This document shows, piece after piece, positions 1 through 64,000 of a DNA stretch of 64,000 bases (positions within the stretch are counted from its first letter, which is position 1; each line of letters starts with the position of its first letter). A program made the translations under genes and the position numbers. This stretch comes from Promethearchaeota archaeon (GTDB lineage Archaea > Asgardarchaeota > Lokiarchaeia > Sigyniarchaeales > SOKP01), in NCBI GenBank assembly GCA_048939995.1, contig JBHLOY010000002.1, positions 256,001 through 320,000 on the forward strand, in the 5' to 3' direction. The notes below the pieces were generated by a model, which saw only the letters and a list, made by a program, of their open reading frames with translations, did no database searches and was not told the DNA's origin.

Positions 1-415
1 CAATTAGGGTTATGATAAAAATATAGACACTTACTAAAGTGACTGCTAAAAGTAACCGTAAAGTTGTATAATCTTCGTATTTCTTAGCCAATACTCGGTC
101 TTTAAATAATCTCTGACATAGTTTTAATATTCCTCCTCGAAACAGGATATAAAATAATACTAAAAGAAATAAATGACCTACTACAATACCTATAATGATG
201 AGTGCGATTGCACCTGGACCCCAACTTACTATAATATCCCATCTTCCCGTTTCAATTAACCAACCAATAATCGTTAGCCAAATTCCAAGTATCGAAACCG
301 CAGCTCCTATTATAAGAGCATAGTAGATTGTCTTAGCTATGCGTAAGTCCCAAGTACTATATTCGTCTAAGGGATCTGGTTCTCTAGTTGGTGCTTTTCT
401 TGGTTTTCTTGGCAT
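1..415 (-). CDS. Integral membrane protein of unknown function (partial, runs off the window start)
   Basis: Manual translation from ATG at 415: MPRKPRKAPTREPDPLDEYSTWDLRIAKTIYYALIIGAAVSILGIWLTIIGWLIETG...; frame open to position 1; several hydrophobic helices. Not in the ORF track because it is truncated. Confidence 0.75.
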   Translation of the reverse strand, partial: MPRKPRKAPTREPDPLDEYSTWDLRIAKTIYYALIIGAAVSILGIWLTIIGWLIETGRWDIIVSWGPGAIALIIIGIVVGHLFLLVLFYILFRGGILKLCQRLFKDRVLAKKYEDYTTLRLLLAVTLVSVYIFIITLI

Positions 416-528
416 ATTTATCTCAACTCAAATTAATTTAAAATAATTAGATTAGAATCAAATTATATAATTTTATATTTTAGGTTATTTGAATATTTTT
501 CCTATTTATATATTATAGGTTTGATAAC

Positions 529-984
529 TTATTCTTTTTCATACGGTGCTTTTAATGTACTGTGGCAATAAGGACATTTGATATCATCAGGAGAAATATC
601 TTCACCACAATACGGACAAAAGGTTTTATCGAGAGGAACCTCTTCTTTACCCTCTTCTTGAATTTGAACTTTTCCCTCTTTTTTTCGTGGTTTTATTTCT
701 TTTCCCGCCTTCTTAAGGATTTTTTCTTTTGGTGTTGAAGGTATTGCTTCTTCCTCCTCTCCTACTTTCTCAACTGGTTCTTTTGAAAATTTTAATCGAG
801 ATAAACATATCGGGCAATAATTTTTAGGTCTATTTAGATAATAAATCGCAAAAATAAGTGCGGCTATTCCTAAGGTACCCACAATTAAAATGATCCAAAT
901 TATTTTTTGAAAGGTTTCTAGTGGTTTTCTTGTAGGATTAGTTACTTCCTTTTTACAAACAGAGCAGTATGCATATTGTGTCAT
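529..984 (-). CDS. Membrane protein with CxxC-hydrophobic-CxxC (LITAF-like) N-terminal module and C-terminal zinc ribbon
   Basis: ATG at 984 (MTQYAYCSVC) preferred over TTG at 1008; CSVC...hydrophobic stretch...YCPIC; charged linker; C-terminal CPYC..CPYC. Confidence 0.75.
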   Translation of the reverse strand: MTQYAYCSVCKKEVTNPTRKPLETFQKIIWIILIVGTLGIAALIFAIYYLNRPKNYCPICLSRLKFSKEPVEKVGEEEEAIPSTPKEKILKKAGKEIKPRKKEGKVQIQEEGKEEVPLDKTFCPYCGEDISPDDIKCPYCHSTLKAPYEKE

Positions 985-1106
985 AATAGATCCACAAATT
1001 AGTTTCAATTTAACTTAAATAATAGAATATTTTAATTAAAAAAGCCTTTTAAACCTATAATATGGTTTTTAAATTAAATAATTTACACTTTTGAATTGGA
1101 AGCAAT

Positions 1107-2420
1107 TTGGAAAATAATACATTTTATATTGAAACTTATGGTTGTACTTCAAATAAAGCCGACTCATATATAATTTCAAATGTGTTAAAAGAATCAAATT
1201 TCAAACAAGCATCTTTAGATGAAGCTAGGTTCATTATTGTTAATACTTGTGGTGTAAAACAACAGACAGAAAATAAGATAAAGAATCGCTTAAAATTTTT
1301 ATATAATAACTTTAAACTAGGTAGTGATAAATATTTAATAATTACTGGATGCCTTCCTTTTATAGCCGAGTCCTATCTAAAAGTAATCGGAAATATTGTG
1401 CCAAATTTCTCTGCTATCCTTGATTTAGATAGTATTCATGAAATTCCCAAAATTTTAAATCAAATTAATAAGGGCGGTAAAAATTTAATTATTAAATCAC
1501 AACAATCGATTGAAAAAGTGAAATACTTTTTCAATTATCCCGTTGGTAAAATAACTGGTATCGTTCCTATTTCTGAAGGTTGCTTAGGCGCTTGTACTTA
1601 TTGTTGCGTTAAAAATGCTAGAGGAAAGCTTAATTGTTATAACCCTAAAACGATTATTGATAATCTCGAGCATCAATTAAAGCAGGGAATAAAACAGATC
1701 TATTTAACATCGCAGGATTGCAGTACCTATCAATACAATAGTACTCAATTAGTTGATTTAGTTAAAAATATTATAGAATTGGACTTTAAATTTTTTTTAA
1801 GAATTGGTATGCTGAATCCACAATTTCTTAATGAAAATGTGAACCAACTATTTTCAATCTATGCTTTTGACAAAGTCTATCACTTTTTACACATCCCTAT
1901 TCAATCTGGGAGTGATAGTGTACTTAAAGGAATGAAAAGGCCCTATAAAATCGCAGGAATAACTGAAAAAATAAATTTATTACGAAATCATTTCCCATCA
2001 CTTACAATCTCTACAGATATCATCTGTGGTTTTCCGGGGGAGACAGAAGACGATTTTAAAAAAGCAATTGATTTAATAAAATGGTTAAAGCCGGAAATAT
2101 TAAATATTTCTAAATTTACTCCCCGTCCAGGGACTAAAGCAAAAACTATGAAGCAAGTCAATAGTAGGGTAATTAAGGAGCGCTCCATGAAATTGTCTAA
2201 AATATTTCGAGAAAGTTTGATTGATATCAATAAAGAGTGGATAGATTGGGAGGGTGAAGTGTTAATCCTTCATAAAGGTGATACAAAAAATCAGGCATTT
2301 GGTCGGAATTTTGCGTATAAAAATGTTTTTGTTAATGATTTTAAAGGTAATTTTGGGAATTTCTATGACGTTAGAGTTTATAAAGTTAAGGGATTTAACT
2401 TATACGCTAATTTAGTATAA
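1107..2420 (+). CDS. mtaB: tRNA methylthiotransferase, archaeal MtaB/CDKAL1-type (ms2t6A)
   Basis: UPF0004 cysteines (TYGCTSN, NTCGVK, TGCL), radical SAM motif CLGACTYC, HIPIQSGSD, TDIICGFPGET, C-terminal TRAM-like domain; TTG start. Confidence 0.88.
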   Translation: MENNTFYIETYGCTSNKADSYIISNVLKESNFKQASLDEARFIIVNTCGVKQQTENKIKNRLKFLYNNFKLGSDKYLIITGCLPFIAESYLKVIGNIVPNFSAILDLDSIHEIPKILNQINKGGKNLIIKSQQSIEKVKYFFNYPVGKITGIVPISEGCLGACTYCCVKNARGKLNCYNPKTIIDNLEHQLKQGIKQIYLTSQDCSTYQYNSTQLVDLVKNIIELDFKFFLRIGMLNPQFLNENVNQLFSIYAFDKVYHFLHIPIQSGSDSVLKGMKRPYKIAGITEKINLLRNHFPSLTISTDIICGFPGETEDDFKKAIDLIKWLKPEILNISKFTPRPGTKAKTMKQVNSRVIKERSMKLSKIFRESLIDINKEWIDWEGEVLILHKGDTKNQAFGRNFAYKNVFVNDFKGNFGNFYDVRVYKVKGFNLYANLV

Positions 2421-2936
2421 TTTGAGACCCTAACGGAAATTATCTCGATTTTTATAGTTTTAATGTAAACTTTAGTAGCTTTAAAATATTAGTTTTAAAC
2501 AATTTCTTATTTGAATAAATGATTTTTAAAAAAAATAAATATGTATAAAAATTAACTACCCAAAAAAGAAAAAAATAAATATGATATATGGAAATTGATC
2601 CTTAAATATTAAAGGTTTCAAATCTGATGTGCATGAGTAATGAGTATCCCTATATTTAAAGCAAGAATTTTTAGAATTAAAGTAAAAGCATCAAAAAAGA
2701 GGATATTATTCCCTATAGCAATTATGCTAATTTTTGCGTTAGTCATTATTAGAATTCTATTAATTATCATAATCAATGTTTGTTATAAAGTTCAAAAATC
2801 TTTATCAAAATTATTTTATGAATAAGATCCCACTATTCGAATTCGATTCGAAAAATATCCTTAAATAATGATTTAAGTGAAATTAGATTTCATAAAAAAG
2901 CATTTACCCTTAGGATAAATTTAAAAAATAGATTAC

Positions 2937-3827
2937 TTATTTTAAACCATATTTTTCAAGGAAGCTGGTTAATCTACTTCTATGAAACTTTAATCCCAGC
3001 TCATCGGCAGGAAATCCAAATGCTAATGCCATTAATTCTGTGAGGTATAAAATCGGTATATCGAAACTTTTATTCGCTTGTGTTCCAGCTTTTTTCTGAT
3101 TTGTATCCATCTGTTGAAAACAAGCAGGGCACACAACAACAAAAGCCTCAGCACCAGCATTAATCGCACTAGAAAATTTATTTGCTAATATTGTCATTGA
3201 AGGTTCTTCTTCTGTATTCCCAACTCCTGATCCACAGCAGAGCATTTCTTCTTGATAATCGACTGGTATTGCTCCTGTCGCTGCTACAAGTTCTCTTAAT
3301 TTTACCGGTTCCATTGGGTCGTCTGTTTGCATAATCTCAGAAGGACGATTATAGTGACATCCAGTATGGCATGCAACTTTTAAAGCTGAAAAGTCAACTT
3401 TTATATTTTCTTTTATTTTTTCTGCCCCAAGCTCATGTAACACTTCTACGAAATGTTTAATCTTAATAGAACCAACGAATTCACGATTGATTGACTTCAA
3501 AATTTCATTTATTTTACTCTTTTCATGAGAATCATGTTTTAATTCATGATTTACCGCTTTTAGAGTCTGAAAACATCCATTGCATAAAGAGACGATGTCC
3601 TTATTTTCTTCTTCCGCAATTGTAAGGTTTCTTGCTCCCATTGCCAACCAACTTGTATGATCTACTGCGTGAAACCCAACTGGATCAGGACAACAGGCAA
3701 ATGGAGCATCAGATGCCTTAATTCCAAGAGTATCAAAAACTTTTCGGGCAGAAGCTTCTATAAAGGGGATACGATTACCTATAGTACAGCCTTGGAAAAT
3801 TTTATATTCTCCTTCTGCTTTAGCCAT
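2937..3827 (-). CDS. hdrB: Heterodisulfide reductase subunit B (stand-alone copy)
   Basis: Two CCG domains: FQGC, ACCPDP, LCNGCF, HTGCHY, MLCCGSG, VCPACFQQMD. Confidence 0.9.
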   Translation of the reverse strand: MAKAEGEYKIFQGCTIGNRIPFIEASARKVFDTLGIKASDAPFACCPDPVGFHAVDHTSWLAMGARNLTIAEEENKDIVSLCNGCFQTLKAVNHELKHDSHEKSKINEILKSINREFVGSIKIKHFVEVLHELGAEKIKENIKVDFSALKVACHTGCHYNRPSEIMQTDDPMEPVKLRELVAATGAIPVDYQEEMLCCGSGVGNTEEEPSMTILANKFSSAINAGAEAFVVVCPACFQQMDTNQKKAGTQANKSFDIPILYLTELMALAFGFPADELGLKFHRSRLTSFLEKYGLK

Positions 3828-3970
3828 AATAATATTCTCTTTTATTCTTTATTATAATATATATGGTTTAATAATAAATCAATTAAAAGATTTGCTAAAT
3901 TGAGTAATAAGGTATTTCTGTCATTTTAATAAAGTAAAAAGTAAATAAAAAATATTAAAAATAATAAGAA

Positions 3971-4597
3971 TTAATCAAAGATTTTTCCACAATTGCTACA
4001 AAAATTCGCAAATACGGGTAATTCTGTTCCACATTCAGGGCAATGCTTTTTTTCTAACGGTTGTGATTCTTCAAATACAACTTCTTGTTCAGGTTCTATT
4101 GCTCCTACTTCTTCTTCTTTTTTCTCTCTTATATCCTTTTTAGTTCTCACTTTTCTGACAGATAAACGTCCTATAATTGCAATTACTACTCCTACAAAAG
4201 ATAAACCAGTCCCGTAGTTAAATTGACTATATAGAGTATTTAAGTAACCTAAGATTGTTGGATCGGTTATTATTCCGGTAGCATTTACTATATGTGTAAT
4301 AATCCAGACTATTAAAGCTAGGGTTCCAAAAGCCAATCCGATCCATATTATAAATTTGCCAAATCTTACCGCGCCTAAAATAACGAATATTGCACCCACA
4401 ATGACTGCAAATCCTCCTAAATCTGCAATCCATCTAAAAATGTTAAAAATATAGCTGAATAATACTTGATAATCTGGCCATTGGTCTTTAGCTAACTCAT
4501 AGAGAAATTCAAAGACTCCTATGCTACCAACTGTTGAACTATAAATCATTATAGCCCCACCGATTACTAATAAAATAAATCCTACTTTATGTTTCAT
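3971..4597 (-). CDS. Membrane protein (about 4 TM) with C-terminal zinc ribbon
   Basis: Four hydrophobic segments, charged linker, CPECG...CSNCG. Confidence 0.8.
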   Translation of the reverse strand: MKHKVGFILLVIGGAIMIYSSTVGSIGVFEFLYELAKDQWPDYQVLFSYIFNIFRWIADLGGFAVIVGAIFVILGAVRFGKFIIWIGLAFGTLALIVWIITHIVNATGIITDPTILGYLNTLYSQFNYGTGLSFVGVVIAIIGRLSVRKVRTKKDIREKKEEEVGAIEPEQEVVFEESQPLEKKHCPECGTELPVFANFCSNCGKIFD

Positions 4598-4735
4598 TTG
4601 ATTTATTCCTCACAAAAGATTATATTATTAAAGTGATCTAAAAAAATTATTACCTTTATTTGTTTATAATTTTTTTTGAAAGTTTCATATAACCTTGATT
4701 CATTAAAAATAATAAAAATTATTAATAGGATTAAA

Positions 4736-5548
4736 CTAAATGATTTCAACTCTTTCTGGATGAGAATAAATATTCATTCTCCCTCCTCTTACAAATCCAA
4801 TCAATGTAATTCCGTAAGCGAATGCTAATCTAATTCCTGATTCTATTGCTGCTGATAGAGAAGCCACTATAGGAATCCTCGCCCTTATAGCCTTTAGTAC
4901 AGAATCGCCTGTCAATCTTCCCGTAGTTGTAAGGAATATGTTCTCAAATCCATGGTTTTTTATAACCATCTCTCCTATAACCTTATCAATTGCATTATGG
5001 CGCCCTATATCCTCTTTCACACTAAGAATATTTCCTTGGTAATCAAACAGAGCGGCTCCGTGGCAGCCTCCAGTCTCTCTAAATAACTCAGTTTTAGTTT
5101 GCATCTTAATTATGGAATTAAAAATTACTTCAGAAGAAAGCTTCTTAGTTTTACTTGAAGTAATTGCTTCTTTTGACTTTTCAAGAGTTTCTTTTATATA
5201 TTTTCTCCATGGAGATGGAATCCCACATGTTGTATCAATAACCCTGCTTACAGGGTCCATCTCAAATTTGTCTAAATCAAAATTTATTGAATCAATTAGA
5301 TCAATATTAATATTCCCTTCTAATTCATTTACTTCTAAGGTTTTTACATCATTATAATTGTTAATTATCCCTATTGAGAAAGCAAAACCAATAGCTAATT
5401 CCTCTAAACTTTCAGGTAAACAGACAACATTAACTAATGGATTTGAATTTATATAGATATCAATTGGTGTCTCAATTAAAACAGTGTCGTTCTCATCAAT
5501 TTTCTCTTTTTTATTGATTCTTGTGATATTTACTTTCCTTTTATACAA
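4736..5548 (-). CDS. fdhD: Formate dehydrogenase accessory sulfurtransferase FdhD
   Basis: TTCG, F.ETGGCHGAAL, EDIGRHNAIDKVIG, TTGR, TLIGFVRG.RMNIYSHPER; lies downstream of the fwd cluster. Confidence 0.93.
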   Translation of the reverse strand: MYKRKVNITRINKKEKIDENDTVLIETPIDIYINSNPLVNVVCLPESLEELAIGFAFSIGIINNYNDVKTLEVNELEGNINIDLIDSINFDLDKFEMDPVSRVIDTTCGIPSPWRKYIKETLEKSKEAITSSKTKKLSSEVIFNSIIKMQTKTELFRETGGCHGAALFDYQGNILSVKEDIGRHNAIDKVIGEMVIKNHGFENIFLTTTGRLTGDSVLKAIRARIPIVASLSAAIESGIRLAFAYGITLIGFVRGGRMNIYSHPERVEII

Positions 5549-5663
5549 TGTAATTACCTAAAGGGATATTCCAGAAATGAAAATTTTATTTATTAAATAA
5601 TGAAGTTGTCTTAAAATTAATAATCTTTATAAAAAAAGAATAGACTCAAAATAATAATAAATA

Positions 5664-6515
5664 TTAGGCTGCTACATAGAGTCTCCCATTTGTGCCTAAT
5701 TTTACCTTTCCGGTATTTTTATCTTTTACCGAATGATTTTTCTTGACTGAATGGTCTCCACTATATTCAATGAATTTACCTTTGAGTTTTTCGCCATTTG
5801 GTAACTCAATTTCGTTAATTTCACCTAATTTCTTGAATGAAGGCAAAATCTTTGAGATTTTACCCTTGACAACGATACTTCCTTGAATTTGATCCGCTCC
5901 AGCACAGCGATCCACATTCCCGTTAACAATAATAGTGGCACCATGATTATGAATACCTAAAAAAGAACCTGCTGCACCACATATAAGTGTTGGAAATCTT
6001 TTAGCAGCGATTGATGATCTTGCCCATGATAAAGCTTCATTTCCAATTTTTCCTTTTACTTTAATCGTACCATTTTTCATTCCCTGCCAAAAACCTCGGT
6101 ATGCAGCTCCAACATAATGGCCAGCATTACCATTTATTTCTAATTCTCCTCCTCGAAGCATAGCACCCGCCCAATCATCTGTATCACCATTAACAATTAT
6201 TTTCCCTCCTTCCATTTGGTTACCAACATGCATTCCAACATTTCCATTAATTATAATTTCTCCATCAGTCATTTTCTCTCCAATACGTTTGACATTGGAT
6301 AAATCACCTTCGATAATGATTTTTGTATCTTTAATGTCAGATGATTTTCCAGTGACATCGAAAAAATCTCCTAATTTAACAATCTCCTTTCCAAGGAATA
6401 ATTCTAATTTTTTTATTTCTGCAACTGTCTTTCCTACAAAGTTGTCTGGTGTTATTGCATCTGCTTCTAATGGAATTGTTGGTTGCTTTTTTAACTTGAG
6501 TTTGATTTCTGCCAT
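5664..6515 (-). CDS. fwdC: Formylmethanofuran dehydrogenase subunit C
   Basis: PLEADAITPD, VKRIGEKM, GXGXG beta-helix repeats, YVGAAYRG.WQGM. Confidence 0.93.
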   Translation of the reverse strand: MAEIKLKLKKQPTIPLEADAITPDNFVGKTVAEIKKLELFLGKEIVKLGDFFDVTGKSSDIKDTKIIIEGDLSNVKRIGEKMTDGEIIINGNVGMHVGNQMEGGKIIVNGDTDDWAGAMLRGGELEINGNAGHYVGAAYRGFWQGMKNGTIKVKGKIGNEALSWARSSIAAKRFPTLICGAAGSFLGIHNHGATIIVNGNVDRCAGADQIQGSIVVKGKISKILPSFKKLGEINEIELPNGEKLKGKFIEYSGDHSVKKNHSVKDKNTGKVKLGTNGRLYVAA

Positions 6516-6518
6516 GAT

Positions 6519-7847
6519 TCACTCACCAATCTTTGTTTTTACCTTCTCGATTAACTGTTCTAATATTTGTTTATCCGAATGGGTTTCACCTGGAGCATCT
6601 TTTACTTTCCTTAATCTCAATGGAACTTTATCCATCCTATATGCTGTACCTTCACATTCTATTCCAGCAATTGCTGCTGGTAATATTACATCTGCAAATG
6701 CTGAAGTAGGGGTCTCATGGGGTTCAATAGCAATTAAAGGATGCTTAAACATGTTCTTTACTGCGGTAGCTGGAAAATTACTTGCCGGATCTGATGCGAC
6801 TATTAAACAAGCATCGACTTCATCTCTTATAAGTAAATCAACTGAAGAAAATTCTCCTGGATTATAGCGAGGATATCCCCTTGAAAAATCAATTGAATAT
6901 GCATAACCGGTATTCCATGTAAATACTTGATTAGCTCCAGTAACATTATAGTGTCCTCGCATAGGTTCTAGTAAAAATTTAGTATGATCATTTAATTCTC
7001 TTGTTAAGCAAATTGCAGCATCAATATTTCGATGATGCCCTAATGTTTGAGTTAAACCCATCCCGAAAAATATTACTCCAAACTTGCATGATTTTACTAT
7101 TTCAACCAACTCTTTTATTTTATCTATAGGAACACCGGATACTTCCTCTGCATCTAATTCAACACCCCTAAGTATAGCTCTTATGGCATTAACTAATTCA
7201 TAATCTTCGTTAGGATTAACTTGAATGTACAAATCTGCGATTTGAGCCGTATGAGTATTCCTCGGATCAACAACAACAATAAATCTGTCATTTCTTCCAT
7301 CTTTCCTGAAATATCCTCTTACAAACTCACTATATCTCCCTAAATGTCGTGGATGAGCGTGAACAGGGTTACAACCCCAAAAGATAACTAAATCAGCTCT
7401 ATTTTTATATTCTCCTAACGTTGATAAAGGTGCTCCGACATCTTGAATTGCTAGTAATGAAGGACCGTGACAAACTGAAGCGGTATTATCTAGTATCGCA
7501 CCCAAAATTTCAGCTAATTCTACTCCTTTACTTTGCGCTTCACACTCAGTAGATGAAAATCCATAAAGTAATGGTCTTTTTGCTTTAATTAATATATCTG
7601 CTGCTTTATCCAAAGCTTCATCCCAAGAAACTTCCTTATACTCTCCATTAGATTTAATTTTAGGTTTTAAAAACCTATGCCCACCTGGATTTGAAGCGAA
7701 ATATTTCTTTGTTCCGATTTGACATCCATTTCTTACTTCAATAACAGAATCCGTCTTAATATCAATATCTACTTCAAGGTCATCACAAAGAGTTCCACAG
7801 AAAGGACACACCACATCATAAACAGTTTTAATTTTCTTTTCTACCAT
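6519..7847 (-). CDS. fwdB: Formylmethanofuran dehydrogenase subunit B (Mo/W-pterin catalytic subunit, Cys form)
   Basis: CPFCGTLCDD, DNTASVCHGPS, WGCNPVHAHPRH, PMRGHYNVTG, EGTAYRMDKVP. Confidence 0.95.
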   Translation of the reverse strand: MVEKKIKTVYDVVCPFCGTLCDDLEVDIDIKTDSVIEVRNGCQIGTKKYFASNPGGHRFLKPKIKSNGEYKEVSWDEALDKAADILIKAKRPLLYGFSSTECEAQSKGVELAEILGAILDNTASVCHGPSLLAIQDVGAPLSTLGEYKNRADLVIFWGCNPVHAHPRHLGRYSEFVRGYFRKDGRNDRFIVVVDPRNTHTAQIADLYIQVNPNEDYELVNAIRAILRGVELDAEEVSGVPIDKIKELVEIVKSCKFGVIFFGMGLTQTLGHHRNIDAAICLTRELNDHTKFLLEPMRGHYNVTGANQVFTWNTGYAYSIDFSRGYPRYNPGEFSSVDLLIRDEVDACLIVASDPASNFPATAVKNMFKHPLIAIEPHETPTSAFADVILPAAIAGIECEGTAYRMDKVPLRLRKVKDAPGETHSDKQILEQLIEKVKTKIGE

Positions 7848-7850
7848 TGT

Positions 7851-8246
7851 TTATCCCTCCCTTAATTTCCTTATAAGCTCTAATGCATCTAGTACTCTAC
7901 CGTTTTTCATAACTTCCACTTTAGCTTTCATTCCCTTAAATGTAGGAGTTCCACATGCTTGAGAATTCGGATTTACTACCTGATTCGACCAAGGACCCAT
8001 TGGGATGAAAATAACTCCCGGGTGTGGACCTTCTTCTGTAATAGTCGAATAAACAACCACTTCGCCGTAATCTGTGATGACTTTGACGGGAGTACCTACT
8101 AAACAATCTAGTTTCTTAAAATCTTCTCTATCAAAGGTGCAAATCGCAGCAGCGCGAACATTTTCCATAGTAGTTTTACCTCCTTCAAGAGCAACTCCTT
8201 GGTTAATAGTACGACCCGTGAGTAAGATTAAATTATTTAAGCTCAT
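7851..8246 (-). CDS. fwdD: Formylmethanofuran dehydrogenase subunit D
   Basis: LLTGRTINQG, GVIFIPMGPWSN, GTPTFKG; adjacent to fwdB. Confidence 0.92.
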   Translation of the reverse strand: MSLNNLILLTGRTINQGVALEGGKTTMENVRAAAICTFDREDFKKLDCLVGTPVKVITDYGEVVVYSTITEEGPHPGVIFIPMGPWSNQVVNPNSQACGTPTFKGMKAKVEVMKNGRVLDALELIRKLREG

Positions 8247-8252
8247 CTTCTC

Positions 8253-8969
8253 TTATTCCTCCTCTTGTGGCCATCGTAACTTCTTTAATCGCTCTACTAA
8301 CGGAGGCCAGAATAATTCGCTAAATTCTCCTGAACTTTTTACTTCAGAAATTTCTAACTTTATAGCGCCTGTCGGACACGCATTATCACAAGCTCCGCAA
8401 AATACGCATTTTTCTTCATCTACGACTACATTTGGAGCAGTTTCCCATCCTTTTTCTGGCTTGGGAGGAATAGTTATAGCGCCTGAAGGACATACATCAG
8501 CACATGTTTGACATCCACCTGCACATTCTTCATCTACCACACTTATTTTTCCAGTATTATATTGCTTTACTATTCGCTCCTTTCCTTCGTTATTCTTTAT
8601 CTTTTTGGTTTCAAATTCAAGTTTGGGTACCACTTTTTCTTTAACAATAGTTATATCTTCTAAATTTATAATTTCTCCATCTTTTTTAAGAGTAAGTGAA
8701 CTAAAGGGACATATATAGACACATGTTCCACAAAAAACACAAAGTTTAGGATCATAAAGCTCTGGAATAATATCCTCTTGCTTTGGGAATCTACGTGAAG
8801 TTCCCACCGGTCCCCTTGAAATAGCGTCCTTTGGGCAAACACGAGCGCATGTTCCACACCCAACACATTTTTCTCTGTTAAGTATTAATTCTAAACTCTC
8901 TAAAAGGAATTTGACTTCAACTTTTTCTTCTTCCTTATTAATGGTTCTTGAAATTTTTGGGAATGACAT
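8253..8969 (-). CDS. Polyferredoxin, FwdF-like (four 4Fe-4S motifs)
   Basis: CVGCGTC..CP, CVFCGTC..CP, CAGGCQTC..CP, CVFCGAC..CP; inside the fwd cluster. Confidence 0.8.
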   Translation of the reverse strand: MSFPKISRTINKEEEKVEVKFLLESLELILNREKCVGCGTCARVCPKDAISRGPVGTSRRFPKQEDIIPELYDPKLCVFCGTCVYICPFSSLTLKKDGEIINLEDITIVKEKVVPKLEFETKKIKNNEGKERIVKQYNTGKISVVDEECAGGCQTCADVCPSGAITIPPKPEKGWETAPNVVVDEEKCVFCGACDNACPTGAIKLEISEVKSSGEFSELFWPPLVERLKKLRWPQEEE

Positions 8970-8972
8970 TTA

Positions 8973-9230
8973 TCAAACCTCCTCCATACACTCAATTCTA
9001 ATTGCCACCTGTGGACACATTTTAACACAAACACCGCATCCATCGCAATTTATTTTACGTTCTTCTTTATAAATAGGAAAAGCAATTCCATTTTTTACTA
9101 AAATTACCGCATTATCTTCATTTAAATAACTATGAAGTCTTAATTGATTAAAATTTATTGGACAACTTACAACACATGCATTACAGCCAGTACATGTGTT
9201 TTTATTAATTTTTAATTGATAGACTTGCAT
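8973..9230 (-). CDS. fwdG: Formylmethanofuran dehydrogenase subunit G-like ferredoxin
   Basis: CTGCNACVVSCPIN and CDGCGVCVKMCP; first gene of the fwd cluster. Confidence 0.8.
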   Translation of the reverse strand: MQVYQLKINKNTCTGCNACVVSCPINFNQLRLHSYLNEDNAVILVKNGIAFPIYKEERKINCDGCGVCVKMCPQVAIRIECMEEV

Positions 9231-9590
9231 GATTTAAGAAGTAAATTATAATATCCTATGAAAAATATCTATTCAACTTAATTTTTAGAAAGTAGTGTAT
9301 TTTAAAAAATTTAGTATATCAATTATTAAGTGCATAGGTTTTAAAAGGACATTTGAAAGAATTTATGATTTATGAATTTAAAGATAGAAAATAAATTGTA
9401 TTAACTTAAAAGTGGCTATATTTTTTGAAAAAACAAGTTATGATTAAAATTTAGATATGTGAAATTATGCAAAATTTTCAAAAACATTCTTAATAATTTA
9501 AAGAGAATTCTGAATCGTTCAATAAGTGGACCTTAAACTTTATTAAGACAACTTTGATTAATTATTATTGAAAAAAGAATCCTATAAGTT

Positions 9591-10715
9591 ATGTCAAATC
9601 TAAAATATCAATTATCCAATTTCTTTAAGCATAAATGCGCTGTATGGGAAATCACGTTAAAATGTAATAGTAGATGTATTCATTGTGGTTCATCAGCTGG
9701 TAAATCTCGTTTAGATGAACTCGATACAAAAGAGGCATTAAATTTAGTTAAAGAATTAAAATCATGTGGATATGATGGGATTGCCTTAATGGGTGGCGAA
9801 CCTTTTCTAAGAGAAGATTGGTATGATGTTGCCCATGAAATCAAGAGAAACAAAATAAAACTAACAATTGTCTCCAATGGCTTAGAAATCAAAAGTCAGA
9901 TTCCTGAGTTAAAAGTATTAAAAACAGATTGTGTTTCCTTAAGTCTAGATGGCGCAACTGCTAAAACCCACGATCATATAAGGGGAATTAAGGGTTCCTA
10001 TGATAGGGTTTTAAGTTCTATAAATTTACTTCAAAAGGCTCATATTCCAGTTAGCGTTATAACCACAATTAGTAAAATTAACTTTAAAGAGTTAAAAATG
10101 ATTCGAGATTTACTGCTTAATAAAGGAATTGCTTGGCAAATTCAAATAGCATTACCAATTGGCAGATTTCCAAGAGAATTAGTTATTTCTCGAGAAGAAT
10201 TTTATGGTATTGCTATGTTTATAGCATTGAATTGCAAAAGATATTCAATAAGAGAATTACCATTAATAGGAGCTCACTGTTTTGGATATTTTTCAAACAT
10301 GTTGCCTGAAGTAGGATTGGAACCTTGGATTGGGTGTCAAGCAGGCAAATCTGTTTTAGGAATTCAGAGCAATGGAAACATTAAAGGTTGTTTGACTTTA
10401 CCAAATAAATTTATTGAGGGCAACATTAGAACTTCAAATCTCTCTGATATTGTCAATTGTAGAATCGATTCTGATTATTATAATTACATCCAAAAAACAG
10501 ACTCAAAAGATTATTGTTTTACATGTAAAATGTTCAAAAAGTGTAATGGAGGATGTTTAGGAACAAAAATCGCATTAAATTCTCTATATGCCCCTTATTG
10601 TTTAAGAGCTATTGAGGATGATTTATTTAGTGATCAATCCATACCGCTTAAGTGGAAGATCAATTCAAAACTTTCAAGATATAAATATCTATATCAAAAA
10701 ATTTTGCTAAAATGA
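9591..10715 (+). CDS. Radical SAM/SPASM-domain protein (peptide-maturase-like)
   Basis: VWEITLKCNSRCIHCGS, MGGEP, SLDG; SPASM cysteines GCQAG...IKGC...CFTC...CNGGC...YC. Confidence 0.9.
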   Translation: MSNLKYQLSNFFKHKCAVWEITLKCNSRCIHCGSSAGKSRLDELDTKEALNLVKELKSCGYDGIALMGGEPFLREDWYDVAHEIKRNKIKLTIVSNGLEIKSQIPELKVLKTDCVSLSLDGATAKTHDHIRGIKGSYDRVLSSINLLQKAHIPVSVITTISKINFKELKMIRDLLLNKGIAWQIQIALPIGRFPRELVISREEFYGIAMFIALNCKRYSIRELPLIGAHCFGYFSNMLPEVGLEPWIGCQAGKSVLGIQSNGNIKGCLTLPNKFIEGNIRTSNLSDIVNCRIDSDYYNYIQKTDSKDYCFTCKMFKKCNGGCLGTKIALNSLYAPYCLRAIEDDLFSDQSIPLKWKINSKLSRYKYLYQKILLK

Positions 10716-10744
10716 ACATAAAATAAAAAATTGAGAGGAAAATT

Positions 10745-11005
10745 ATGGTTATTAAAGAGCTTTTTCAATTCTATAAGATAGGACAGGAATTAGGATTATC
10801 TCGAAAAGAAATTAACAGCATATTGTTGTTTAAAAATCGGTATCCATTAATGTTAGCGATAATATTGATCGTAATTATTTCAGTTTTTGCCATTTTTTTT
10901 TGGAACGTTGCTTTAATTCTATACGCTAAATCGACTGAACCGGTTTATCCTCGTGGAGCAATGTATTCTAGTATTAGTATCAAAGATTTCAGAGATAAAA
11001 GATGA
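10745..11005 (+). CDS. Small single-TM protein of unknown function
   Basis: 86-aa ORF with GAGGA upstream; one hydrophobic helix; stop overlaps the next start (ATGA). Confidence 0.7.
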   Translation: MVIKELFQFYKIGQELGLSRKEINSILLFKNRYPLMLAIILIVIISVFAIFFWNVALILYAKSTEPVYPRGAMYSSISIKDFRDKR

Positions 11006-12345
11006 AGTTGAATATTGGTTGCGGTAAGAAATATGAGCCAGATTATTATAATATAGACTTATTTGATGACTTAATTGCTGATAAAAAGATGTCTGCTCTA
11101 GATCTTGAATTTGATGACAATTCTTGCCAAGAGATTAAGGCAATTCATCTAATCGAGCACTTAGGATTTTATCAATCTATTTATGCCCTGGGTGAGTTTT
11201 TCAGAGTTTTAGAACCAAAAGGCAAATTAATTATAGAAACTCCTGATTTAGAAAAAGCTTTTCGTACCTATTTAAACTCAAATTATGGACAAAAAAATGA
11301 TGTACTAAGTTGGATATATGGACTCCCTCATGAAGGGCTTGAACACAAATTTTGTTTTCCCCCTCAGTTATTATATGAGATATTAGAAAAGATTGGGTTT
11401 GAGAATGTAAATTATATGAGTTTTTATAATAGTGAATCAATTCCTACTGTAAAATTTGAAGTTAATAAACCAGAAGTCAATGAGTTTGTTGAAATCTTTC
11501 AAATTTTTTCTCACATTCGTAAAGAAATGTTAAAAAATAAGGTTGTCAACTTTAAGGATTTATTCACAACGAAAGAAAAAGAAGACCTTTTGAATTTATT
11601 ATTGATAGAATCGCTTGATTTTATTAAAAATAAACGAGTAAAAAATCAAATAAATTGTATAAAAAAATCATTAATAATTTCACCCCAGATTGTAAAAATC
11701 TTTATAGAACAAATAAAAAATGTTCAAATATTTTCCGATTTAGAGAGAACTCAAATCTTAGAAATAATAGAATCTCTTATTAAATTCAAATTTCATAAAA
11801 TTTTATTAACTACTCTTATGAAAGCCCCTTTAATACCAGGTGGTCAAAAAGTTCTTTTGTCTTCGATTGAATCATTCGGTTTGGCAATAATTGATAAATT
11901 GGGCTCTCCAGAAAAAGATAAGATGACAGAAAAGTTAAAGGAATTAGCCCTCAATTTAGAGAATCATGATCTTTCACTATTTTCCGCTAATATAATAAAA
12001 AGAACGTCTTTAGATTTCTTTTATCTGGGTATAAAAAGTTTCTATAATCAAGATTATAAGACTGCCTTAAATAAGATATTAATAGCTATAAAGATATATA
12101 GAGACAATTTTTTGTACTATTGGAACTTAGCCAAAATATTAGTCAACTTGAACTTAAAACAAAAAGCGATAAAATATTATAAAAGAACATTGAAATTGTT
12201 GTATCTAAGTAAACTTGCGAATAAATCCCAAATTAAGGATGATATAAAAAAAGAATTAAATTCAATAAGAAAATTAAAAGCAAAAACATTGTTATTAGAA
12301 CCGATATTAACTCTTGATAAATATGAATCTAATAAATTAATCTAA
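11002..12345 (+). CDS. SAM-dependent methyltransferase-like domain fused to a helical/TPR C-terminus
   Basis: KLNIGCG, NIDL, HLIEHL, RVLEPKGKLIIETPD; C-terminal TPR-like YYWNLAKI...AIKYYKRTL. Confidence 0.8.
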   Translation: MKLNIGCGKKYEPDYYNIDLFDDLIADKKMSALDLEFDDNSCQEIKAIHLIEHLGFYQSIYALGEFFRVLEPKGKLIIETPDLEKAFRTYLNSNYGQKNDVLSWIYGLPHEGLEHKFCFPPQLLYEILEKIGFENVNYMSFYNSESIPTVKFEVNKPEVNEFVEIFQIFSHIRKEMLKNKVVNFKDLFTTKEKEDLLNLLLIESLDFIKNKRVKNQINCIKKSLIISPQIVKIFIEQIKNVQIFSDLERTQILEIIESLIKFKFHKILLTTLMKAPLIPGGQKVLLSSIESFGLAIIDKLGSPEKDKMTEKLKELALNLENHDLSLFSANIIKRTSLDFFYLGIKSFYNQDYKTALNKILIAIKIYRDNFLYYWNLAKILVNLNLKQKAIKYYKRTLKLLYLSKLANKSQIKDDIKKELNSIRKLKAKTLLLEPILTLDKYESNKLI

Positions 12346-12346
12346 A

Positions 12347-13375
12347 GTGATTGAAATGAAAGAAGAATCAATTAAAATATCGAGAACCAAGATAATCTTC
12401 CTTGGTTTGGTAATAGTATCTGCATTTCTATTAGTTATCAATTTAATTCCAAATTTTGTGGTAAACGAGGGAATAACCACTCACTTCTCAGATACTTTAT
12501 CGACTAACAGACAGACATTTGTAAATAAAAGTAATCCTGACTTTAACTATAATATTTACGAGTATTACACAATTATTAGCAACTCTTGCGAAACTTATAT
12601 CCACTATAATCTGGAATTATTGCCAGAGGAAACTGAGGAATTACATTTTTTTATGCATTCATCTCCTGTAAATATTGAAATAAATTTAATTTTAGTTGGA
12701 TCTAATTGGAATTCTTCTGAAATAACTTGGAATACTAAACCTGAACATGAACAAATTATCGATACAGTAAATATTTCTAGTATCACTCAGAGCCCTTTTC
12801 AAGAATATTACAATTTTGAAGAAACTATTAATTTAACACGATTGATTGAAAATAATCATCTTACTGAAATCAGTTTTTGCATAAATATCACGGAGAATAA
12901 TGTAGAACTAAATGAAAGTGTTGGATTATGGGGAATGCTACTTATGTGGAGGTATGAGAAACTTCTCTTATCCTATACCACTATTGTTACCTCAATCATC
13001 ATTTCCTTCATATTGATAGGAACGATAATATATAATCATATAGGGGTATATTCTTGTCCAAGCTGTAAAACTAAAAGTAAAGTAATTGATAAATTTTGTT
13101 TATCCTGTAGAAATGATTTTAAAGAGGATTTTTTAAGCAAAAATGCTGATTATCAATTAGCATTGATTGTCTTATGGATCTTTGCACTTTTTGAGGGCAG
13201 CTTCCTAATTTGGGGAGTGCAAATGGTTTATAAGACATATCGTATAATGTATATTCCATTTTTTATATTCTTAATAATTAATTGGATTGTCTTTTGCTCA
13301 ATCCAACTAAACTTTAAAATTAACAAATATAAACGGATAAGAGATGTCTTAAAATTTTTTACAATAACAAATTAA
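12347..13375 (+). CDS. Membrane protein with extracellular DNRLRE/CBM96-like domain and zinc ribbon (paralog 1)
   Basis: N-terminal TM; FVNKSNPDFNY, WNSSEITWNTKP; TM; CPSC..CLSC; two more TMs. Confidence 0.7.
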   Translation: MIEMKEESIKISRTKIIFLGLVIVSAFLLVINLIPNFVVNEGITTHFSDTLSTNRQTFVNKSNPDFNYNIYEYYTIISNSCETYIHYNLELLPEETEELHFFMHSSPVNIEINLILVGSNWNSSEITWNTKPEHEQIIDTVNISSITQSPFQEYYNFEETINLTRLIENNHLTEISFCINITENNVELNESVGLWGMLLMWRYEKLLLSYTTIVTSIIISFILIGTIIYNHIGVYSCPSCKTKSKVIDKFCLSCRNDFKEDFLSKNADYQLALIVLWIFALFEGSFLIWGVQMVYKTYRIMYIPFFIFLIINWIVFCSIQLNFKINKYKRIRDVLKFFTITN

Positions 13376-13376
13376 G

Positions 13377-14402
13377 ATGATAAGCCAATCAATTAAGAAA
13401 TCGAGAAGTCATATAATTTTTCTTAGTTTGCTAATAGCATCTATCTCTCTATTTATTATTAATTTCATTCCAATCTTTATATCAAATGAGGGAATAACTA
13501 CTCAATTTTCAGATAATTTATGGCCTAACAGAGAAATGTTTGTAAATAAAAGTAATCCCAACTTTAATTATAACATTTATGAGTATGCAGGAATTATTAG
13601 TAATTCATGTGAAGCATATATTCACTTTAATCTTGAATTGTTACCAAGAGAAACTGAACAATTATATTTTTTTATGTATCATTATCATTTTATAGAAAGT
13701 TATCCCCCACCTGTAGAAGATATTGAAATAAATTTAATTTTAGTAGGATCTAATTGGAGTTCTTCTGAAATAACTTGGAATAATAAACCTAAACATGAGC
13801 AAATCATCAATACTGTGAATGCTTCTAATATAGTCCAAAGTCCTCTTCTACAGTATTACAATTTTGAAAAAACTATTGATTTAACAGAATTGATTGAAAA
13901 TAATCATCTCAGTGAAATTAGCTTCTGTATAAATATCACAAAGAATAATGTAGTGTTAAACGATAGCATCGAATTATGGGGAATCCAACTAATTTGGAGG
14001 TATACAAAGCTTCTTATCTCTAATACTACAATTATTACATCTATTATTATTTTCTCGATTCTAATTGGAACGATTTTGCATATCAGAAAAGATATAAGTT
14101 CTTGTTCAATTTGCAAAACAAAAAGAAAGCTTACTGATAAGGTTTGCTTATCATGTAAAAACAATTTTAGAGAGGAAACTTTTATTAAAAGTGCAGATTA
14201 TCAATTAATTTTGGCAATATTCTGGATATTTGCACTTTTTGAGATTAACTCTTTAATCTGGATTTGGAACAGATATGTGTGGCCATTATTTGTTTTGACT
14301 CTATTGTCTGGTATCATTTTAATTAATTGGACTATGATAGCTATAGCTCAAATCGTGCTAAAATTAAAGAAATATGGGAGAATAAGAGCACTTTTAAGAT
14401 AA
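13377..14402 (+). CDS. Membrane protein with extracellular DNRLRE/CBM96-like domain and zinc ribbon (paralog 2)
   Basis: Colinear tandem duplicate of 12347-13375 (FVNKSNPNFNY, WSSSEITWNNKP, CSIC..CLSC). Confidence 0.7.
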   Translation: MISQSIKKSRSHIIFLSLLIASISLFIINFIPIFISNEGITTQFSDNLWPNREMFVNKSNPNFNYNIYEYAGIISNSCEAYIHFNLELLPRETEQLYFFMYHYHFIESYPPPVEDIEINLILVGSNWSSSEITWNNKPKHEQIINTVNASNIVQSPLLQYYNFEKTIDLTELIENNHLSEISFCINITKNNVVLNDSIELWGIQLIWRYTKLLISNTTIITSIIIFSILIGTILHIRKDISSCSICKTKRKLTDKVCLSCKNNFREETFIKSADYQLILAIFWIFALFEINSLIWIWNRYVWPLFVLTLLSGIILINWTMIAIAQIVLKLKKYGRIRALLR

Positions 14403-14417
14403 AAGATACTTCATAGG

Positions 14418-14426
14418 TTTTTTTTT
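14418..14426 (+). terminator. Oligo-T tract, probable archaeal terminator
   Basis: T9 run starting 16 nt after the stop of the last gene of the 9591-14402 cluster. Confidence 0.4.
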
Positions 14427-14503
14427 CTCATAGATAATATTCTTCCCTTGAATTTATATTCAAATACTAATTTAATATTATTTATAGAAAAAAGTGATAA
14501 AGA

Positions 14504-15232
14504 ATGGAATTAGAAGAAAAAATTGACCAATATTTGAAACTTAAAAGAGCGTTTAAATCCCAGATTATTCCTCATGAAACGGCTCTTATTATTATTGATA
14601 TGCAAAACTATCAAGTGAAGCAAACATCTGCTATCGTTGAATCTTTTGAAAAATCAGTCCCAGGGTTAATTCAATATTTTGTAAAACAGGTCGAAGAAGT
14701 AGTAACTCCAAATATAATACGATTATTAGAATTTTTTAGAGAACATAAACTTCAAGTAATTTACACTAAATTTGCCAGTCGTAGAAAAGATCGTAAGGAT
14801 TATTCAAATAACATTCGGGAAATAAATGAAAGGTTTGAGAATATGTTTGGAAAATACATTTTCCCGTCTATTCAAGAAGTAGATGCAGATATTATCCCTG
14901 AATTAAAGCCAGAAGAAAATGACACCATTATCTTAAAAACAACTAATGGAACATTTAGCTCGACTGATCTTGAGCATCAATTAAAAAATCTAGGAGTGAA
15001 TACTGTTATAGTCGTCGGAGTTGTTACTCATATATGCGTTGAGAATACCGCAAGAATAGCATTTGATTTAGGGTTCAATGTTTTTGTGGTTAATGATGCA
15101 AGTGCAGGATGGACTCCAACTTTACATAATGCTGCATTGAGAAGTATGGAGTTATTCTTTATAGATGTAGTATCTACTAATGAAGTTCTAAAATCCATGA
15201 AAAAACAATTGAAAAAAAAAAATAAAGATTAA
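14504..15232 (+). CDS. Isochorismatase-family cysteine hydrolase
   Basis: Catalytic triad motifs IIDMQN, ILKTT, GVVTHICVENTAR. Confidence 0.9.
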   Translation: MELEEKIDQYLKLKRAFKSQIIPHETALIIIDMQNYQVKQTSAIVESFEKSVPGLIQYFVKQVEEVVTPNIIRLLEFFREHKLQVIYTKFASRRKDRKDYSNNIREINERFENMFGKYIFPSIQEVDADIIPELKPEENDTIILKTTNGTFSSTDLEHQLKNLGVNTVIVVGVVTHICVENTARIAFDLGFNVFVVNDASAGWTPTLHNAALRSMELFFIDVVSTNEVLKSMKKQLKKKNKD

Positions 15233-15347
15233 ACATTCTATATCGAATAAATAAAAAATTCAACATTGAATGACAAAAATTTAGATTTCTTAGTTAAAAT
15301 TTATTTTAACTTTTCTAAAATGAAAAATAATCTCAAGGTAAGGTAAA

Positions 15348-16481
15348 ATGAATGAAAATTTTAAAGTAGATGTATATCGAGAATTGCAGCAACATTTAGA
15401 TACATTTCCAGTGGGTTTTCCTGCAACAAGATCAGGAGTAGAAATACGTTTATTAAAACAACTTTTTAGTCCTGAAGAAGCAAAAATTGCCTCCAAATTG
15501 AAATTTTCATATGATAATTTTGAAACTTTAGAGACAATTCATAAACGCCTAAGCTTATTAGGGTTTAGATTTACAATAGACGAATTAGAAAATCATTTAG
15601 ATAACATGGCTAAAAAAGGCGCGATTAAATACTTAAAAAAGGGGAATCAGAAGACTTATAGTGCTGCAATATTTATACTTGGCATGTTTGAGTATCAAGT
15701 GAATAAATTAACTAAAAAGTTCGCTGAAGATACAAAGAGATACTTGCGAGAAGCTCTTATAACAGATATGGGAAAAAATCTTCCACTTCAGCTACGTACA
15801 ATTCCAGTGGGGGTTGGAATTGAACATAACATTAATATAGCGAATTTTGAAGACATTCAAAAGATTATAGAAAATGCTGATGGCCCATTTGCAGTACAAA
15901 ATTGTATATGTCGCCAATCAAGTCAATTACTAGGAAAATCTTGTAGGGTTACCTCTAGATTGGAGACATGTATAGGAGTTGGTATCGTAGCTGAAATGTA
16001 CATAGATATGGGATGGGCTCGTGAAATTAATAAAGAAGAAGCAATCGAAATATTTAAGATGAATGAAGAAGAGGGATTAGTGCTCCAACCTGGAAACGCA
16101 CAGGAGCCTCACTTTATTTGTAGTTGTTGCGGTTGCTGTTGTGAGGAATTAGTAAGCGTAAAAACATTCTCTAGTCCCGCAAATATTGTTTCTACAAATT
16201 ATTATGCTGAAATTGATCCTGATATGTGTTCAGGATGTGGAACTTGTAGTGAGCGTTGTCAATTAGACGCAATAACTCTTGAAAGTAATATATCTTCAAT
16301 TAATCTTCAAAGATGTATAGGCTGTGGAAACTGTACCTTAGTTTGTCCCTCAGAAGCTATAAACTTGGTAGAGAAAAAAGCAGCGTTTATACCGGCGAAA
16401 ACAATGTCAGAGTATTATGAACAAAATTTGAAAACTAGAACAAAACGTAAGGAAAGAAAGTTAAGGAAAGTATTGAATTAG
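15348..16481 (+). CDS. Fe-S protein: helical N-terminus, Cys-rich middle domain, C-terminal 2x[4Fe-4S] ferredoxin
   Basis: NCICRQ, LETC, ICSCCGCCC, CSGCGTCSERC, CIGCGNCTLVCP. Confidence 0.85.
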   Translation: MNENFKVDVYRELQQHLDTFPVGFPATRSGVEIRLLKQLFSPEEAKIASKLKFSYDNFETLETIHKRLSLLGFRFTIDELENHLDNMAKKGAIKYLKKGNQKTYSAAIFILGMFEYQVNKLTKKFAEDTKRYLREALITDMGKNLPLQLRTIPVGVGIEHNINIANFEDIQKIIENADGPFAVQNCICRQSSQLLGKSCRVTSRLETCIGVGIVAEMYIDMGWAREINKEEAIEIFKMNEEEGLVLQPGNAQEPHFICSCCGCCCEELVSVKTFSSPANIVSTNYYAEIDPDMCSGCGTCSERCQLDAITLESNISSINLQRCIGCGNCTLVCPSEAINLVEKKAAFIPAKTMSEYYEQNLKTRTKRKERKLRKVLN

Positions 16482-16651
16482 GAAATATAAGAAAAATGCC
16501 TTTCTCTAAAGCACTTTAACTTATAAATCATAGTTAGACTTCCTAAATTTACAACTAAAATTTATAAACCATATATTTAAATAATTTTGGTCAAATCCAA
16601 ATATATTCTCATAGAGAATTTATATAAATTATATATAAGGAGACAATTTAA

Positions 16652-18310
16652 ATGGAATCCGAATTATTTACATTTCTGGTTGGTGGGAAAGCAGGGGAAG
16701 GTATAAAAAAAGCTGGCTCAGTAGCAGCACAAATTTTTTCAAAGATGGGACGGCATGTATTTCAAATGGATGATTATATGTCTTTAATACGTGGTGGTCA
16801 TAATTTCTCAGTAGTAAGTACAGATATTATACCACTAACTAGCCAATACCTAAAAGCTCAAGTATCAGTTAATTTTGATATAAGAAGTTATGAAAAACAT
16901 AGGAATGATTTAATGGAAGATGGCATAATGATATATAATTCTGACGAGATTAAGAATGGGAAGGGTATTGGAATTCCTTTTAGTTCAGAAGCAAAAAAGT
17001 ATCCATTAAAGACTCTGATGTTTGGAGTAGGAGCAGTTGCAACATTATCCGCAATAATAGGGGTTGATAAAAAAAGGATGAACGTAATCATAAGAGAGGA
17101 ATATCCAAGAGGCATTGAAGATAATATTGCTTATGCAGAAAAAATCTATGATTTAATCTATCCAGACTGCTATAATAAATTTCAATTACTTAAGGGAGAT
17201 AATAAAAGACCTATAATATCTGGAAATGAAGCAATTAGTTTAGGCGCAGTGGCAGGAGGTTTAGATGCATATTATGCATATCCCATGACTCCCGCTTCCT
17301 CGATTCTTCACTTTCTAGCTAGTCATGCTGAAGATTTTGGTGTAGTAGTAGTTCATCCAGAAAGTGAAATCGCAGTTGTTAATATGGCAATAGGTTCTGC
17401 ATTTACTGGTGCAAAATCAATGGTTGGAACAAGTGGTGGAGGTTTTGCTCTTATGGCAGAAGGAATCTCATTAGCGGGAATTACTGAAACTCCTCTCTTA
17501 ATAGTATTATCAATGAGACCTGGCCCAGCAACTGGAGTTGCAACCTATACAGAACAAGGAGATTTAGGATTTGCGCTAAATGTTGGCCATGGAGAATTTC
17601 TACGAATTATTGCTTCTCCTGGATCGGTTAAAGAGGCATTTTATTTAACTTCTGAAATGTTAGATTTAGTGTGGAAATTCCAAACACCAGGGATCTTATT
17701 AACAGAAAAGCATTTATCTGAAAGTAGTATGACTGTTAATCTTAATGTTCAAAAGGCAAAATGGGTAGAACCTAAAATTCATGAAGGCAAGAATTATTTG
17801 AGATATTTAGATACTGAAGATGGAATCTCCCCGCTATTATTTCCGCCAAATAAGGAGATAATTAAATACAATTCTAATGAACATGATGAGGAGGGAATAT
17901 CAACAGAAGAGCCAGAGATTATTGAAAAAATGCATAATAAAAGAAAAAGGAAGATCAAAGCACTTGAAAATTATTTGAAAAATGTAAATACAGTAAATGT
18001 TTACGGCTCAGAAGAACCGTTTATATTTACTTATGGCTCAACAACAATGAGTGTACTTGAAGCATTGAAGTATGTTAAAGTGAAAGCTACAGTCGTCCAA
18101 CCAATATACTTGAATCCATTACCGGTGTGGATTCTTGATAAATATAAAGAAAAGAAAGCAATTGTTATTGAAATGAGTTCTATAGGTCAATTCTCACAAT
18201 TACTCCAAGAAAAAGTTGGTATTAAATTCCATTCAGAAATTAGAAAATATGATGGACGCCCATTCGATCCAATAGAATTATCAAATAAACTTATGGAGGT
18301 TTTGAAGTAA
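16652..18310 (+). CDS. korA: 2-oxoacid:ferredoxin oxidoreductase alpha subunit (fused gamma-alpha)
   Basis: GGKAGEG, SLIRGGHN, GNEAISLGA, YPMTP, ESEIA, TSGGGFALM, RPGPATG. Confidence 0.92.
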   Translation: MESELFTFLVGGKAGEGIKKAGSVAAQIFSKMGRHVFQMDDYMSLIRGGHNFSVVSTDIIPLTSQYLKAQVSVNFDIRSYEKHRNDLMEDGIMIYNSDEIKNGKGIGIPFSSEAKKYPLKTLMFGVGAVATLSAIIGVDKKRMNVIIREEYPRGIEDNIAYAEKIYDLIYPDCYNKFQLLKGDNKRPIISGNEAISLGAVAGGLDAYYAYPMTPASSILHFLASHAEDFGVVVVHPESEIAVVNMAIGSAFTGAKSMVGTSGGGFALMAEGISLAGITETPLLIVLSMRPGPATGVATYTEQGDLGFALNVGHGEFLRIIASPGSVKEAFYLTSEMLDLVWKFQTPGILLTEKHLSESSMTVNLNVQKAKWVEPKIHEGKNYLRYLDTEDGISPLLFPPNKEIIKYNSNEHDEEGISTEEPEIIEKMHNKRKRKIKALENYLKNVNTVNVYGSEEPFIFTYGSTTMSVLEALKYVKVKATVVQPIYLNPLPVWILDKYKEKKAIVIEMSSIGQFSQLLQEKVGIKFHSEIRKYDGRPFDPIELSNKLMEVLK

Positions 18311-19149
18311 TGGAAAATCTAAAAACTAATGCTGAGATCACATGGTGCCCAGGTTGCGGAAACTTTGCCATTCTAACTGCAGTTAGAAAAGCTATTTTAC
18401 AAATAGAAGAGAAGGGTTTAAAAAGAGAGAATATTTGTATCTCTTCAGGAATAGGATGTCACGCAAAGATATTCGATTATTTAAATCTAAGTGGAATATA
18501 TTCATTACATGGTAGAGATATTGCTACGGTACAAGGAATGAAGCTGGCAAATCCTGATTTGAAGGTTATAACATTTTCAGGAGATGGGAATGCTTTAGGA
18601 GAAGGACTAGCTCACACTCTGTTCGCAGCAAAAAGAAATCAAGATATGACATTAATTCTCCATAATAATAGTGTATACGCTCTTACTACTGGACAATTCA
18701 CTCCCTTAACCGAACAAGGATGGAAAGGACCCTCTACTCCAAAGGGAAGTATAGAAAAACCATTTAATGCGCTTTCTTTAATAATACAAGCGGGTGGTAC
18801 CTTTGTAGCACGAACTTTCGCTGGAGAAATTAATCATTTAACCGAAATAATGATCCAAGCAATCGAACATAAGGGATTTTCATTCGTTGAAGTTTTGCAA
18901 CCTGCTGTTCCATATCATTCTTGGAATGAATATCGTGATAAAATAGAGTTTCTCGATAAAGAGCCAGAATCTTTTGAAGAAGCGTTATCTATGGTTAATA
19001 AAAAACATGTATATACTCTTGGAATATTTTATAAAACTCAAAAACCAGTATTTCATGAAGAATTGTATGGAGATTATAATCCAGTTGTAAATAAAATAAA
19101 TCAAAAAGAAAGACATAATAAAATTATGGATTTATTAAAATCCATGTAA
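18310..19149 (+). CDS. korB: 2-oxoacid:ferredoxin oxidoreductase beta subunit
   Basis: TWCPGCGNF, SGIGC, LHGR, TPP motif GDG...NN, YALTTGQ; overlaps the korA stop. Confidence 0.92.
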   Translation: MENLKTNAEITWCPGCGNFAILTAVRKAILQIEEKGLKRENICISSGIGCHAKIFDYLNLSGIYSLHGRDIATVQGMKLANPDLKVITFSGDGNALGEGLAHTLFAAKRNQDMTLILHNNSVYALTTGQFTPLTEQGWKGPSTPKGSIEKPFNALSLIIQAGGTFVARTFAGEINHLTEIMIQAIEHKGFSFVEVLQPAVPYHSWNEYRDKIEFLDKEPESFEEALSMVNKKHVYTLGIFYKTQKPVFHEELYGDYNPVVNKINQKERHNKIMDLLKSM

Positions 19150-19172
19150 AACTCTTTTTAGATCTTAAAGTA

Positions 19173-20870
19173 TCATATATATACGGAATAAGCAGCAAGT
19201 TTATTTAAAGCATTATAATATACACCTTGTAGATCAGCTGAATGAACATAAATAATTTTTGAATGACAAACGAAACAATGAGGATAGAACCGATTAGCTA
19301 GGTACCACTGAATATTCTTGTAAATGATGTTTCTTGCTACATTATCTGTAGTTCTTATTGCAAGCTCCATCATGATATTTAATTTAGTGTCGTTAACTTG
19401 AGCAAAGTTAGCATAAGATGTGGGATTAAATAGTGGATCGAAAACAATAAAGGGGTCCTTATAATCTGGAAACCAACCCATCCAAAAAAGCCCTAATTCA
19501 TCTTGATCATAAAATAATTTTCTAAGATATGCACTCAATGGAACCCCATCATCTATTACTTGAACTCCTATAACAGAAAGAGAAGATTCCAGAAAATATA
19601 ATAGACCAAAGTTAACAGAACTACTTATATAATAAGTATAGTTAACTGTAAATAAAGTCGCATTTGACCACGTGATATCTAAAGGATCGTTGTTTAAGGG
19701 AAATCCCGAAGCAGCAGGGACATTATCAATTATAGTCTGCCGAGCTATCATTAAATCATAATCTGCAGCACTATTAGAGGCGTTATAGGATGCCCCATAG
19801 CCAGGGGAGATAGGACTATTAGCTCTTATGACTGTTCCTTGCATTAGTTCATTAATAATGTAGCTATAATTGATGGCATAAGATATAGCTTTTCTCCAAT
19901 AACTAGGGATGAGTATATTATTCATTCCAAGATATTGATATAATAATCCAGGAAGACCTATATCATCAGTAAAATGTTTAACAGTAATAGTAGGATCAGC
20001 TTCAAAAAATGGAAGATAAGAACTTGTAAACCCTCGTAACCAATGAATTTCATGATTTAGCATTGCATTATTTCGGATTGTAGGATCAGAAATAGATACC
20101 ATAAATAGTTCATAAAAATAAGCGGATCCTTGCCAATAATTATCAAAACGATCAAACCGCACTTCGAGATTTGGAATAAAATGTCCAAATGAAAAAGGCC
20201 CAGTTCCCACTACTACTCCAGATGGCATAGGGATATAATCATATGAAGGAGTAGAGTTAGGAGATACCATAGCACTAGAAATATGACATAATAAGTCTAA
20301 CAACGGAGCAAAAGGACTATTAAGATAAATAGTAACGTTATAAACTGTTTCAGCATCAATATGGTTTATGATGGGAGTGACTTCATCGGAGAAGTAATAT
20401 AAAGAGGCGGGTTCAGCCACAGTCATGCTACTGGGGAGAGTACCTGTGGCATTTGTTAAATATAATAACCTATCGAGATTCCATTTAGTAGCATTAGCAT
20501 TAAAAGTTGTAGAATCATGGAAAAAAATTCCTTCTCGAAGTTTAATATGAAGTATTGTTGCATTTTGCCACCACCAAGTTTCAGCAAGAAGAGGCATACG
20601 TGGCAAATTAAGATTAGATAGATTATAAGTAAATAAAGTTTCAACTACTTGCTCCAATACATTGCTAGACGATTGATCCCAACAATTAACTGGATCAAGT
20701 GTATAAGGACCAGATGACGTACCAACTACTAAAGAAGTAGGAAGTATGTTAATATATGGTCTAGGTAAATTTATTATATATATCACTAAGTTTCCAATTC
20801 CAGTTATAGCTAAGACTATAATAAGAATGCCTACTGCTATGTGTTTTTTGCCATTTTTTTTATTTCTCAT
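19173..20870 (-). CDS. ABC transporter solute-binding protein, family 5 (DppA/OppA-like), copy 1
   Basis: N-terminal TM anchor; LDP, ETLFTY, LAETW, KLREGIFFHD, VGTGPF, RKAISYAIN. Confidence 0.9.
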   Translation of the reverse strand: MRNKKNGKKHIAVGILIIVLAITGIGNLVIYIINLPRPYINILPTSLVVGTSSGPYTLDPVNCWDQSSSNVLEQVVETLFTYNLSNLNLPRMPLLAETWWWQNATILHIKLREGIFFHDSTTFNANATKWNLDRLLYLTNATGTLPSSMTVAEPASLYYFSDEVTPIINHIDAETVYNVTIYLNSPFAPLLDLLCHISSAMVSPNSTPSYDYIPMPSGVVVGTGPFSFGHFIPNLEVRFDRFDNYWQGSAYFYELFMVSISDPTIRNNAMLNHEIHWLRGFTSSYLPFFEADPTITVKHFTDDIGLPGLLYQYLGMNNILIPSYWRKAISYAINYSYIINELMQGTVIRANSPISPGYGASYNASNSAADYDLMIARQTIIDNVPAASGFPLNNDPLDITWSNATLFTVNYTYYISSSVNFGLLYFLESSLSVIGVQVIDDGVPLSAYLRKLFYDQDELGLFWMGWFPDYKDPFIVFDPLFNPTSYANFAQVNDTKLNIMMELAIRTTDNVARNIIYKNIQWYLANRFYPHCFVCHSKIIYVHSADLQGVYYNALNKLAAYSVYI

Positions 20871-20921
20871 TTCTTAGGAAAAAATATCTTGCAGATTTCA
20901 CAGTATTTTATCCTACTGATA

Positions 20922-20939
20922 CATTTAAACTTTTCATTT
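20922..20939 (-). promoter_or_regulatory. BRE/TATA promoter upstream of SBP copy 1 (degenerate repeat motif)
   Basis: Minus strand AAATGAAAAGTTTAAATG; flank GTATTTTATCCT resembles GTATTCTATCCT beside the motif at 29022. Confidence 0.5.
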
Positions 20940-21063
20940 AAAATAATAATCTTTCAATAAAATGATTTGAATTTATATTCTGTACGTCTGTTACAGTTTA
21001 TTGATCTATCAACACAATGTTTAAATATATTAATAATCGAATAAGAAGTTAAAAATTTGAGAC

Positions 21064-22749
21064 TTATACCCGATATATCGGATAGGCATAGAACTTACCA
21101 AAAGCATTATAAGGCACACCTCGTAGATCTGCTGAATGAACGTAATATATATTTGAATGGTAGAGAAAGATGTGAGGATATAGTCTATTGGATAAATACC
21201 ATTGAATATTTTTATAGATAATATTTCGAGCTGTATCATCTGTCGTTTCTAGAGCAAGTGTCATCATAACATTTAATTTTGTGTCATTCACTTGAGCAGC
21301 ATTAACTCTTGATATTGGGTTAAACAATGAATCAAGCTCATAAAATGGATCTTTATAATTGCGTATGCTTGGGTATATCAAAAAAAATAGACCTAATTCA
21401 TCGTGATCACTTGATAACTTTCTTAAAAATTCACTCCATGATACTTCATTAGTAATTACTTGTATTCCTATTGCAGGAAGCCAATTATTCAAAACTATTC
21501 CAATTTCCTCATATATTGCAGAACCAACATGGGTATAATTAAATGAAATAAGAGGGTTTGTTAACCAATAAATGTCATTAATATCTGAATTTATTGGGTA
21601 TCCTATAGCGATACCTGCATCAACCAAGGTTTGTCGAGCAGTTATTAAATCAAAATCTGCAGCTGAATTGGATTGATTAAAAGCAGCCCCATAACCTGGA
21701 GAGATTGGACTATTAGCTCTAATATAGGAGTTATTCTGCAGTATTTCTATTATATATGTGTAGTTAATCGCATAAGAAATTGCTTTTCTCCATGTTACAT
21801 TAATTAATTCATTATTCATACCTAGGGAAGCAAAACTAAGATCTGAAATACCATAGGTTTCAGTAAATTTTTCATAATGAATTGTAGGATTTCCTTCAAA
21901 AGTAGGGAACATACCAGTTAGAGCTCCACTTAACCAATCAATTGAATTATTTAACATTGCGTTATTTCGGTTCATATCATCAGAAATGATAGTCATAAAT
22001 AGATTTTCAAAAAAGGCTGGTTCTTTCCAATATGATTCAAAACGTCCCAATCTAATTTCGACATCTGGAACATAAAATTCATAAACAAAAGGACCAGTCC
22101 CCACAATTCTTCCAGATGTAAGATCAATATAATCATCAACTGGAGTAGCATTGGTAGATAACATAGCACCTGCAGTATAACACAATAAATCTAAGAAGGG
22201 GGCAAATGCATTATTAAGATAGATTGTTACATTATATGCATAGTCAGAGACAACGCTGTTTATGATAGGGGTCACTCCATCAGAGAAATAATACAAAGAA
22301 GCGGGTGCTCCTACCTCTATACTACTTGGTAAAGTCCCTGTGCAATTGAATAAATATAACATTCTATCTAAGTTCCATTTAGTAGCATTCGCGTCAAACG
22401 GTGTGAGATCCTGAAACGTAATATCTTCTCTTAGTTTAATGTGAAGTGTTGTTGTATTTTCCCACCAATAACTTTCAGCTAGGTGAGGGACTCGTGGTAA
22501 ACTGTGATCCAAAAGATTGTATGTAAAAAGCGTTTCCACAACTTGTTCAATGACTAAATTAGATGATGAATCAAATGAGTTCACAGGATCAAGCACTTGT
22601 GGTGGTGATGAAAGCCCAACTATAAGGGTTCTAGATACAGGTACTCTAAGCCTTGCGTTTGGTAATCCAATTATAATATTAATAACTCCAAAACTAACCA
22701 TTACAACTGCCAATACAAGAATGGCAATATTTTTCTTTTTATAACCCAT
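21064..22749 (-). CDS. ABC transporter solute-binding protein, family 5, copy 2
   Basis: Same motifs as copy 1 (VLDP, ETLFTY, LAESYWW, VGTGPF, WRKAISYAINY). Confidence 0.9.
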   Translation of the reverse strand: MGYKKKNIAILVLAVVMVSFGVINIIIGLPNARLRVPVSRTLIVGLSSPPQVLDPVNSFDSSSNLVIEQVVETLFTYNLLDHSLPRVPHLAESYWWENTTTLHIKLREDITFQDLTPFDANATKWNLDRMLYLFNCTGTLPSSIEVGAPASLYYFSDGVTPIINSVVSDYAYNVTIYLNNAFAPFLDLLCYTAGAMLSTNATPVDDYIDLTSGRIVGTGPFVYEFYVPDVEIRLGRFESYWKEPAFFENLFMTIISDDMNRNNAMLNNSIDWLSGALTGMFPTFEGNPTIHYEKFTETYGISDLSFASLGMNNELINVTWRKAISYAINYTYIIEILQNNSYIRANSPISPGYGAAFNQSNSAADFDLITARQTLVDAGIAIGYPINSDINDIYWLTNPLISFNYTHVGSAIYEEIGIVLNNWLPAIGIQVITNEVSWSEFLRKLSSDHDELGLFFLIYPSIRNYKDPFYELDSLFNPISRVNAAQVNDTKLNVMMTLALETTDDTARNIIYKNIQWYLSNRLYPHIFLYHSNIYYVHSADLRGVPYNAFGKFYAYPIYRV

Positions 22750-22819
22750 TTAATAATATTTTCTCCTAAGTTAATGTTTTTTAGATTAATTATAGTTAAA
22801 AAAGTATGTTCTATGAAGA

Positions 22820-22841
22820 CATATAAAGTTTTTGTCAATTT
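22820..22841 (-). promoter_or_regulatory. BRE/TATA promoter with upstream TGACA, before SBP copy 2
   Basis: Minus strand AAATTGACAAAAACTTTATATG; near-identical at 25213 and 29022. Confidence 0.65.
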
Positions 22842-22894
22842 ATCTAACCCAAAAAAATTTAATTATTTCATAAACTGTTCAAGATTTCTAAAGG

Positions 22895-24601
22895 TCAATC
22901 CCTATATGTTGGATATACATATAACTTTCCCATAAAATTGTAAGGAACGTTCCTTATATTAGCTGAATGAACAAATACTATCTTTGGGTGAAATCCAAAG
23001 CAATGTGGGTATAATCTATTAGCCAGATACCATTGAATATTTTTATAGAGGGTATTTCTTGCAGTATTATCTGTTGTTTGGAAAGCAAGATTCATCATAG
23101 TATTTAGTTTTGAGTCATTTACTTGAACAGAATTTAGGTAGGAGATAGGATTAAAGAGTGAATTGAGCATATTAAAGGGTTCAAGAATTTGATTTGATTT
23201 CCAATCAAGCCAAAAAAGCCCTAATTTATTATGATCACCTATGATTCTCCTATTAAATTCACTCTTTGGTAGTTCATCATCTATTAATTGTATCCCTATT
23301 GCTGGAAGCGTAGAATTTAATTGATTACAAATATCATCTCTAAAGGAATTTCCACTATCATAAGTATAGTTAACTATAAATAAAGTGCTTCCTAACCAGG
23401 TGGCATCAATTGGATCAGCATTCACTGGGAACCCGGAAGCTGCAGGGACATTATCGACAATTATTTGGCGAGCAACTTGCAAATCATAATCTGGTGCTGA
23501 GTTGGATGCATTCCATGCTGACCCATATCCAAGAGATATCGGACTATTAGCTCTAACCGCTAAATCCAACATTAAATCTTCAATAATATATGTGTAATTA
23601 ATAGTGTAAGAGATTGCTTTTCTCCAATAAATAGGAATTTCAATTGTATTCATACCGAGGTAATAGTAATCCAAACCAGGAATACCATAGCTATCAGTAA
23701 ATTTCATAGCTGTAATCGTAGGGTCTGCTTCAAATGTGGGAATTAATTCAGGGATAAATCCATCGAGCCAATCAATTTCATGTCCTAACATTGCATTGTT
23801 CCTAGTCGTAGGGTTATTAATGAAAGCTATAATCACATCTGAGAACCAAGGGGCTCCTCCCCAATTATAATCAAAACGAGCTAGACGAACTTCAACATTA
23901 GGAACATAATGCTCAAAAATAAACGGTCCTGTTCCCACAATTGTTCCATATATAAGAGATATATAATTATCTTCTGGAGTTGAGCTTGGAGAAAGTATGG
24001 AACTTGATGGATGACATAATATGTCCAAAAAAGGGGCATAATACCCATTAAGATAAATAGTTACATTATAGGCACCATCAGAATCTACATGATTTATGAT
24101 AGGAGTTTCCCCATCTGGAAAGAAGTATAATGATGCTGACTTTGCTGTATATTTTGTGCCGGGTAGAGTCTCTGTACAATTAGTCAAGTATAACAATCTA
24201 TCAATGTTCCATTTAGTAGCATTTGCATTAAAATCAGTAAAATCATGGAATATAATATTTTCCCGAAGTTTTATATGAAGTGTTGTTGTGTTTTCCCACC
24301 AATAGCTCTCCACTAATTTTGGGATACGTGGTAAAGATTGATTGGAAAAATCGTAAGTAAAGAGTGTTTCAGCTAATTGTTCGATCACAAAATTAGAATT
24401 TCTGTCTGTTGAATTTAATGGATCAAGAGTAGAAGGAGGATTCGGATACCCTATGACGAGAGTCCCTGATGGCTGAGGAAGTGGAAAAGGATAAGTCCTA
24501 GGTTGATTAATTATGATTAAATAACCAAAGAAGGCTATATTTAGAATTATTCCTATGATTATGATACTATTAAGTAATTTATCCTTTTCTTTTCCTCTCA
24601 A
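22895..24601 (-). CDS. ABC transporter solute-binding protein, family 5, copy 3
   Basis: Same family motifs; paralog of the neighbouring copies. Confidence 0.9.
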   Translation of the reverse strand: MRGKEKDKLLNSIIIIGIILNIAFFGYLIIINQPRTYPFPLPQPSGTLVIGYPNPPSTLDPLNSTDRNSNFVIEQLAETLFTYDFSNQSLPRIPKLVESYWWENTTTLHIKLRENIIFHDFTDFNANATKWNIDRLLYLTNCTETLPGTKYTAKSASLYFFPDGETPIINHVDSDGAYNVTIYLNGYYAPFLDILCHPSSSILSPSSTPEDNYISLIYGTIVGTGPFIFEHYVPNVEVRLARFDYNWGGAPWFSDVIIAFINNPTTRNNAMLGHEIDWLDGFIPELIPTFEADPTITAMKFTDSYGIPGLDYYYLGMNTIEIPIYWRKAISYTINYTYIIEDLMLDLAVRANSPISLGYGSAWNASNSAPDYDLQVARQIIVDNVPAASGFPVNADPIDATWLGSTLFIVNYTYDSGNSFRDDICNQLNSTLPAIGIQLIDDELPKSEFNRRIIGDHNKLGLFWLDWKSNQILEPFNMLNSLFNPISYLNSVQVNDSKLNTMMNLAFQTTDNTARNTLYKNIQWYLANRLYPHCFGFHPKIVFVHSANIRNVPYNFMGKLYVYPTYRD

Positions 24602-24634
24602 TATCTATTTTCCTCTAATATAAGAAATTATTTT

Positions 24635-25192
24635 TTAAATAAAATATAATGCTTGAAAAGGAAATATCCACAAGCTGATGCCTATACCTAATATGAAAGT
24701 AGCAAAATTCGCCTCTAATATGCTTAAACCAGTTACTTTTGCAGGGATTGGAGATCGAAAATAACCTCTACTTAAAAATTGTTTAAATATCTTCAATAAT
24801 AATAAGAATTCTAAGATAACTGGAATTAATTCAATTATGAAATAAAAAATAAACGATGTCTGTATAAATGTGATGGCAACCATTTGCGTTAGTGGATAAG
24901 TAAGTAAATTAACGGACACAACTGCCTTACGCAGCTTTGATTTCAATAAATTCTCTGATACAATTGTCTTACGCAATTTTGATCTCTTTGTATTATCATT
25001 TTTTAGAAAATGATAAATAATATTAAACTCTATTACGTAGGTTAAATAAAAGAGTATAGTATAAAGGTGAAATACAGCTCCCGGATGAATTGAATAAACA
25101 GGAATTGGATTTCCCCAAGCGAGAGGAATATTTATTAAGAAGACCCCTAAACAAAGCAAAAAGAGTTGTATAATCCGTTTAATCTTCATCAT
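24635..25192 (-). CDS. Membrane protein (signal-like N-terminus, NPIP motif) with internal 14-aa duplication
   Basis: Start reassigned to ATG at 25192 (MMKIKR...) because the track start at 25231 lies inside the promoter motif; several TMs; SKLRKTIVSENLL / SKLRKAVVSVNLL. Confidence 0.7.
   Translation of the reverse strand: MMKIKRIIQLFLLCLGVFLINIPLAWGNPIPVYSIHPGAVFHLYTILFYLTYVIEFNIIYHFLKNDNTKRSKLRKTIVSENLLKSKLRKAVVSVNLLTYPLTQMVAITFIQTSFIFYFIIELIPVILEFLLLLKIFKQFLSRGYFRSPIPAKVTGLSILEANFATFILGIGISLWIFPFQALYFI
24902..24983. repeat. Imperfect in-frame 42-bp tandem duplication
   Basis: aagtaaattaacggacacaactgccttacgcagctttgat vs caataaattctctgatacaattgtcttacgcaattttgat, offset 42 nt. Confidence 0.7.
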
Positions 25193-25470
25193 AGATCTGT
25201 TTTTTGTGTAACCATATAAAGTTTTTGACATTTAATTCTAAAAATCAAATATGTACCCATATAGAGTGGGGGGTTTATTGAGTCTTTAATTTTGCTACCT
25301 TCTAAGAATATATAGATGATTTTAAACTCTATTAAATAAGTGATATAAAAGAATATTGTATAAAATGTAACCCCTAGAAATCCTAGATAAATTGGATAAA
25401 CTATAGATGATGCAGTTAATGCAATAATTATTCCTACAATAAAAATACATTTCTTATCTTCTTTTAGCAT
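25189..25470 (-). pseudogene. Chimeric/truncated gene: SBP-type membrane anchor fused to a segment of the NPIP membrane protein
   Basis: KKCIFIVGIIIALTAS resembles SBP KKNIIIVGLAIALAAS; YTIFFYITYLIEFKIIYIFL resembles YTILFYLTYVIEFNIIYHFL of the next gene; the tail reads through that gene's promoter. Confidence 0.55.
25213..25233 (-). promoter_or_regulatory. BRE/TATA promoter with upstream TGTCA, probably giving a leaderless transcript
   Basis: Minus strand AAATGTCAAAAACTTTATATG; TTTATAT lies 22-28 nt upstream of ATG 25192. Confidence 0.65.
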
Positions 25471-25507
25471 TTGACTATAACATCTTATAATCTAATTGAA
25501 AATTCAC

Positions 25508-27214
25508 TTATACCCTATATACTGGATAGACGTAAACCTTGTTCAAAGCATTATACTGAACCCCATGTAAATCTGCTTTATGAACATAAATCATTTTTGA
25601 ATGATATCCGAAACATTGCGGGAATAGCCGATTAGACAGGTACCATTGGATATTTTTATAAATAGTATTTCTTGCAGTATCATCTGTCGTTTGCAAAGCC
25701 AGATTCAACAAATTATTCAATTTTGTGTCATTCACTTGAACAGAGTTAGCGTATGATGTAGGATTAAATATTAGATCAAGCATATTAAATGGATCCTTAT
25801 AATCTGGAGCCCAACCCACCCAAAAAAGATGAAATTCATCCTGGTCTTCAAATAACTTTCTTAAGAATGCAGCCCAAATGACTCCGTCGTCAATTACTTG
25901 TATACCTATTGCTGGAAGCCAAACTTCCAATGCATCATATATATCTTCTCTGATTGAATTGCCTATATTATAAGTATAATTCAATGAAATAAGAGGGTTA
26001 GTTAACCAATAAGGATCACTAAGATTTGCGTTTATTGGGTATCCTACAGCAATACCCGCATCCACCAAAATCTGTCTAGCGATGATTAAATCATAATCTG
26101 CTGCACCAATAGAAGCGTTATAAGCATCCCCAAAACCGGGTGAGATTGGTGAATTTGCTCTAACTACAAAGTCATTAAGTAATTCTTCTATAATATAAGT
26201 GTAATTAATCGCATAGGATATTGCTTTTCTCCAAGGGAGACTGATGTGTTTATTATTCATACCAAGATATTGATAATCTAATCTCGGGAGACCATAAATA
26301 TCAGTGAATTTCATTACAGTTGCATAATCATATGTTTCAATTGTAGAAATGTCATATGTTAGGAAATTTGTGGGCCAGTCAACATCATAATCTATTATAT
26401 ATGGACATCTCCATGTTGGGTCATAAAAAACGACAATTATTTCTTTGAAAAAAGGTTCTTCTTGCCAATATAGACGAAAAGAATCCAGTCTTAATTCAGC
26501 TACATAACTTTTATAACGAGGTAAGAAATATTTATATATAAAAGGACCAGTTCCCACAATTCTTTCATATTTCGGTTCAATATAAGAATTATCTCGAGTA
26601 GAATAGGGAGATACCATAGCAGAAGATATATGGCATAATAAGTCTAAAAAAGGAGCATAAGAACCATTGAGAAAGATAGTTACGTTGTACTCTCTATTAG
26701 AATCGACATGATTTATGATTGGAGTTACCCCATCAGGCATAAAATATAACGAAGCATATTCACCGAGACTTATGGTGCTTGGAAGTAAGCTCGTACAATT
26801 AGAAAGATATAGTATTCTGTCGAAATTCCATTTCGTTGTATTTGCATTAAAAGCGGTTAGATCATGGAATAAAATGCCTTCTCTAAGTTTTATATGAAGC
26901 GTGGTTGCATTTTCCCACCAATAACTCTCTGCTAAATGTGGAATTCGTGGTAAACTAAGGCTGGAAAGATTATATGTAAAAAGGGTTTCAACTACTTGTT
27001 CTAGAAAAAGTTTCGATGCAAAATCCACAGCATTTAAGGGATCAAGAATGAGGGTAGCTGGGTTAGCACTGAGAACCAATGGTTTGTTAGGAGTAATTTC
27101 TGGTTGAAGTTGCCGAGTAGCAAGTAGTACATTACCTACTCCCGATGCTGCTAATGCAATAGCAAGCCCAACAATAATAATATTTTTTTTTTCAAATATT
27201 CCTACTTTCCGCAA
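25508..27214 (-). CDS. ABC transporter solute-binding protein, family 5, copy 4
   Basis: Same family motifs; TTG start. Confidence 0.9.
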   Translation of the reverse strand: MRKVGIFEKKNIIIVGLAIALAASGVGNVLLATRQLQPEITPNKPLVLSANPATLILDPLNAVDFASKLFLEQVVETLFTYNLSSLSLPRIPHLAESYWWENATTLHIKLREGILFHDLTAFNANTTKWNFDRILYLSNCTSLLPSTISLGEYASLYFMPDGVTPIINHVDSNREYNVTIFLNGSYAPFLDLLCHISSAMVSPYSTRDNSYIEPKYERIVGTGPFIYKYFLPRYKSYVAELRLDSFRLYWQEEPFFKEIIVVFYDPTWRCPYIIDYDVDWPTNFLTYDISTIETYDYATVMKFTDIYGLPRLDYQYLGMNNKHISLPWRKAISYAINYTYIIEELLNDFVVRANSPISPGFGDAYNASIGAADYDLIIARQILVDAGIAVGYPINANLSDPYWLTNPLISLNYTYNIGNSIREDIYDALEVWLPAIGIQVIDDGVIWAAFLRKLFEDQDEFHLFWVGWAPDYKDPFNMLDLIFNPTSYANSVQVNDTKLNNLLNLALQTTDDTARNTIYKNIQWYLSNRLFPQCFGYHSKMIYVHKADLHGVQYNALNKVYVYPVYRV

Positions 27215-27251
27215 TTAACTAAGCCTTCTTTTAATCTAATTAAAATTTTTC

Positions 27252-28946
27252 TTATACCCTGTATACAGGATAAGCGTAAAACCTAGTTAGAGCATTATAC
27301 GGTATCCCATGTAAATCTACTTTATGGATATAAAAGATTTTTGGATGATATCCGAAGCATTGCGGGAATAGTCGATTGGATAAATACCATTGTATATTTT
27401 TATAAATAATGTTCCTCGCAGTATCATCTGTCGTCTGTAAGGCAAGTACCAGCATAGCATTTAATTTAGTATCATTCACTTGAGCAGAGTTAGCATATGA
27501 TGTTGGATTAAATAATTGATCAAGCATAGTAAAGGGATCCTTATAGTCCGGACCCCACCCTACCCAAAAGAGATGCAGTTCGTCCTGGGTTTCAAATAGC
27601 TTTTTAAGATAAGCACTCCAAGTTACTCCATCATCTATTACTTGTATTCCTATTGCCGGAAGCCAAGTTAACAACGCGTCATATATATCTTCTCTGAAAG
27701 AGTTTCCAATATTGTAGGTATAATTCAATGAAATAAGAGGGTTAGATAACCAATAGATATCATTAGGATCAGAGTTTATTGGATATCCTGCAGCAATACC
27801 TGCGCCAACTAAAGTTTGTCTTGCCATGTTTAAATCAAAATTCGCGGCATTAACAGATGCATTGTGAGAATCCCCAAAACTAGGTGATATAGGGGAATTC
27901 GCTCGCACCCCCAAGTTGTTCATTAATTCTTCAATAATGAAAGAGTAATTAATCGCATAGGATATTGCTTTTCTCCATGTGACATTGATTTTTTTATTAT
28001 TCATACCAAGGTAGTAATATATTAATCCAGGAAGATTATAATTGTCAGTAAAATGTTCTACGTGAATTGCGGGATCTTCATCAAAAGTTGAAATTAATGA
28101 AGGTATAAGACTAGTTAGCCAGTCGATTTCATATTTTGGTGGAGTACCACCACAATTACGAGTTGTATAACATCTAATCCAATAAGGATAAGCATATAGA
28201 ATTATTTCTTCGAGGAATGGCGCCCCTTGCCAATAGGATTCAAAACCCCTAAGTTTCACTTCAATATTAGGAACGTAGTATTCATATATAAATGGACCAG
28301 TTCCAATAAGTCTTCCATAAGTACGAGAAATGAAATCATCATCTGGAGTGGATGTGGGAGATAACATTGCGCTAGCTATGTAGCATAAAAGATCTAAGAA
28401 AGGAGCAAAAGGGGCATTTAGAGTGATCGTTACATTATAAGTACCATCAGAAACGACATTATTTATGATAGGAGTCACTCCGTCGGAGAAAAAATATAGT
28501 AAAGAAGGGTCTCCAGGAACCATTGTGTCTGGGAGGATTCCAGTACAATTAGTTAGATATAATAATCTATCTAAGTTCCATTTTGTAGCATTTGCATTAA
28601 AAGGAGTTAAATCATGGAAAAAAATTCCTTCTCTAACCTTTATGTGAAGAATAGTATCAGATTCCCACCAATAACTTTCAGCAAGGAGAGGAACACGTGG
28701 TAAAGCATGATCCGAAAGATCATAAGTAAAAAGTGTTTCAACAACTTGGTCAAATACTCTTAGAGATGCATATTCCAAACAATTTACTGGATCAAGAACA
28801 TAAAGACTTGGATCTGGACCTATCACGAGCCTTTTATTAAGAGGGAGTTCTCCTTGATATGGGGTAGATACAAGTATCACATTTCCTACTCCAGATGCAG
28901 CTAACGCGATAACCAATCCGATAATGATGATATTTTTCTTTTCCAT
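27252..28946 (-). CDS. ABC transporter solute-binding protein, family 5, copy 5
   Basis: Same family motifs; closest to copy 4 in the C-terminal third. Confidence 0.9.
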   Translation of the reverse strand: MEKKNIIIIGLVIALAASGVGNVILVSTPYQGELPLNKRLVIGPDPSLYVLDPVNCLEYASLRVFDQVVETLFTYDLSDHALPRVPLLAESYWWESDTILHIKVREGIFFHDLTPFNANATKWNLDRLLYLTNCTGILPDTMVPGDPSLLYFFSDGVTPIINNVVSDGTYNVTITLNAPFAPFLDLLCYIASAMLSPTSTPDDDFISRTYGRLIGTGPFIYEYYVPNIEVKLRGFESYWQGAPFLEEIILYAYPYWIRCYTTRNCGGTPPKYEIDWLTSLIPSLISTFDEDPAIHVEHFTDNYNLPGLIYYYLGMNNKKINVTWRKAISYAINYSFIIEELMNNLGVRANSPISPSFGDSHNASVNAANFDLNMARQTLVGAGIAAGYPINSDPNDIYWLSNPLISLNYTYNIGNSFREDIYDALLTWLPAIGIQVIDDGVTWSAYLKKLFETQDELHLFWVGWGPDYKDPFTMLDQLFNPTSYANSAQVNDTKLNAMLVLALQTTDDTARNIIYKNIQWYLSNRLFPQCFGYHPKIFYIHKVDLHGIPYNALTRFYAYPVYRV

Positions 28947-29021
28947 TAAAACTCGACAAATAATTTAAGAGCTGGATTTTTAATTTTCCGATTTCAACAT
29001 GGTATTCTATCCTCTGGAAAA

Positions 29022-29043
29022 ATATAAACTTTTTGACAATTTT
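29022..29043 (-). promoter_or_regulatory. BRE/TATA promoter with upstream TGTCA, before SBP copy 5
   Basis: Minus strand AAAATTGTCAAAAAGTTTATAT. Confidence 0.65.
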
Positions 29044-29052
29044 TTCAAACTG

Positions 29053-30285
29053 TTAACTTTCCAATATTGGTTTTAAAATATGGAAAAATTTTTCAGGAAT
29101 TACCCTATTGAGATAGATTTCAGCACAATTATTAAATTTAGCAAATAGGGAGATTCCCTCGCTTAATCTAGAGATTAAATTGTCGTTTAAATCCGTATAA
29201 ATATAGATTGTAATAAGTTCCAGCTTTTTTTCTTTTCTATGAACTTTAGCATCAATATTGCCTATTAGTTCACAGTTATCTAAGATTGGTAAGAGAAAAA
29301 AACCCAATTCTCGTTTATTCTTCGGAACATAAGCTTCAAATTTATAATCAAAGTTCCAAATTTTTTTTGGATAATATCGATCTCTTATTAGGTTATCAAA
29401 AGGGCTTAATAGCTTTACAGGAGAATTCTCTGCTACTTTAGCTGGAGTTTTGGATAACTTATTATAATCTGTTTCAGTAAGGTAAAATTTATCCTTAATA
29501 GTTTCAATATTTATAGGAATTAAAGCTCCTTCGCTAATAGATTCTTCTAAAAATTTAGTTAGCTTTTGTTTATCATTATTCCATATAACTTTTGGGAAGA
29601 TAGTACCTAAATAATTCCAAATGTCATCAACGCTGGCAAGACCTAAAGCACGCAACACGATTTCAAGCATATGATGAGGTAATTCATCCCTTTCCGTAGG
29701 TTCTGAACTGATATTAGGAGGTAAGACTCTTTCTGGTATATCATAATAGCGTTGAAACCCTTTTCTATGAGACACAAGTAATTTTCCTGTATGAAATAAA
29801 TATTTTAGAGCGATATTCTCTGCTTTTAATTCCCACCAACCTTCTCTCTTTACTTTAGTTGCATTTTTGAAATCAGCGCTACAAGTTGGACCAGATTTCT
29901 TAACATGATTAAAAACGCGATCAATGATCGACTTATTTTCTGGTAACCAATTTTTTGTCCAATTTCCTGGATTTTTGCTCATATAATTTATTATCCAAGT
30001 ATAAAAAGGATATTCTTCAATGGGTAAAAAGCATAAGACGTGAGAAAAATATTCAAAAATTTTCTTTTGTTTTTCATATTTCCACACATCTTTTTCTTTG
30101 TAGTTCAGTACACGATTGAATAAGGTAAGATCATGAGCTCGTGTTACAACTGAAATTGTATCAATTTGCACATTATGGATTTTTTTTATAACCTTAAGTA
30201 TGTTATCTGTTGGATGATCGGTTCTGAGGTATTGGTTATCTAAAATAAATCTTCTTACTTGATTAATACTAACTTTTTCAGTCAT
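29053..30285 (-). CDS. YcaQ/AlkZ-family (HTH_42) DNA crosslink-repair glycosylase
   Basis: QIDTISVV.R (QxD motif of YcaQ type), GFQRYYD.PER, LLSPFDNLIRDR, DYKFEAYVP..KR..G.F.LPIL. Confidence 0.88.
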   Translation of the reverse strand: MTEKVSINQVRRFILDNQYLRTDHPTDNILKVIKKIHNVQIDTISVVTRAHDLTLFNRVLNYKEKDVWKYEKQKKIFEYFSHVLCFLPIEEYPFYTWIINYMSKNPGNWTKNWLPENKSIIDRVFNHVKKSGPTCSADFKNATKVKREGWWELKAENIALKYLFHTGKLLVSHRKGFQRYYDIPERVLPPNISSEPTERDELPHHMLEIVLRALGLASVDDIWNYLGTIFPKVIWNNDKQKLTKFLEESISEGALIPINIETIKDKFYLTETDYNKLSKTPAKVAENSPVKLLSPFDNLIRDRYYPKKIWNFDYKFEAYVPKNKRELGFFLLPILDNCELIGNIDAKVHRKEKKLELITIYIYTDLNDNLISRLSEGISLFAKFNNCAEIYLNRVIPEKFFHILKPILES

Positions 30286-30310
30286 ATCTCTTCAAATGTT
30301 AAAAGGAAGT

Positions 30311-31663
30311 TTATTTTCGACCAATTGCTCTGAATGGTAAAGCTTTATTAAATGTTTCAAAATCATAAAGTCTTCTGCCATCAATTAAATTCGGAATCTT
30401 CATATAGTTTTTAAAATCATCGGGAGTCAGTTTTTCAAACTCTTTCCATTCAGTTATTAATAAAGCACAATCAGAATCTTTCAGTGCTTCCTCAATTGAA
30501 GGAGCATAATATGTAATCTTTTCACCCATTTCAATTTTAGCAGTTTCATTAGCTTTTGGATCATATCCCACGATCTCTTTAACATTTCTCTTATGTAATT
30601 CATTTATAACTCTTATACTAGCCGCTTCCCTCATATCATCCGTCCCAGGTTTAAAAGCAAGACCCAATAGTGTTAATCTTTTCCCTTCCAAGTTTCCTAA
30701 TAATTCTTGAGCTAAATCTACTATATGGATTGCTTGATCGTCATTTATATCCAAAACAGCTCCTAAAAGTCTCGAACTATATCCCTTTGATTTTGACCAT
30801 GCTTTGATGGCATTAACATCCTTATGAAAACATGATCCTCCAAATCCGGCTCCCGCTCGTAAATATCTTGAGTTTATGCGATAATCAAGTCCAACTCCCT
30901 TCATTACTAGATTTACATCCACGTTAGGGACTAATTCCGCAAAGTTGGCAAACTCATTAGCATAACTGATTTTAGTTGCTAACAGACAGTTATTACCGTA
31001 TTTAACTAACTCAGCACTTTCAATATTCATTCTTAATATAGGGCAGTTTTGTAGATGTTCACCATAGAAGTATTGATAGAATTCTTGAAGCATATTACCA
31101 CTTCTTTCATCATACTCACCTATTACAATTCTATCGGGATGTAAAGTATCTTCAATTGAACGACCTTCAGCTAGAAACTCAGGTTGCATAATTAAACCTA
31201 CATCTTTGCCGATTTCTTTACCGGAAACTTGAGTAATTATTTTTCCAACTAGATTACGAGTAGTTCCGGGCACAACTGTTGACCTAACGACCACTAAGTG
31301 ATATTTATCTTTTTGTTTTAAAGCTTGACCTATTTCTTTAGCTGTGCTTTCTATAAAGCTTAAATCAATACTCTTATCTTCTCTCATTGGGGTTCCTTGG
31401 GTTATCATTGAAATATCTGATTCGATAATTGCTTTAATTGGATCAGTTAAGCATTTGAGCATTTCAGGCTTCTTTTTCTTGATATTGTCCATCATCTCTT
31501 GTAATCTGGCTTCATAGAAGGGCGCTTTTCCTTCATTTATTATAGCAGACTTTCTTTCATTATGAGTTGAAGCTAATACCTTTATATCTTTATCCGCAAA
31601 ACATACAGCAGAACACAAACCAATAAAACCAGTTCCTAAAATTGATACTTTGTATTTAAACAT
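30311..31663 (-). CDS. UDP-glucose/GDP-mannose 6-dehydrogenase
   Basis: GTGFIG, STVVPGTT, PEFLAEG, AELVKY, GFGGSCFHKD, GLAFKPGTDDMREA, DGR. Confidence 0.93.
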   Translation of the reverse strand: MFKYKVSILGTGFIGLCSAVCFADKDIKVLASTHNERKSAIINEGKAPFYEARLQEMMDNIKKKKPEMLKCLTDPIKAIIESDISMITQGTPMREDKSIDLSFIESTAKEIGQALKQKDKYHLVVVRSTVVPGTTRNLVGKIITQVSGKEIGKDVGLIMQPEFLAEGRSIEDTLHPDRIVIGEYDERSGNMLQEFYQYFYGEHLQNCPILRMNIESAELVKYGNNCLLATKISYANEFANFAELVPNVDVNLVMKGVGLDYRINSRYLRAGAGFGGSCFHKDVNAIKAWSKSKGYSSRLLGAVLDINDDQAIHIVDLAQELLGNLEGKRLTLLGLAFKPGTDDMREAASIRVINELHKRNVKEIVGYDPKANETAKIEMGEKITYYAPSIEEALKDSDCALLITEWKEFEKLTPDDFKNYMKIPNLIDGRRLYDFETFNKALPFRAIGRK

Positions 31664-31845
31664 TTTATGGACGCCAATTATTATTCATTCTTGTTTCTAA
31701 GTATAGTTTATGATATCTGAAATTCTAATTAAAGATTTTGATGTTAATCAAATAAATTTAAAATAAGATGAATCTAGTATTACATTTATGGTTTCTTTTC
31801 GAAATATTTCAAAATGTACTAAAATGATGAAGGTAAATAAGAACT

Positions 31846-33129
31846 ATGAAAGAATTAAGAAAAAAACTAAGAATTCCAGATAAGGCTTTAAAAACGGTTA
31901 ATGAATTCATTTTAGATGAAAATAATCCATTAATTAACGATCTTTTCGAGTTATTGGATAAATATGGTGGGATAGAGGAGATTAATAGAAAAGCGAAAGA
32001 AGCTTCCAAAATTGAGAATTTAATTCATCAATTAGAAAGGATTAATTCAGATTATGTAAAGGATATTGAATGGCTTACAAATCAGAGAGATAAGAAAGCA
32101 TTCATTAGTTTAACTGAATATCGCGAAAAAATTTTAGGAGAAAAAGCATTAGAGATGGAATTTAACGAAGATATTGCTGTAACTTTAGAACTATCAGCAT
32201 GTCAGTATTTTCCTTTCCTTATAGATATCACTAAAGATGCTATTGAGACTCAACAGTTAGTTCCAGGGAGGATTATACGTGTTAGAAATATGAAAGAACA
32301 AGAAAAAGATGGAGATTTAATTGCAATGGCTGCAGCAATGCAAATTATAGGATCGAGTTGGGTTGAAACACTAGATACAAAAGGTACTGCCCCTGGTCCA
32401 GATGGGCTCCCTGTCAATGTACATCTAGGGGGACCAGATACAATTACTGGTTATTTTGGCGGTGTTGGTCAACCAAATGACTATGCTTTAAAATGGATTG
32501 ATGAATTCCTATACTATTATACTAATTATGGAATAAGGCAAGTTCTTAATGTAAATCCCGGAACGGTCCTCCTTGGTTATTTTATTTATAAATTAGGCAT
32601 CAATAATGAATTTAAAATCAGTGTATATATGGGAAATGATAATCCTTATTCATGTCTTTGGACTCTTTTAACTGCTAAACTATTCGCACGAGAAGATGGA
32701 ACTAGCCCTTTAATTGGTTTTAATCTTGCTAATTCGGTAAATAATGAAACTCTTGAATTAGCTGCTTATATCAGAAAAGAATTCAATTTTGAAGATGTAG
32801 TTAGACTTGAACATCATATTACTGAAACTTGGAAAAGTATAGTAAGACAACCTTATGATAGGAGAGATGAGCTCTTAGAATTAGCACCTAAAGTAAAGAA
32901 CGTAAGTGCTAAACATGAAGGAGGAGATGTTGAAGTAGAAGAAAAAAGAGAACACCCTACAGATATACTTGAATATTTCATGCCAAAAGAAGAATTGAAG
33001 AAAGCTGGATTATGGGATTTCTTACGTATAAATCATCTTGACAGATATCGGGCTGTGAATCACACAGCTCAAGTGCTAACAGAAAAAGGAATTCCATTTA
33101 TTGCTGCGAAGAATTTACATTATCGATAG
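31846..33129 (+). CDS. Conserved-looking soluble protein of unknown function
   Basis: 427-aa ORF with enzyme-like Gly-rich blocks (ETLDTKGT, NVHLGGPDTITGYFGGVGQPN, KISVYMGNDN, EHH, KHEGGD); no family recognised. Confidence 0.8.
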   Translation: MKELRKKLRIPDKALKTVNEFILDENNPLINDLFELLDKYGGIEEINRKAKEASKIENLIHQLERINSDYVKDIEWLTNQRDKKAFISLTEYREKILGEKALEMEFNEDIAVTLELSACQYFPFLIDITKDAIETQQLVPGRIIRVRNMKEQEKDGDLIAMAAAMQIIGSSWVETLDTKGTAPGPDGLPVNVHLGGPDTITGYFGGVGQPNDYALKWIDEFLYYYTNYGIRQVLNVNPGTVLLGYFIYKLGINNEFKISVYMGNDNPYSCLWTLLTAKLFAREDGTSPLIGFNLANSVNNETLELAAYIRKEFNFEDVVRLEHHITETWKSIVRQPYDRRDELLELAPKVKNVSAKHEGGDVEVEEKREHPTDILEYFMPKEELKKAGLWDFLRINHLDRYRAVNHTAQVLTEKGIPFIAAKNLHYR

Positions 33130-33141
33130 AAGAAAGGTGAC

Positions 33142-33991
33142 ATGAAACACGAATATTTTACCTCAATATTTCAAGCAATTATTGAAAGTATATCGCAGAA
33201 ACATTATTTATTTGCTGAAAAAAATAATTTTAAATTTTTTTTTTCAATTAACTAAAACAGAATATCTGATTGAAAATATTAACTCTGTTCTTGAAAAGTA
33301 TAATTCTTATATGACTTACTTTGTCACTGGATACATTCTTGAAGGTCATCCTGAAAGAGTGAATCTTTTTAAAAATTCACCGCATATAGCTCTTCCCCAT
33401 GGCTATAAACATTTTAATCTACAAGAATTAACGGTTCCTCAGGCAATTCAAGAAATAAAGAAATCTAAACAAACGTTTGATGACAATCATCTTGAATCAT
33501 GGTGTTTCCGTGCACCATATGCAGTGAATTCCATCAGTAGTCTAGGAACAGCTAAATTCTATGAAATACTTAAAGAGATGGGATTCCTATGTTCCAGTTC
33601 AGAATTTCAAGAGAATCCACCTTGGAAACCAGTAAATCAATTTATTCCTGAATATGTAATGGCAAGACCTAGCGATGATCAACTCATTGATAAAATGGGA
33701 ATTTGGGATGCAAAACTTATCGCTAAACATTTTATTAAATCAATTTGTAGTACTAAAGGCTCAATTATAATTTTTGATATGCATCCCATACGAATGGGGC
33801 AAAAAAAGTTCATAATTGCATTAGATGCTATTTGTAAGTTTGTGGAGAGAGATTCTAAATCAATTTTAATCGGATTCAAAGAAGCTGTAGAAAGTTATAG
33901 GAAAGAACAAGAGAAAAATTTTGTATGTATTACAGGTGATATTGACACATGGTCATATTTTGACTATATTAGGAGATTGAAAACTAGATAA
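33142..33991 (+). CDS. Polysaccharide deacetylase-like protein, apparently frameshifted at a T10 tract
   Basis: TYFVTG, HGYKH, FRAPY, DMHP motifs. ATG 33142 follows GGTGA, and its frame would join the main ORF if the T10 at 33235-33244 were T9. The track gives an alternative TTG start at 33182. Confidence 0.7.
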
Positions 33992-34063
33992 TATATAAAC
34001 CTTCAAGAACAGCTTATTAGTAATATGAATTTAATTTAAGAAAAAAGGAATATTAAAAAAAAT

Positions 34064-34615
34064 ATGAGTAAATTTTCTCGAGAAAAAGAATTAAAGCTCC
34101 GAGAGAAATTAGAGCAAATTAAGAAAAAAAGAAGGAAAACCATATTTGGGCGATTTATGGTTAGATTTATTAATGTTTTAGCAAGGCACATACCGGGTGG
34201 ATTTACACGAGCAAGATTGCATAAAATAAAAGGCGTGGTAATGGGTAAAAATGTATGGATAGGGGAAGATGTTTATATAGATAATGAGTATCCCTTTTTA
34301 ATTTTCATTGAAGATAATGTAGAAATTGCTGCTTATTCGATGATTATGGCCCACGGGAGAGATTTACATCTTCTCCGACCAGGGATGTATGTGTCAGATT
34401 TAGGGTATCCACCTTCACCAGTGAGAATTAAAAAAGGATGTTGGCTAGGATTACACAGTATTGTCTTAGGAGGAGTAACAATCGGTGAGGGTTCTGTTAT
34501 TGCTGCTGGATCCGTTGTTACAAAAGATATACCGGATTTTGCGCTTGCTGGTGGAACCCCGGCAAAAGTAATTAAATATTTACCTGGTTCAAAAAATTAT
34601 ATCTCAAAAGAATAG
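34064..34615 (+). CDS. Hexapeptide-repeat (LbH) sugar O-acyltransferase
   Basis: GKNVWIGEDVYID, IEDNVEI, VRIKKGCWLG..SIVLGGVTIGEGSVIAAGSVVTKDIP...GGTPAK. Confidence 0.9.
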   Translation: MSKFSREKELKLREKLEQIKKKRRKTIFGRFMVRFINVLARHIPGGFTRARLHKIKGVVMGKNVWIGEDVYIDNEYPFLIFIEDNVEIAAYSMIMAHGRDLHLLRPGMYVSDLGYPPSPVRIKKGCWLGLHSIVLGGVTIGEGSVIAAGSVVTKDIPDFALAGGTPAKVIKYLPGSKNYISKE

Positions 34616-34632
34616 ATGAAATAATAATTATT

Positions 34633-36120
34633 ATGAGTAAATTTAGTTTTAGACCAATTGGTGTCATGCCGGCTCTAATAACTCCATTTAATAAAGATGA
34701 GTCCATAAATGAAGAACAATTAAGAAACTTAATAAATTATCTTATTGAACAAGGAGTTAATGGGCTTGTTCCAGTTGGTACAACTGGAGAATTTGTAAAT
34801 ATGACATTCCAAGAACGTTTGGAAGTCATTAAAATTGTTGTAGATGAAACAAATGGACGTATACCAGTTATAGCTGGAACTGGAGAAACTGGAACAAAAC
34901 TAGTCGTAGATGCTACTAAAGCTGCAACAGATATTGGAGTTGATGCTGTACTTATCGTTACACCTTATTATCTGAAACCAAAGGCAAAAGGGTTATATGA
35001 TCATTACTTTACGATTGCTGAAAAAACAGATATTCCTATAGTTTTGTACAATATACCTGCTTGTACAGGAGTAGAATTACCTTGGACTGTCGTGGAGGAT
35101 TTAGTAGATATTGAAAATATAGTTGGTATTAAAGACTCTAGTGGAGATTATAAATATTTCTCAGCTTTATTAGAGAAAGTTAGCGATAAAATTTCAGTTC
35201 TTATTGGATGGGATGAAAACGTATTAGGTGCCCTCGCAGGAGGCGCTGCTGGATGCATTCTAGGATCGGCAAATGTATTTCCTAAATTTTGGCTTGAGAT
35301 TTATAATTGTGTTAGAAATAATCAATTGCAAGAGGCTCAATTGCTTCAAAAGAAGGTTCAAAAATTAGCTCGATTATTAATTAATTCTGGGGCGCTTGGG
35401 GTTAAATCATGCCTAAATATGATGAACATTCCAGTCGGAAAGACACGACAACCGCTCGTTTTGGGAGATACACTCTCATATGAAATAAAGGATGAATTAC
35501 GAGTAGAATTAGAAAAGTTAGGATTAATTGAAAAATCAGAAATTCAATTTGAATTTGGAGATAAACCCCTAATAAGCCGCTTCTATGCTGTTGGAATTAC
35601 ACCACAGAAAATTTCTGATTTTGGATTAAAAGTGGGAGAATCGCTTGTAGGGGAACGTGTGGAACTAGCACATATTGACATACTGATTGGTAAAAAAGAT
35701 GGCCCAGTTGGTAATGCTTATGCTCAAGCATTAACCAACCCAGAAGAAGGTCGTGAAGGGCTTCAAGTTATATTAGAACCTAATATGCAAGTAAAGCCAC
35801 CAACAATTATGATTCCCACAGTGAGACCTACCTCGCTTCGCCACGCTAGCTTAACCTATGGACCTGCTCAAGCCGCTATTGCAAAAGCAGTTATGCAATG
35901 TGTTGAAGACGGCATTCTTCCTAAAGAATTAGGAGATGAAATTGTGTTAATTGTCAATGTTTTTGTCCATCCTAGTGCTAGCGCAAGAAAACGAGTATTT
36001 ATCAATAATTATAAAGCAACTAGAAATGCTATCAGAAAAGCAATGGAAGGAGTGCCGACTGTAGAAGATGGAATTGAAAATATGGAAAATGCTAGACATC
36101 CATTCAGAAATGATCCTTAA
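34633..36120 (+). CDS. Fusion: DapA/NanA-family class I aldolase + formaldehyde-activating enzyme (Fae)
   Basis: N-terminal: ITPF, GTTGEF, TPYY, LYNIP, GIKDSSG. C-terminal from about 35626: VGESLVG..ELAHIDILIG, KPPT, GPAQAAIAKAV, VFVHP, NYKAT..AI..AM, HPF. Confidence 0.9.
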   Translation: MSKFSFRPIGVMPALITPFNKDESINEEQLRNLINYLIEQGVNGLVPVGTTGEFVNMTFQERLEVIKIVVDETNGRIPVIAGTGETGTKLVVDATKAATDIGVDAVLIVTPYYLKPKAKGLYDHYFTIAEKTDIPIVLYNIPACTGVELPWTVVEDLVDIENIVGIKDSSGDYKYFSALLEKVSDKISVLIGWDENVLGALAGGAAGCILGSANVFPKFWLEIYNCVRNNQLQEAQLLQKKVQKLARLLINSGALGVKSCLNMMNIPVGKTRQPLVLGDTLSYEIKDELRVELEKLGLIEKSEIQFEFGDKPLISRFYAVGITPQKISDFGLKVGESLVGERVELAHIDILIGKKDGPVGNAYAQALTNPEEGREGLQVILEPNMQVKPPTIMIPTVRPTSLRHASLTYGPAQAAIAKAVMQCVEDGILPKELGDEIVLIVNVFVHPSASARKRVFINNYKATRNAIRKAMEGVPTVEDGIENMENARHPFRNDP

Positions 36121-36122
36121 AA

Positions 36123-36734
36123 CTAGTTCATTTCAATTTTTTTAATAGTTAAATGAATTCCAAATATTATCAATACAATTCCTAGCGCAAGCCAAGCAAT
36201 CGAAAAAATATACGGATGATCGGTAAAGTTTATAACTAGCATAATAAAAAATACGATATTAGTTATACCAATTGAGGTAGATATCACACCTAAACCTTGA
36301 TTAGCCCTTTTTCTAGCTTTTTTACTATGAATAATCCAATCTGATGAAATTAAAAAAATACCATATATAATTAGAAAAATGCCAATTAATATTAAAGGTA
36401 TAAATACTAAATTCTGGAGAAGATTAAATGGTAAAAGTCTAAGATCCAAACTTGTTATCAATGTCCCTAAAATTGGAACAATACCGGTAATAATTAAAAT
36501 TAATCCTTTAACTTTTGATACGAGTCTTACTCCAAAGATTAAATATATACCAAAAAACATAGTCGATACACCAAATACCATAAGAGGAACTGCCAAAATA
36601 ACATAAATTCCCTTCCACAGCTCCCAAGTTAAAAACATACTCCAAATTGTAGCTAGAGCAATTACTAAAAAAATAACTCCTAAAACACTCAAAAATAGTC
36701 CTAAACCTTTACTTTCCATGAAAATAACTCCCAA
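36123..36734 (-). CDS. Integral membrane protein (about 6 TM), unknown function
   Basis: Hydrophobic throughout; likely start MESKGLG at ATG 36719. Confidence 0.75.
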   Translation of the reverse strand: MGVIFMESKGLGLFLSVLGVIFLVIALATIWSMFLTWELWKGIYVILAVPLMVFGVSTMFFGIYLIFGVRLVSKVKGLILIITGIVPILGTLITSLDLRLLPFNLLQNLVFIPLILIGIFLIIYGIFLISSDWIIHSKKARKRANQGLGVISTSIGITNIVFFIMLVINFTDHPYIFSIAWLALGIVLIIFGIHLTIKKIEMN

Positions 36735-36895
36735 AAAGATTACATTTTATATTTTATTAATATTAATTCTTCAAAATCTTAAATTTCTTACTTAATTTGG
36801 TTAAAATTTAATAGTTAATAATGTCAATTTTGATATTTTTCAAAATTTAATTATTATTAAGAAATAAAATTTTTTCAGTTTATAACTGAAATAAT

Positions 36896-37396
36896 GTGAT
36901 GATTTTGGTAGATAAAAAAGTTACTCTCAAAATAGGTGATAAGGCTCCCGAATTTTGTCTTCCTGATAAAGATAAAAAACAAGTATGTTTGAAGGATTTT
37001 AGTGGTAAATACAGTATAGTTTACTTTTATCCCGCTGATAACACCCCTGGTTGTACAACTGAAGCGATTGGATTTACAAATATCTTACCGGAGCTCCAAA
37101 AGCTTGATGCAGAAGTCATAGGTATTAGCCCAGATAGTCCTGAGTCTCATGCTAAATTTATTGAAAAGAAAAACTTGAAAGTTACTTTGTTAAGTGATAT
37201 TAATCATGAGACAATGAATAAATATGGTGCTTGGGGACTTAAAAAATTTAGAGGGAAAACGTATATGGGAGTTATAAGAAGTACATTTTTAGTTGAATCA
37301 AAGGGAAAGATTGCTCATATTTGGCCTAAAGTTAGCGTGAAGGGACATGCAGAGGAAGTCAAAGATGTACTTAAAAACTTAAAAAATATAGCTTAA
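36896..37396 (+). CDS. bcp: Peroxiredoxin, BCP/PrxQ family
   Basis: GDKAPEF, YFYPADNTPGCTTEA, GISPD, LLSD, RSTF, GHAEEV; no resolving Cys at the CxxxxC position. Confidence 0.92.
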   Translation: MMILVDKKVTLKIGDKAPEFCLPDKDKKQVCLKDFSGKYSIVYFYPADNTPGCTTEAIGFTNILPELQKLDAEVIGISPDSPESHAKFIEKKNLKVTLLSDINHETMNKYGAWGLKKFRGKTYMGVIRSTFLVESKGKIAHIWPKVSVKGHAEEVKDVLKNLKNIA

Positions 37397-37665
37397 AATT
37401 TTTTTATTCTATTTTTTTCTCTTAAAATCAATATAAGTATAACTCCTATTAAAGAAATCTCCTGTATTTGATTAAAAATTGGCCGATAAAACTTCAATAT
37501 ACATGTTTTTCTATGAAATATTACAACTTTTGTTCAAATACCTTATGTTTATTAGTCATAATCCTATTTCTTTGATTAAAAATCAGCATGATATTGAAAT
37601 TTTGAATATTTCTTATAATTTTTAGAGAAAAACTTAAAAAATTAATTGAAAATATTCATTTCATC

Positions 37666-37749
37666 ATGGATGTTATAGAAGCAATCGAAAAAAGAAGAGC
37701 ATACAGATCTCTTGATGACATAATAATCTTCGATGAAACTATAAATTAA
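37666..37749 (+). pseudogene. Nitroreductase N-terminal fragment
   Basis: MDVIEAIEKRRAYRSLDDIIIFDETIN* matches the AI..RRS/A.R start of nitroreductases; stops after 27 codons. Confidence 0.6.
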
Positions 37750-37757
37750 AAGAGTAG

Positions 37758-39839
37758 AGGTGTTTTAAAGTCACAAAATCTAATCATTTAAAATCTGAAA
37801 AAAGTCCTTATTTAATACAACACGCTAATAATCCCGTTGATTGGTATCCCTGGTCAGAAGAGGCTTTTACAAAAGCTAAAAACGATAATAAACCAATCTT
37901 TTTGTCAATAGGATATTCTACATGTCATTGGTGCCACGTAATGGCTCATGAAAGTTTTGAAAATGAAAGAGTAGCTGATTTAATGAATGATACCTTTATT
38001 TCAATTAAGGTTGACAGAGAAGAACGGCCTGATATAGATAATATTTACATGAAAGTCTGTCAGATGATGACTGGTTCTGGTGGTTGGCCATTGACCATTC
38101 TCCTTACACCTGACAAAAAACCTTTTTTTGCTGGAACTTATTTTCCTAAGGAAACTAGATTTGGAAGGATTGGTCTTGTAGATTTAATTAAGAGAGTTAA
38201 GAACCTTTGGCTGAATAATAACGCAGAGTTAAAAGATTCAGCTGAAAAAATTACACTATCACTCCAAAACTTAACTCAAGAAGCTCCTGGAGAAAAATTT
38301 ACTAAAAAAATATTAAATAAGACTTATAATCAATTAGTACTCTCTTTTGATTCGGAATACGGGGGATTTAGTGAAAGGCCTAAATTTCCTACTCCACATA
38401 ACCTACAATTTTTATTGCGATATTGGAAACGTACTGGAGAGGAAAAGGCAGTCCGCATGGTCGAAAAGACTTTAACGCAAATACGTGCAGGTGGGATATA
38501 TGATCATATTGGATTTGGAATTCATAGATATTCTACTGATCGGTATTGGCTTGTTCCTCATTTTGAAAAAATGTTATATGACCAGGCCTTAATAGCTCTC
38601 ACTTACATTGAAGCATATTCAGCAACAAAAAAAGAAATATATAAAAAAGTTGCTGAAGAAATTTTCAATTATGTTATTCGTGATATGAGATCCCCTGAAG
38701 GAGGTTTTTATTCAGCTGAAGATGCTGATAGTGAAGGTAAAGAAGGGAAATTTTATTTATGGAAAGAATCTGAATTAAGACAAATTCTCAATGCAGAAGA
38801 AGCGGATTATTTTATAAGACTTTATAGTATAAGTCAGTCTGGTAATTATTTAGAAGAATCAACTGGAAAGAAAATAGGTAAAAATATACCTCATTTAAAG
38901 GACGTAAGCGAACTCAAACAGGAAAAAAGTTACTTAAAAATTGATTCTATACGTCAGAAATTATATAATCAACGTGAGAAAAGGATTCATCCTTCTAAAG
39001 ATGATAAAATATTGACTGATTGGAATGGATTAATGATTGCAGCCCTATCAAGAGGAGCCAAAGTTTTAAAAAATAAATCATACTTAGACGTTGCACAGAA
39101 AGCAACTACATTTATTCTAAACAATCTTATAACAGAAAATGAGTCGCTCCTTCATCGTTATAAAGATGGAAGCGCTGAAATTGAAGGTTATTTAACTGAT
39201 TATGCTTTTTTTATTTGGGGCTTAATTGAACTTTTTGAGGCTACATTTGATATAAATTACTTAGAAATAGCTATAAAAATGAATAATTACCAAATTAAAC
39301 ATTTTTGGGATAATGAGGTTGGGGGGTTTTACTTCACATCTGATCTTAATGAAGAGTTATTAATCAGACAAAAAGAGATCTATGATGGTGCTATTCCCTC
39401 AGGAAATTCGGTTTCGATGTTAAACTTATTGCGGTTAAGTTATATTACAGGGGACCATGAATTAGAAACGAAAGCTGATATTTTAAGCAGAGTTTTTAGT
39501 GGTAAGTTAGAAGTGGCTCCAGTTGCTTATACCCAATTTATGGTTGCGGCTGATTTCGCTATTGGTCCTACGTATTCATTAGTTATTTCTGGTAATAGTA
39601 CTTCCCAAGATACAATAGAAATGCTAGAAACTATCAATAAGGAGTATCTCCCCAATAAAGTGCTTTTACTTAGAAAAATGGAACAAAAGACTCCTGATAT
39701 CGATAAGTTATCCAATTTTGTACAATTCTTTGATGATTTAAATGGTGAAGCTACTGCTTATGTATGTATAGACAAAACTTGTAAGCCTCCTACTCATGAT
39801 ATCGAAAAAATGCTTGAATATCTAAATTCTAACTGGTAA
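37758..39839 (+). CDS. YyaL/SPATA20-family thioredoxin-domain protein with (alpha/alpha)6 barrel
   Basis: Frame open from 37758: [24 protein letters not shown]...[58 protein letters not shown]. No canonical start before the conserved N-terminus. Confidence 0.9.
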
Positions 39840-39858
39840 TTCTTGCTTGCAAGCTAAA

Positions 39859-40050
39859 TTAACGCCTTTCAGTTATTACATCTATTATCTCTAGAGGGAT
39901 ATAAATCAAATTATTATATTTGTCCTTTAAAATTACTATATTCTCATCTGTAATAGAATCAAGAATTCCACCAAATTCTCTTTCAATATGTTTAATGTAA
40001 ATATAAACATCTATTTCTACTAATCTTTCTACCAAACTTTTTGGAATCAT
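39859..40050 (-). CDS. Small beta-rich protein, possibly Sm/LSm-like fold
   Basis: 63 aa: short helix, then VYIYI..EFGGIL..IVIL..LIYIPLEIIDVI. Confidence 0.55.
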   Translation of the reverse strand: MIPKSLVERLVEIDVYIYIKHIEREFGGILDSITDENIVILKDKYNNLIYIPLEIIDVITERR

Positions 40051-40216
40051 CTTTAAATTAAAATTTTTTATTTTAATATTTGAAATAATCTTTCAAAGTT
40101 TTTAATTTTAAATCCAAGTTTGGAAATTAAAGCAATTAATTATAAAAATCGATGAGTAGACATCAGATTATTTAATATTTCTTAGAATAAGCTCTAATTT
40201 ATAACAACTGTATCCT

Positions 40217-41746
40217 TCACTTATTTTTCAATTTTTTTCTTTTTTGGGCAATTAGTTGGATAATTACGAGGCCTAATAGAATTCCCGCGCCAGATGTTAA
40301 AATGATAGCTTCTATCGGAAAACTGCCACTATCTATGTTCTCTCCATAAACACATCCACTATTATTACTAAATTTATTATCATGACAATCTTGTTCTGCG
40401 ATACATATTCCATTATCTAGAATAATATTTTGCGAGATCGTGTTAAAATTGCTCTCCACCAAAAAGATTCCATATTGGCTGTGATTGTATATGAAGTTAT
40501 CGATTATATCATTAAAACTTGTCCTATTCAGAAATATACCAGAATATTCATTTTCATCAATGATGTTTTCAGAAACTTGATTACTGGTACAATATAAAAT
40601 TCTGATTCCATACAGGTTGTATGACATTGAGTTTTCTAAAATATTGTTATGATCGCTAAAAACCATAAAAATACCTTCTCTGTTTCTATTTATTTTATTT
40701 TGTTTAATATCATTATAAAAAGTAAGAATTAGCCCAATTCCTGATTCTCTATTATCGCTTACATTATTTTCTGAAATTAAGTTATAATCACTCTGATCTA
40801 AAGTTATTCCATATCTATCATTATTGTATGCATTATTTCTCGTAATCTTAGTATCATAATTATAATATAATGAGATTCCATCTGTATTGCTATATGCAAT
40901 ATTGCCAGAGGCATTGTTATAAGATCCATATCTAATATATATTCCACATCCACTTTTGTTAGCAACATTATTTGAAATCCTATTCCAATCACTATGATTT
41001 AAATAAATTCCATAAAGTTCGCTTTTGGTTACTTTATTTTCTGAAATAGAATTATCATAACTATTCAACAATCTAATTCCAAAATTATTATTCTGTACTA
41101 TATTTCCTACAATCATAGTGTTATTGCTATCTACTAAATTTATCCCAGCTCCCATTATAAGCCCGCTGCTATTTGCTACCTTATTACTTAAAATCTTATT
41201 GAAGCTACTCTGATTTAAATTTATACCCATTAAACCACTATTATTTACTACATTACCCACAATAGAATTATTATGACTTTTTATCAAATTAATCCCCACA
41301 GAATTAGTTAAACAATAATTTTCGATTATCTGAGAATTATTCACATTCTCGAATTCAATTCCTGCATTCAGCCATCCAGTTCCTGAATTATACACAGAAC
41401 AATTTTCAATTATGAAATAGACGTTAGAATTTTCGATTAATATGCCATTTTCAGAGAATTCTGCATCAATTACTAGATCTTTTATAACGTAAGGTTTCGA
41501 ATAAGTGCCGTTTCCTGTGCAAATATCTGCAGTTCTAACTGCTGTCCAATTATTATTAATATGAATTCTACCAGATATTTGTGCTCTCTTCAATTTTTTA
41601 AAGTCATATTTTGGGCTTTTCTGGTTGAAAGATGGTATTATGTTAGAATTTTCATTTACAATTGTTAATAATACGCAAAGGAAAGCTAAGGTTATTGAAA
41701 TCAAAATTTTAGTTTTTGCATTTAATTTCACTTTAAAAACGCCCAA
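40217..41746 (-). CDS. Cell-surface right-handed beta-helix (NosD/CASH-repeat) protein
   Basis: N-terminal TM/signal, GNGTYSKPYVIKDLVID, many GI.L..S..N.I..N repeats, C-terminal TM plus basic tail. Confidence 0.88.
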   Translation of the reverse strand: MGVFKVKLNAKTKILISITLAFLCVLLTIVNENSNIIPSFNQKSPKYDFKKLKRAQISGRIHINNNWTAVRTADICTGNGTYSKPYVIKDLVIDAEFSENGILIENSNVYFIIENCSVYNSGTGWLNAGIEFENVNNSQIIENYCLTNSVGINLIKSHNNSIVGNVVNNSGLMGINLNQSSFNKILSNKVANSSGLIMGAGINLVDSNNTMIVGNIVQNNNFGIRLLNSYDNSISENKVTKSELYGIYLNHSDWNRISNNVANKSGCGIYIRYGSYNNASGNIAYSNTDGISLYYNYDTKITRNNAYNNDRYGITLDQSDYNLISENNVSDNRESGIGLILTFYNDIKQNKINRNREGIFMVFSDHNNILENSMSYNLYGIRILYCTSNQVSENIIDENEYSGIFLNRTSFNDIIDNFIYNHSQYGIFLVESNFNTISQNIILDNGICIAEQDCHDNKFSNNSGCVYGENIDSGSFPIEAIILTSGAGILLGLVIIQLIAQKRKKLKNK

Positions 41747-41802
41747 AGCTTTTTATTATAATGTAAAGTAATTATGTAAAGAAACTTTTAAATGCTATTA
41801 AA

Positions 41803-43260
41803 TTAAGGATAATCTCCATGCGTCCACGTGTTTATTGAAAAGTCAATAAAAGTTCTAACCGCCTTGCTATTAGAAAGAACATGCCGATTTGAATAAAGAA
41901 TTCTCAATCTATGTTTGCTTTTAAGGGTGCGAGAGATTTGTTCCAAAATATATTTTGGTCTAGTAAAAAATTTGAAATAAGCTCTTCGAATCAATTTTTT
42001 CACATCAGCAAGGGGAGGACTTAAAGTCTTAACACCATTTTCCCAGTATTTATCTGGATTAATTTTTCCTTCTTTGACTAGATCATCCCAAATTTTAGTT
42101 CCTGGGATTGCTCCAAAAATATGGAATTGAGGATAATCAATTTCTAATTTTCGAGAAAAAGCAAGGGTTTTTTTAATCTCTCCTAAAGTTTCTGTAGGCA
42201 GACCTAATACAAACGTTCCCATAATGAAATCAATACCACTTTTTTTAGTTTTTTTTGTAGCATTAATGGCTATTTGTGGAGTGATTCTTTTATTTAAATA
42301 ATTAAGTATTCTTTGATTTGCACTTTCGATACCAAATGAGATTGTTCGACATCCTGCTCTTTTCATTTCTCGAAGTAATATATCATTTACAAGATCAACC
42401 CTTTGATCACAAACCCAATTAAATTTGAGTTTATGCCTTTCCATTTCCCGAAATAATTTTATTGCTCTCTTAGGATTATTAGTAAAATTATCATCAACCC
42501 AGTATAAGTTAGTGTATCCCTTACTTTCAAGGTATACTAGTTCTTTTAGTATATGAGATATCGATCTAGGTCGCCATCGTCCTTTTGACAACTTGCTTTG
42601 ACAACAAAAAGTACAATCAAAAGTACATCCCCTGGAAGACTGAATAGTTGTAAATTTTCCGTAATCGGCGTTAACCCCTCCATAGTTTTGACAATAATTT
42701 ATATCACCGCATGCTTCTCTAGCTGGAAATGGTAAGTCATCAAGATTACTAACTAAAGGTCTTTCTGGATTAACTTTTATAGTATTTTTATATCGATATG
42801 TAATTCCTAATACATCTTTTAGATTTTTGTTGCTTTCAAAAGAGTTCACTAATTCATGAAAAGTAAGCTCTCCCTCGCCTCTTACGCATACATCAACAAA
42901 AGGATATTTATTCAATATTTTATCATGATTAAAAGTAGCATGACAGTTCCCAAAGACAATCTTAACATTTGGATTCCAATCTTTAACTAATTTTGCAATG
43001 TAAGTTGCTCTTAGACCCATATTAATATCAGTCAAAGTATTGAAACCTACTATCTCAGGATCATATTTTTTTATTTGCCTAAGAACTTCTTTTGTAGGTA
43101 TTTTTGTTGCATGTTGATCGATTAAAATACTCCCATACCCTTGCTTTTTAATATATGCAATGATATATAAAATTCCTAATGGGGGATAAGCACCAGTTGT
43201 CTCATGACTTCTTTCAATTATATAAGATCGAGGAGCTGGATTGATAAAGCAAACTTTCAT
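41803..43260 (-). CDS. B12-binding radical SAM protein (class B methyltransferase-like)
   Basis: PPLGILYIIA, GNCHAT, VRGEGE, SRGCTFDCTFC, DDNF, GIESANQ. Confidence 0.9.
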   Translation of the reverse strand: MKVCFINPAPRSYIIERSHETTGAYPPLGILYIIAYIKKQGYGSILIDQHATKIPTKEVLRQIKKYDPEIVGFNTLTDINMGLRATYIAKLVKDWNPNVKIVFGNCHATFNHDKILNKYPFVDVCVRGEGELTFHELVNSFESNKNLKDVLGITYRYKNTIKVNPERPLVSNLDDLPFPAREACGDINYCQNYGGVNADYGKFTTIQSSRGCTFDCTFCCQSKLSKGRWRPRSISHILKELVYLESKGYTNLYWVDDNFTNNPKRAIKLFREMERHKLKFNWVCDQRVDLVNDILLREMKRAGCRTISFGIESANQRILNYLNKRITPQIAINATKKTKKSGIDFIMGTFVLGLPTETLGEIKKTLAFSRKLEIDYPQFHIFGAIPGTKIWDDLVKEGKINPDKYWENGVKTLSPPLADVKKLIRRAYFKFFTRPKYILEQISRTLKSKHRLRILYSNRHVLSNSKAVRTFIDFSINTWTHGDYP

Positions 43261-43566
43261 TTTGTAATCTAATCTTATCTTAAAAGAATATTAATTAAAA
43301 AAGTAAAAGTAAGTTAAATTTTTAGATTATTAATTGAATTCATTCTTATTTATTTGTACACCATGGATCTATAAAAAATTAATTAAATCAATAATTATTC
43401 TTTTTAAAGAAAAGCATAAATTAGAAAAATCGTGGAAATTATATCCTATACAGACTTTAAATTAAATAAATTAAAATAAAGAAACTAAAAACATCTAAGG
43501 TAAAGTTTAATATTTATTAGTGGGTGAATTAACATTTCAGGGGATATAGTAAATAAAATTAATTCA

Positions 43567-44733
43567 ATGGCAAACTTCTGCTATAATTGTAATCGATGTG
43601 TGAATGTTTGTCCACTCTCTCATATTGATGTTTTTTACCCTCAAAAATTAATAGTTGATTTAGTCTCATCACCTATAGAAGAGGTTATAAAAAATCATAA
43701 TATCTGGGATTGTCTTACGTGTGGTCTCTGCAGTAATTATTGTCCTATGACAGAGGGAAAATTTGGGGTAAAATTTCCTGAGTTAATCTTAGAGTTAAGA
43801 AAACTGGGTCTCAATAATAGTACTCAAGTAGATAAAATCATCCAATGCGAAACTCATGATGAAATCTTTCCTCTTATATCAAGAATAATGTCAGATGATA
43901 AATTAAGTCCAAATAAGTTAGAATTTCTAAAAAGCACAGCCTTAAAAACTACAAGCTCAGGCGAGATTGCATATTTTACGGGATGTTTACCTCTCATGGA
44001 GAATATTTTTTATAAATCAGATGTAAATTATTTAAACATTCCAAAAACTATAATTGGTTTACTTAATGAGGCTAATATATCCCCAGTCGTCTTAAATGAA
44101 AAATGTTGTGGACATGATATATTATGGGGCAAAGGAGATATTAACACTTTTAAAAAGCTAGCTGAATATAATGTAAAACTTTATAGAGATGCAGGAGTCA
44201 AAACCATCATTCTAGGATGCGCAGAAGGTTATAGAACTTGGAAATTCGACTATCCAAAAGTTATAAAAGATTATGATTTTGAAGTTCTTCATTTCTCTGA
44301 ATTCTTTCTTAAAGAAAATATCCTTGAAAATGTTAGATTCCCACGAGAAACCAAGATAAAAGTCACTTATCATGACGCTTGCAGATTGGGGCGTTTAGGA
44401 GGAAAATTATATGATGCTCCAAGGAATTTACTTAAAAAGATTCCCGGAGTAGAATTAATTGAGATGAAAAACATTAAAGATGATGCTAATTGTTGTGGAG
44501 TTTCAGCATTTATAGGATGCAACGAATCAACCCGCGTTTTTAGACAGAACCGAATTAATGAAGCTATAGAAACTGGAGCAGATTATTTAATTGTACCTTG
44601 CCCCAAATGCTGGACTCATTTTGATTGTTATCTTAATGAGCCCTCCTTAGATGATGAACATAAAGATTTAAAAAATAAAATTAAAGTAATAGATTTAGCA
44701 AGCTTTATTGGCGAATTACTTTTCCTAGTTTAA
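43567..44733 (+). CDS. HdrD/GlpC-like Fe-S oxidoreductase (2x4Fe-4S + CCG domains)
   Basis: CYNCNRCVNVCP, CLTCGLCSNYCP, YFTGC, EKCCG, YHDACRLGR, NCCG, PCPKC. Confidence 0.88.
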   Translation: MANFCYNCNRCVNVCPLSHIDVFYPQKLIVDLVSSPIEEVIKNHNIWDCLTCGLCSNYCPMTEGKFGVKFPELILELRKLGLNNSTQVDKIIQCETHDEIFPLISRIMSDDKLSPNKLEFLKSTALKTTSSGEIAYFTGCLPLMENIFYKSDVNYLNIPKTIIGLLNEANISPVVLNEKCCGHDILWGKGDINTFKKLAEYNVKLYRDAGVKTIILGCAEGYRTWKFDYPKVIKDYDFEVLHFSEFFLKENILENVRFPRETKIKVTYHDACRLGRLGGKLYDAPRNLLKKIPGVELIEMKNIKDDANCCGVSAFIGCNESTRVFRQNRINEAIETGADYLIVPCPKCWTHFDCYLNEPSLDDEHKDLKNKIKVIDLASFIGELLFLV

Positions 44734-44789
44734 AAGACAATGGAATGTAAAATGTCAGAATGTGATAAATAAAAATTTTTAGATGTAAT

Positions 44790-47700
44790 ATGAGTGAAAA
44801 TAACAAAGTAGGAGCTGCATTAGTTATAGGAGCAGGGATTGGGGGATGTCAAGCAGCGTTAGATTTAGCAAATTCAGGTATAAAGGTTTATCTGGTTGAG
44901 AAAAATCCTTCCATTGGTGGCGTAATGGCTCAATTAGATAAGACTTTTCCGACGAATGATTGTTCCATGTGTATTCTAGCTCCAAAACTTGTAGCAGTAG
45001 ATAGAGATCCTAACATTGAATTGATAACTTATGCGGATGTCCTAAGTGTTAAAGGAAACGCAGGTAACTTTAATGTTACAATTAATAAAAGGACAAGGTA
45101 TATCATTGAAGATAAATGTACAGGCTGCGGAGAATGTATTCAACAATGTCCCGTTCAAATGCCTGATGAGTTTAATCAAGGACTGAGTGATCGGAAAGCA
45201 ATGTATCTTCAATTCCCTCAAGCTGTACCTTTTAAAACATTGATAGATAAAAGAGGAATATCTCCTTGCAGAGATGCATGTCCTGCTCACATAAACACGC
45301 AGGGATATGTTGGTTTGATTTCTAAAGGAAAATATCAAGAGGCTTTGGACCTTATAAGAGAAAGATGTCCCCTTCCATCTGTGATTGGTCGTATTTGTCC
45401 TCACTATTGCGAAGATGCTTGTAATAGGAAGGAAATTGATGAACCAGTAAATATTTGTGGACTGAAAAGATTTGTAGCTGACCACATAAGAGAGAATTTT
45501 GAAGAAAAAATCACTTTTTTGGAGGAAAAGAAAGAAGATAAAGTAGCTATCATTGGTTCAGGTCCTGCAGGATTAACTGTTGCATATCATTTAGCTAGAA
45601 GAGGCTACCCAGTAACTATTTTTGAAAAAGAATCAGTCCCTGGAGGAATGCTTAGAATAGGTATACCTGATTATCGATTACCACCTGAAATCTTGGAAGC
45701 AGATATTGATCATATCAAAAAATATGGCGTAGAAATAAAAACAAATGCTTGCTTTGGGCCAGATCTTACTTTCAGCGATTTAAAGAAGCAAGGATACAAA
45801 GCTATATTCATTTCTATAGGGCTTCATAAAAGTCGTGAAATGAAAATAGAAGGGGATGATCTTAAAAATGTATTATATGGAGTAGAATTTCTTAGAAATT
45901 TAAATTTGGCAATAGAAACTCCTAATATCAAGGATAAAATTGTTGGTGTAGTTGGCGGAGGAGATGTAGCTATGGATGCTGCTCGCTCTGCGCTTCGATT
46001 AGGTGCAAAAAAAGTTATCATTATTTATAGACGTTCTGAAAACGAAATGCCTGCTTCGAAAGAAGAAATTGAAATGTCAAAGGAAGAGGGCATAGAATTC
46101 CAATTCTTAACTAATCCAGTAAAAATTTATGGAGATAAATCTAAAAAAGTAACTGAAATAGAATGTGTTCGAATGGAACTAGGCGAACTTGATGCTTCAG
46201 GAAGAAGAAGACCTATGCCAATAAAAAATTCTGAGTATAAAATGAAAATTGACACAGTTATATTAGCCATCGGCCAAGAAGCAGATTTCTCTTTATTACA
46301 AGCTGCCTGTCAAGATGAATTAGAATTTGATCAATCAAATCTGATTCAAATTAATAAAAAAACTTTTGAAACTAATATCCCTGGAATCTTCGCAGGCGGT
46401 GAAATTGTAAAAGGTCCTGGTTCAGCAATAGAAGCTATAGCCATTGGAAATAAAGTAGCAATAACACTTGAAAAATTTCTAAAAGATGAAGTAATTACAG
46501 AAGAATTAGAAACGATCCCTGATTATCGTGAGGAAGAAATTATTGGAATGGACGATATTGAGAACATTGAGAGATTCTCATGTCAAGAACGAAAAGAATG
46601 TAGTGTATGCATGCCTGATGAACGGATAATGAATTTCGAAGAAGAAACTAGAACTATGACAGAACAAGAAGCGATTGAAGAAGCAAACCGTTGCCTGAAT
46701 TGTGCTTCTTGTTGTGAATGTTTTGAATGTGTGAGAGCTTGTATGGCTGATGCTGTTGATCATACCTTAAAGAATGAGTTACTTTCTATTAATGTTGGAG
46801 CTATAATATTAGCACTTGGTTCTGATGTATATATTCCCGGAGAAGGAAATGTTTATGGCTATGGTGAATATAAGAATGTTATCACAAGTATAGCATTTGA
46901 AAGAATATTAAATGCATCTGGACCATTTAAAGGAGAGGTTGTTCGTCCATCAGATCATACGACTCCTAAAAAAATCGCATTTTTACATTGTGTTGGTTCT
47001 AGGGATAAAAAAATAGGTCATGAATATTGCTCATCAATGTGTTGCATGTACACAACCAAAGAAGCAGTAATTGCAAAAGAACATTCTGAAAACGTTGAAC
47101 CAACAGTTTTTTCTATGGATCTAAGAGCACATGGAAAAGATTTTGAGAAATATATTGAGAGAGCTAAGAACGATTATGGGATAAGATACATTCGAAGTAG
47201 AATCTCTTCTATAACAGAAATTCCTGATTCTGAAGACTTAAAAATAAAATTTGAAACAGAAGAAGGAAAAGTGGTTGAAGAGATTTTCAATTTGGTTGTT
47301 TTATCGGTTGGTATACAACCCAATTCAACAGTATCAACATTAGCAAAAGAATTAAATATCGAACTAAATGAGTATGGTTTTTGTAAGACTGAGAGATTTA
47401 ATCCAAGTGAAACGTCACGACCAGGAGTTTATGTATGTGGCACTTTTAAAGAACCAAAAGATATACCAGAAACAGTTATAGAAGCTAGTGCTGCTGCTGG
47501 AGCAGTAAACGTACTTTTATCTGATGTTAGGGATACATTAGTAGCTCAAGAAAAACATTTTGAGGAACGTGACATAACTGGGGAAGAAACTCGTATTGGA
47601 GTATTTGTATGCCATTGTGGAATCAATATTGGAGGAGTTGTAGATGTTCCAGAAGTAGTTGACTATGCTAGTACTTTACCAGATGTTGTATATGCTGAAA

Positions 47701-49736
47701 GAAACCTTTATACATGTTCGGCGGATACGCAAACTATTATAAAGGAGAAAATAAAGGAACATAATCTAAATAGAGTAATTGTAGCATCATGCACTCCAAG
47801 AACCCATGAGCCGTTATTTCAAGCTACTATTAGAGAAGCAGGGTTAAACAAATATCTTTTTGACTTAGCGAATATTAGGGACCAATGTTCTTGGGTACAT
47901 ATGCATTCTCCAGAAGAAGCTACAGAAAAAGCTAAAGATTTGGTGAGAATGTCTGTTGCGAAAGCTAGGAATTTAGTCCCATTACAAGAACAAAAAGTAG
48001 ATGTAATTCATAAAGGCTTGATAATTGGAGGTGGTGTAGCTGGAATGACAGCAGCTTTGAATCTAGCCGATCAGGGCTATAATGTATATCTTGTTGAAAA
48101 AACCCATCGATTAGGAGGGTTTGCTCAAAAGGTATATCAAACTTTGGAAAATGAGGATGTCCAAAATTTGATTTCAAATTTGATTGATAAAGTGACAAAT
48201 CATAAGCTAATTAAGGTCTTTTTGAGAGCAAACATTAATTCTATAACTGGTTATATAGGAAATTTTGCTACAGAAATAAACTACGGAGACAGTAATGAAG
48301 TAGAGAAAGTGGAACATGGAATCATTATCGTAGCTACGGGTGCAAATGAGTATATACCTAAGGATAGTGAATATCTCTATAATCAAGATAATAAAGTTAT
48401 AACTCAATCAAAATTTGAAGAAATTCTTTTTGAAGACGATAAAAAGTTAAAGGAATTAAAGTCAATTGTAATGATCCAATGTATTGGTTCCAGAAACGAA
48501 GAAAATCCGTATTGTAGTCGAATGTGTTGTGCAGAGGCTATAAAAAATGCGATAAAAGCAAAACAGATTAATCCTGATCTAAATATAATTATTTTATTCC
48601 GAGATATAAGAACTTATGGCTTTAAGGAAAAATATTATAACTTAGCTAGAGAAAAAGGAATTTTATTTATTAGATTTGATGAAGATAATCCACCTGAACT
48701 TATTAAAGAAAATAATCAATTACAGATTTTGTTACATAAAACAGATATAGGAGAATTAAAAACTAGCGCTGATTTAGTGGTTTTAAGTGCTGGAATTGTA
48801 GCTCCTAATGAAAATTCAGAGCTTGCAAAATTATTAAAAGTACCTCTTAATGAGGATAAATTTTTTTTAGAAGCTCATGTTAAATTAAGGCCAAGTGATT
48901 TTGCAACAGAAGGAATATTTTTGTGCGGTACTGCCAGAGGCCCTGCTAATATAACTGAAAGCATAGCTCAAGCGAATTCTGCCGCAGCAAGAGCCATGAC
49001 AATCCTTTCTAAAGACATTTTATTAACTGAAGGAGTTACAGCTAATGTTAACGAAGAAAAATGTATTGGATGTGGAAGATGTGCTGAAATATGTCCTTAT
49101 AATGCTATTGAGTTATTAGAAAGCACCAAACAAATGGGATTATATGATAACGAATTAAAGAAAGCACAAGTAATTAAGGCTTTATGTAAGGGATGTGGTA
49201 CATGTTTTGCTGAATGTCCCGTTTCTGCAATTTCTATGAGTCATTTTGGGAATAAACAAATAAAGCCAATGATCAGCGAAGCAGCAATACATGAAGAAAA
49301 AGCTTGGGAACCAAAAATTGTGGCATTTTTATGCAATTGGTGTTCTTATGCAGGAGCAGATTTGGCTGGGGTAAGCCGGTATCAATATCCGCCTAATGTG
49401 AGAATCATAAGAGTTATGTGCTCAGGAGGTATGTCTAAAAGTTATATCCTTGAAGCATTTTTAAACGGTGCTGATGGTGTATTTGTAGCTGGATGTCATA
49501 TTGGCGATTGCCATTATATAAGCGGGAATGAAAATGCATATCTTCGATTGGATAATCTCAAGGAGTTGTTAAAAAAGATAGGTCTTGAAGAAGAAAGAAT
49601 TTATGTAACACAAGTTTCAGCTAGTGAAGGAAGGCAATTTGCAGAGGTTATATCAGAATTTACAGAAAAAATTAAAAAATTAGGAGAAACAAGAATACCT
49701 TCAGAAAAAAGAAAAGTAAAGGTTGAATCCGTTTAA
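44790..49736 (+). CDS. Multidomain HdrA-family flavoprotein (HdrL-like): HdrA with GltD/NfnB-like NAD(P)H insert + second HdrA module + MvhD
   Basis: GAGIGG, DKTFPTNDCSMC; insert PCRDACP..IGRICPHYCEDAC..GSGPAG..GGGDVAMD..EANRCLNC; HCVGSRD; second module VFVCHCG..GGGVAG..QCIGSR; C-terminal FLCNWCSYAGAD..RVMCSG..GCHIGDCHY. Confidence 0.9.
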   Translation: MSENNKVGAALVIGAGIGGCQAALDLANSGIKVYLVEKNPSIGGVMAQLDKTFPTNDCSMCILAPKLVAVDRDPNIELITYADVLSVKGNAGNFNVTINKRTRYIIEDKCTGCGECIQQCPVQMPDEFNQGLSDRKAMYLQFPQAVPFKTLIDKRGISPCRDACPAHINTQGYVGLISKGKYQEALDLIRERCPLPSVIGRICPHYCEDACNRKEIDEPVNICGLKRFVADHIRENFEEKITFLEEKKEDKVAIIGSGPAGLTVAYHLARRGYPVTIFEKESVPGGMLRIGIPDYRLPPEILEADIDHIKKYGVEIKTNACFGPDLTFSDLKKQGYKAIFISIGLHKSREMKIEGDDLKNVLYGVEFLRNLNLAIETPNIKDKIVGVVGGGDVAMDAARSALRLGAKKVIIIYRRSENEMPASKEEIEMSKEEGIEFQFLTNPVKIYGDKSKKVTEIECVRMELGELDASGRRRPMPIKNSEYKMKIDTVILAIGQEADFSLLQAACQDELEFDQSNLIQINKKTFETNIPGIFAGGEIVKGPGSAIEAIAIGNKVAITLEKFLKDEVITEELETIPDYREEEIIGMDDIENIERFSCQERKECSVCMPDERIMNFEEETRTMTEQEAIEEANRCLNCASCCECFECVRACMADAVDHTLKNELLSINVGAIILALGSDVYIPGEGNVYGYGEYKNVITSIAFERILNASGPFKGEVVRPSDHTTPKKIAFLHCVGSRDKKIGHEYCSSMCCMYTTKEAVIAKEHSENVEPTVFSMDLRAHGKDFEKYIERAKNDYGIRYIRSRISSITEIPDSEDLKIKFETEEGKVVEEIFNLVVLSVGIQPNSTVSTLAKELNIELNEYGFCKTERFNPSETSRPGVYVCGTFKEPKDIPETVIEASAAAGAVNVLLSDVRDTLVAQEKHFEERDITGEETRIGVFVCHCGINIGGVVDVPEVVDYASTLPDVVYAERNLYTCSADTQTIIKEKIKEHNLNRVIVASCTPRTHEPLFQATIREAGLNKYLFDLANIRDQCSWVHMHSPEEATEKAKDLVRMSVAKARNLVPLQEQKVDVIHKGLIIGGGVAGMTAALNLADQGYNVYLVEKTHRLGGFAQKVYQTLENEDVQNLISNLIDKVTNHKLIKVFLRANINSITGYIGNFATEINYGDSNEVEKVEHGIIIVATGANEYIPKDSEYLYNQDNKVITQSKFEEILFEDDKKLKELKSIVMIQCIGSRNEENPYCSRMCCAEAIKNAIKAKQINPDLNIIILFRDIRTYGFKEKYYNLAREKGILFIRFDEDNPPELIKENNQLQILLHKTDIGELKTSADLVVLSAGIVAPNENSELAKLLKVPLNEDKFFLEAHVKLRPSDFATEGIFLCGTARGPANITESIAQANSAAARAMTILSKDILLTEGVTANVNEEKCIGCGRCAEICPYNAIELLESTKQMGLYDNELKKAQVIKALCKGCGTCFAECPVSAISMSHFGNKQIKPMISEAAIHEEKAWEPKIVAFLCNWCSYAGADLAGVSRYQYPPNVRIIRVMCSGGMSKSYILEAFLNGADGVFVAGCHIGDCHYISGNENAYLRLDNLKELLKKIGLEEERIYVTQVSASEGRQFAEVISEFTEKIKKLGETRIPSEKRKVKVESV

Positions 49737-49742
49737 AGTTAT

Positions 49743-50582
49743 TTAATATTCATCGGGCATATTTTTAAGTTCTGCTAATGAGAATACTGGACCATCGATA
49801 CAAACATATTTATTACCAATATTGCATCTACCACATTTGCCAATACCACATTTCATTCTCATTTCTAAAGAGTTTAAAATTTGTTCGTCATTAAAACCTA
49901 GTTCTTCTAAGACAGCAATCGTAGTTCTAATCATTATTGGCGGACCACATACTATAGCCACAGCATTCTCAGAAGAGGGTGCTACTTCTTTTACTATTGG
50001 TGCTACGAAACCTACTTTCTCATTCCACCCCTCCTCTTCACGATCTATAGTTAGAGTGACATTTAAATCATCTCGTTTTTTCCAATCATAAAGATCTTTT
50101 CGATATAATACCTCTCCTGAATCCCGGTTACCATAAATCACTGTTATATTTTTATATTGATTTCTAAATCTGTTATCTAACATATAAATTACAAGAGAAC
50201 GCAATGTAGAAAATGCAAAACCTCCTCCTATTATTACAATATTCTTCCCTTTCATATCTTCCACAGGCCAGCCATTTCCAAAAGGACCTCTTACACCAAC
50301 GGTATCTCCTTCTTCCATATCATGAAATGCTGTAGTAACAGTTCCCATCTTCTTTATAGTGAATTTAATAGAACCCGTTTCAGTAGGAGATGAGGCAATT
50401 CCTATTGGGCATTCTCCTTTTCCTATAACGCATATCTCTGCAAATTGTCCAGGGATATATTTAAAACTTTCAAAATCCTCTTTCTTTTTAAAAACTAAAT
50501 CAAGAGTCTTAATATCATTTACTTTATTCTCTGAAGCGATATTTTTAATCGCAGTAAGTTTAGGAATATAAGGATTAGGCAT
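49743..50582 (-). CDS. FlxA/AsrB-like FAD/NAD(P)-binding 2Fe-2S oxidoreductase subunit
   Basis: PGQF, RGPFGNGW, GGG, CGPPIM, LEMRMKCGIGKCGRC..VCIDGPVF. Confidence 0.88.
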   Translation of the reverse strand: MPNPYIPKLTAIKNIASENKVNDIKTLDLVFKKKEDFESFKYIPGQFAEICVIGKGECPIGIASSPTETGSIKFTIKKMGTVTTAFHDMEEGDTVGVRGPFGNGWPVEDMKGKNIVIIGGGFAFSTLRSLVIYMLDNRFRNQYKNITVIYGNRDSGEVLYRKDLYDWKKRDDLNVTLTIDREEEGWNEKVGFVAPIVKEVAPSSENAVAIVCGPPIMIRTTIAVLEELGFNDEQILNSLEMRMKCGIGKCGRCNIGNKYVCIDGPVFSLAELKNMPDEY

Positions 50583-51633
50583 TTATTTTTTCACTCTCTA
50601 TTTTTTCAATATTACTAATTTTTTCAATTATCTTCCTAAGATCATTATTAACTGGACATAATTGAATACATCTTCCGCATCCAACACATCCTAATAAATT
50701 GTAATTTTCAGGGTAATAACAAAACTTATGTAAAATTCTATTTCTGCATCTCTCTATTGTACTATCACGAGGGTTATGACCGCTAGTGTGAAGCGAATAC
50801 AGACAGAATTGACAAGTATCCCATATTCTAACTCGACGTCCTCGATTTTCATTTGGGATTTTTTCATCAATAACATCAAAACACGTACAAGTTGGACATA
50901 AAAATGAACACGTACCGCAACCTATACAACTTTCACTAATCTCTTTCCAGATGGGATGATTAAAGTTAGGATCTAACACTTTATCAATATCTTCTAAATT
51001 CAATTTGGTGGATATTGATTGTTCTGCTAGAATGGCTAATTCTTGCGCAGCTTTAATGTCAGCATCAGTAGCGCTAGTCAACCATGAAAACTTCTTAATT
51101 AACTTCTTCCCTTTATTACTGATTCCCTCAACAATGTATTTATTATCCAAATCAACCAGAAAGATGTCAAAATTTTCCTTTTTAAAAGGATGTCCTCCCA
51201 CAGATGTACAAAAACATGTAGTTTTTGGAGTGTTACAGGCAATTCCGATTAGACTAGTATTTTCTCTCCTTTTTAGAATAATCTCGTCTTTAACTTCTCC
51301 TTGGGAAAAGAAATTTTCTAATAAGAAAAAACTATAAGCATCACATGGTCTAATTCCAAAAATTATTCTTTTTTCATCCAAATTTTTTATATCTTCAATC
51401 TCTATTTCCTTACCATTAATTTTATATTCAAAAAGAATATCTGTTTTTGGAAATAGTAATTCTTTAGGCGGAACCTTGGAATTTAAATAATCTAAAACTA
51501 TATCCTCAACATTAACTATTTTCTTAAAAATAATATTACCTTTCTCTTTAGTAGGCGCATAAATCGTATAATTTTTAGCTAGTTCATTATAAAACTTTGG
51601 AATTTGTTCTTTAAGTAGAATTAATTCTTGCAT
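50575..51633 (-). CDS. FlxB/AsrA-like 4Fe-4S subunit
   Basis: GIRPCD, C..CFCTS, CIGCGTCSFLCPTCTCF, WDTC, HKF, CVGCGRCIQLCP. Confidence 0.85.
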   Translation of the reverse strand: MQELILLKEQIPKFYNELAKNYTIYAPTKEKGNIIFKKIVNVEDIVLDYLNSKVPPKELLFPKTDILFEYKINGKEIEIEDIKNLDEKRIIFGIRPCDAYSFFLLENFFSQGEVKDEIILKRRENTSLIGIACNTPKTTCFCTSVGGHPFKKENFDIFLVDLDNKYIVEGISNKGKKLIKKFSWLTSATDADIKAAQELAILAEQSISTKLNLEDIDKVLDPNFNHPIWKEISESCIGCGTCSFLCPTCTCFDVIDEKIPNENRGRRVRIWDTCQFCLYSLHTSGHNPRDSTIERCRNRILHKFCYYPENYNLLGCVGCGRCIQLCPVNNDLRKIIEKISNIEKIESEKINA

Positions 51634-51649
51634 TCTCTAAATTACCTCT

Positions 51650-52663
51650 TTAATCTTCCTCTAACATATATTCTTGCTTATCATCTATACTAAAAGACAT
51701 CATAGGAGGTAATTGTTCGAAATCAATGCCAGAAGTAAAACCAAATTGTTCTTTTGCTATTTTTTCTAATTTTCTTGTAATCAAATTCAAATCAATTCCC
51801 ATTGGACATACACTAGTACAAGCCCCACATGCTACACATCTTCCCGTTAAATGTAATGCTCGTATTAAATGGAACACAATAATGTCTGGTAAATCAGTTG
51901 TCTTTCCAAACCAAACTGGTTTATTTTGATCAACAAAACATAGATTACAATAACACATAGGGCAAGCTTCCCGACAAGCATAACACCTCGTGCATGTACT
52001 TAATAAATCTTTTATATATTCCCATTTTTCTTCAGGAGTTTTTGATTCGTAGTTCTCTAAATCTGCAAAATCATCCTCAATAATAGGATTCTCCAAAAAT
52101 TCACCTACGTTAACTTCTGCTACTTTCGGAGGCGACTTAACTTGGCATGTTTTACATAACTCATTTTCATATTCTTCAAAAGAAAATGCTTTTTCAAGAT
52201 CTTTTGTTTTAACTATTATATTATCCCCGGATACAGAGACACTTATAATTTCTTGTTCCCCTATCTCTTTCTGAATTCTTGCCCTATTGATAATTCCATT
52301 GCAAGGAATCCCGATTATCTTTATATCATCAAGATCAATTTGATGCTCTACAGCTAAATGGATTAATGCTTTTCCGACGCATCCCTTGGATATAATTCCT
52401 ATTTTTAACTTTTGACCATCTGACTTAATAAAAGTTGGCATTAGGGGTACTAAATATTTAGCTAAGTTAATATAACATAAATTATTCCAAATTAGCTTAT
52501 CAACCTCTTCAACTTTATCTATAACTACAGGAGATGAGCTTAAAGGAACTGTTCCCGTTGTATAACCGATAATAACATCAACCACTTTTTCCTCAAGTAG
52601 CTTTTTAGCTAAATCTCTAATTAATTCTTCGATTTCTTTATTTGTCTCTTCTAGATTTTCCAT
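51650..52663 (-). CDS. FlxC/FdhB-like 4Fe-4S subunit
   Basis: KGC, GIPC.G, CKTC, CTRCYACREACPMCYCNLC, HLIRALHLTGRCVACGAC..CP. Confidence 0.85.
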   Translation of the reverse strand: MENLEETNKEIEELIRDLAKKLLEEKVVDVIIGYTTGTVPLSSSPVVIDKVEEVDKLIWNNLCYINLAKYLVPLMPTFIKSDGQKLKIGIISKGCVGKALIHLAVEHQIDLDDIKIIGIPCNGIINRARIQKEIGEQEIISVSVSGDNIIVKTKDLEKAFSFEEYENELCKTCQVKSPPKVAEVNVGEFLENPIIEDDFADLENYESKTPEEKWEYIKDLLSTCTRCYACREACPMCYCNLCFVDQNKPVWFGKTTDLPDIIVFHLIRALHLTGRCVACGACTSVCPMGIDLNLITRKLEKIAKEQFGFTSGIDFEQLPPMMSFSIDDKQEYMLEED

Positions 52664-52667
52664 AATA

Positions 52668-53132
52668 TCACCAAGTTTTTTGAAATTGTTTATTTGGTCC
52701 TAATTTTTTTACATTATTTGTCACTTTTTTGACTAGGGTTGCAAACCGTTCACCTTCAGATGCTGAAGCCCACATAAAACTTACTCTATTAGGTTGGATA
52801 CCAAAAAAATTAAGTAATTCATTTAAGATTGTAAAACGTCTTCTTGCTACTAAATTGCCACTAATATAATGACAATCTCCAGGATGGCATCCTGAAATAA
52901 TAACACCATCCCAACCACTTATTAAGCTTTTAATTATTAAATAGGGATTAATTCTTCCAGAACATGGAACTCTTACTATTCTAATATTAGAAGGATATTG
53001 AATTCGACTTACTCCAGCTAGATCTGCACCGGCATATGAACACCAATTACATAAAAAGGCAATTATTTTTGGTTGCCATTCCTCATTCTTTTCTATCTTA
53101 TCCGTTTGAGACTTTGTTTTACTCATCATCAT
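52668..53132 (-). CDS. mvhD: MvhD/FlxD [2Fe-2S] subunit
   Basis: FLCNWCSYAGAD, RVPCSGR, GCHPGDCHY, WASASEG. Confidence 0.92.
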   Translation of the reverse strand: MMMSKTKSQTDKIEKNEEWQPKIIAFLCNWCSYAGADLAGVSRIQYPSNIRIVRVPCSGRINPYLIIKSLISGWDGVIISGCHPGDCHYISGNLVARRRFTILNELLNFFGIQPNRVSFMWASASEGERFATLVKKVTNNVKKLGPNKQFQKTW

Positions 53133-55147
53133 TCCCCTCCCATTATAATTGAAAATAATTGCTCACCAGTAAAACCTAGAATATCTATTGCTGCACATCT
53201 ACAATTACCTGAACAAGCACCACACCCTTTACATAAGGCTTGGTTGACCGAAGCTACTTTACCAAATCGCTTATCATCAATCAGCTCAATCGCGCCATAA
53301 GCACAATTTTCTACACACATACCGCATCCAATACAACGTTCTGGAAGCACAACCGCATAATAAGGTTCTAATTCCACTTCTCCTCTAGCCATTAGCGTTG
53401 CAGCACTCGAAGCTGCACCCTTTGCTTGAGCTACGGAATCGGGGATATCCTTCGGACCTTGGGCAACACCAGCAATAAATATTCCTTCAGTTAAAGTGTC
53501 AACAGGCCTTAATTTTGGATGAGCTTCCATGAAAAATCCATCAGAAGATCTCTGAACTCTTACCAAAGAAGCAACTTTATCAGCGTCTACTCTAGCTTCT
53601 AAACCACATGAAAGAACTAATAAATTAACCTTAATTTCAATAGGTTCTTGAAGCAGAGTATCTTCTGATCTAATAATTATATTATGATCTTGATCTTCAC
53701 TAACTTCAGCAATTCTTCCTCGAATGTAATTTATTCCGTAATTTCTTGCTGCTGATTCATAAAACTCTTCATAACCCCTCCCAAAAGCTCGGATATCCAT
53801 ATAAAAAATATAGACATCTGCATCTGGGTGTTTTTCCTTATACTGTCTGGCTTGTTTTGTGGCATACATACAGCATACCCTTGAGCAATATTGATTCCCT
53901 CCTTCTCTAAAGTTTCTACTGCCAACACATTGAAGAAACGCAATACTATGAGGTTCTTTAAGATCAGATGGACGAGCTGGCTTTCCAACTAATGGACCAG
54001 TAGAACTTAATAATCGTTCCATCTGAAGTCCATTAATCACATTTGGATATTTACCATATCCGTATTGTTTCAATTCAGTTGGGTCATATAAATCCCAACC
54101 TGTAGCTATAATTATTGTTCCAACTTTAACTTTAATATATTCTGGTTCTTCATCTAATCTAATCGCATCTGGTTCACAAACAGTTGGTCTCGCACAAATT
54201 CCGCATTTAATACATTTATCCATATCTATAGTGTATTTGCCAGGAACAGCTTGAGGAAATGGAATATATATTGCTTTTCTAGTAGCTAACCCAATATCAA
54301 ATTCATTTGAACATACAATGGGGCATTTCTCCTCACAAACTCCACACCCTGTACATGCTTCTTGATCTACATAATGAGGTTTTTTCAATATTGTAACTTC
54401 AAAATTCCCAACATAACCAGTTATTTCTAATACTTCCGAATAAGTTAATAGCTCGATATTTTCGTTTCTTGCAACATCAACCATTCTGGGAGTTAATATA
54501 CAAGCACTACAATCCATAGTCGGGAAAGTTTTATCTAATTGTGCCATATGGCCTCCTATGGTTGGAGTCTTTTCGATTAAATACACCTTATACCCTTCAG
54601 TGGCTAAATCTAAAGCTGAATTCATACCTGCTATACCTCCTCCAATAATCAAACAAGCAGGTTCAATTTCTACGGTTTTTACTTCTAAAGGTTTTAGTTC
54701 TCTTGCTTTAGCAACTGACATTTTAATAAGATCTTTTGCTGCTTCAAAGGCTCCCTCTGGATCTTTCATATGTACCCAAGTAGAATGCTCTCTGATGTTC
54801 GCTTGTTCAAATAAAAACTGATTTAAACCAGCTTCTTTACACACTAATCTAAAAGTAGGTTCATGCATTCTTGGAGAACATGCTGCTACAACGACTCTAT
54901 TTACTAAACCTGATTGTATATCTTCTTTTATTATATTTTGACCAGTATCTGAACAAAAAAACTTATATTCACGTGCAACAGCAACATCGGGTAATTCTTT
55001 AGCATACTCTACCAAATCAGGTACTGAAACGACTCCACCTATATTTACACCACAATGGCATACATATACTCCAACTTGGGGCTTTTCATTACCAGTGACC
55101 ACAATGCCTTTTTTAATTTTTTCTACCTTTTTTTTAGTTTCAGTCAT
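53129..55147 (-). CDS. hdrA: Heterodisulfide reductase subunit A
   Basis: GVYVCHCG, AACSPR, ANIRE, GGGIAG, DKTFPTMDCSAC, QCVGSR, CSRVCC, EAHPKLRP, QGPKDIPD, C-terminal ferredoxin. Confidence 0.95.
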   Translation of the reverse strand: MTETKKKVEKIKKGIVVTGNEKPQVGVYVCHCGVNIGGVVSVPDLVEYAKELPDVAVAREYKFFCSDTGQNIIKEDIQSGLVNRVVVAACSPRMHEPTFRLVCKEAGLNQFLFEQANIREHSTWVHMKDPEGAFEAAKDLIKMSVAKARELKPLEVKTVEIEPACLIIGGGIAGMNSALDLATEGYKVYLIEKTPTIGGHMAQLDKTFPTMDCSACILTPRMVDVARNENIELLTYSEVLEITGYVGNFEVTILKKPHYVDQEACTGCGVCEEKCPIVCSNEFDIGLATRKAIYIPFPQAVPGKYTIDMDKCIKCGICARPTVCEPDAIRLDEEPEYIKVKVGTIIIATGWDLYDPTELKQYGYGKYPNVINGLQMERLLSSTGPLVGKPARPSDLKEPHSIAFLQCVGSRNFREGGNQYCSRVCCMYATKQARQYKEKHPDADVYIFYMDIRAFGRGYEEFYESAARNYGINYIRGRIAEVSEDQDHNIIIRSEDTLLQEPIEIKVNLLVLSCGLEARVDADKVASLVRVQRSSDGFFMEAHPKLRPVDTLTEGIFIAGVAQGPKDIPDSVAQAKGAASSAATLMARGEVELEPYYAVVLPERCIGCGMCVENCAYGAIELIDDKRFGKVASVNQALCKGCGACSGNCRCAAIDILGFTGEQLFSIIMGGE

Positions 55148-55161
55148 TTATATCTAACCTT

Positions 55162-56118
55162 CTATATTAACTGATTTTTTATTATATTCAAGAAGGGATC
55201 TATTGAGATGAATGGGGGTACTCCTGTTAGTTCATGGTTTTTTAATAAACCTAATTTATTAGGGTCCATTCCAAATGATAAACCCAAAAGTTGGGTGATA
55301 TATACAACTGGAATTTCCAAAGGTTCCCCAATTATATCTTTATAGATTCCATTTGCTTCCATCTGCCCTAAATCAAGTTGTAAATGGCAGAATGGGCAGC
55401 AATCCACTACGATATCTGCGCCAGCATCGCGCATATTCATGAGCTTTTCTCTAGTAAAATCTGCTGAAACCTCTTTTACAGCAGTCCTTACAGCTCCACC
55501 TGCTCCGCAACACATGAATTTATCCTTATACGTAATACTTTTTGCCCCGGTTAATTCTACAATTTCATCTAAAAATATCGGGTCTTCACATTCCCCATTC
55601 CAAGGACGTTTATCGCTTGGTTTTATAATATGACATCCATAATGCACTGCAACCTTAAGATCTTGAAATTTGTATTTTATATGATCACGTAAGTAATCTA
55701 GACCCATATCTAAATATAGAGCTTGTACAACATGCTTTGGCTCTAAATTACCTTTATAAGTTCTTCCTATTTTTTCGAGTTCTTTTTGTACCATTTTTTT
55801 CATTTCAGGTTCATGTTCTAATTCGAACCACGCGTCTCTAAGGGTACCATAACACCCATTACATCCAGTTATAGGATTTACTCCAATTTGTTCGGCAATC
55901 GAAATATTACGAGCAGCTATTACTAACCACGTTGGAATATGGAAAGCTCTAAATACACCTGGAGCAGGACAACAAGAAGCTCCTGGTAAATCCAGAATTT
56001 CAGCTCCAAGAAAATCAAACACATTTCTAATAGAGGCTTCTATCATAGGATATCTATTAGGTATTACACAACCAAGAAATAATCCATATTTCCATTTATA
56101 TTCTGAGCTTTCATTCAT
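55162..56118 (-). CDS. hdrB: Heterodisulfide reductase subunit B
   Basis: FLGC.IPNRYP.IE, ASCCPAPG, CNGC, HYGCH, MCCGAGG, CPFCHLQLD.GQ. Confidence 0.95.
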   Translation of the reverse strand: MNESSEYKWKYGLFLGCVIPNRYPMIEASIRNVFDFLGAEILDLPGASCCPAPGVFRAFHIPTWLVIAARNISIAEQIGVNPITGCNGCYGTLRDAWFELEHEPEMKKMVQKELEKIGRTYKGNLEPKHVVQALYLDMGLDYLRDHIKYKFQDLKVAVHYGCHIIKPSDKRPWNGECEDPIFLDEIVELTGAKSITYKDKFMCCGAGGAVRTAVKEVSADFTREKLMNMRDAGADIVVDCCPFCHLQLDLGQMEANGIYKDIIGEPLEIPVVYITQLLGLSFGMDPNKLGLLKNHELTGVPPFISIDPFLNIIKNQLI

Positions 56119-56720
56119 GACTTATTCTCCTCTTGGTTTTCTTTTTTATCTCGTTCTTCTTTAAGTTTTTTAGCATTTTCCATTAATTCAGTAAACCCAA
56201 CCGATTTCATTAAGTCTTGACACTCCTTTACCGCTTCTGGATATGTATGAACAGTTGGAGGTAAAGGTGGTAATCCATAAGATTCTCTTAAATCTCGCCA
56301 TTTTTTGTTTGCTTCTCCATTTGCTGGTACTCCATGACCTGTGACATAAAAAATCTTGGTTGCTAAACCAAAATGAGAATCTAAAATAAAACCCTCTTCC
56401 ACAGCAATATTTCTTAATTTTATTATCATATCTGTTACTGGAATATTACGCGGACATCGTTCATAACAAGTATAACATGTAGAACATAACCAGATATCAA
56501 TATCTTTCAAGACACTCTCATCTCCCGTTAAAGCCCGGCGAATTGCGGAACGTGTTCGGTATGCGGTTCGTCTTCCAGATGGACAACTGCCCGTACAAGT
56601 ACCACAATTAATACACGCTCTAATTCGCTCTAATCCAGCATCAACAAACTTTTGAGCAATTCTGGAATTTGTGTCTTTGTGTACTTTTCTTTTAATATAT
56701 TTTTCTACATTATCGCTCAT
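56115..56720 (-). CDS. hdrC: Heterodisulfide reductase subunit C
   Basis: CINCGTCTGSCPSGRRT, WLCSTCYTCYERCPR, TGH.VP. Confidence 0.93.
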   Translation of the reverse strand: MSDNVEKYIKRKVHKDTNSRIAQKFVDAGLERIRACINCGTCTGSCPSGRRTAYRTRSAIRRALTGDESVLKDIDIWLCSTCYTCYERCPRNIPVTDMIIKLRNIAVEEGFILDSHFGLATKIFYVTGHGVPANGEANKKWRDLRESYGLPPLPPTVHTYPEAVKECQDLMKSVGFTELMENAKKLKEERDKKENQEENKS

Positions 56721-57008
56721 ATTTTTCCCAGTTTCGTCAATAATTGTAAATTTAAATTGAAATTGTATAAAAAAGTGAGAAAATTACTCTCTTAATAGTT
56801 TGATCAAACTACTTTATTTAATAATCTTAAGAAGTGAAAAGTATTTTTAATTATAAAATTTGTTATTGTCCTTTTAAAATAGATATACGCCAAATAATTA
56901 ATTTTTATATTTACTACTTTTAAAAGACCAACAAAAAAGTCTAAATTTGAGATAATTTTAGCTTCAAGAGAATTTATATCATGTAGAAAATAATGATGAT
57001 GTAGATTA

Positions 57009-57224
57009 TTACTTATTTGATAATTCCTTAAGATACTCTTTCTGTTTATCTTCGGGTAAAAATACCAATTCTTTTTTAATTTCTTTTAGCTCTTCCTTAG
57101 TTAAATCCAAAGATAATAATTCCCGCCGAATCTCCTTTTTAAGAACGATGAAAATCCTTGCAAAGTATTTTTTTACTATTTCTAACTTTTCAAAACTAGT
57201 ATTATTATTTTTAATAAAAATCAC
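57009..57224 (-). CDS. Small helical hypothetical protein
   Basis: 71-aa ORF with GTG start; amphipathic C-terminus ELKEIKKELVFLPEDKQKEYLKEL; start uncertain. Confidence 0.45.
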   Translation of the reverse strand: MIFIKNNNTSFEKLEIVKKYFARIFIVLKKEIRRELLSLDLTKEELKEIKKELVFLPEDKQKEYLKELSNK

Positions 57225-57630
57225 CGAAACTTTTTTAGAGCATAAATTATCATCTTCTAATTATTAAATGATCTTTTGATTTCTTAAAAAATTAGGAGTC
57301 CAATCCTTAGAGTTAAGTAGCTCTCAAATTAATTCTAAACAGAGAGAGATAAGGAACTATAATATAAATAATTGGATTATTATTATAACGACAAAAAAGA
57401 TTTATAACCCAATTTGAGATGACTTCTTTGGGAGTTCCCTAAACTCTAATTTGAGCCAATATTTCTCAGACAAACGGATTAAGATGCTTATATTAAAAGT
57501 CCTTTTTTTCCTATTACTAATTAGAAAAACTATTATACAGAATAGGTTTAAATAGAAAAAATTTGATTATAAGGTTAGTCCGTTAATAAACCTTCTCAGA
57601 ATTCTATTTCGAGGTAGCCAGAGGAGACCT

Positions 57631-57888
57631 ATGAGTCTAAATTTTGATGATTATAGGGCAATTAAGAAGGAGTTTAAGCAGAAACTGCGTTGGTTTGAAG
57701 AGGAATTTGAATTAATTTTCAAAAATAAGACGCATAACTATTCTAAAGATGACATTAAACTTGCAAACGAGATTTTGGATAGACTCTCTGAAACTATTAA
57801 TGAATATCGAGATGAGAAGTTATTATATCATCTAGTCTCAACCTTAAATAATATTGAAAGAAATCATCCCGAATTTTTCCAGAAATAA
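57631..57888 (+). CDS. Small helical hypothetical protein
   Basis: 85-aa ORF preceded by GAGGAG. Confidence 0.7.
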   Translation: MSLNFDDYRAIKKEFKQKLRWFEEEFELIFKNKTHNYSKDDIKLANEILDRLSETINEYRDEKLLYHLVSTLNNIERNHPEFFQK

Positions 57889-57889
57889 A

Positions 57890-58282
57890 TTAGAAAAAAG
57901 GTCCAAACTTCTTATAAATTCTGATTAGATTCTCTTGATAAAACTGAATCCTTTCATCATCAGGATTTAATTCTTTTGCTTTCTGCATAGTTTTTTCTGC
58001 TAAAATATGGTCTCCCTTATCTAAATAAGTAATAGTTAATAAGCCCCACGCTTCAAGTGAAGAGTGATTAAATTCAATAGCTCTTTTGAAGCAAACAATA
58101 GCATCACTCAAATTACCAACACGCCGTTTAGCTATACCTAATAAAAGCCAAGCATCATTATTTGATGGGTTTTCATCTAAGAACTTATTAAGATATTTGA
58201 TCGCTTTAAAATTTTTGTTCTTAAGTAAAAATTCATTAATTTGGGTGAGTGGGCTTTCTAATTCGGAGATATTGAACTGCAT
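57890..58282 (-). CDS. TPR-repeat protein
   Basis: AWLLLGIA...AIVCFKRAIEFN; AWGLL...KAKELNP. Confidence 0.85.
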   Translation of the reverse strand: MQFNISELESPLTQINEFLLKNKNFKAIKYLNKFLDENPSNNDAWLLLGIAKRRVGNLSDAIVCFKRAIEFNHSSLEAWGLLTITYLDKGDHILAEKTMQKAKELNPDDERIQFYQENLIRIYKKFGPFF

Positions 58283-58698
58283 AATTCTTTAGCTATTATA
58301 ATTCTACTATATTAATTATCTATGTTCCTTTATATAATTTTAACTTTTTTGAAAAATATTCTTTTAAAAAACAACTAAAGAATAAAATATCATAAATAAC
58401 TCTTGATCCTTCGAGATTATCAATAAATTTAACGTGTTTTTTTATTTTCCTATTTTTCAGATTAAAAATTAGAAAATTAAGCACACATCCATGTAATAAA
58501 GTAATTTTGAAATTAGCTCTGTAACATATCTTAAGTTTCACGAACATTCATGTTAAACAATAAATTTTAAATACTTATAAAAAGTAATCTTAACTAGTTC
58601 AAAATAACGCTTTTGATTAACTTAAAAAATAGTTTATTCGTAATTCTTATAATTACTCAAAGCAAATTATTGCTAATAATTAGGAAATAAAGATTAAT

Positions 58699-59955
58699 TT
58701 GGCATCAAATAGCTTAAGTCAAGAGAGTAAAGAAATCATCGATGTTGATGAATTTCTTGATAAGTATCAGTATATATCAAATCTAGATCTTAAACATATA
58801 CTAAATCTTGATTTTGAGCTTGATTATTATTATAAATCTAAAAAAGTATGTCCAATAATAGAATTAGCTAAACCTGAAGATGCAAAAGAAATTGTAAGTA
58901 TTTTCAACGAAATTTATAGAGGAAATTACCCTTATAAGCAAATGGAAGATATTGATTCTATAAGAAGGATGATTACTCATTCAAATTATTATTGGTTTGT
59001 ATTTAAGTTAAAATCGAAAGAAATTGTTGGTTGCTTTGGAGCAGATTTAGATTTGAATGAAAAGCGAGCATTCCTTCATGGTTTTAATATTAAAAAACAA
59101 TACCAAAAAACAACTGATATCTTTAAAGCATTTATTGGATGTATAATTTATTTATGGAGAGAATATCGAGACAAAATCTTTTTATGGTATGGAGAGATGC
59201 GAACTAATGAAGCCATCTCCCAATTTTTTACATCGTTAATTGGTATGAAACCCGTTGCATTTCTTCCTAATAAAGATATATTCTTTAATAAAATTGAATC
59301 TGATGTTTTGCACATTATATTTAATAAAGCAGTACTGAAACAATATCGATTCAAAGAAAAACCTAAAATAATTAGACAAGTTTTAAATTGTTATAGTTAT
59401 ACAAATAAAAGATATGATCTTGATTTACCTCATATTGAAAATCCAAAGATCAATTTAAACAGAAAAGAGATCGAATTAATTAAATCATCAGTTTCTACTG
59501 AAATTAAAGAAGATACTTTTGGAAATCAAGAAGTAAAATTTTTTCTGAAAAAGAATTCCTCATTTTTTGAATTTTTCTATAATATTTATAGTAAAAATAT
59601 TGAAAATACGAAATATACGGTTCATTCTTTAGAAGAATTATTTGTTTTTATTGAAAAGGTTAAAATCTTTATTGATTCAATGAATATAAATTATTTCGAA
59701 TGTTATGTCTCAGCATATTTCCCTGAACATCAAAAATTGTTTAATGATGCTGGATTTAAACCCAGAGGGTATGTGCCTTGTTGGAAATTTCATGAATCTG
59801 AAAATTATTTTGAAGATCAAATTATTTTTAATTCTTTTAATGGATCGATTGACGAGAACATAAAGCTAATTCCAGAAGCAATTGATTTAATTCAAACTTT
59901 AAACCTTTCTAAAGATAAACAAATTCAAGATTCTTTGAAGATAAATATTTTTTAA
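58699..59955 (+). CDS. Putative GNAT-fold acyltransferase-like protein
   Basis: ELAKPEDA.EI...Y..NYPY, WFV..EIVGC, IKKQYQK, GMKPVAFLP, C-terminal GFKPRGYVP. Confidence 0.6.
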   Translation: MASNSLSQESKEIIDVDEFLDKYQYISNLDLKHILNLDFELDYYYKSKKVCPIIELAKPEDAKEIVSIFNEIYRGNYPYKQMEDIDSIRRMITHSNYYWFVFKLKSKEIVGCFGADLDLNEKRAFLHGFNIKKQYQKTTDIFKAFIGCIIYLWREYRDKIFLWYGEMRTNEAISQFFTSLIGMKPVAFLPNKDIFFNKIESDVLHIIFNKAVLKQYRFKEKPKIIRQVLNCYSYTNKRYDLDLPHIENPKINLNRKEIELIKSSVSTEIKEDTFGNQEVKFFLKKNSSFFEFFYNIYSKNIENTKYTVHSLEELFVFIEKVKIFIDSMNINYFECYVSAYFPEHQKLFNDAGFKPRGYVPCWKFHESENYFEDQIIFNSFNGSIDENIKLIPEAIDLIQTLNLSKDKQIQDSLKINIF

Positions 59956-60033
59956 TTTCCATTAAATAAATTTATTTTTTACAATTTTCTAAGGATCTAA
60001 TTAAAAGATATAATTATTTAGACAGAATAACCT

Positions 60034-60876
60034 ATGGTCAAAGAAAAACTTAAGAATTGGAAGCAATCTTATTGGAATCAAATATCCAGAAATATTGGAT
60101 TAATCAATATAGAGGATCAAGAGATTCTACGTAAAACAAATATCGCAGTTTTTGGTTTAGGTGGACTAGGTGGTCCTTTAGTTGAACAATTAGTTCGAAG
60201 TGGATGTGAAAATCTCTTAATATGTGATAATGATAAATTTGAACCTTCTAATCTTAATCGTCAATTGTGTACTAAAAAAGATATTGGAAAGTATAAAGTG
60301 GATGTTATAGAGGTTTTTCTTAAATCTATAAATCCTGATCAAAAGTTAAAAAAAGTTAGAGAAGTCAATGGAACCAATTTAGAAACGATTTTAAATAATA
60401 TAGCAATTACAGTTTTAACTCTAGATGACCCAATTACTTCAATCTTAATTGCTAGACAATGTTGCAAGAATAAGATACCTCTATTGGAATCGTGGGCTAT
60501 TCCCTATCTTTTTGCATTGTGGTTTACGGAGAAGAGTGCAGAATATGAAAGTTTTTATGGATTTAAGACACAGAACATGTCTATTCAAGAATTAATTAAA
60601 TCTAAAGATGTTTTATTAGAGATTAAAATAAATTTTTTGAAAAAACTTACCCAATTTCCTGGAATAAAAGAAAGATATAATCGAGAGGAAGGTGCATACG
60701 AAGCTCTCTTAGCAGGAAAAATTCCATTAGTTTCTTTTGCCCCAATTGTGAGAATAACTGCATCATATCTCGCATTTGAGGTAATTTTCACAGGTATTTT
60801 GAAGATCAAAAAAATGAATTTAGCTCCAAATATTATTGGCTATGATTATTTCAATATGAGCCCCATAAATCTATGA
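60034..60876 (+). CDS. ThiF/MoeB/HesA-family (E1-like) adenylyltransferase
   Basis: SRNIG, GLGGLG, DNDKFEPSNLNRQ, IGKYK, INP; no C-terminal CxxC zinc pairs. Confidence 0.88.
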   Translation: MVKEKLKNWKQSYWNQISRNIGLINIEDQEILRKTNIAVFGLGGLGGPLVEQLVRSGCENLLICDNDKFEPSNLNRQLCTKKDIGKYKVDVIEVFLKSINPDQKLKKVREVNGTNLETILNNIAITVLTLDDPITSILIARQCCKNKIPLLESWAIPYLFALWFTEKSAEYESFYGFKTQNMSIQELIKSKDVLLEIKINFLKKLTQFPGIKERYNREEGAYEALLAGKIPLVSFAPIVRITASYLAFEVIFTGILKIKKMNLAPNIIGYDYFNMSPINL

Positions 60877-60893
60877 AACGAGTTCATTAAATA

Positions 60894-61949
60894 ATGCGAA
60901 TTGAAATTATATCTAAATCTGACGAAATTCTAAAATTTTTACATCTAGGCATTAATCTTCCAATTTTACCAAGTCTCCATAAATATATTTTAAAAGCTTT
61001 TGAGATTTTTAAACCAAATGCAATCTTTGTCAGAAAAGAAAAATCAGAATCTAATTCATCTATTTCGCTAATGAATGATGTATTGGGTATTTGCTTGGTT
61101 TTTAAGCACGAGGAATTCTTATTTTTTGGCTTTTTTGGTGCAAAAAATGATGATCCAATAATAATAGAATTATTAATTAAAAGCTTAATAAATTATGCTC
61201 AAAATGGGGATTATAAATATATAAGAGGTCCTATAAATATACCTGCAATAATTTATGGATATGGATTCTCAGTAGAAACAAATTTTGAAAAGCTAGATGT
61301 AAATATTAATGATTTATTTATTGCTTGTCCTGTAAGTGATCCATTCTACTATCAAAAATTTTTGAAAAATAGGTTCTATGAAAAGTATACGGAAGATTTT
61401 TATTACATGCCAGTGATTAAACTAGATCCATTTAAATTAAAATACGATTACAATGATTATGAAGTATTATTTCCAGGGAAAAAGAAAATATGGAATTATA
61501 TGAATGACGTTTTAATTTTACACCTTAAAAATATGCCAAAGGAATCATTAATTACTCCAAATTCACCTCAATATGCTAGTATTATCGCTGACTTTATATA
61601 TGATTTCGGTAAGCCTTGGATGATATGGTTGGTGAGGTATAAACCTACCAATAGCATTGTTGGAACAGCTCATATTGTACCAAATATATTTGGTGAGAGA
61701 GATAGTAAAGACAGATATAAAACAGCTTCTTTTCAACATGTTGTGATTGATAGGCAGCATCAAAGAAAAGGATTAGTATTTCTTCTTTATGGAATGGGAT
61801 CTTTAAAAGCACGAGATAAAAAGTCTGGAAACAATTTAAAATATGGTTTAGGAGTTGTTGCTTCAAACAATAGACCCTCAATCGCTTGGATAAAGAGATT
61901 GGGCGGGAAATTATTTAAACGTAGCATTATTTTAGAATATAAATTATAG
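60894..61949 (+). CDS. Tandem GNAT-fold (YghO-like) acyltransferase
   Basis: FFGFF, IRGPIN, YYQKF, VG...PN, VIDRQHQRKGL (acetyl-CoA motif A), NN.PS..I..LGG. Confidence 0.7.
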   Translation: MRIEIISKSDEILKFLHLGINLPILPSLHKYILKAFEIFKPNAIFVRKEKSESNSSISLMNDVLGICLVFKHEEFLFFGFFGAKNDDPIIIELLIKSLINYAQNGDYKYIRGPINIPAIIYGYGFSVETNFEKLDVNINDLFIACPVSDPFYYQKFLKNRFYEKYTEDFYYMPVIKLDPFKLKYDYNDYEVLFPGKKKIWNYMNDVLILHLKNMPKESLITPNSPQYASIIADFIYDFGKPWMIWLVRYKPTNSIVGTAHIVPNIFGERDSKDRYKTASFQHVVIDRQHQRKGLVFLLYGMGSLKARDKKSGNNLKYGLGVVASNNRPSIAWIKRLGGKLFKRSIILEYKL

Positions 61950-62130
61950 TTTACCTGTATCAAGAGATTAATACAGAATATTTTTTTTTAAAAAAATAAT
62001 CCCAAATTGTACAAAAGTTATTATTAAAAAAATAATATGTAAAAAAAGATATCTTTTAGTATCATAACATTTATTATATTTTAAATGGAAGAAAAATCAA
62101 TAATATCTTATTTATCGTTGGTTTTGTTGT

Positions 62131-62850
62131 ATGGTTTTATATCAAATTGAATGGGCTAGGTTTCTTCCAATTTTTATAGCTCAGCCTCTGGCAGCTATTT
62201 TATTCGTTACTTTAGCGATCAAGACTCTGATAAGAAAAAAAGATCAAGTTTCACTGAGTTTAGCTGCGTTTTATTTGATTTCAAGTTTCAGTTTAATTAT
62301 TAATCTAGTTTACTTAATACTAACTATATTTTTAGAAATTCAATTATTACTGTACTTTCTCTATTTCTTAACGGCTTATCTTTTGATTTTTTCTTCATTT
62401 TTTCTCATAAGTTTTTTAAGTTTACTCCTTAACATTGAGAGTAAATTCAATTCAAGAAAAAATTTAGCAATATTAATCGCTTATGCTATTGTTTGCCTTT
62501 TAATTTTGCTATATCCAGAAGGAATAACGCTAGATCCTTCTAATAATTGGAGACCAATATATAGTTTTGAATTTTTATTAATTATGTATGCTTTTTTTAC
62601 CTCAATTGTGTTTATTCCAACAATTGTTTTTTCTGTAAAGTTGTATAGAAGGTTTGAAGCAAAAAATTTGAAAAGAAAATTCAGGATCCTAATCATTGGG
62701 ATCATTGAAATGTTAACTCTGTTATATGGAACAGTACTTTTTAATACAACTATGAGTGTAATAATAAGAAATATGTGGGGAATATTATCTTTAATAATTT
62801 TAATAAGTTCAGCTTTACTAATTTATGTTGGAATTGGACTTAATCCCTAA
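62131..62850 (+). CDS. Seven-TM membrane protein of unknown function
   Basis: Seven hydrophobic segments; basic loop LKRKFR before TM6. Confidence 0.8.
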   Translation: MVLYQIEWARFLPIFIAQPLAAILFVTLAIKTLIRKKDQVSLSLAAFYLISSFSLIINLVYLILTIFLEIQLLLYFLYFLTAYLLIFSSFFLISFLSLLLNIESKFNSRKNLAILIAYAIVCLLILLYPEGITLDPSNNWRPIYSFEFLLIMYAFFTSIVFIPTIVFSVKLYRRFEAKNLKRKFRILIIGIIEMLTLLYGTVLFNTTMSVIIRNMWGILSLIILISSALLIYVGIGLNP

Positions 62851-62867
62851 ATTATTAAACATATAAA

Positions 62868-64000
62868 TTAAAGTACTGGTAAAGAAAAGTAGAAGGTGCT
62901 TCCTCTATTCCTTCCTTCAGATTCTACCCAAATTTTCCCACCATGTAATTCCACAATCTCTTTTGAAATGTAAAGACCTAACCCTGTTCCTTCGATTCCT
63001 ACATCCCATCCTTGACCGTATCGTTCAATTTTTCCAAATTGTTTAAATAGCTGCTTTTTTTCGGTTTCGGTTATGCCTATTCCATCATCTTTTATAGAAA
63101 TAATATAAAAATTGCTTTTTTTCGCAGTTTTAATTTCAATATTTCCATTTAAAGGTGTATATTTGATTGCGTTTATTAATAAGTTCGATACAACTTCATA
63201 AATCCGTTCTTTATCAAAAAAGGTGCTTAAATTTTTATTAATTTTCATTTCAATTTTCTGTTTTCTTAATTCTGCTGTTCCTTGTAATTGTTCTACACAA
63301 TACTTAATAAGGGTTGATAAATCCTCCTTAGATTTATTTAACTTCAATAATCCTTGGTCTAATTGTGAACTTTCTACAATAGAATTTATATAATTTTCGA
63401 GGCGTTTACTCCCTTCCTTGATCTCCTCCAAAATTGAAATAACTTCTCCATCTAATTTACTTTTATGAAGATTTAACAGTAGTTCAGTAAAGCCTTTAAT
63501 AGAAATAAGAGGAGTTTTTAATTCATGAGATGTTCTAGATAATAAATCTGTTTTTAACTTGTTGATCTCGCTTAACATTTTGTTTTGTTCTTCTAAATGC
63601 TGTTGTACTTCCCATCTTCTCTTTTCAATTTCAATTGCATCGCTAATTAAAAATAGAACTAACTTATCTTGATTGGTGAGTATGGGATTTGTCTTGTAAA
63701 GCACACATAATGCATCATTAAATTCTTCTCCCGATTTAATTAACTTACTATAACTTGCTTTGATTTTGTTTTTCTTAATTATTTCATCAGTTTTTGCATA
63801 GTCAGTTTCATCGATACTATAAGAGGTTTGAGGAAAATCATGACGCTCTCTGAATAACTCAAAAATAAATGGGTCGTTTCTTAATCCCTTATTAGAGTAA
63901 TTAAATATTTCTCCTTTAGATGATAATACTTTGTATTGAACTTCTTCTTCACTTCTAGTTCTATTAATGTAAAGAGCTAATGTACCATTTATTAATTTAT
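62868..64000 (-). CDS. Sensor histidine kinase (partial, N-terminus outside the window)
   Basis: SHELKTPL (H box), NLLINAIKY (N), DDGIG (G1), GTGLGL (G2), GSTF; frame checked open from 63704 to the window end. Confidence 0.92.
   Translation of the reverse strand, partial: KLINGTLALYINRTRSEEEVQYKVLSSKGEIFNYSNKGLRNDPFIFELFRERHDFPQTSYSIDETDYAKTDEIIKKNKIKASYSKLIKSGEEFNDALCVLYKTNPILTNQDKLVLFLISDAIEIEKRRWEVQQHLEEQNKMLSEINKLKTDLLSRTSHELKTPLISIKGFTELLLNLHKSKLDGEVISILEEIKEGSKRLENYINSIVESSQLDQGLLKLNKSKEDLSTLIKYCVEQLQGTAELRKQKIEMKINKNLSTFFDKERIYEVVSNLLINAIKYTPLNGNIEIKTAKKSNFYIISIKDDGIGITETEKKQLFKQFGKIERYGQGWDVGIEGTGLGLYISKEIVELHGGKIWVESEGRNRGSTFYFSLPVL

Follow-up and report, generated by a model that had tools for sequence, protein, structure and literature searches.

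A single gene of a Promethearchaeota archaeon, found within a stretch of 64,000 nucleotides of contig JBHLOY010000002.1 (hereafter, the window), encodes a class I aldolase fused to a formaldehyde-activating enzyme (Fae) domain, and this gene is real, widespread and misannotated (Table 1). From sequence and gene content we put at roughly 50% the probability that its product is an aldolase dedicated to 4-hydroxy-2-oxobutyrate (HOB) and coupled to Fae, acting chiefly as the closing step of a catabolic pathway. The two parts of the protein match Pfam DHDPS (PF00701; 264 bits, E 1e-78) and Pfam Fae (PF08714; 184 bits, E 3e-54, 158 of 159 model positions), the latter part is recognised by TIGR03126 (182 bits, cut-off 118), and the frame is open for all 495 codons. 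An earlier note on this DNA had described one ORF joining a DapA-family barrel to a complete Fae domain, and that description holds, including the motifs GTTGE, YNIPACTG, GIKDSSG and AHID. The whole protein also passes the dapA model TIGR00674 (253 bits, cut-off 206), which accounts for the DapA names it bears in databases.

Table 1. Features of the aldolase-Fae fusion and of the genes upstream of it (positions are those of the window).
Feature	Position	Strand	Remarks
Barrel A, partner gene	31846..33129	+	427 aa; outside any Pfam family; TIM-barrel fold predicted; immediately precedes the fusion in relatives
Polysaccharide-deacetylase-like and hexapeptide acetyltransferase genes	33182..34615	+	separate barrel A from the fusion; arrangement shared only by L008 and L010
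Aldolase-Fae fusion ORF (P0001)	34633..36120	+	495 aa, open throughout
DHDPS/NAL-family class I aldolase domain (aa 10-293)	34660..35511	+	Thr50, Thr51, Tyr113, Tyr139 and Lys167 intact
Cys144, at DapA Arg138 position	35062..35064	+	constant among 120 close homologues; distant members show Cys, Val or Leu
Lys167, Schiff-base lysine (DapA Lys161)	35131..35133	+	alignment with E. coli DapA
GWDE motif (aa 192-195), replacing DapA GDD	35206..35217	+	G[WH]DE family-wide; nearer NanA/YagE GYD[ED]
Complete Fae domain (aa 334-491)	35632..36105	+	AHID, EPN, GPAQ and C-terminal HPF arm
His347 (Fae His22)	35671..35673	+	alignment to 1Y60; invariant in 120 homologues
Thr396, at Fae Lys71 position	35818..35820	+	Thr in 120/120 close homologues and nearly all fusions

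The best 120 homologues of the fusion are all 476–505 aa long, contain both domains and share 82–95% identity with it. Together with the 79 genome loci found to carry the fusion, mostly Promethearchaeota by title, these homologues rule out an assembly artefact or a fusion limited to a single genome, and they mark the host as an Asgard archaeon of Lokiarchaeia type. The earlier note had counted a fusion confined to this assembly as a refutation; it was found in 80 of 161 sampled Asgard (Promethearchaeota) genomes, as well as on Thermoproteota contigs and on metagenome contigs that we call Bathyarchaeia-like from the genes they carry and not from their labels. Copies labelled Nanopelagicaceae or Anaerolineae (L051; P0074, P0394) probably come from mis-binned archaeal contigs, and those of L051 and P0074 share 84% identity with the query. 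No published description of an aldolase-Fae fusion was found in the literature searched, where the papers on Atabeyarchaeia and Culexarchaeia mention only Fae-Hps or Fae. A scan for promoters and terminators with bacterial consensus sequences returned chance-level matches.

Alignment of the aldolase domain with E. coli DapA pairs Tyr133 with Tyr139 and Lys161 with Lys167, and Thr44, Thr45 and Tyr107 are also shared (Thr50, Thr51 and Tyr113 of the fusion). Of the positions that we take to bind aspartate semialdehyde (ASA) in DapA, Arg138, Asp187 and Asn248 are changed to Cys144 (the substitution that the earlier note had pointed out), Trp193 and Gly253, respectively, and Asp188 corresponds to Asp194, while the genome's own DapA keeps all four residues. 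Cysteine at the Arg138 position is typical of the subclade, other members of the fusion family having Val or Leu; YNIPx[CVL]T together with G[WH]DE is the signature of the family. All fusion aldolases, 46 of the 92 rows in a quick maximum-likelihood tree, group in a single clade (SH-aLRT 96) set apart from E. coli DapA, the genome's own DapA, NanA and YagE/YjhH. Curated models of related aldolases also score far below their cut-offs (bits/cut-off: NanA, 196/281; HpaI, 195/397; KdgD, 120/374; archaeal KDG aldolase, 113/390). A separate, arginine-containing dapA accompanied by dapB, which the earlier note had suggested looking for along with an aldolase tree, is present elsewhere in the genome (C37:7585-8499, dapB directly after), with lysA- and dapF-like genes adjoining. 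The proposal that the fusion is not the DapA of lysine synthesis is thus well borne out, and such a role appears very unlikely. A further DHDPS-like domain, degenerate and without the Schiff-base lysine motif, occurs in a 680-aa protein of the same genome (G000 C19:110167-112209, L003) that has a phosphotransferase-like C-terminal part; its gene comes after those of a sugar kinase and a dehydrogenase/class II aldolase.

The Fae domain looks to be in use. Alignment to 1Y60 agrees with the earlier note that the catalytic histidine is kept: His22, which from the Fae structure we take to be the catalytic residue, corresponds to His347. Asp24 (Asp349, invariant in 120 fusion homologues), the GPAQ glutamine (Gln88) and the C-terminal HPF arm are matched as well, and these, like His22, are presumably functional sites. 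Mean identity is 88.5% over the Fae domain, 87.3% over the aldolase domain and 74% over the linker. Lys71, assumed here to lie near or contact the pterin, is kept in 1Y60 and in the genome's own Fae-Hps; its replacement by threonine in the fusion, which the earlier note had not remarked on, means that pterin binding or chemistry may differ. In some lineages the fusion occurs as tandem pairs, one copy having AH[IV]D and HPF and the other EPNL and GP[AV]Q. The Fae active site lies between subunits, and given this arrangement, the complementary losses suggest that a composite Fae site is under selection. Such pairs were seen at L123, L125, L130-L135, L304, L306 and L308, with damaged aldolase motifs in some second copies; tandem pairs are present also on contigs labelled Thermoproteota/Korarchaeota, and a Thorarchaeia-type pair is known.

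The genome has Mch and Mtd of the H4MPT C1 pathway, encoded outside the window, and the fusion was not found in Asgard families that lack the H4MPT marker Mch. The earlier note had called on fwd genes as evidence for this chemistry; fwd-like genes do occur in the window (5664-8969), but they are recognised by sequence only and lie about 26 kb from the fusion. Elsewhere in the window, a heterodisulfide-reductase-like cluster (43567-56720) includes a 1648-aa HdrA-like protein with what looks like an MvhD-like domain at its C-terminal end, and a second HdrA/B/C-like set, again judged by sequence, is found in the same interval. On the minus strand (19173-28946) are five similar, nearly tandem genes for peptide-ABC-type substrate-binding proteins of 561–568 aa, with no permease genes between them.

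The fusion has a nearly constant partner, passed over in the earlier note: a gene for one of two predicted TIM barrels. Barrel A lies upstream in 74 of 80 Lokiarchaeia-type loci (six loci are truncated on that side) and is a divergent neighbour of the fusion on the Bathyarchaeia-like contigs; in other Asgard families, the gene for a 312-aa protein, barrel B, adjoins the fusion. In counts tallied by hand from tables, here and below, over genomes that are related, partly incomplete and not independent, one of the two barrels, but never both together, occurs in 77 of 80 fusion genomes, and within the window's own family barrel A is present in 23 of 24 fusion genomes and in none of the 10 others. 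Because the genomes are kin, Fisher tests are given no weight here. Two genomes of one genus (L254 and L261) carry either barrel A or barrel B at one locus. The deacetylase-like/hexapeptide pair that parts barrel A from the fusion in this genome is a local insertion, probably unrelated to the fusion.

Neither barrel matches a Pfam family, and both model as generic TIM barrels without a specific fold match, the model of barrel A being weak (pLDDT 66). They share the short motifs FKISV..G..NP and K.EG; a comparison of their profiles was not significant, so the case for their kinship rests on these motifs and on the locus swap. Barrel B falls near Atlas clusters in which 17–23% of members carry PF01136, and a fold search gave Z 14.0 to the U32 protein Mk0906, tied with other barrels; the U32 family goes with a cysteine-bound Fe-S motif, and no invariant cysteine is present in the barrel B alignment. 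The barrel A family is large, with at least 8000 sequence clusters. Other neighbourhoods of these genes, seen at single loci, count as hints in keeping with the HOB proposal. A second DHDPS-like subfamily is fused to barrel A on one contig (L287:2979-5258, P0390) and adjoins it in another genome (G081, L253:6085-8417), barrel A adjoins panB at L218, and in other loci it lies by amino-acid and 2-hydroxy-acid dehydrogenase-like genes. A truncated barrel B is directly upstream of dmpF-dmpG on a Mycobacterium plasmid (L289:8986-11542), among genes for an amine permease, an aldehyde dehydrogenase and a P450.

The genomes that have a barrel and no fusion point to a candidate metabolite. There are 29 of these, 25 of them without Mch, and ten loci from Mch-lacking lineages carry, in this order, barrel A and genes for a class I/II aminotransferase, homoserine dehydrogenase (Hom) and an aldehyde oxidoreductase (AOR). 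This operon was seen at L247-L251, L255-L257, L263 and L265, in some cases with a PatB-like gene after it. In one family (f5), Hom is present in 13 of 14 barrel-positive genomes and in 0 of 4 others. The families with the operon mostly lack asd (0/18, 1/8 and 0/1 genomes) and largely lack MetX and the ASA sulfurtransferase family too, for which reason Hom would most simply oxidise homoserine towards aspartate. HOB is the one compound linking the aldol of pyruvate and formaldehyde to homoserine by transamination (PMC11259041, PMC8879981). Since it can be either cleaved by a pyruvate aldolase or transaminated to homoserine, the gene content points to HOB as the metabolite common to the fusion and the barrel operon. 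A side activity that splits HOB into pyruvate and formaldehyde is reported for two members of the DHDPS family, YagE and NanA (PMC12709889). The earlier note had offered HOB as an example of a substrate; the barrel operon, with its aminotransferase and Hom in lineages where H4MPT is missing, lends that choice independent support.

The following mechanism is proposed. The partner TIM barrel would make HOB from an upstream C4 substrate, for which candidates are a 4-substituted 2-oxobutyrate (from transamination of methionine or homocysteine), 2-oxo-3-butenoate or a four-carbon sugar acid. Lys167 would form a Schiff base with HOB, and a retro-aldol step would release pyruvate and formaldehyde. 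The fused Fae would condense the formaldehyde with H4MPT, pulling the cleavage forward and keeping free formaldehyde low, and the resulting methylene-H4MPT would enter the Mtd/Mch branch. The net reaction would resemble that of a hydroxymethyltransferase and should be reversible. With somewhat less assurance, short of an even chance, the same reasoning extends to an HOB pathway of anaerobic archaea and bacteria, in which the new TIM-barrel family makes HOB (e.g., from the keto acid of methionine or homocysteine), and HOB is disposed of either by the aldolase-Fae fusion or, where H4MPT is missing, by transamination, Hom and AOR to aspartate. Against cleavage of HOB by the fusion, Hom is also present in 12 fusion genomes, and in this genome barrel A does not adjoin the fusion, two unrelated genes lying in between.

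An unlikely reading, although the foremost of the alternatives, is that the aldolase acts on some other 4-hydroxy-2-oxo acid or sugar-acid derivative, with Fae as a pterin-binding, regulatory or oligomer-forming domain, or one that handles formaldehyde from another source. The threonine at the Lys71 position would fit such a role, as would the intact Fae-Hps already in the genome (C11:75034-76326), the likeness of G[WH]DE to the NanA/YagE motif, and the presence of barrel B in sugar-acid operons of Thermomicrobium and Streptomyces. However, conservation of the Fae histidine, aspartate, glutamine and HPF arm, and the absence of the fusion from Mch-less families, argue for a working Fae, and the Hom/aminotransferase operon indicates a C4 acid with a terminal hydroxyl.

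It is also improbable, and a little more so, that HOB is made and not split, i.e., that Fae frees formaldehyde from methylene-H4MPT and the aldolase adds it to pyruvate, the HOB going on to homoserine or to a barrel product such as, for example, 4-thio-2-oxobutyrate on the way to methionine. Aldol condensation with formaldehyde is a favourable reaction that has been made to operate in engineered E. coli (PMC11259041), and Fae-Hps is a Fae fusion able to serve biosynthesis. Hom is, moreover, rarer in fusion genomes (12/80, against 53/81 of the others), also within the window's family (6/24 against 9/10), as would be expected if the fusion took its place, these being tallies over the same non-independent genomes. 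In that family, however, Hom is located with threonine synthase, once with ThrH as well, and at the corresponding locus this genome has neither Hom nor threonine synthase; ThrC accompanies Hom in 14 of 15 genomes and is present in only 1 of 18 that have the fusion and lack Hom. ThrC thus goes missing along with Hom, which disfavours a replacement of Hom by the fusion for threonine synthesis. The idea that the fusion stands in for the known homocysteine route or for PF01053 lyases was rejected as well, no pattern of exclusion being seen.

Hom, ThrB, ThrH and MetX have no match in this genome, which is 98% complete; the score of its ThrC-like gene falls short of the cut-off, and the product is without the arginine found in Hom-linked ThrC. 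ThrC-like genes that do exceed the family cut-off occur in several other families with the fusion, and those examined are without the PLP lysine or the arginine of Hom-linked ThrC. A ThrC-like protein with a C-terminal helix-turn-helix-like part adjoins an ECF S-component gene (L260:4715-6193, L203:1381-2868; G000 C28:84298-85626); its Thorarchaeia-type copies lack the PLP lysine and in many genomes lie two genes from barrel A. The ASA-sulfurtransferase-family gene is found in the window's family both with and without the fusion, which also speaks against a biosynthetic role; here this family (PF01837) is represented only by the shorter, lower-scoring paralogue (C5:19284-20474), most relatives having two. 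Synthesis would further oblige AOR to reduce aspartate in the barrel operon of asd-less lineages; AOR could run reductively, and gene content gives no direction. Since the genome has no recognised use for homoserine, cleavage of HOB to pyruvate and methylene-H4MPT is favoured over homoserine synthesis, in keeping with the cleavage example in the earlier note.

That the fusion is simply a second, divergent dihydrodipicolinate synthase is hardly credible: it exceeds the TIGR00674 cut-off, its best solved relatives are DHDPS and both NCBI and JGI names say DapA, yet the ASA-binding residues are replaced, its clade is separate, a true dapA adjoins dapB, and the fusion is common in some families that mostly lack asd (present in 8/35, 0/14 and 0/3 genomes of families f7, f12 and f13), leaving no ASA to use.

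Compared with known systems, the HOB aldolase-Fae proposed here appears to be an analogue of the Fae-Hps fusions (bifunctional H4MPT hydro-lyase/3-hexulose-6-phosphate synthase, NF009833) with a different aldolase. Both would combine Fae with a formaldehyde aldolase and couple release to capture, but here the aldolase is a Schiff-base pyruvate enzyme of class I in place of Hps and precedes the Fae domain, and threonine replaces Lys71; against NF009833 the fusion scores 146 bits (cut-off 274) over the Fae part only, there being no C-terminal Hps domain. With DapA it has in common the fold, the two threonines, the two tyrosines and the Schiff-base lysine, and differs in its extra Fae domain and in not lying beside dapB, as well as in the residues and clade described above. 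YagE/YjhH and NanA are like the fusion in having a residue other than arginine at position 138 and an aromatic residue at 187, and a side activity on HOB is reported (PMC12709889); they have other main substrates, fall outside the fusion clade and carry no Fae. YagE is paired with a dehydratase, and the fusion may likewise pair with its barrel.

The synthetic HOB routes (the homoserine cycle and the C1 bypass of Bouzon et al.) run from pyruvate and formaldehyde through HOB to homoserine by means of an aldolase and a transaminase (PMC11259041, PMC8879981). They are engineered from promiscuous enzymes (class II RhmA), use free formaldehyde and treat HOB as non-natural, whereas the fusion would be natural, dedicated and H4MPT-coupled. 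A parallel in logic is DmpG/DmpF (MhpE/MhpF), in which a 4-hydroxy-2-oxo acid is cleaved to pyruvate and a volatile aldehyde that is trapped by a joined enzyme, as proposed for the fusion; there, however, the aldolase is class II and acetaldehyde passes to CoA, in place of formaldehyde to H4MPT, and the two systems are not homologous.

If the proposal is correct, no natural aldolase dedicated to HOB would have been described before the fusion, which, being assembled from two enzymes, would also be the H4MPT equivalent of a hydroxymethyltransferase. Synthetic C1 pathways now borrow this activity from weak side reactions, and since E. coli HOB biosensor strains exist, an initial test would be simple. 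A testable reaction would also be named for the large barrel A enzyme family. The dapA label would be wrong in about half of the sampled Asgard genomes, inflating calls of the lysine pathway, and behind it would be a hidden entry of carbon into the H4MPT branch, which could feed H2 or formate production in peptide-fermenting Asgard archaea.
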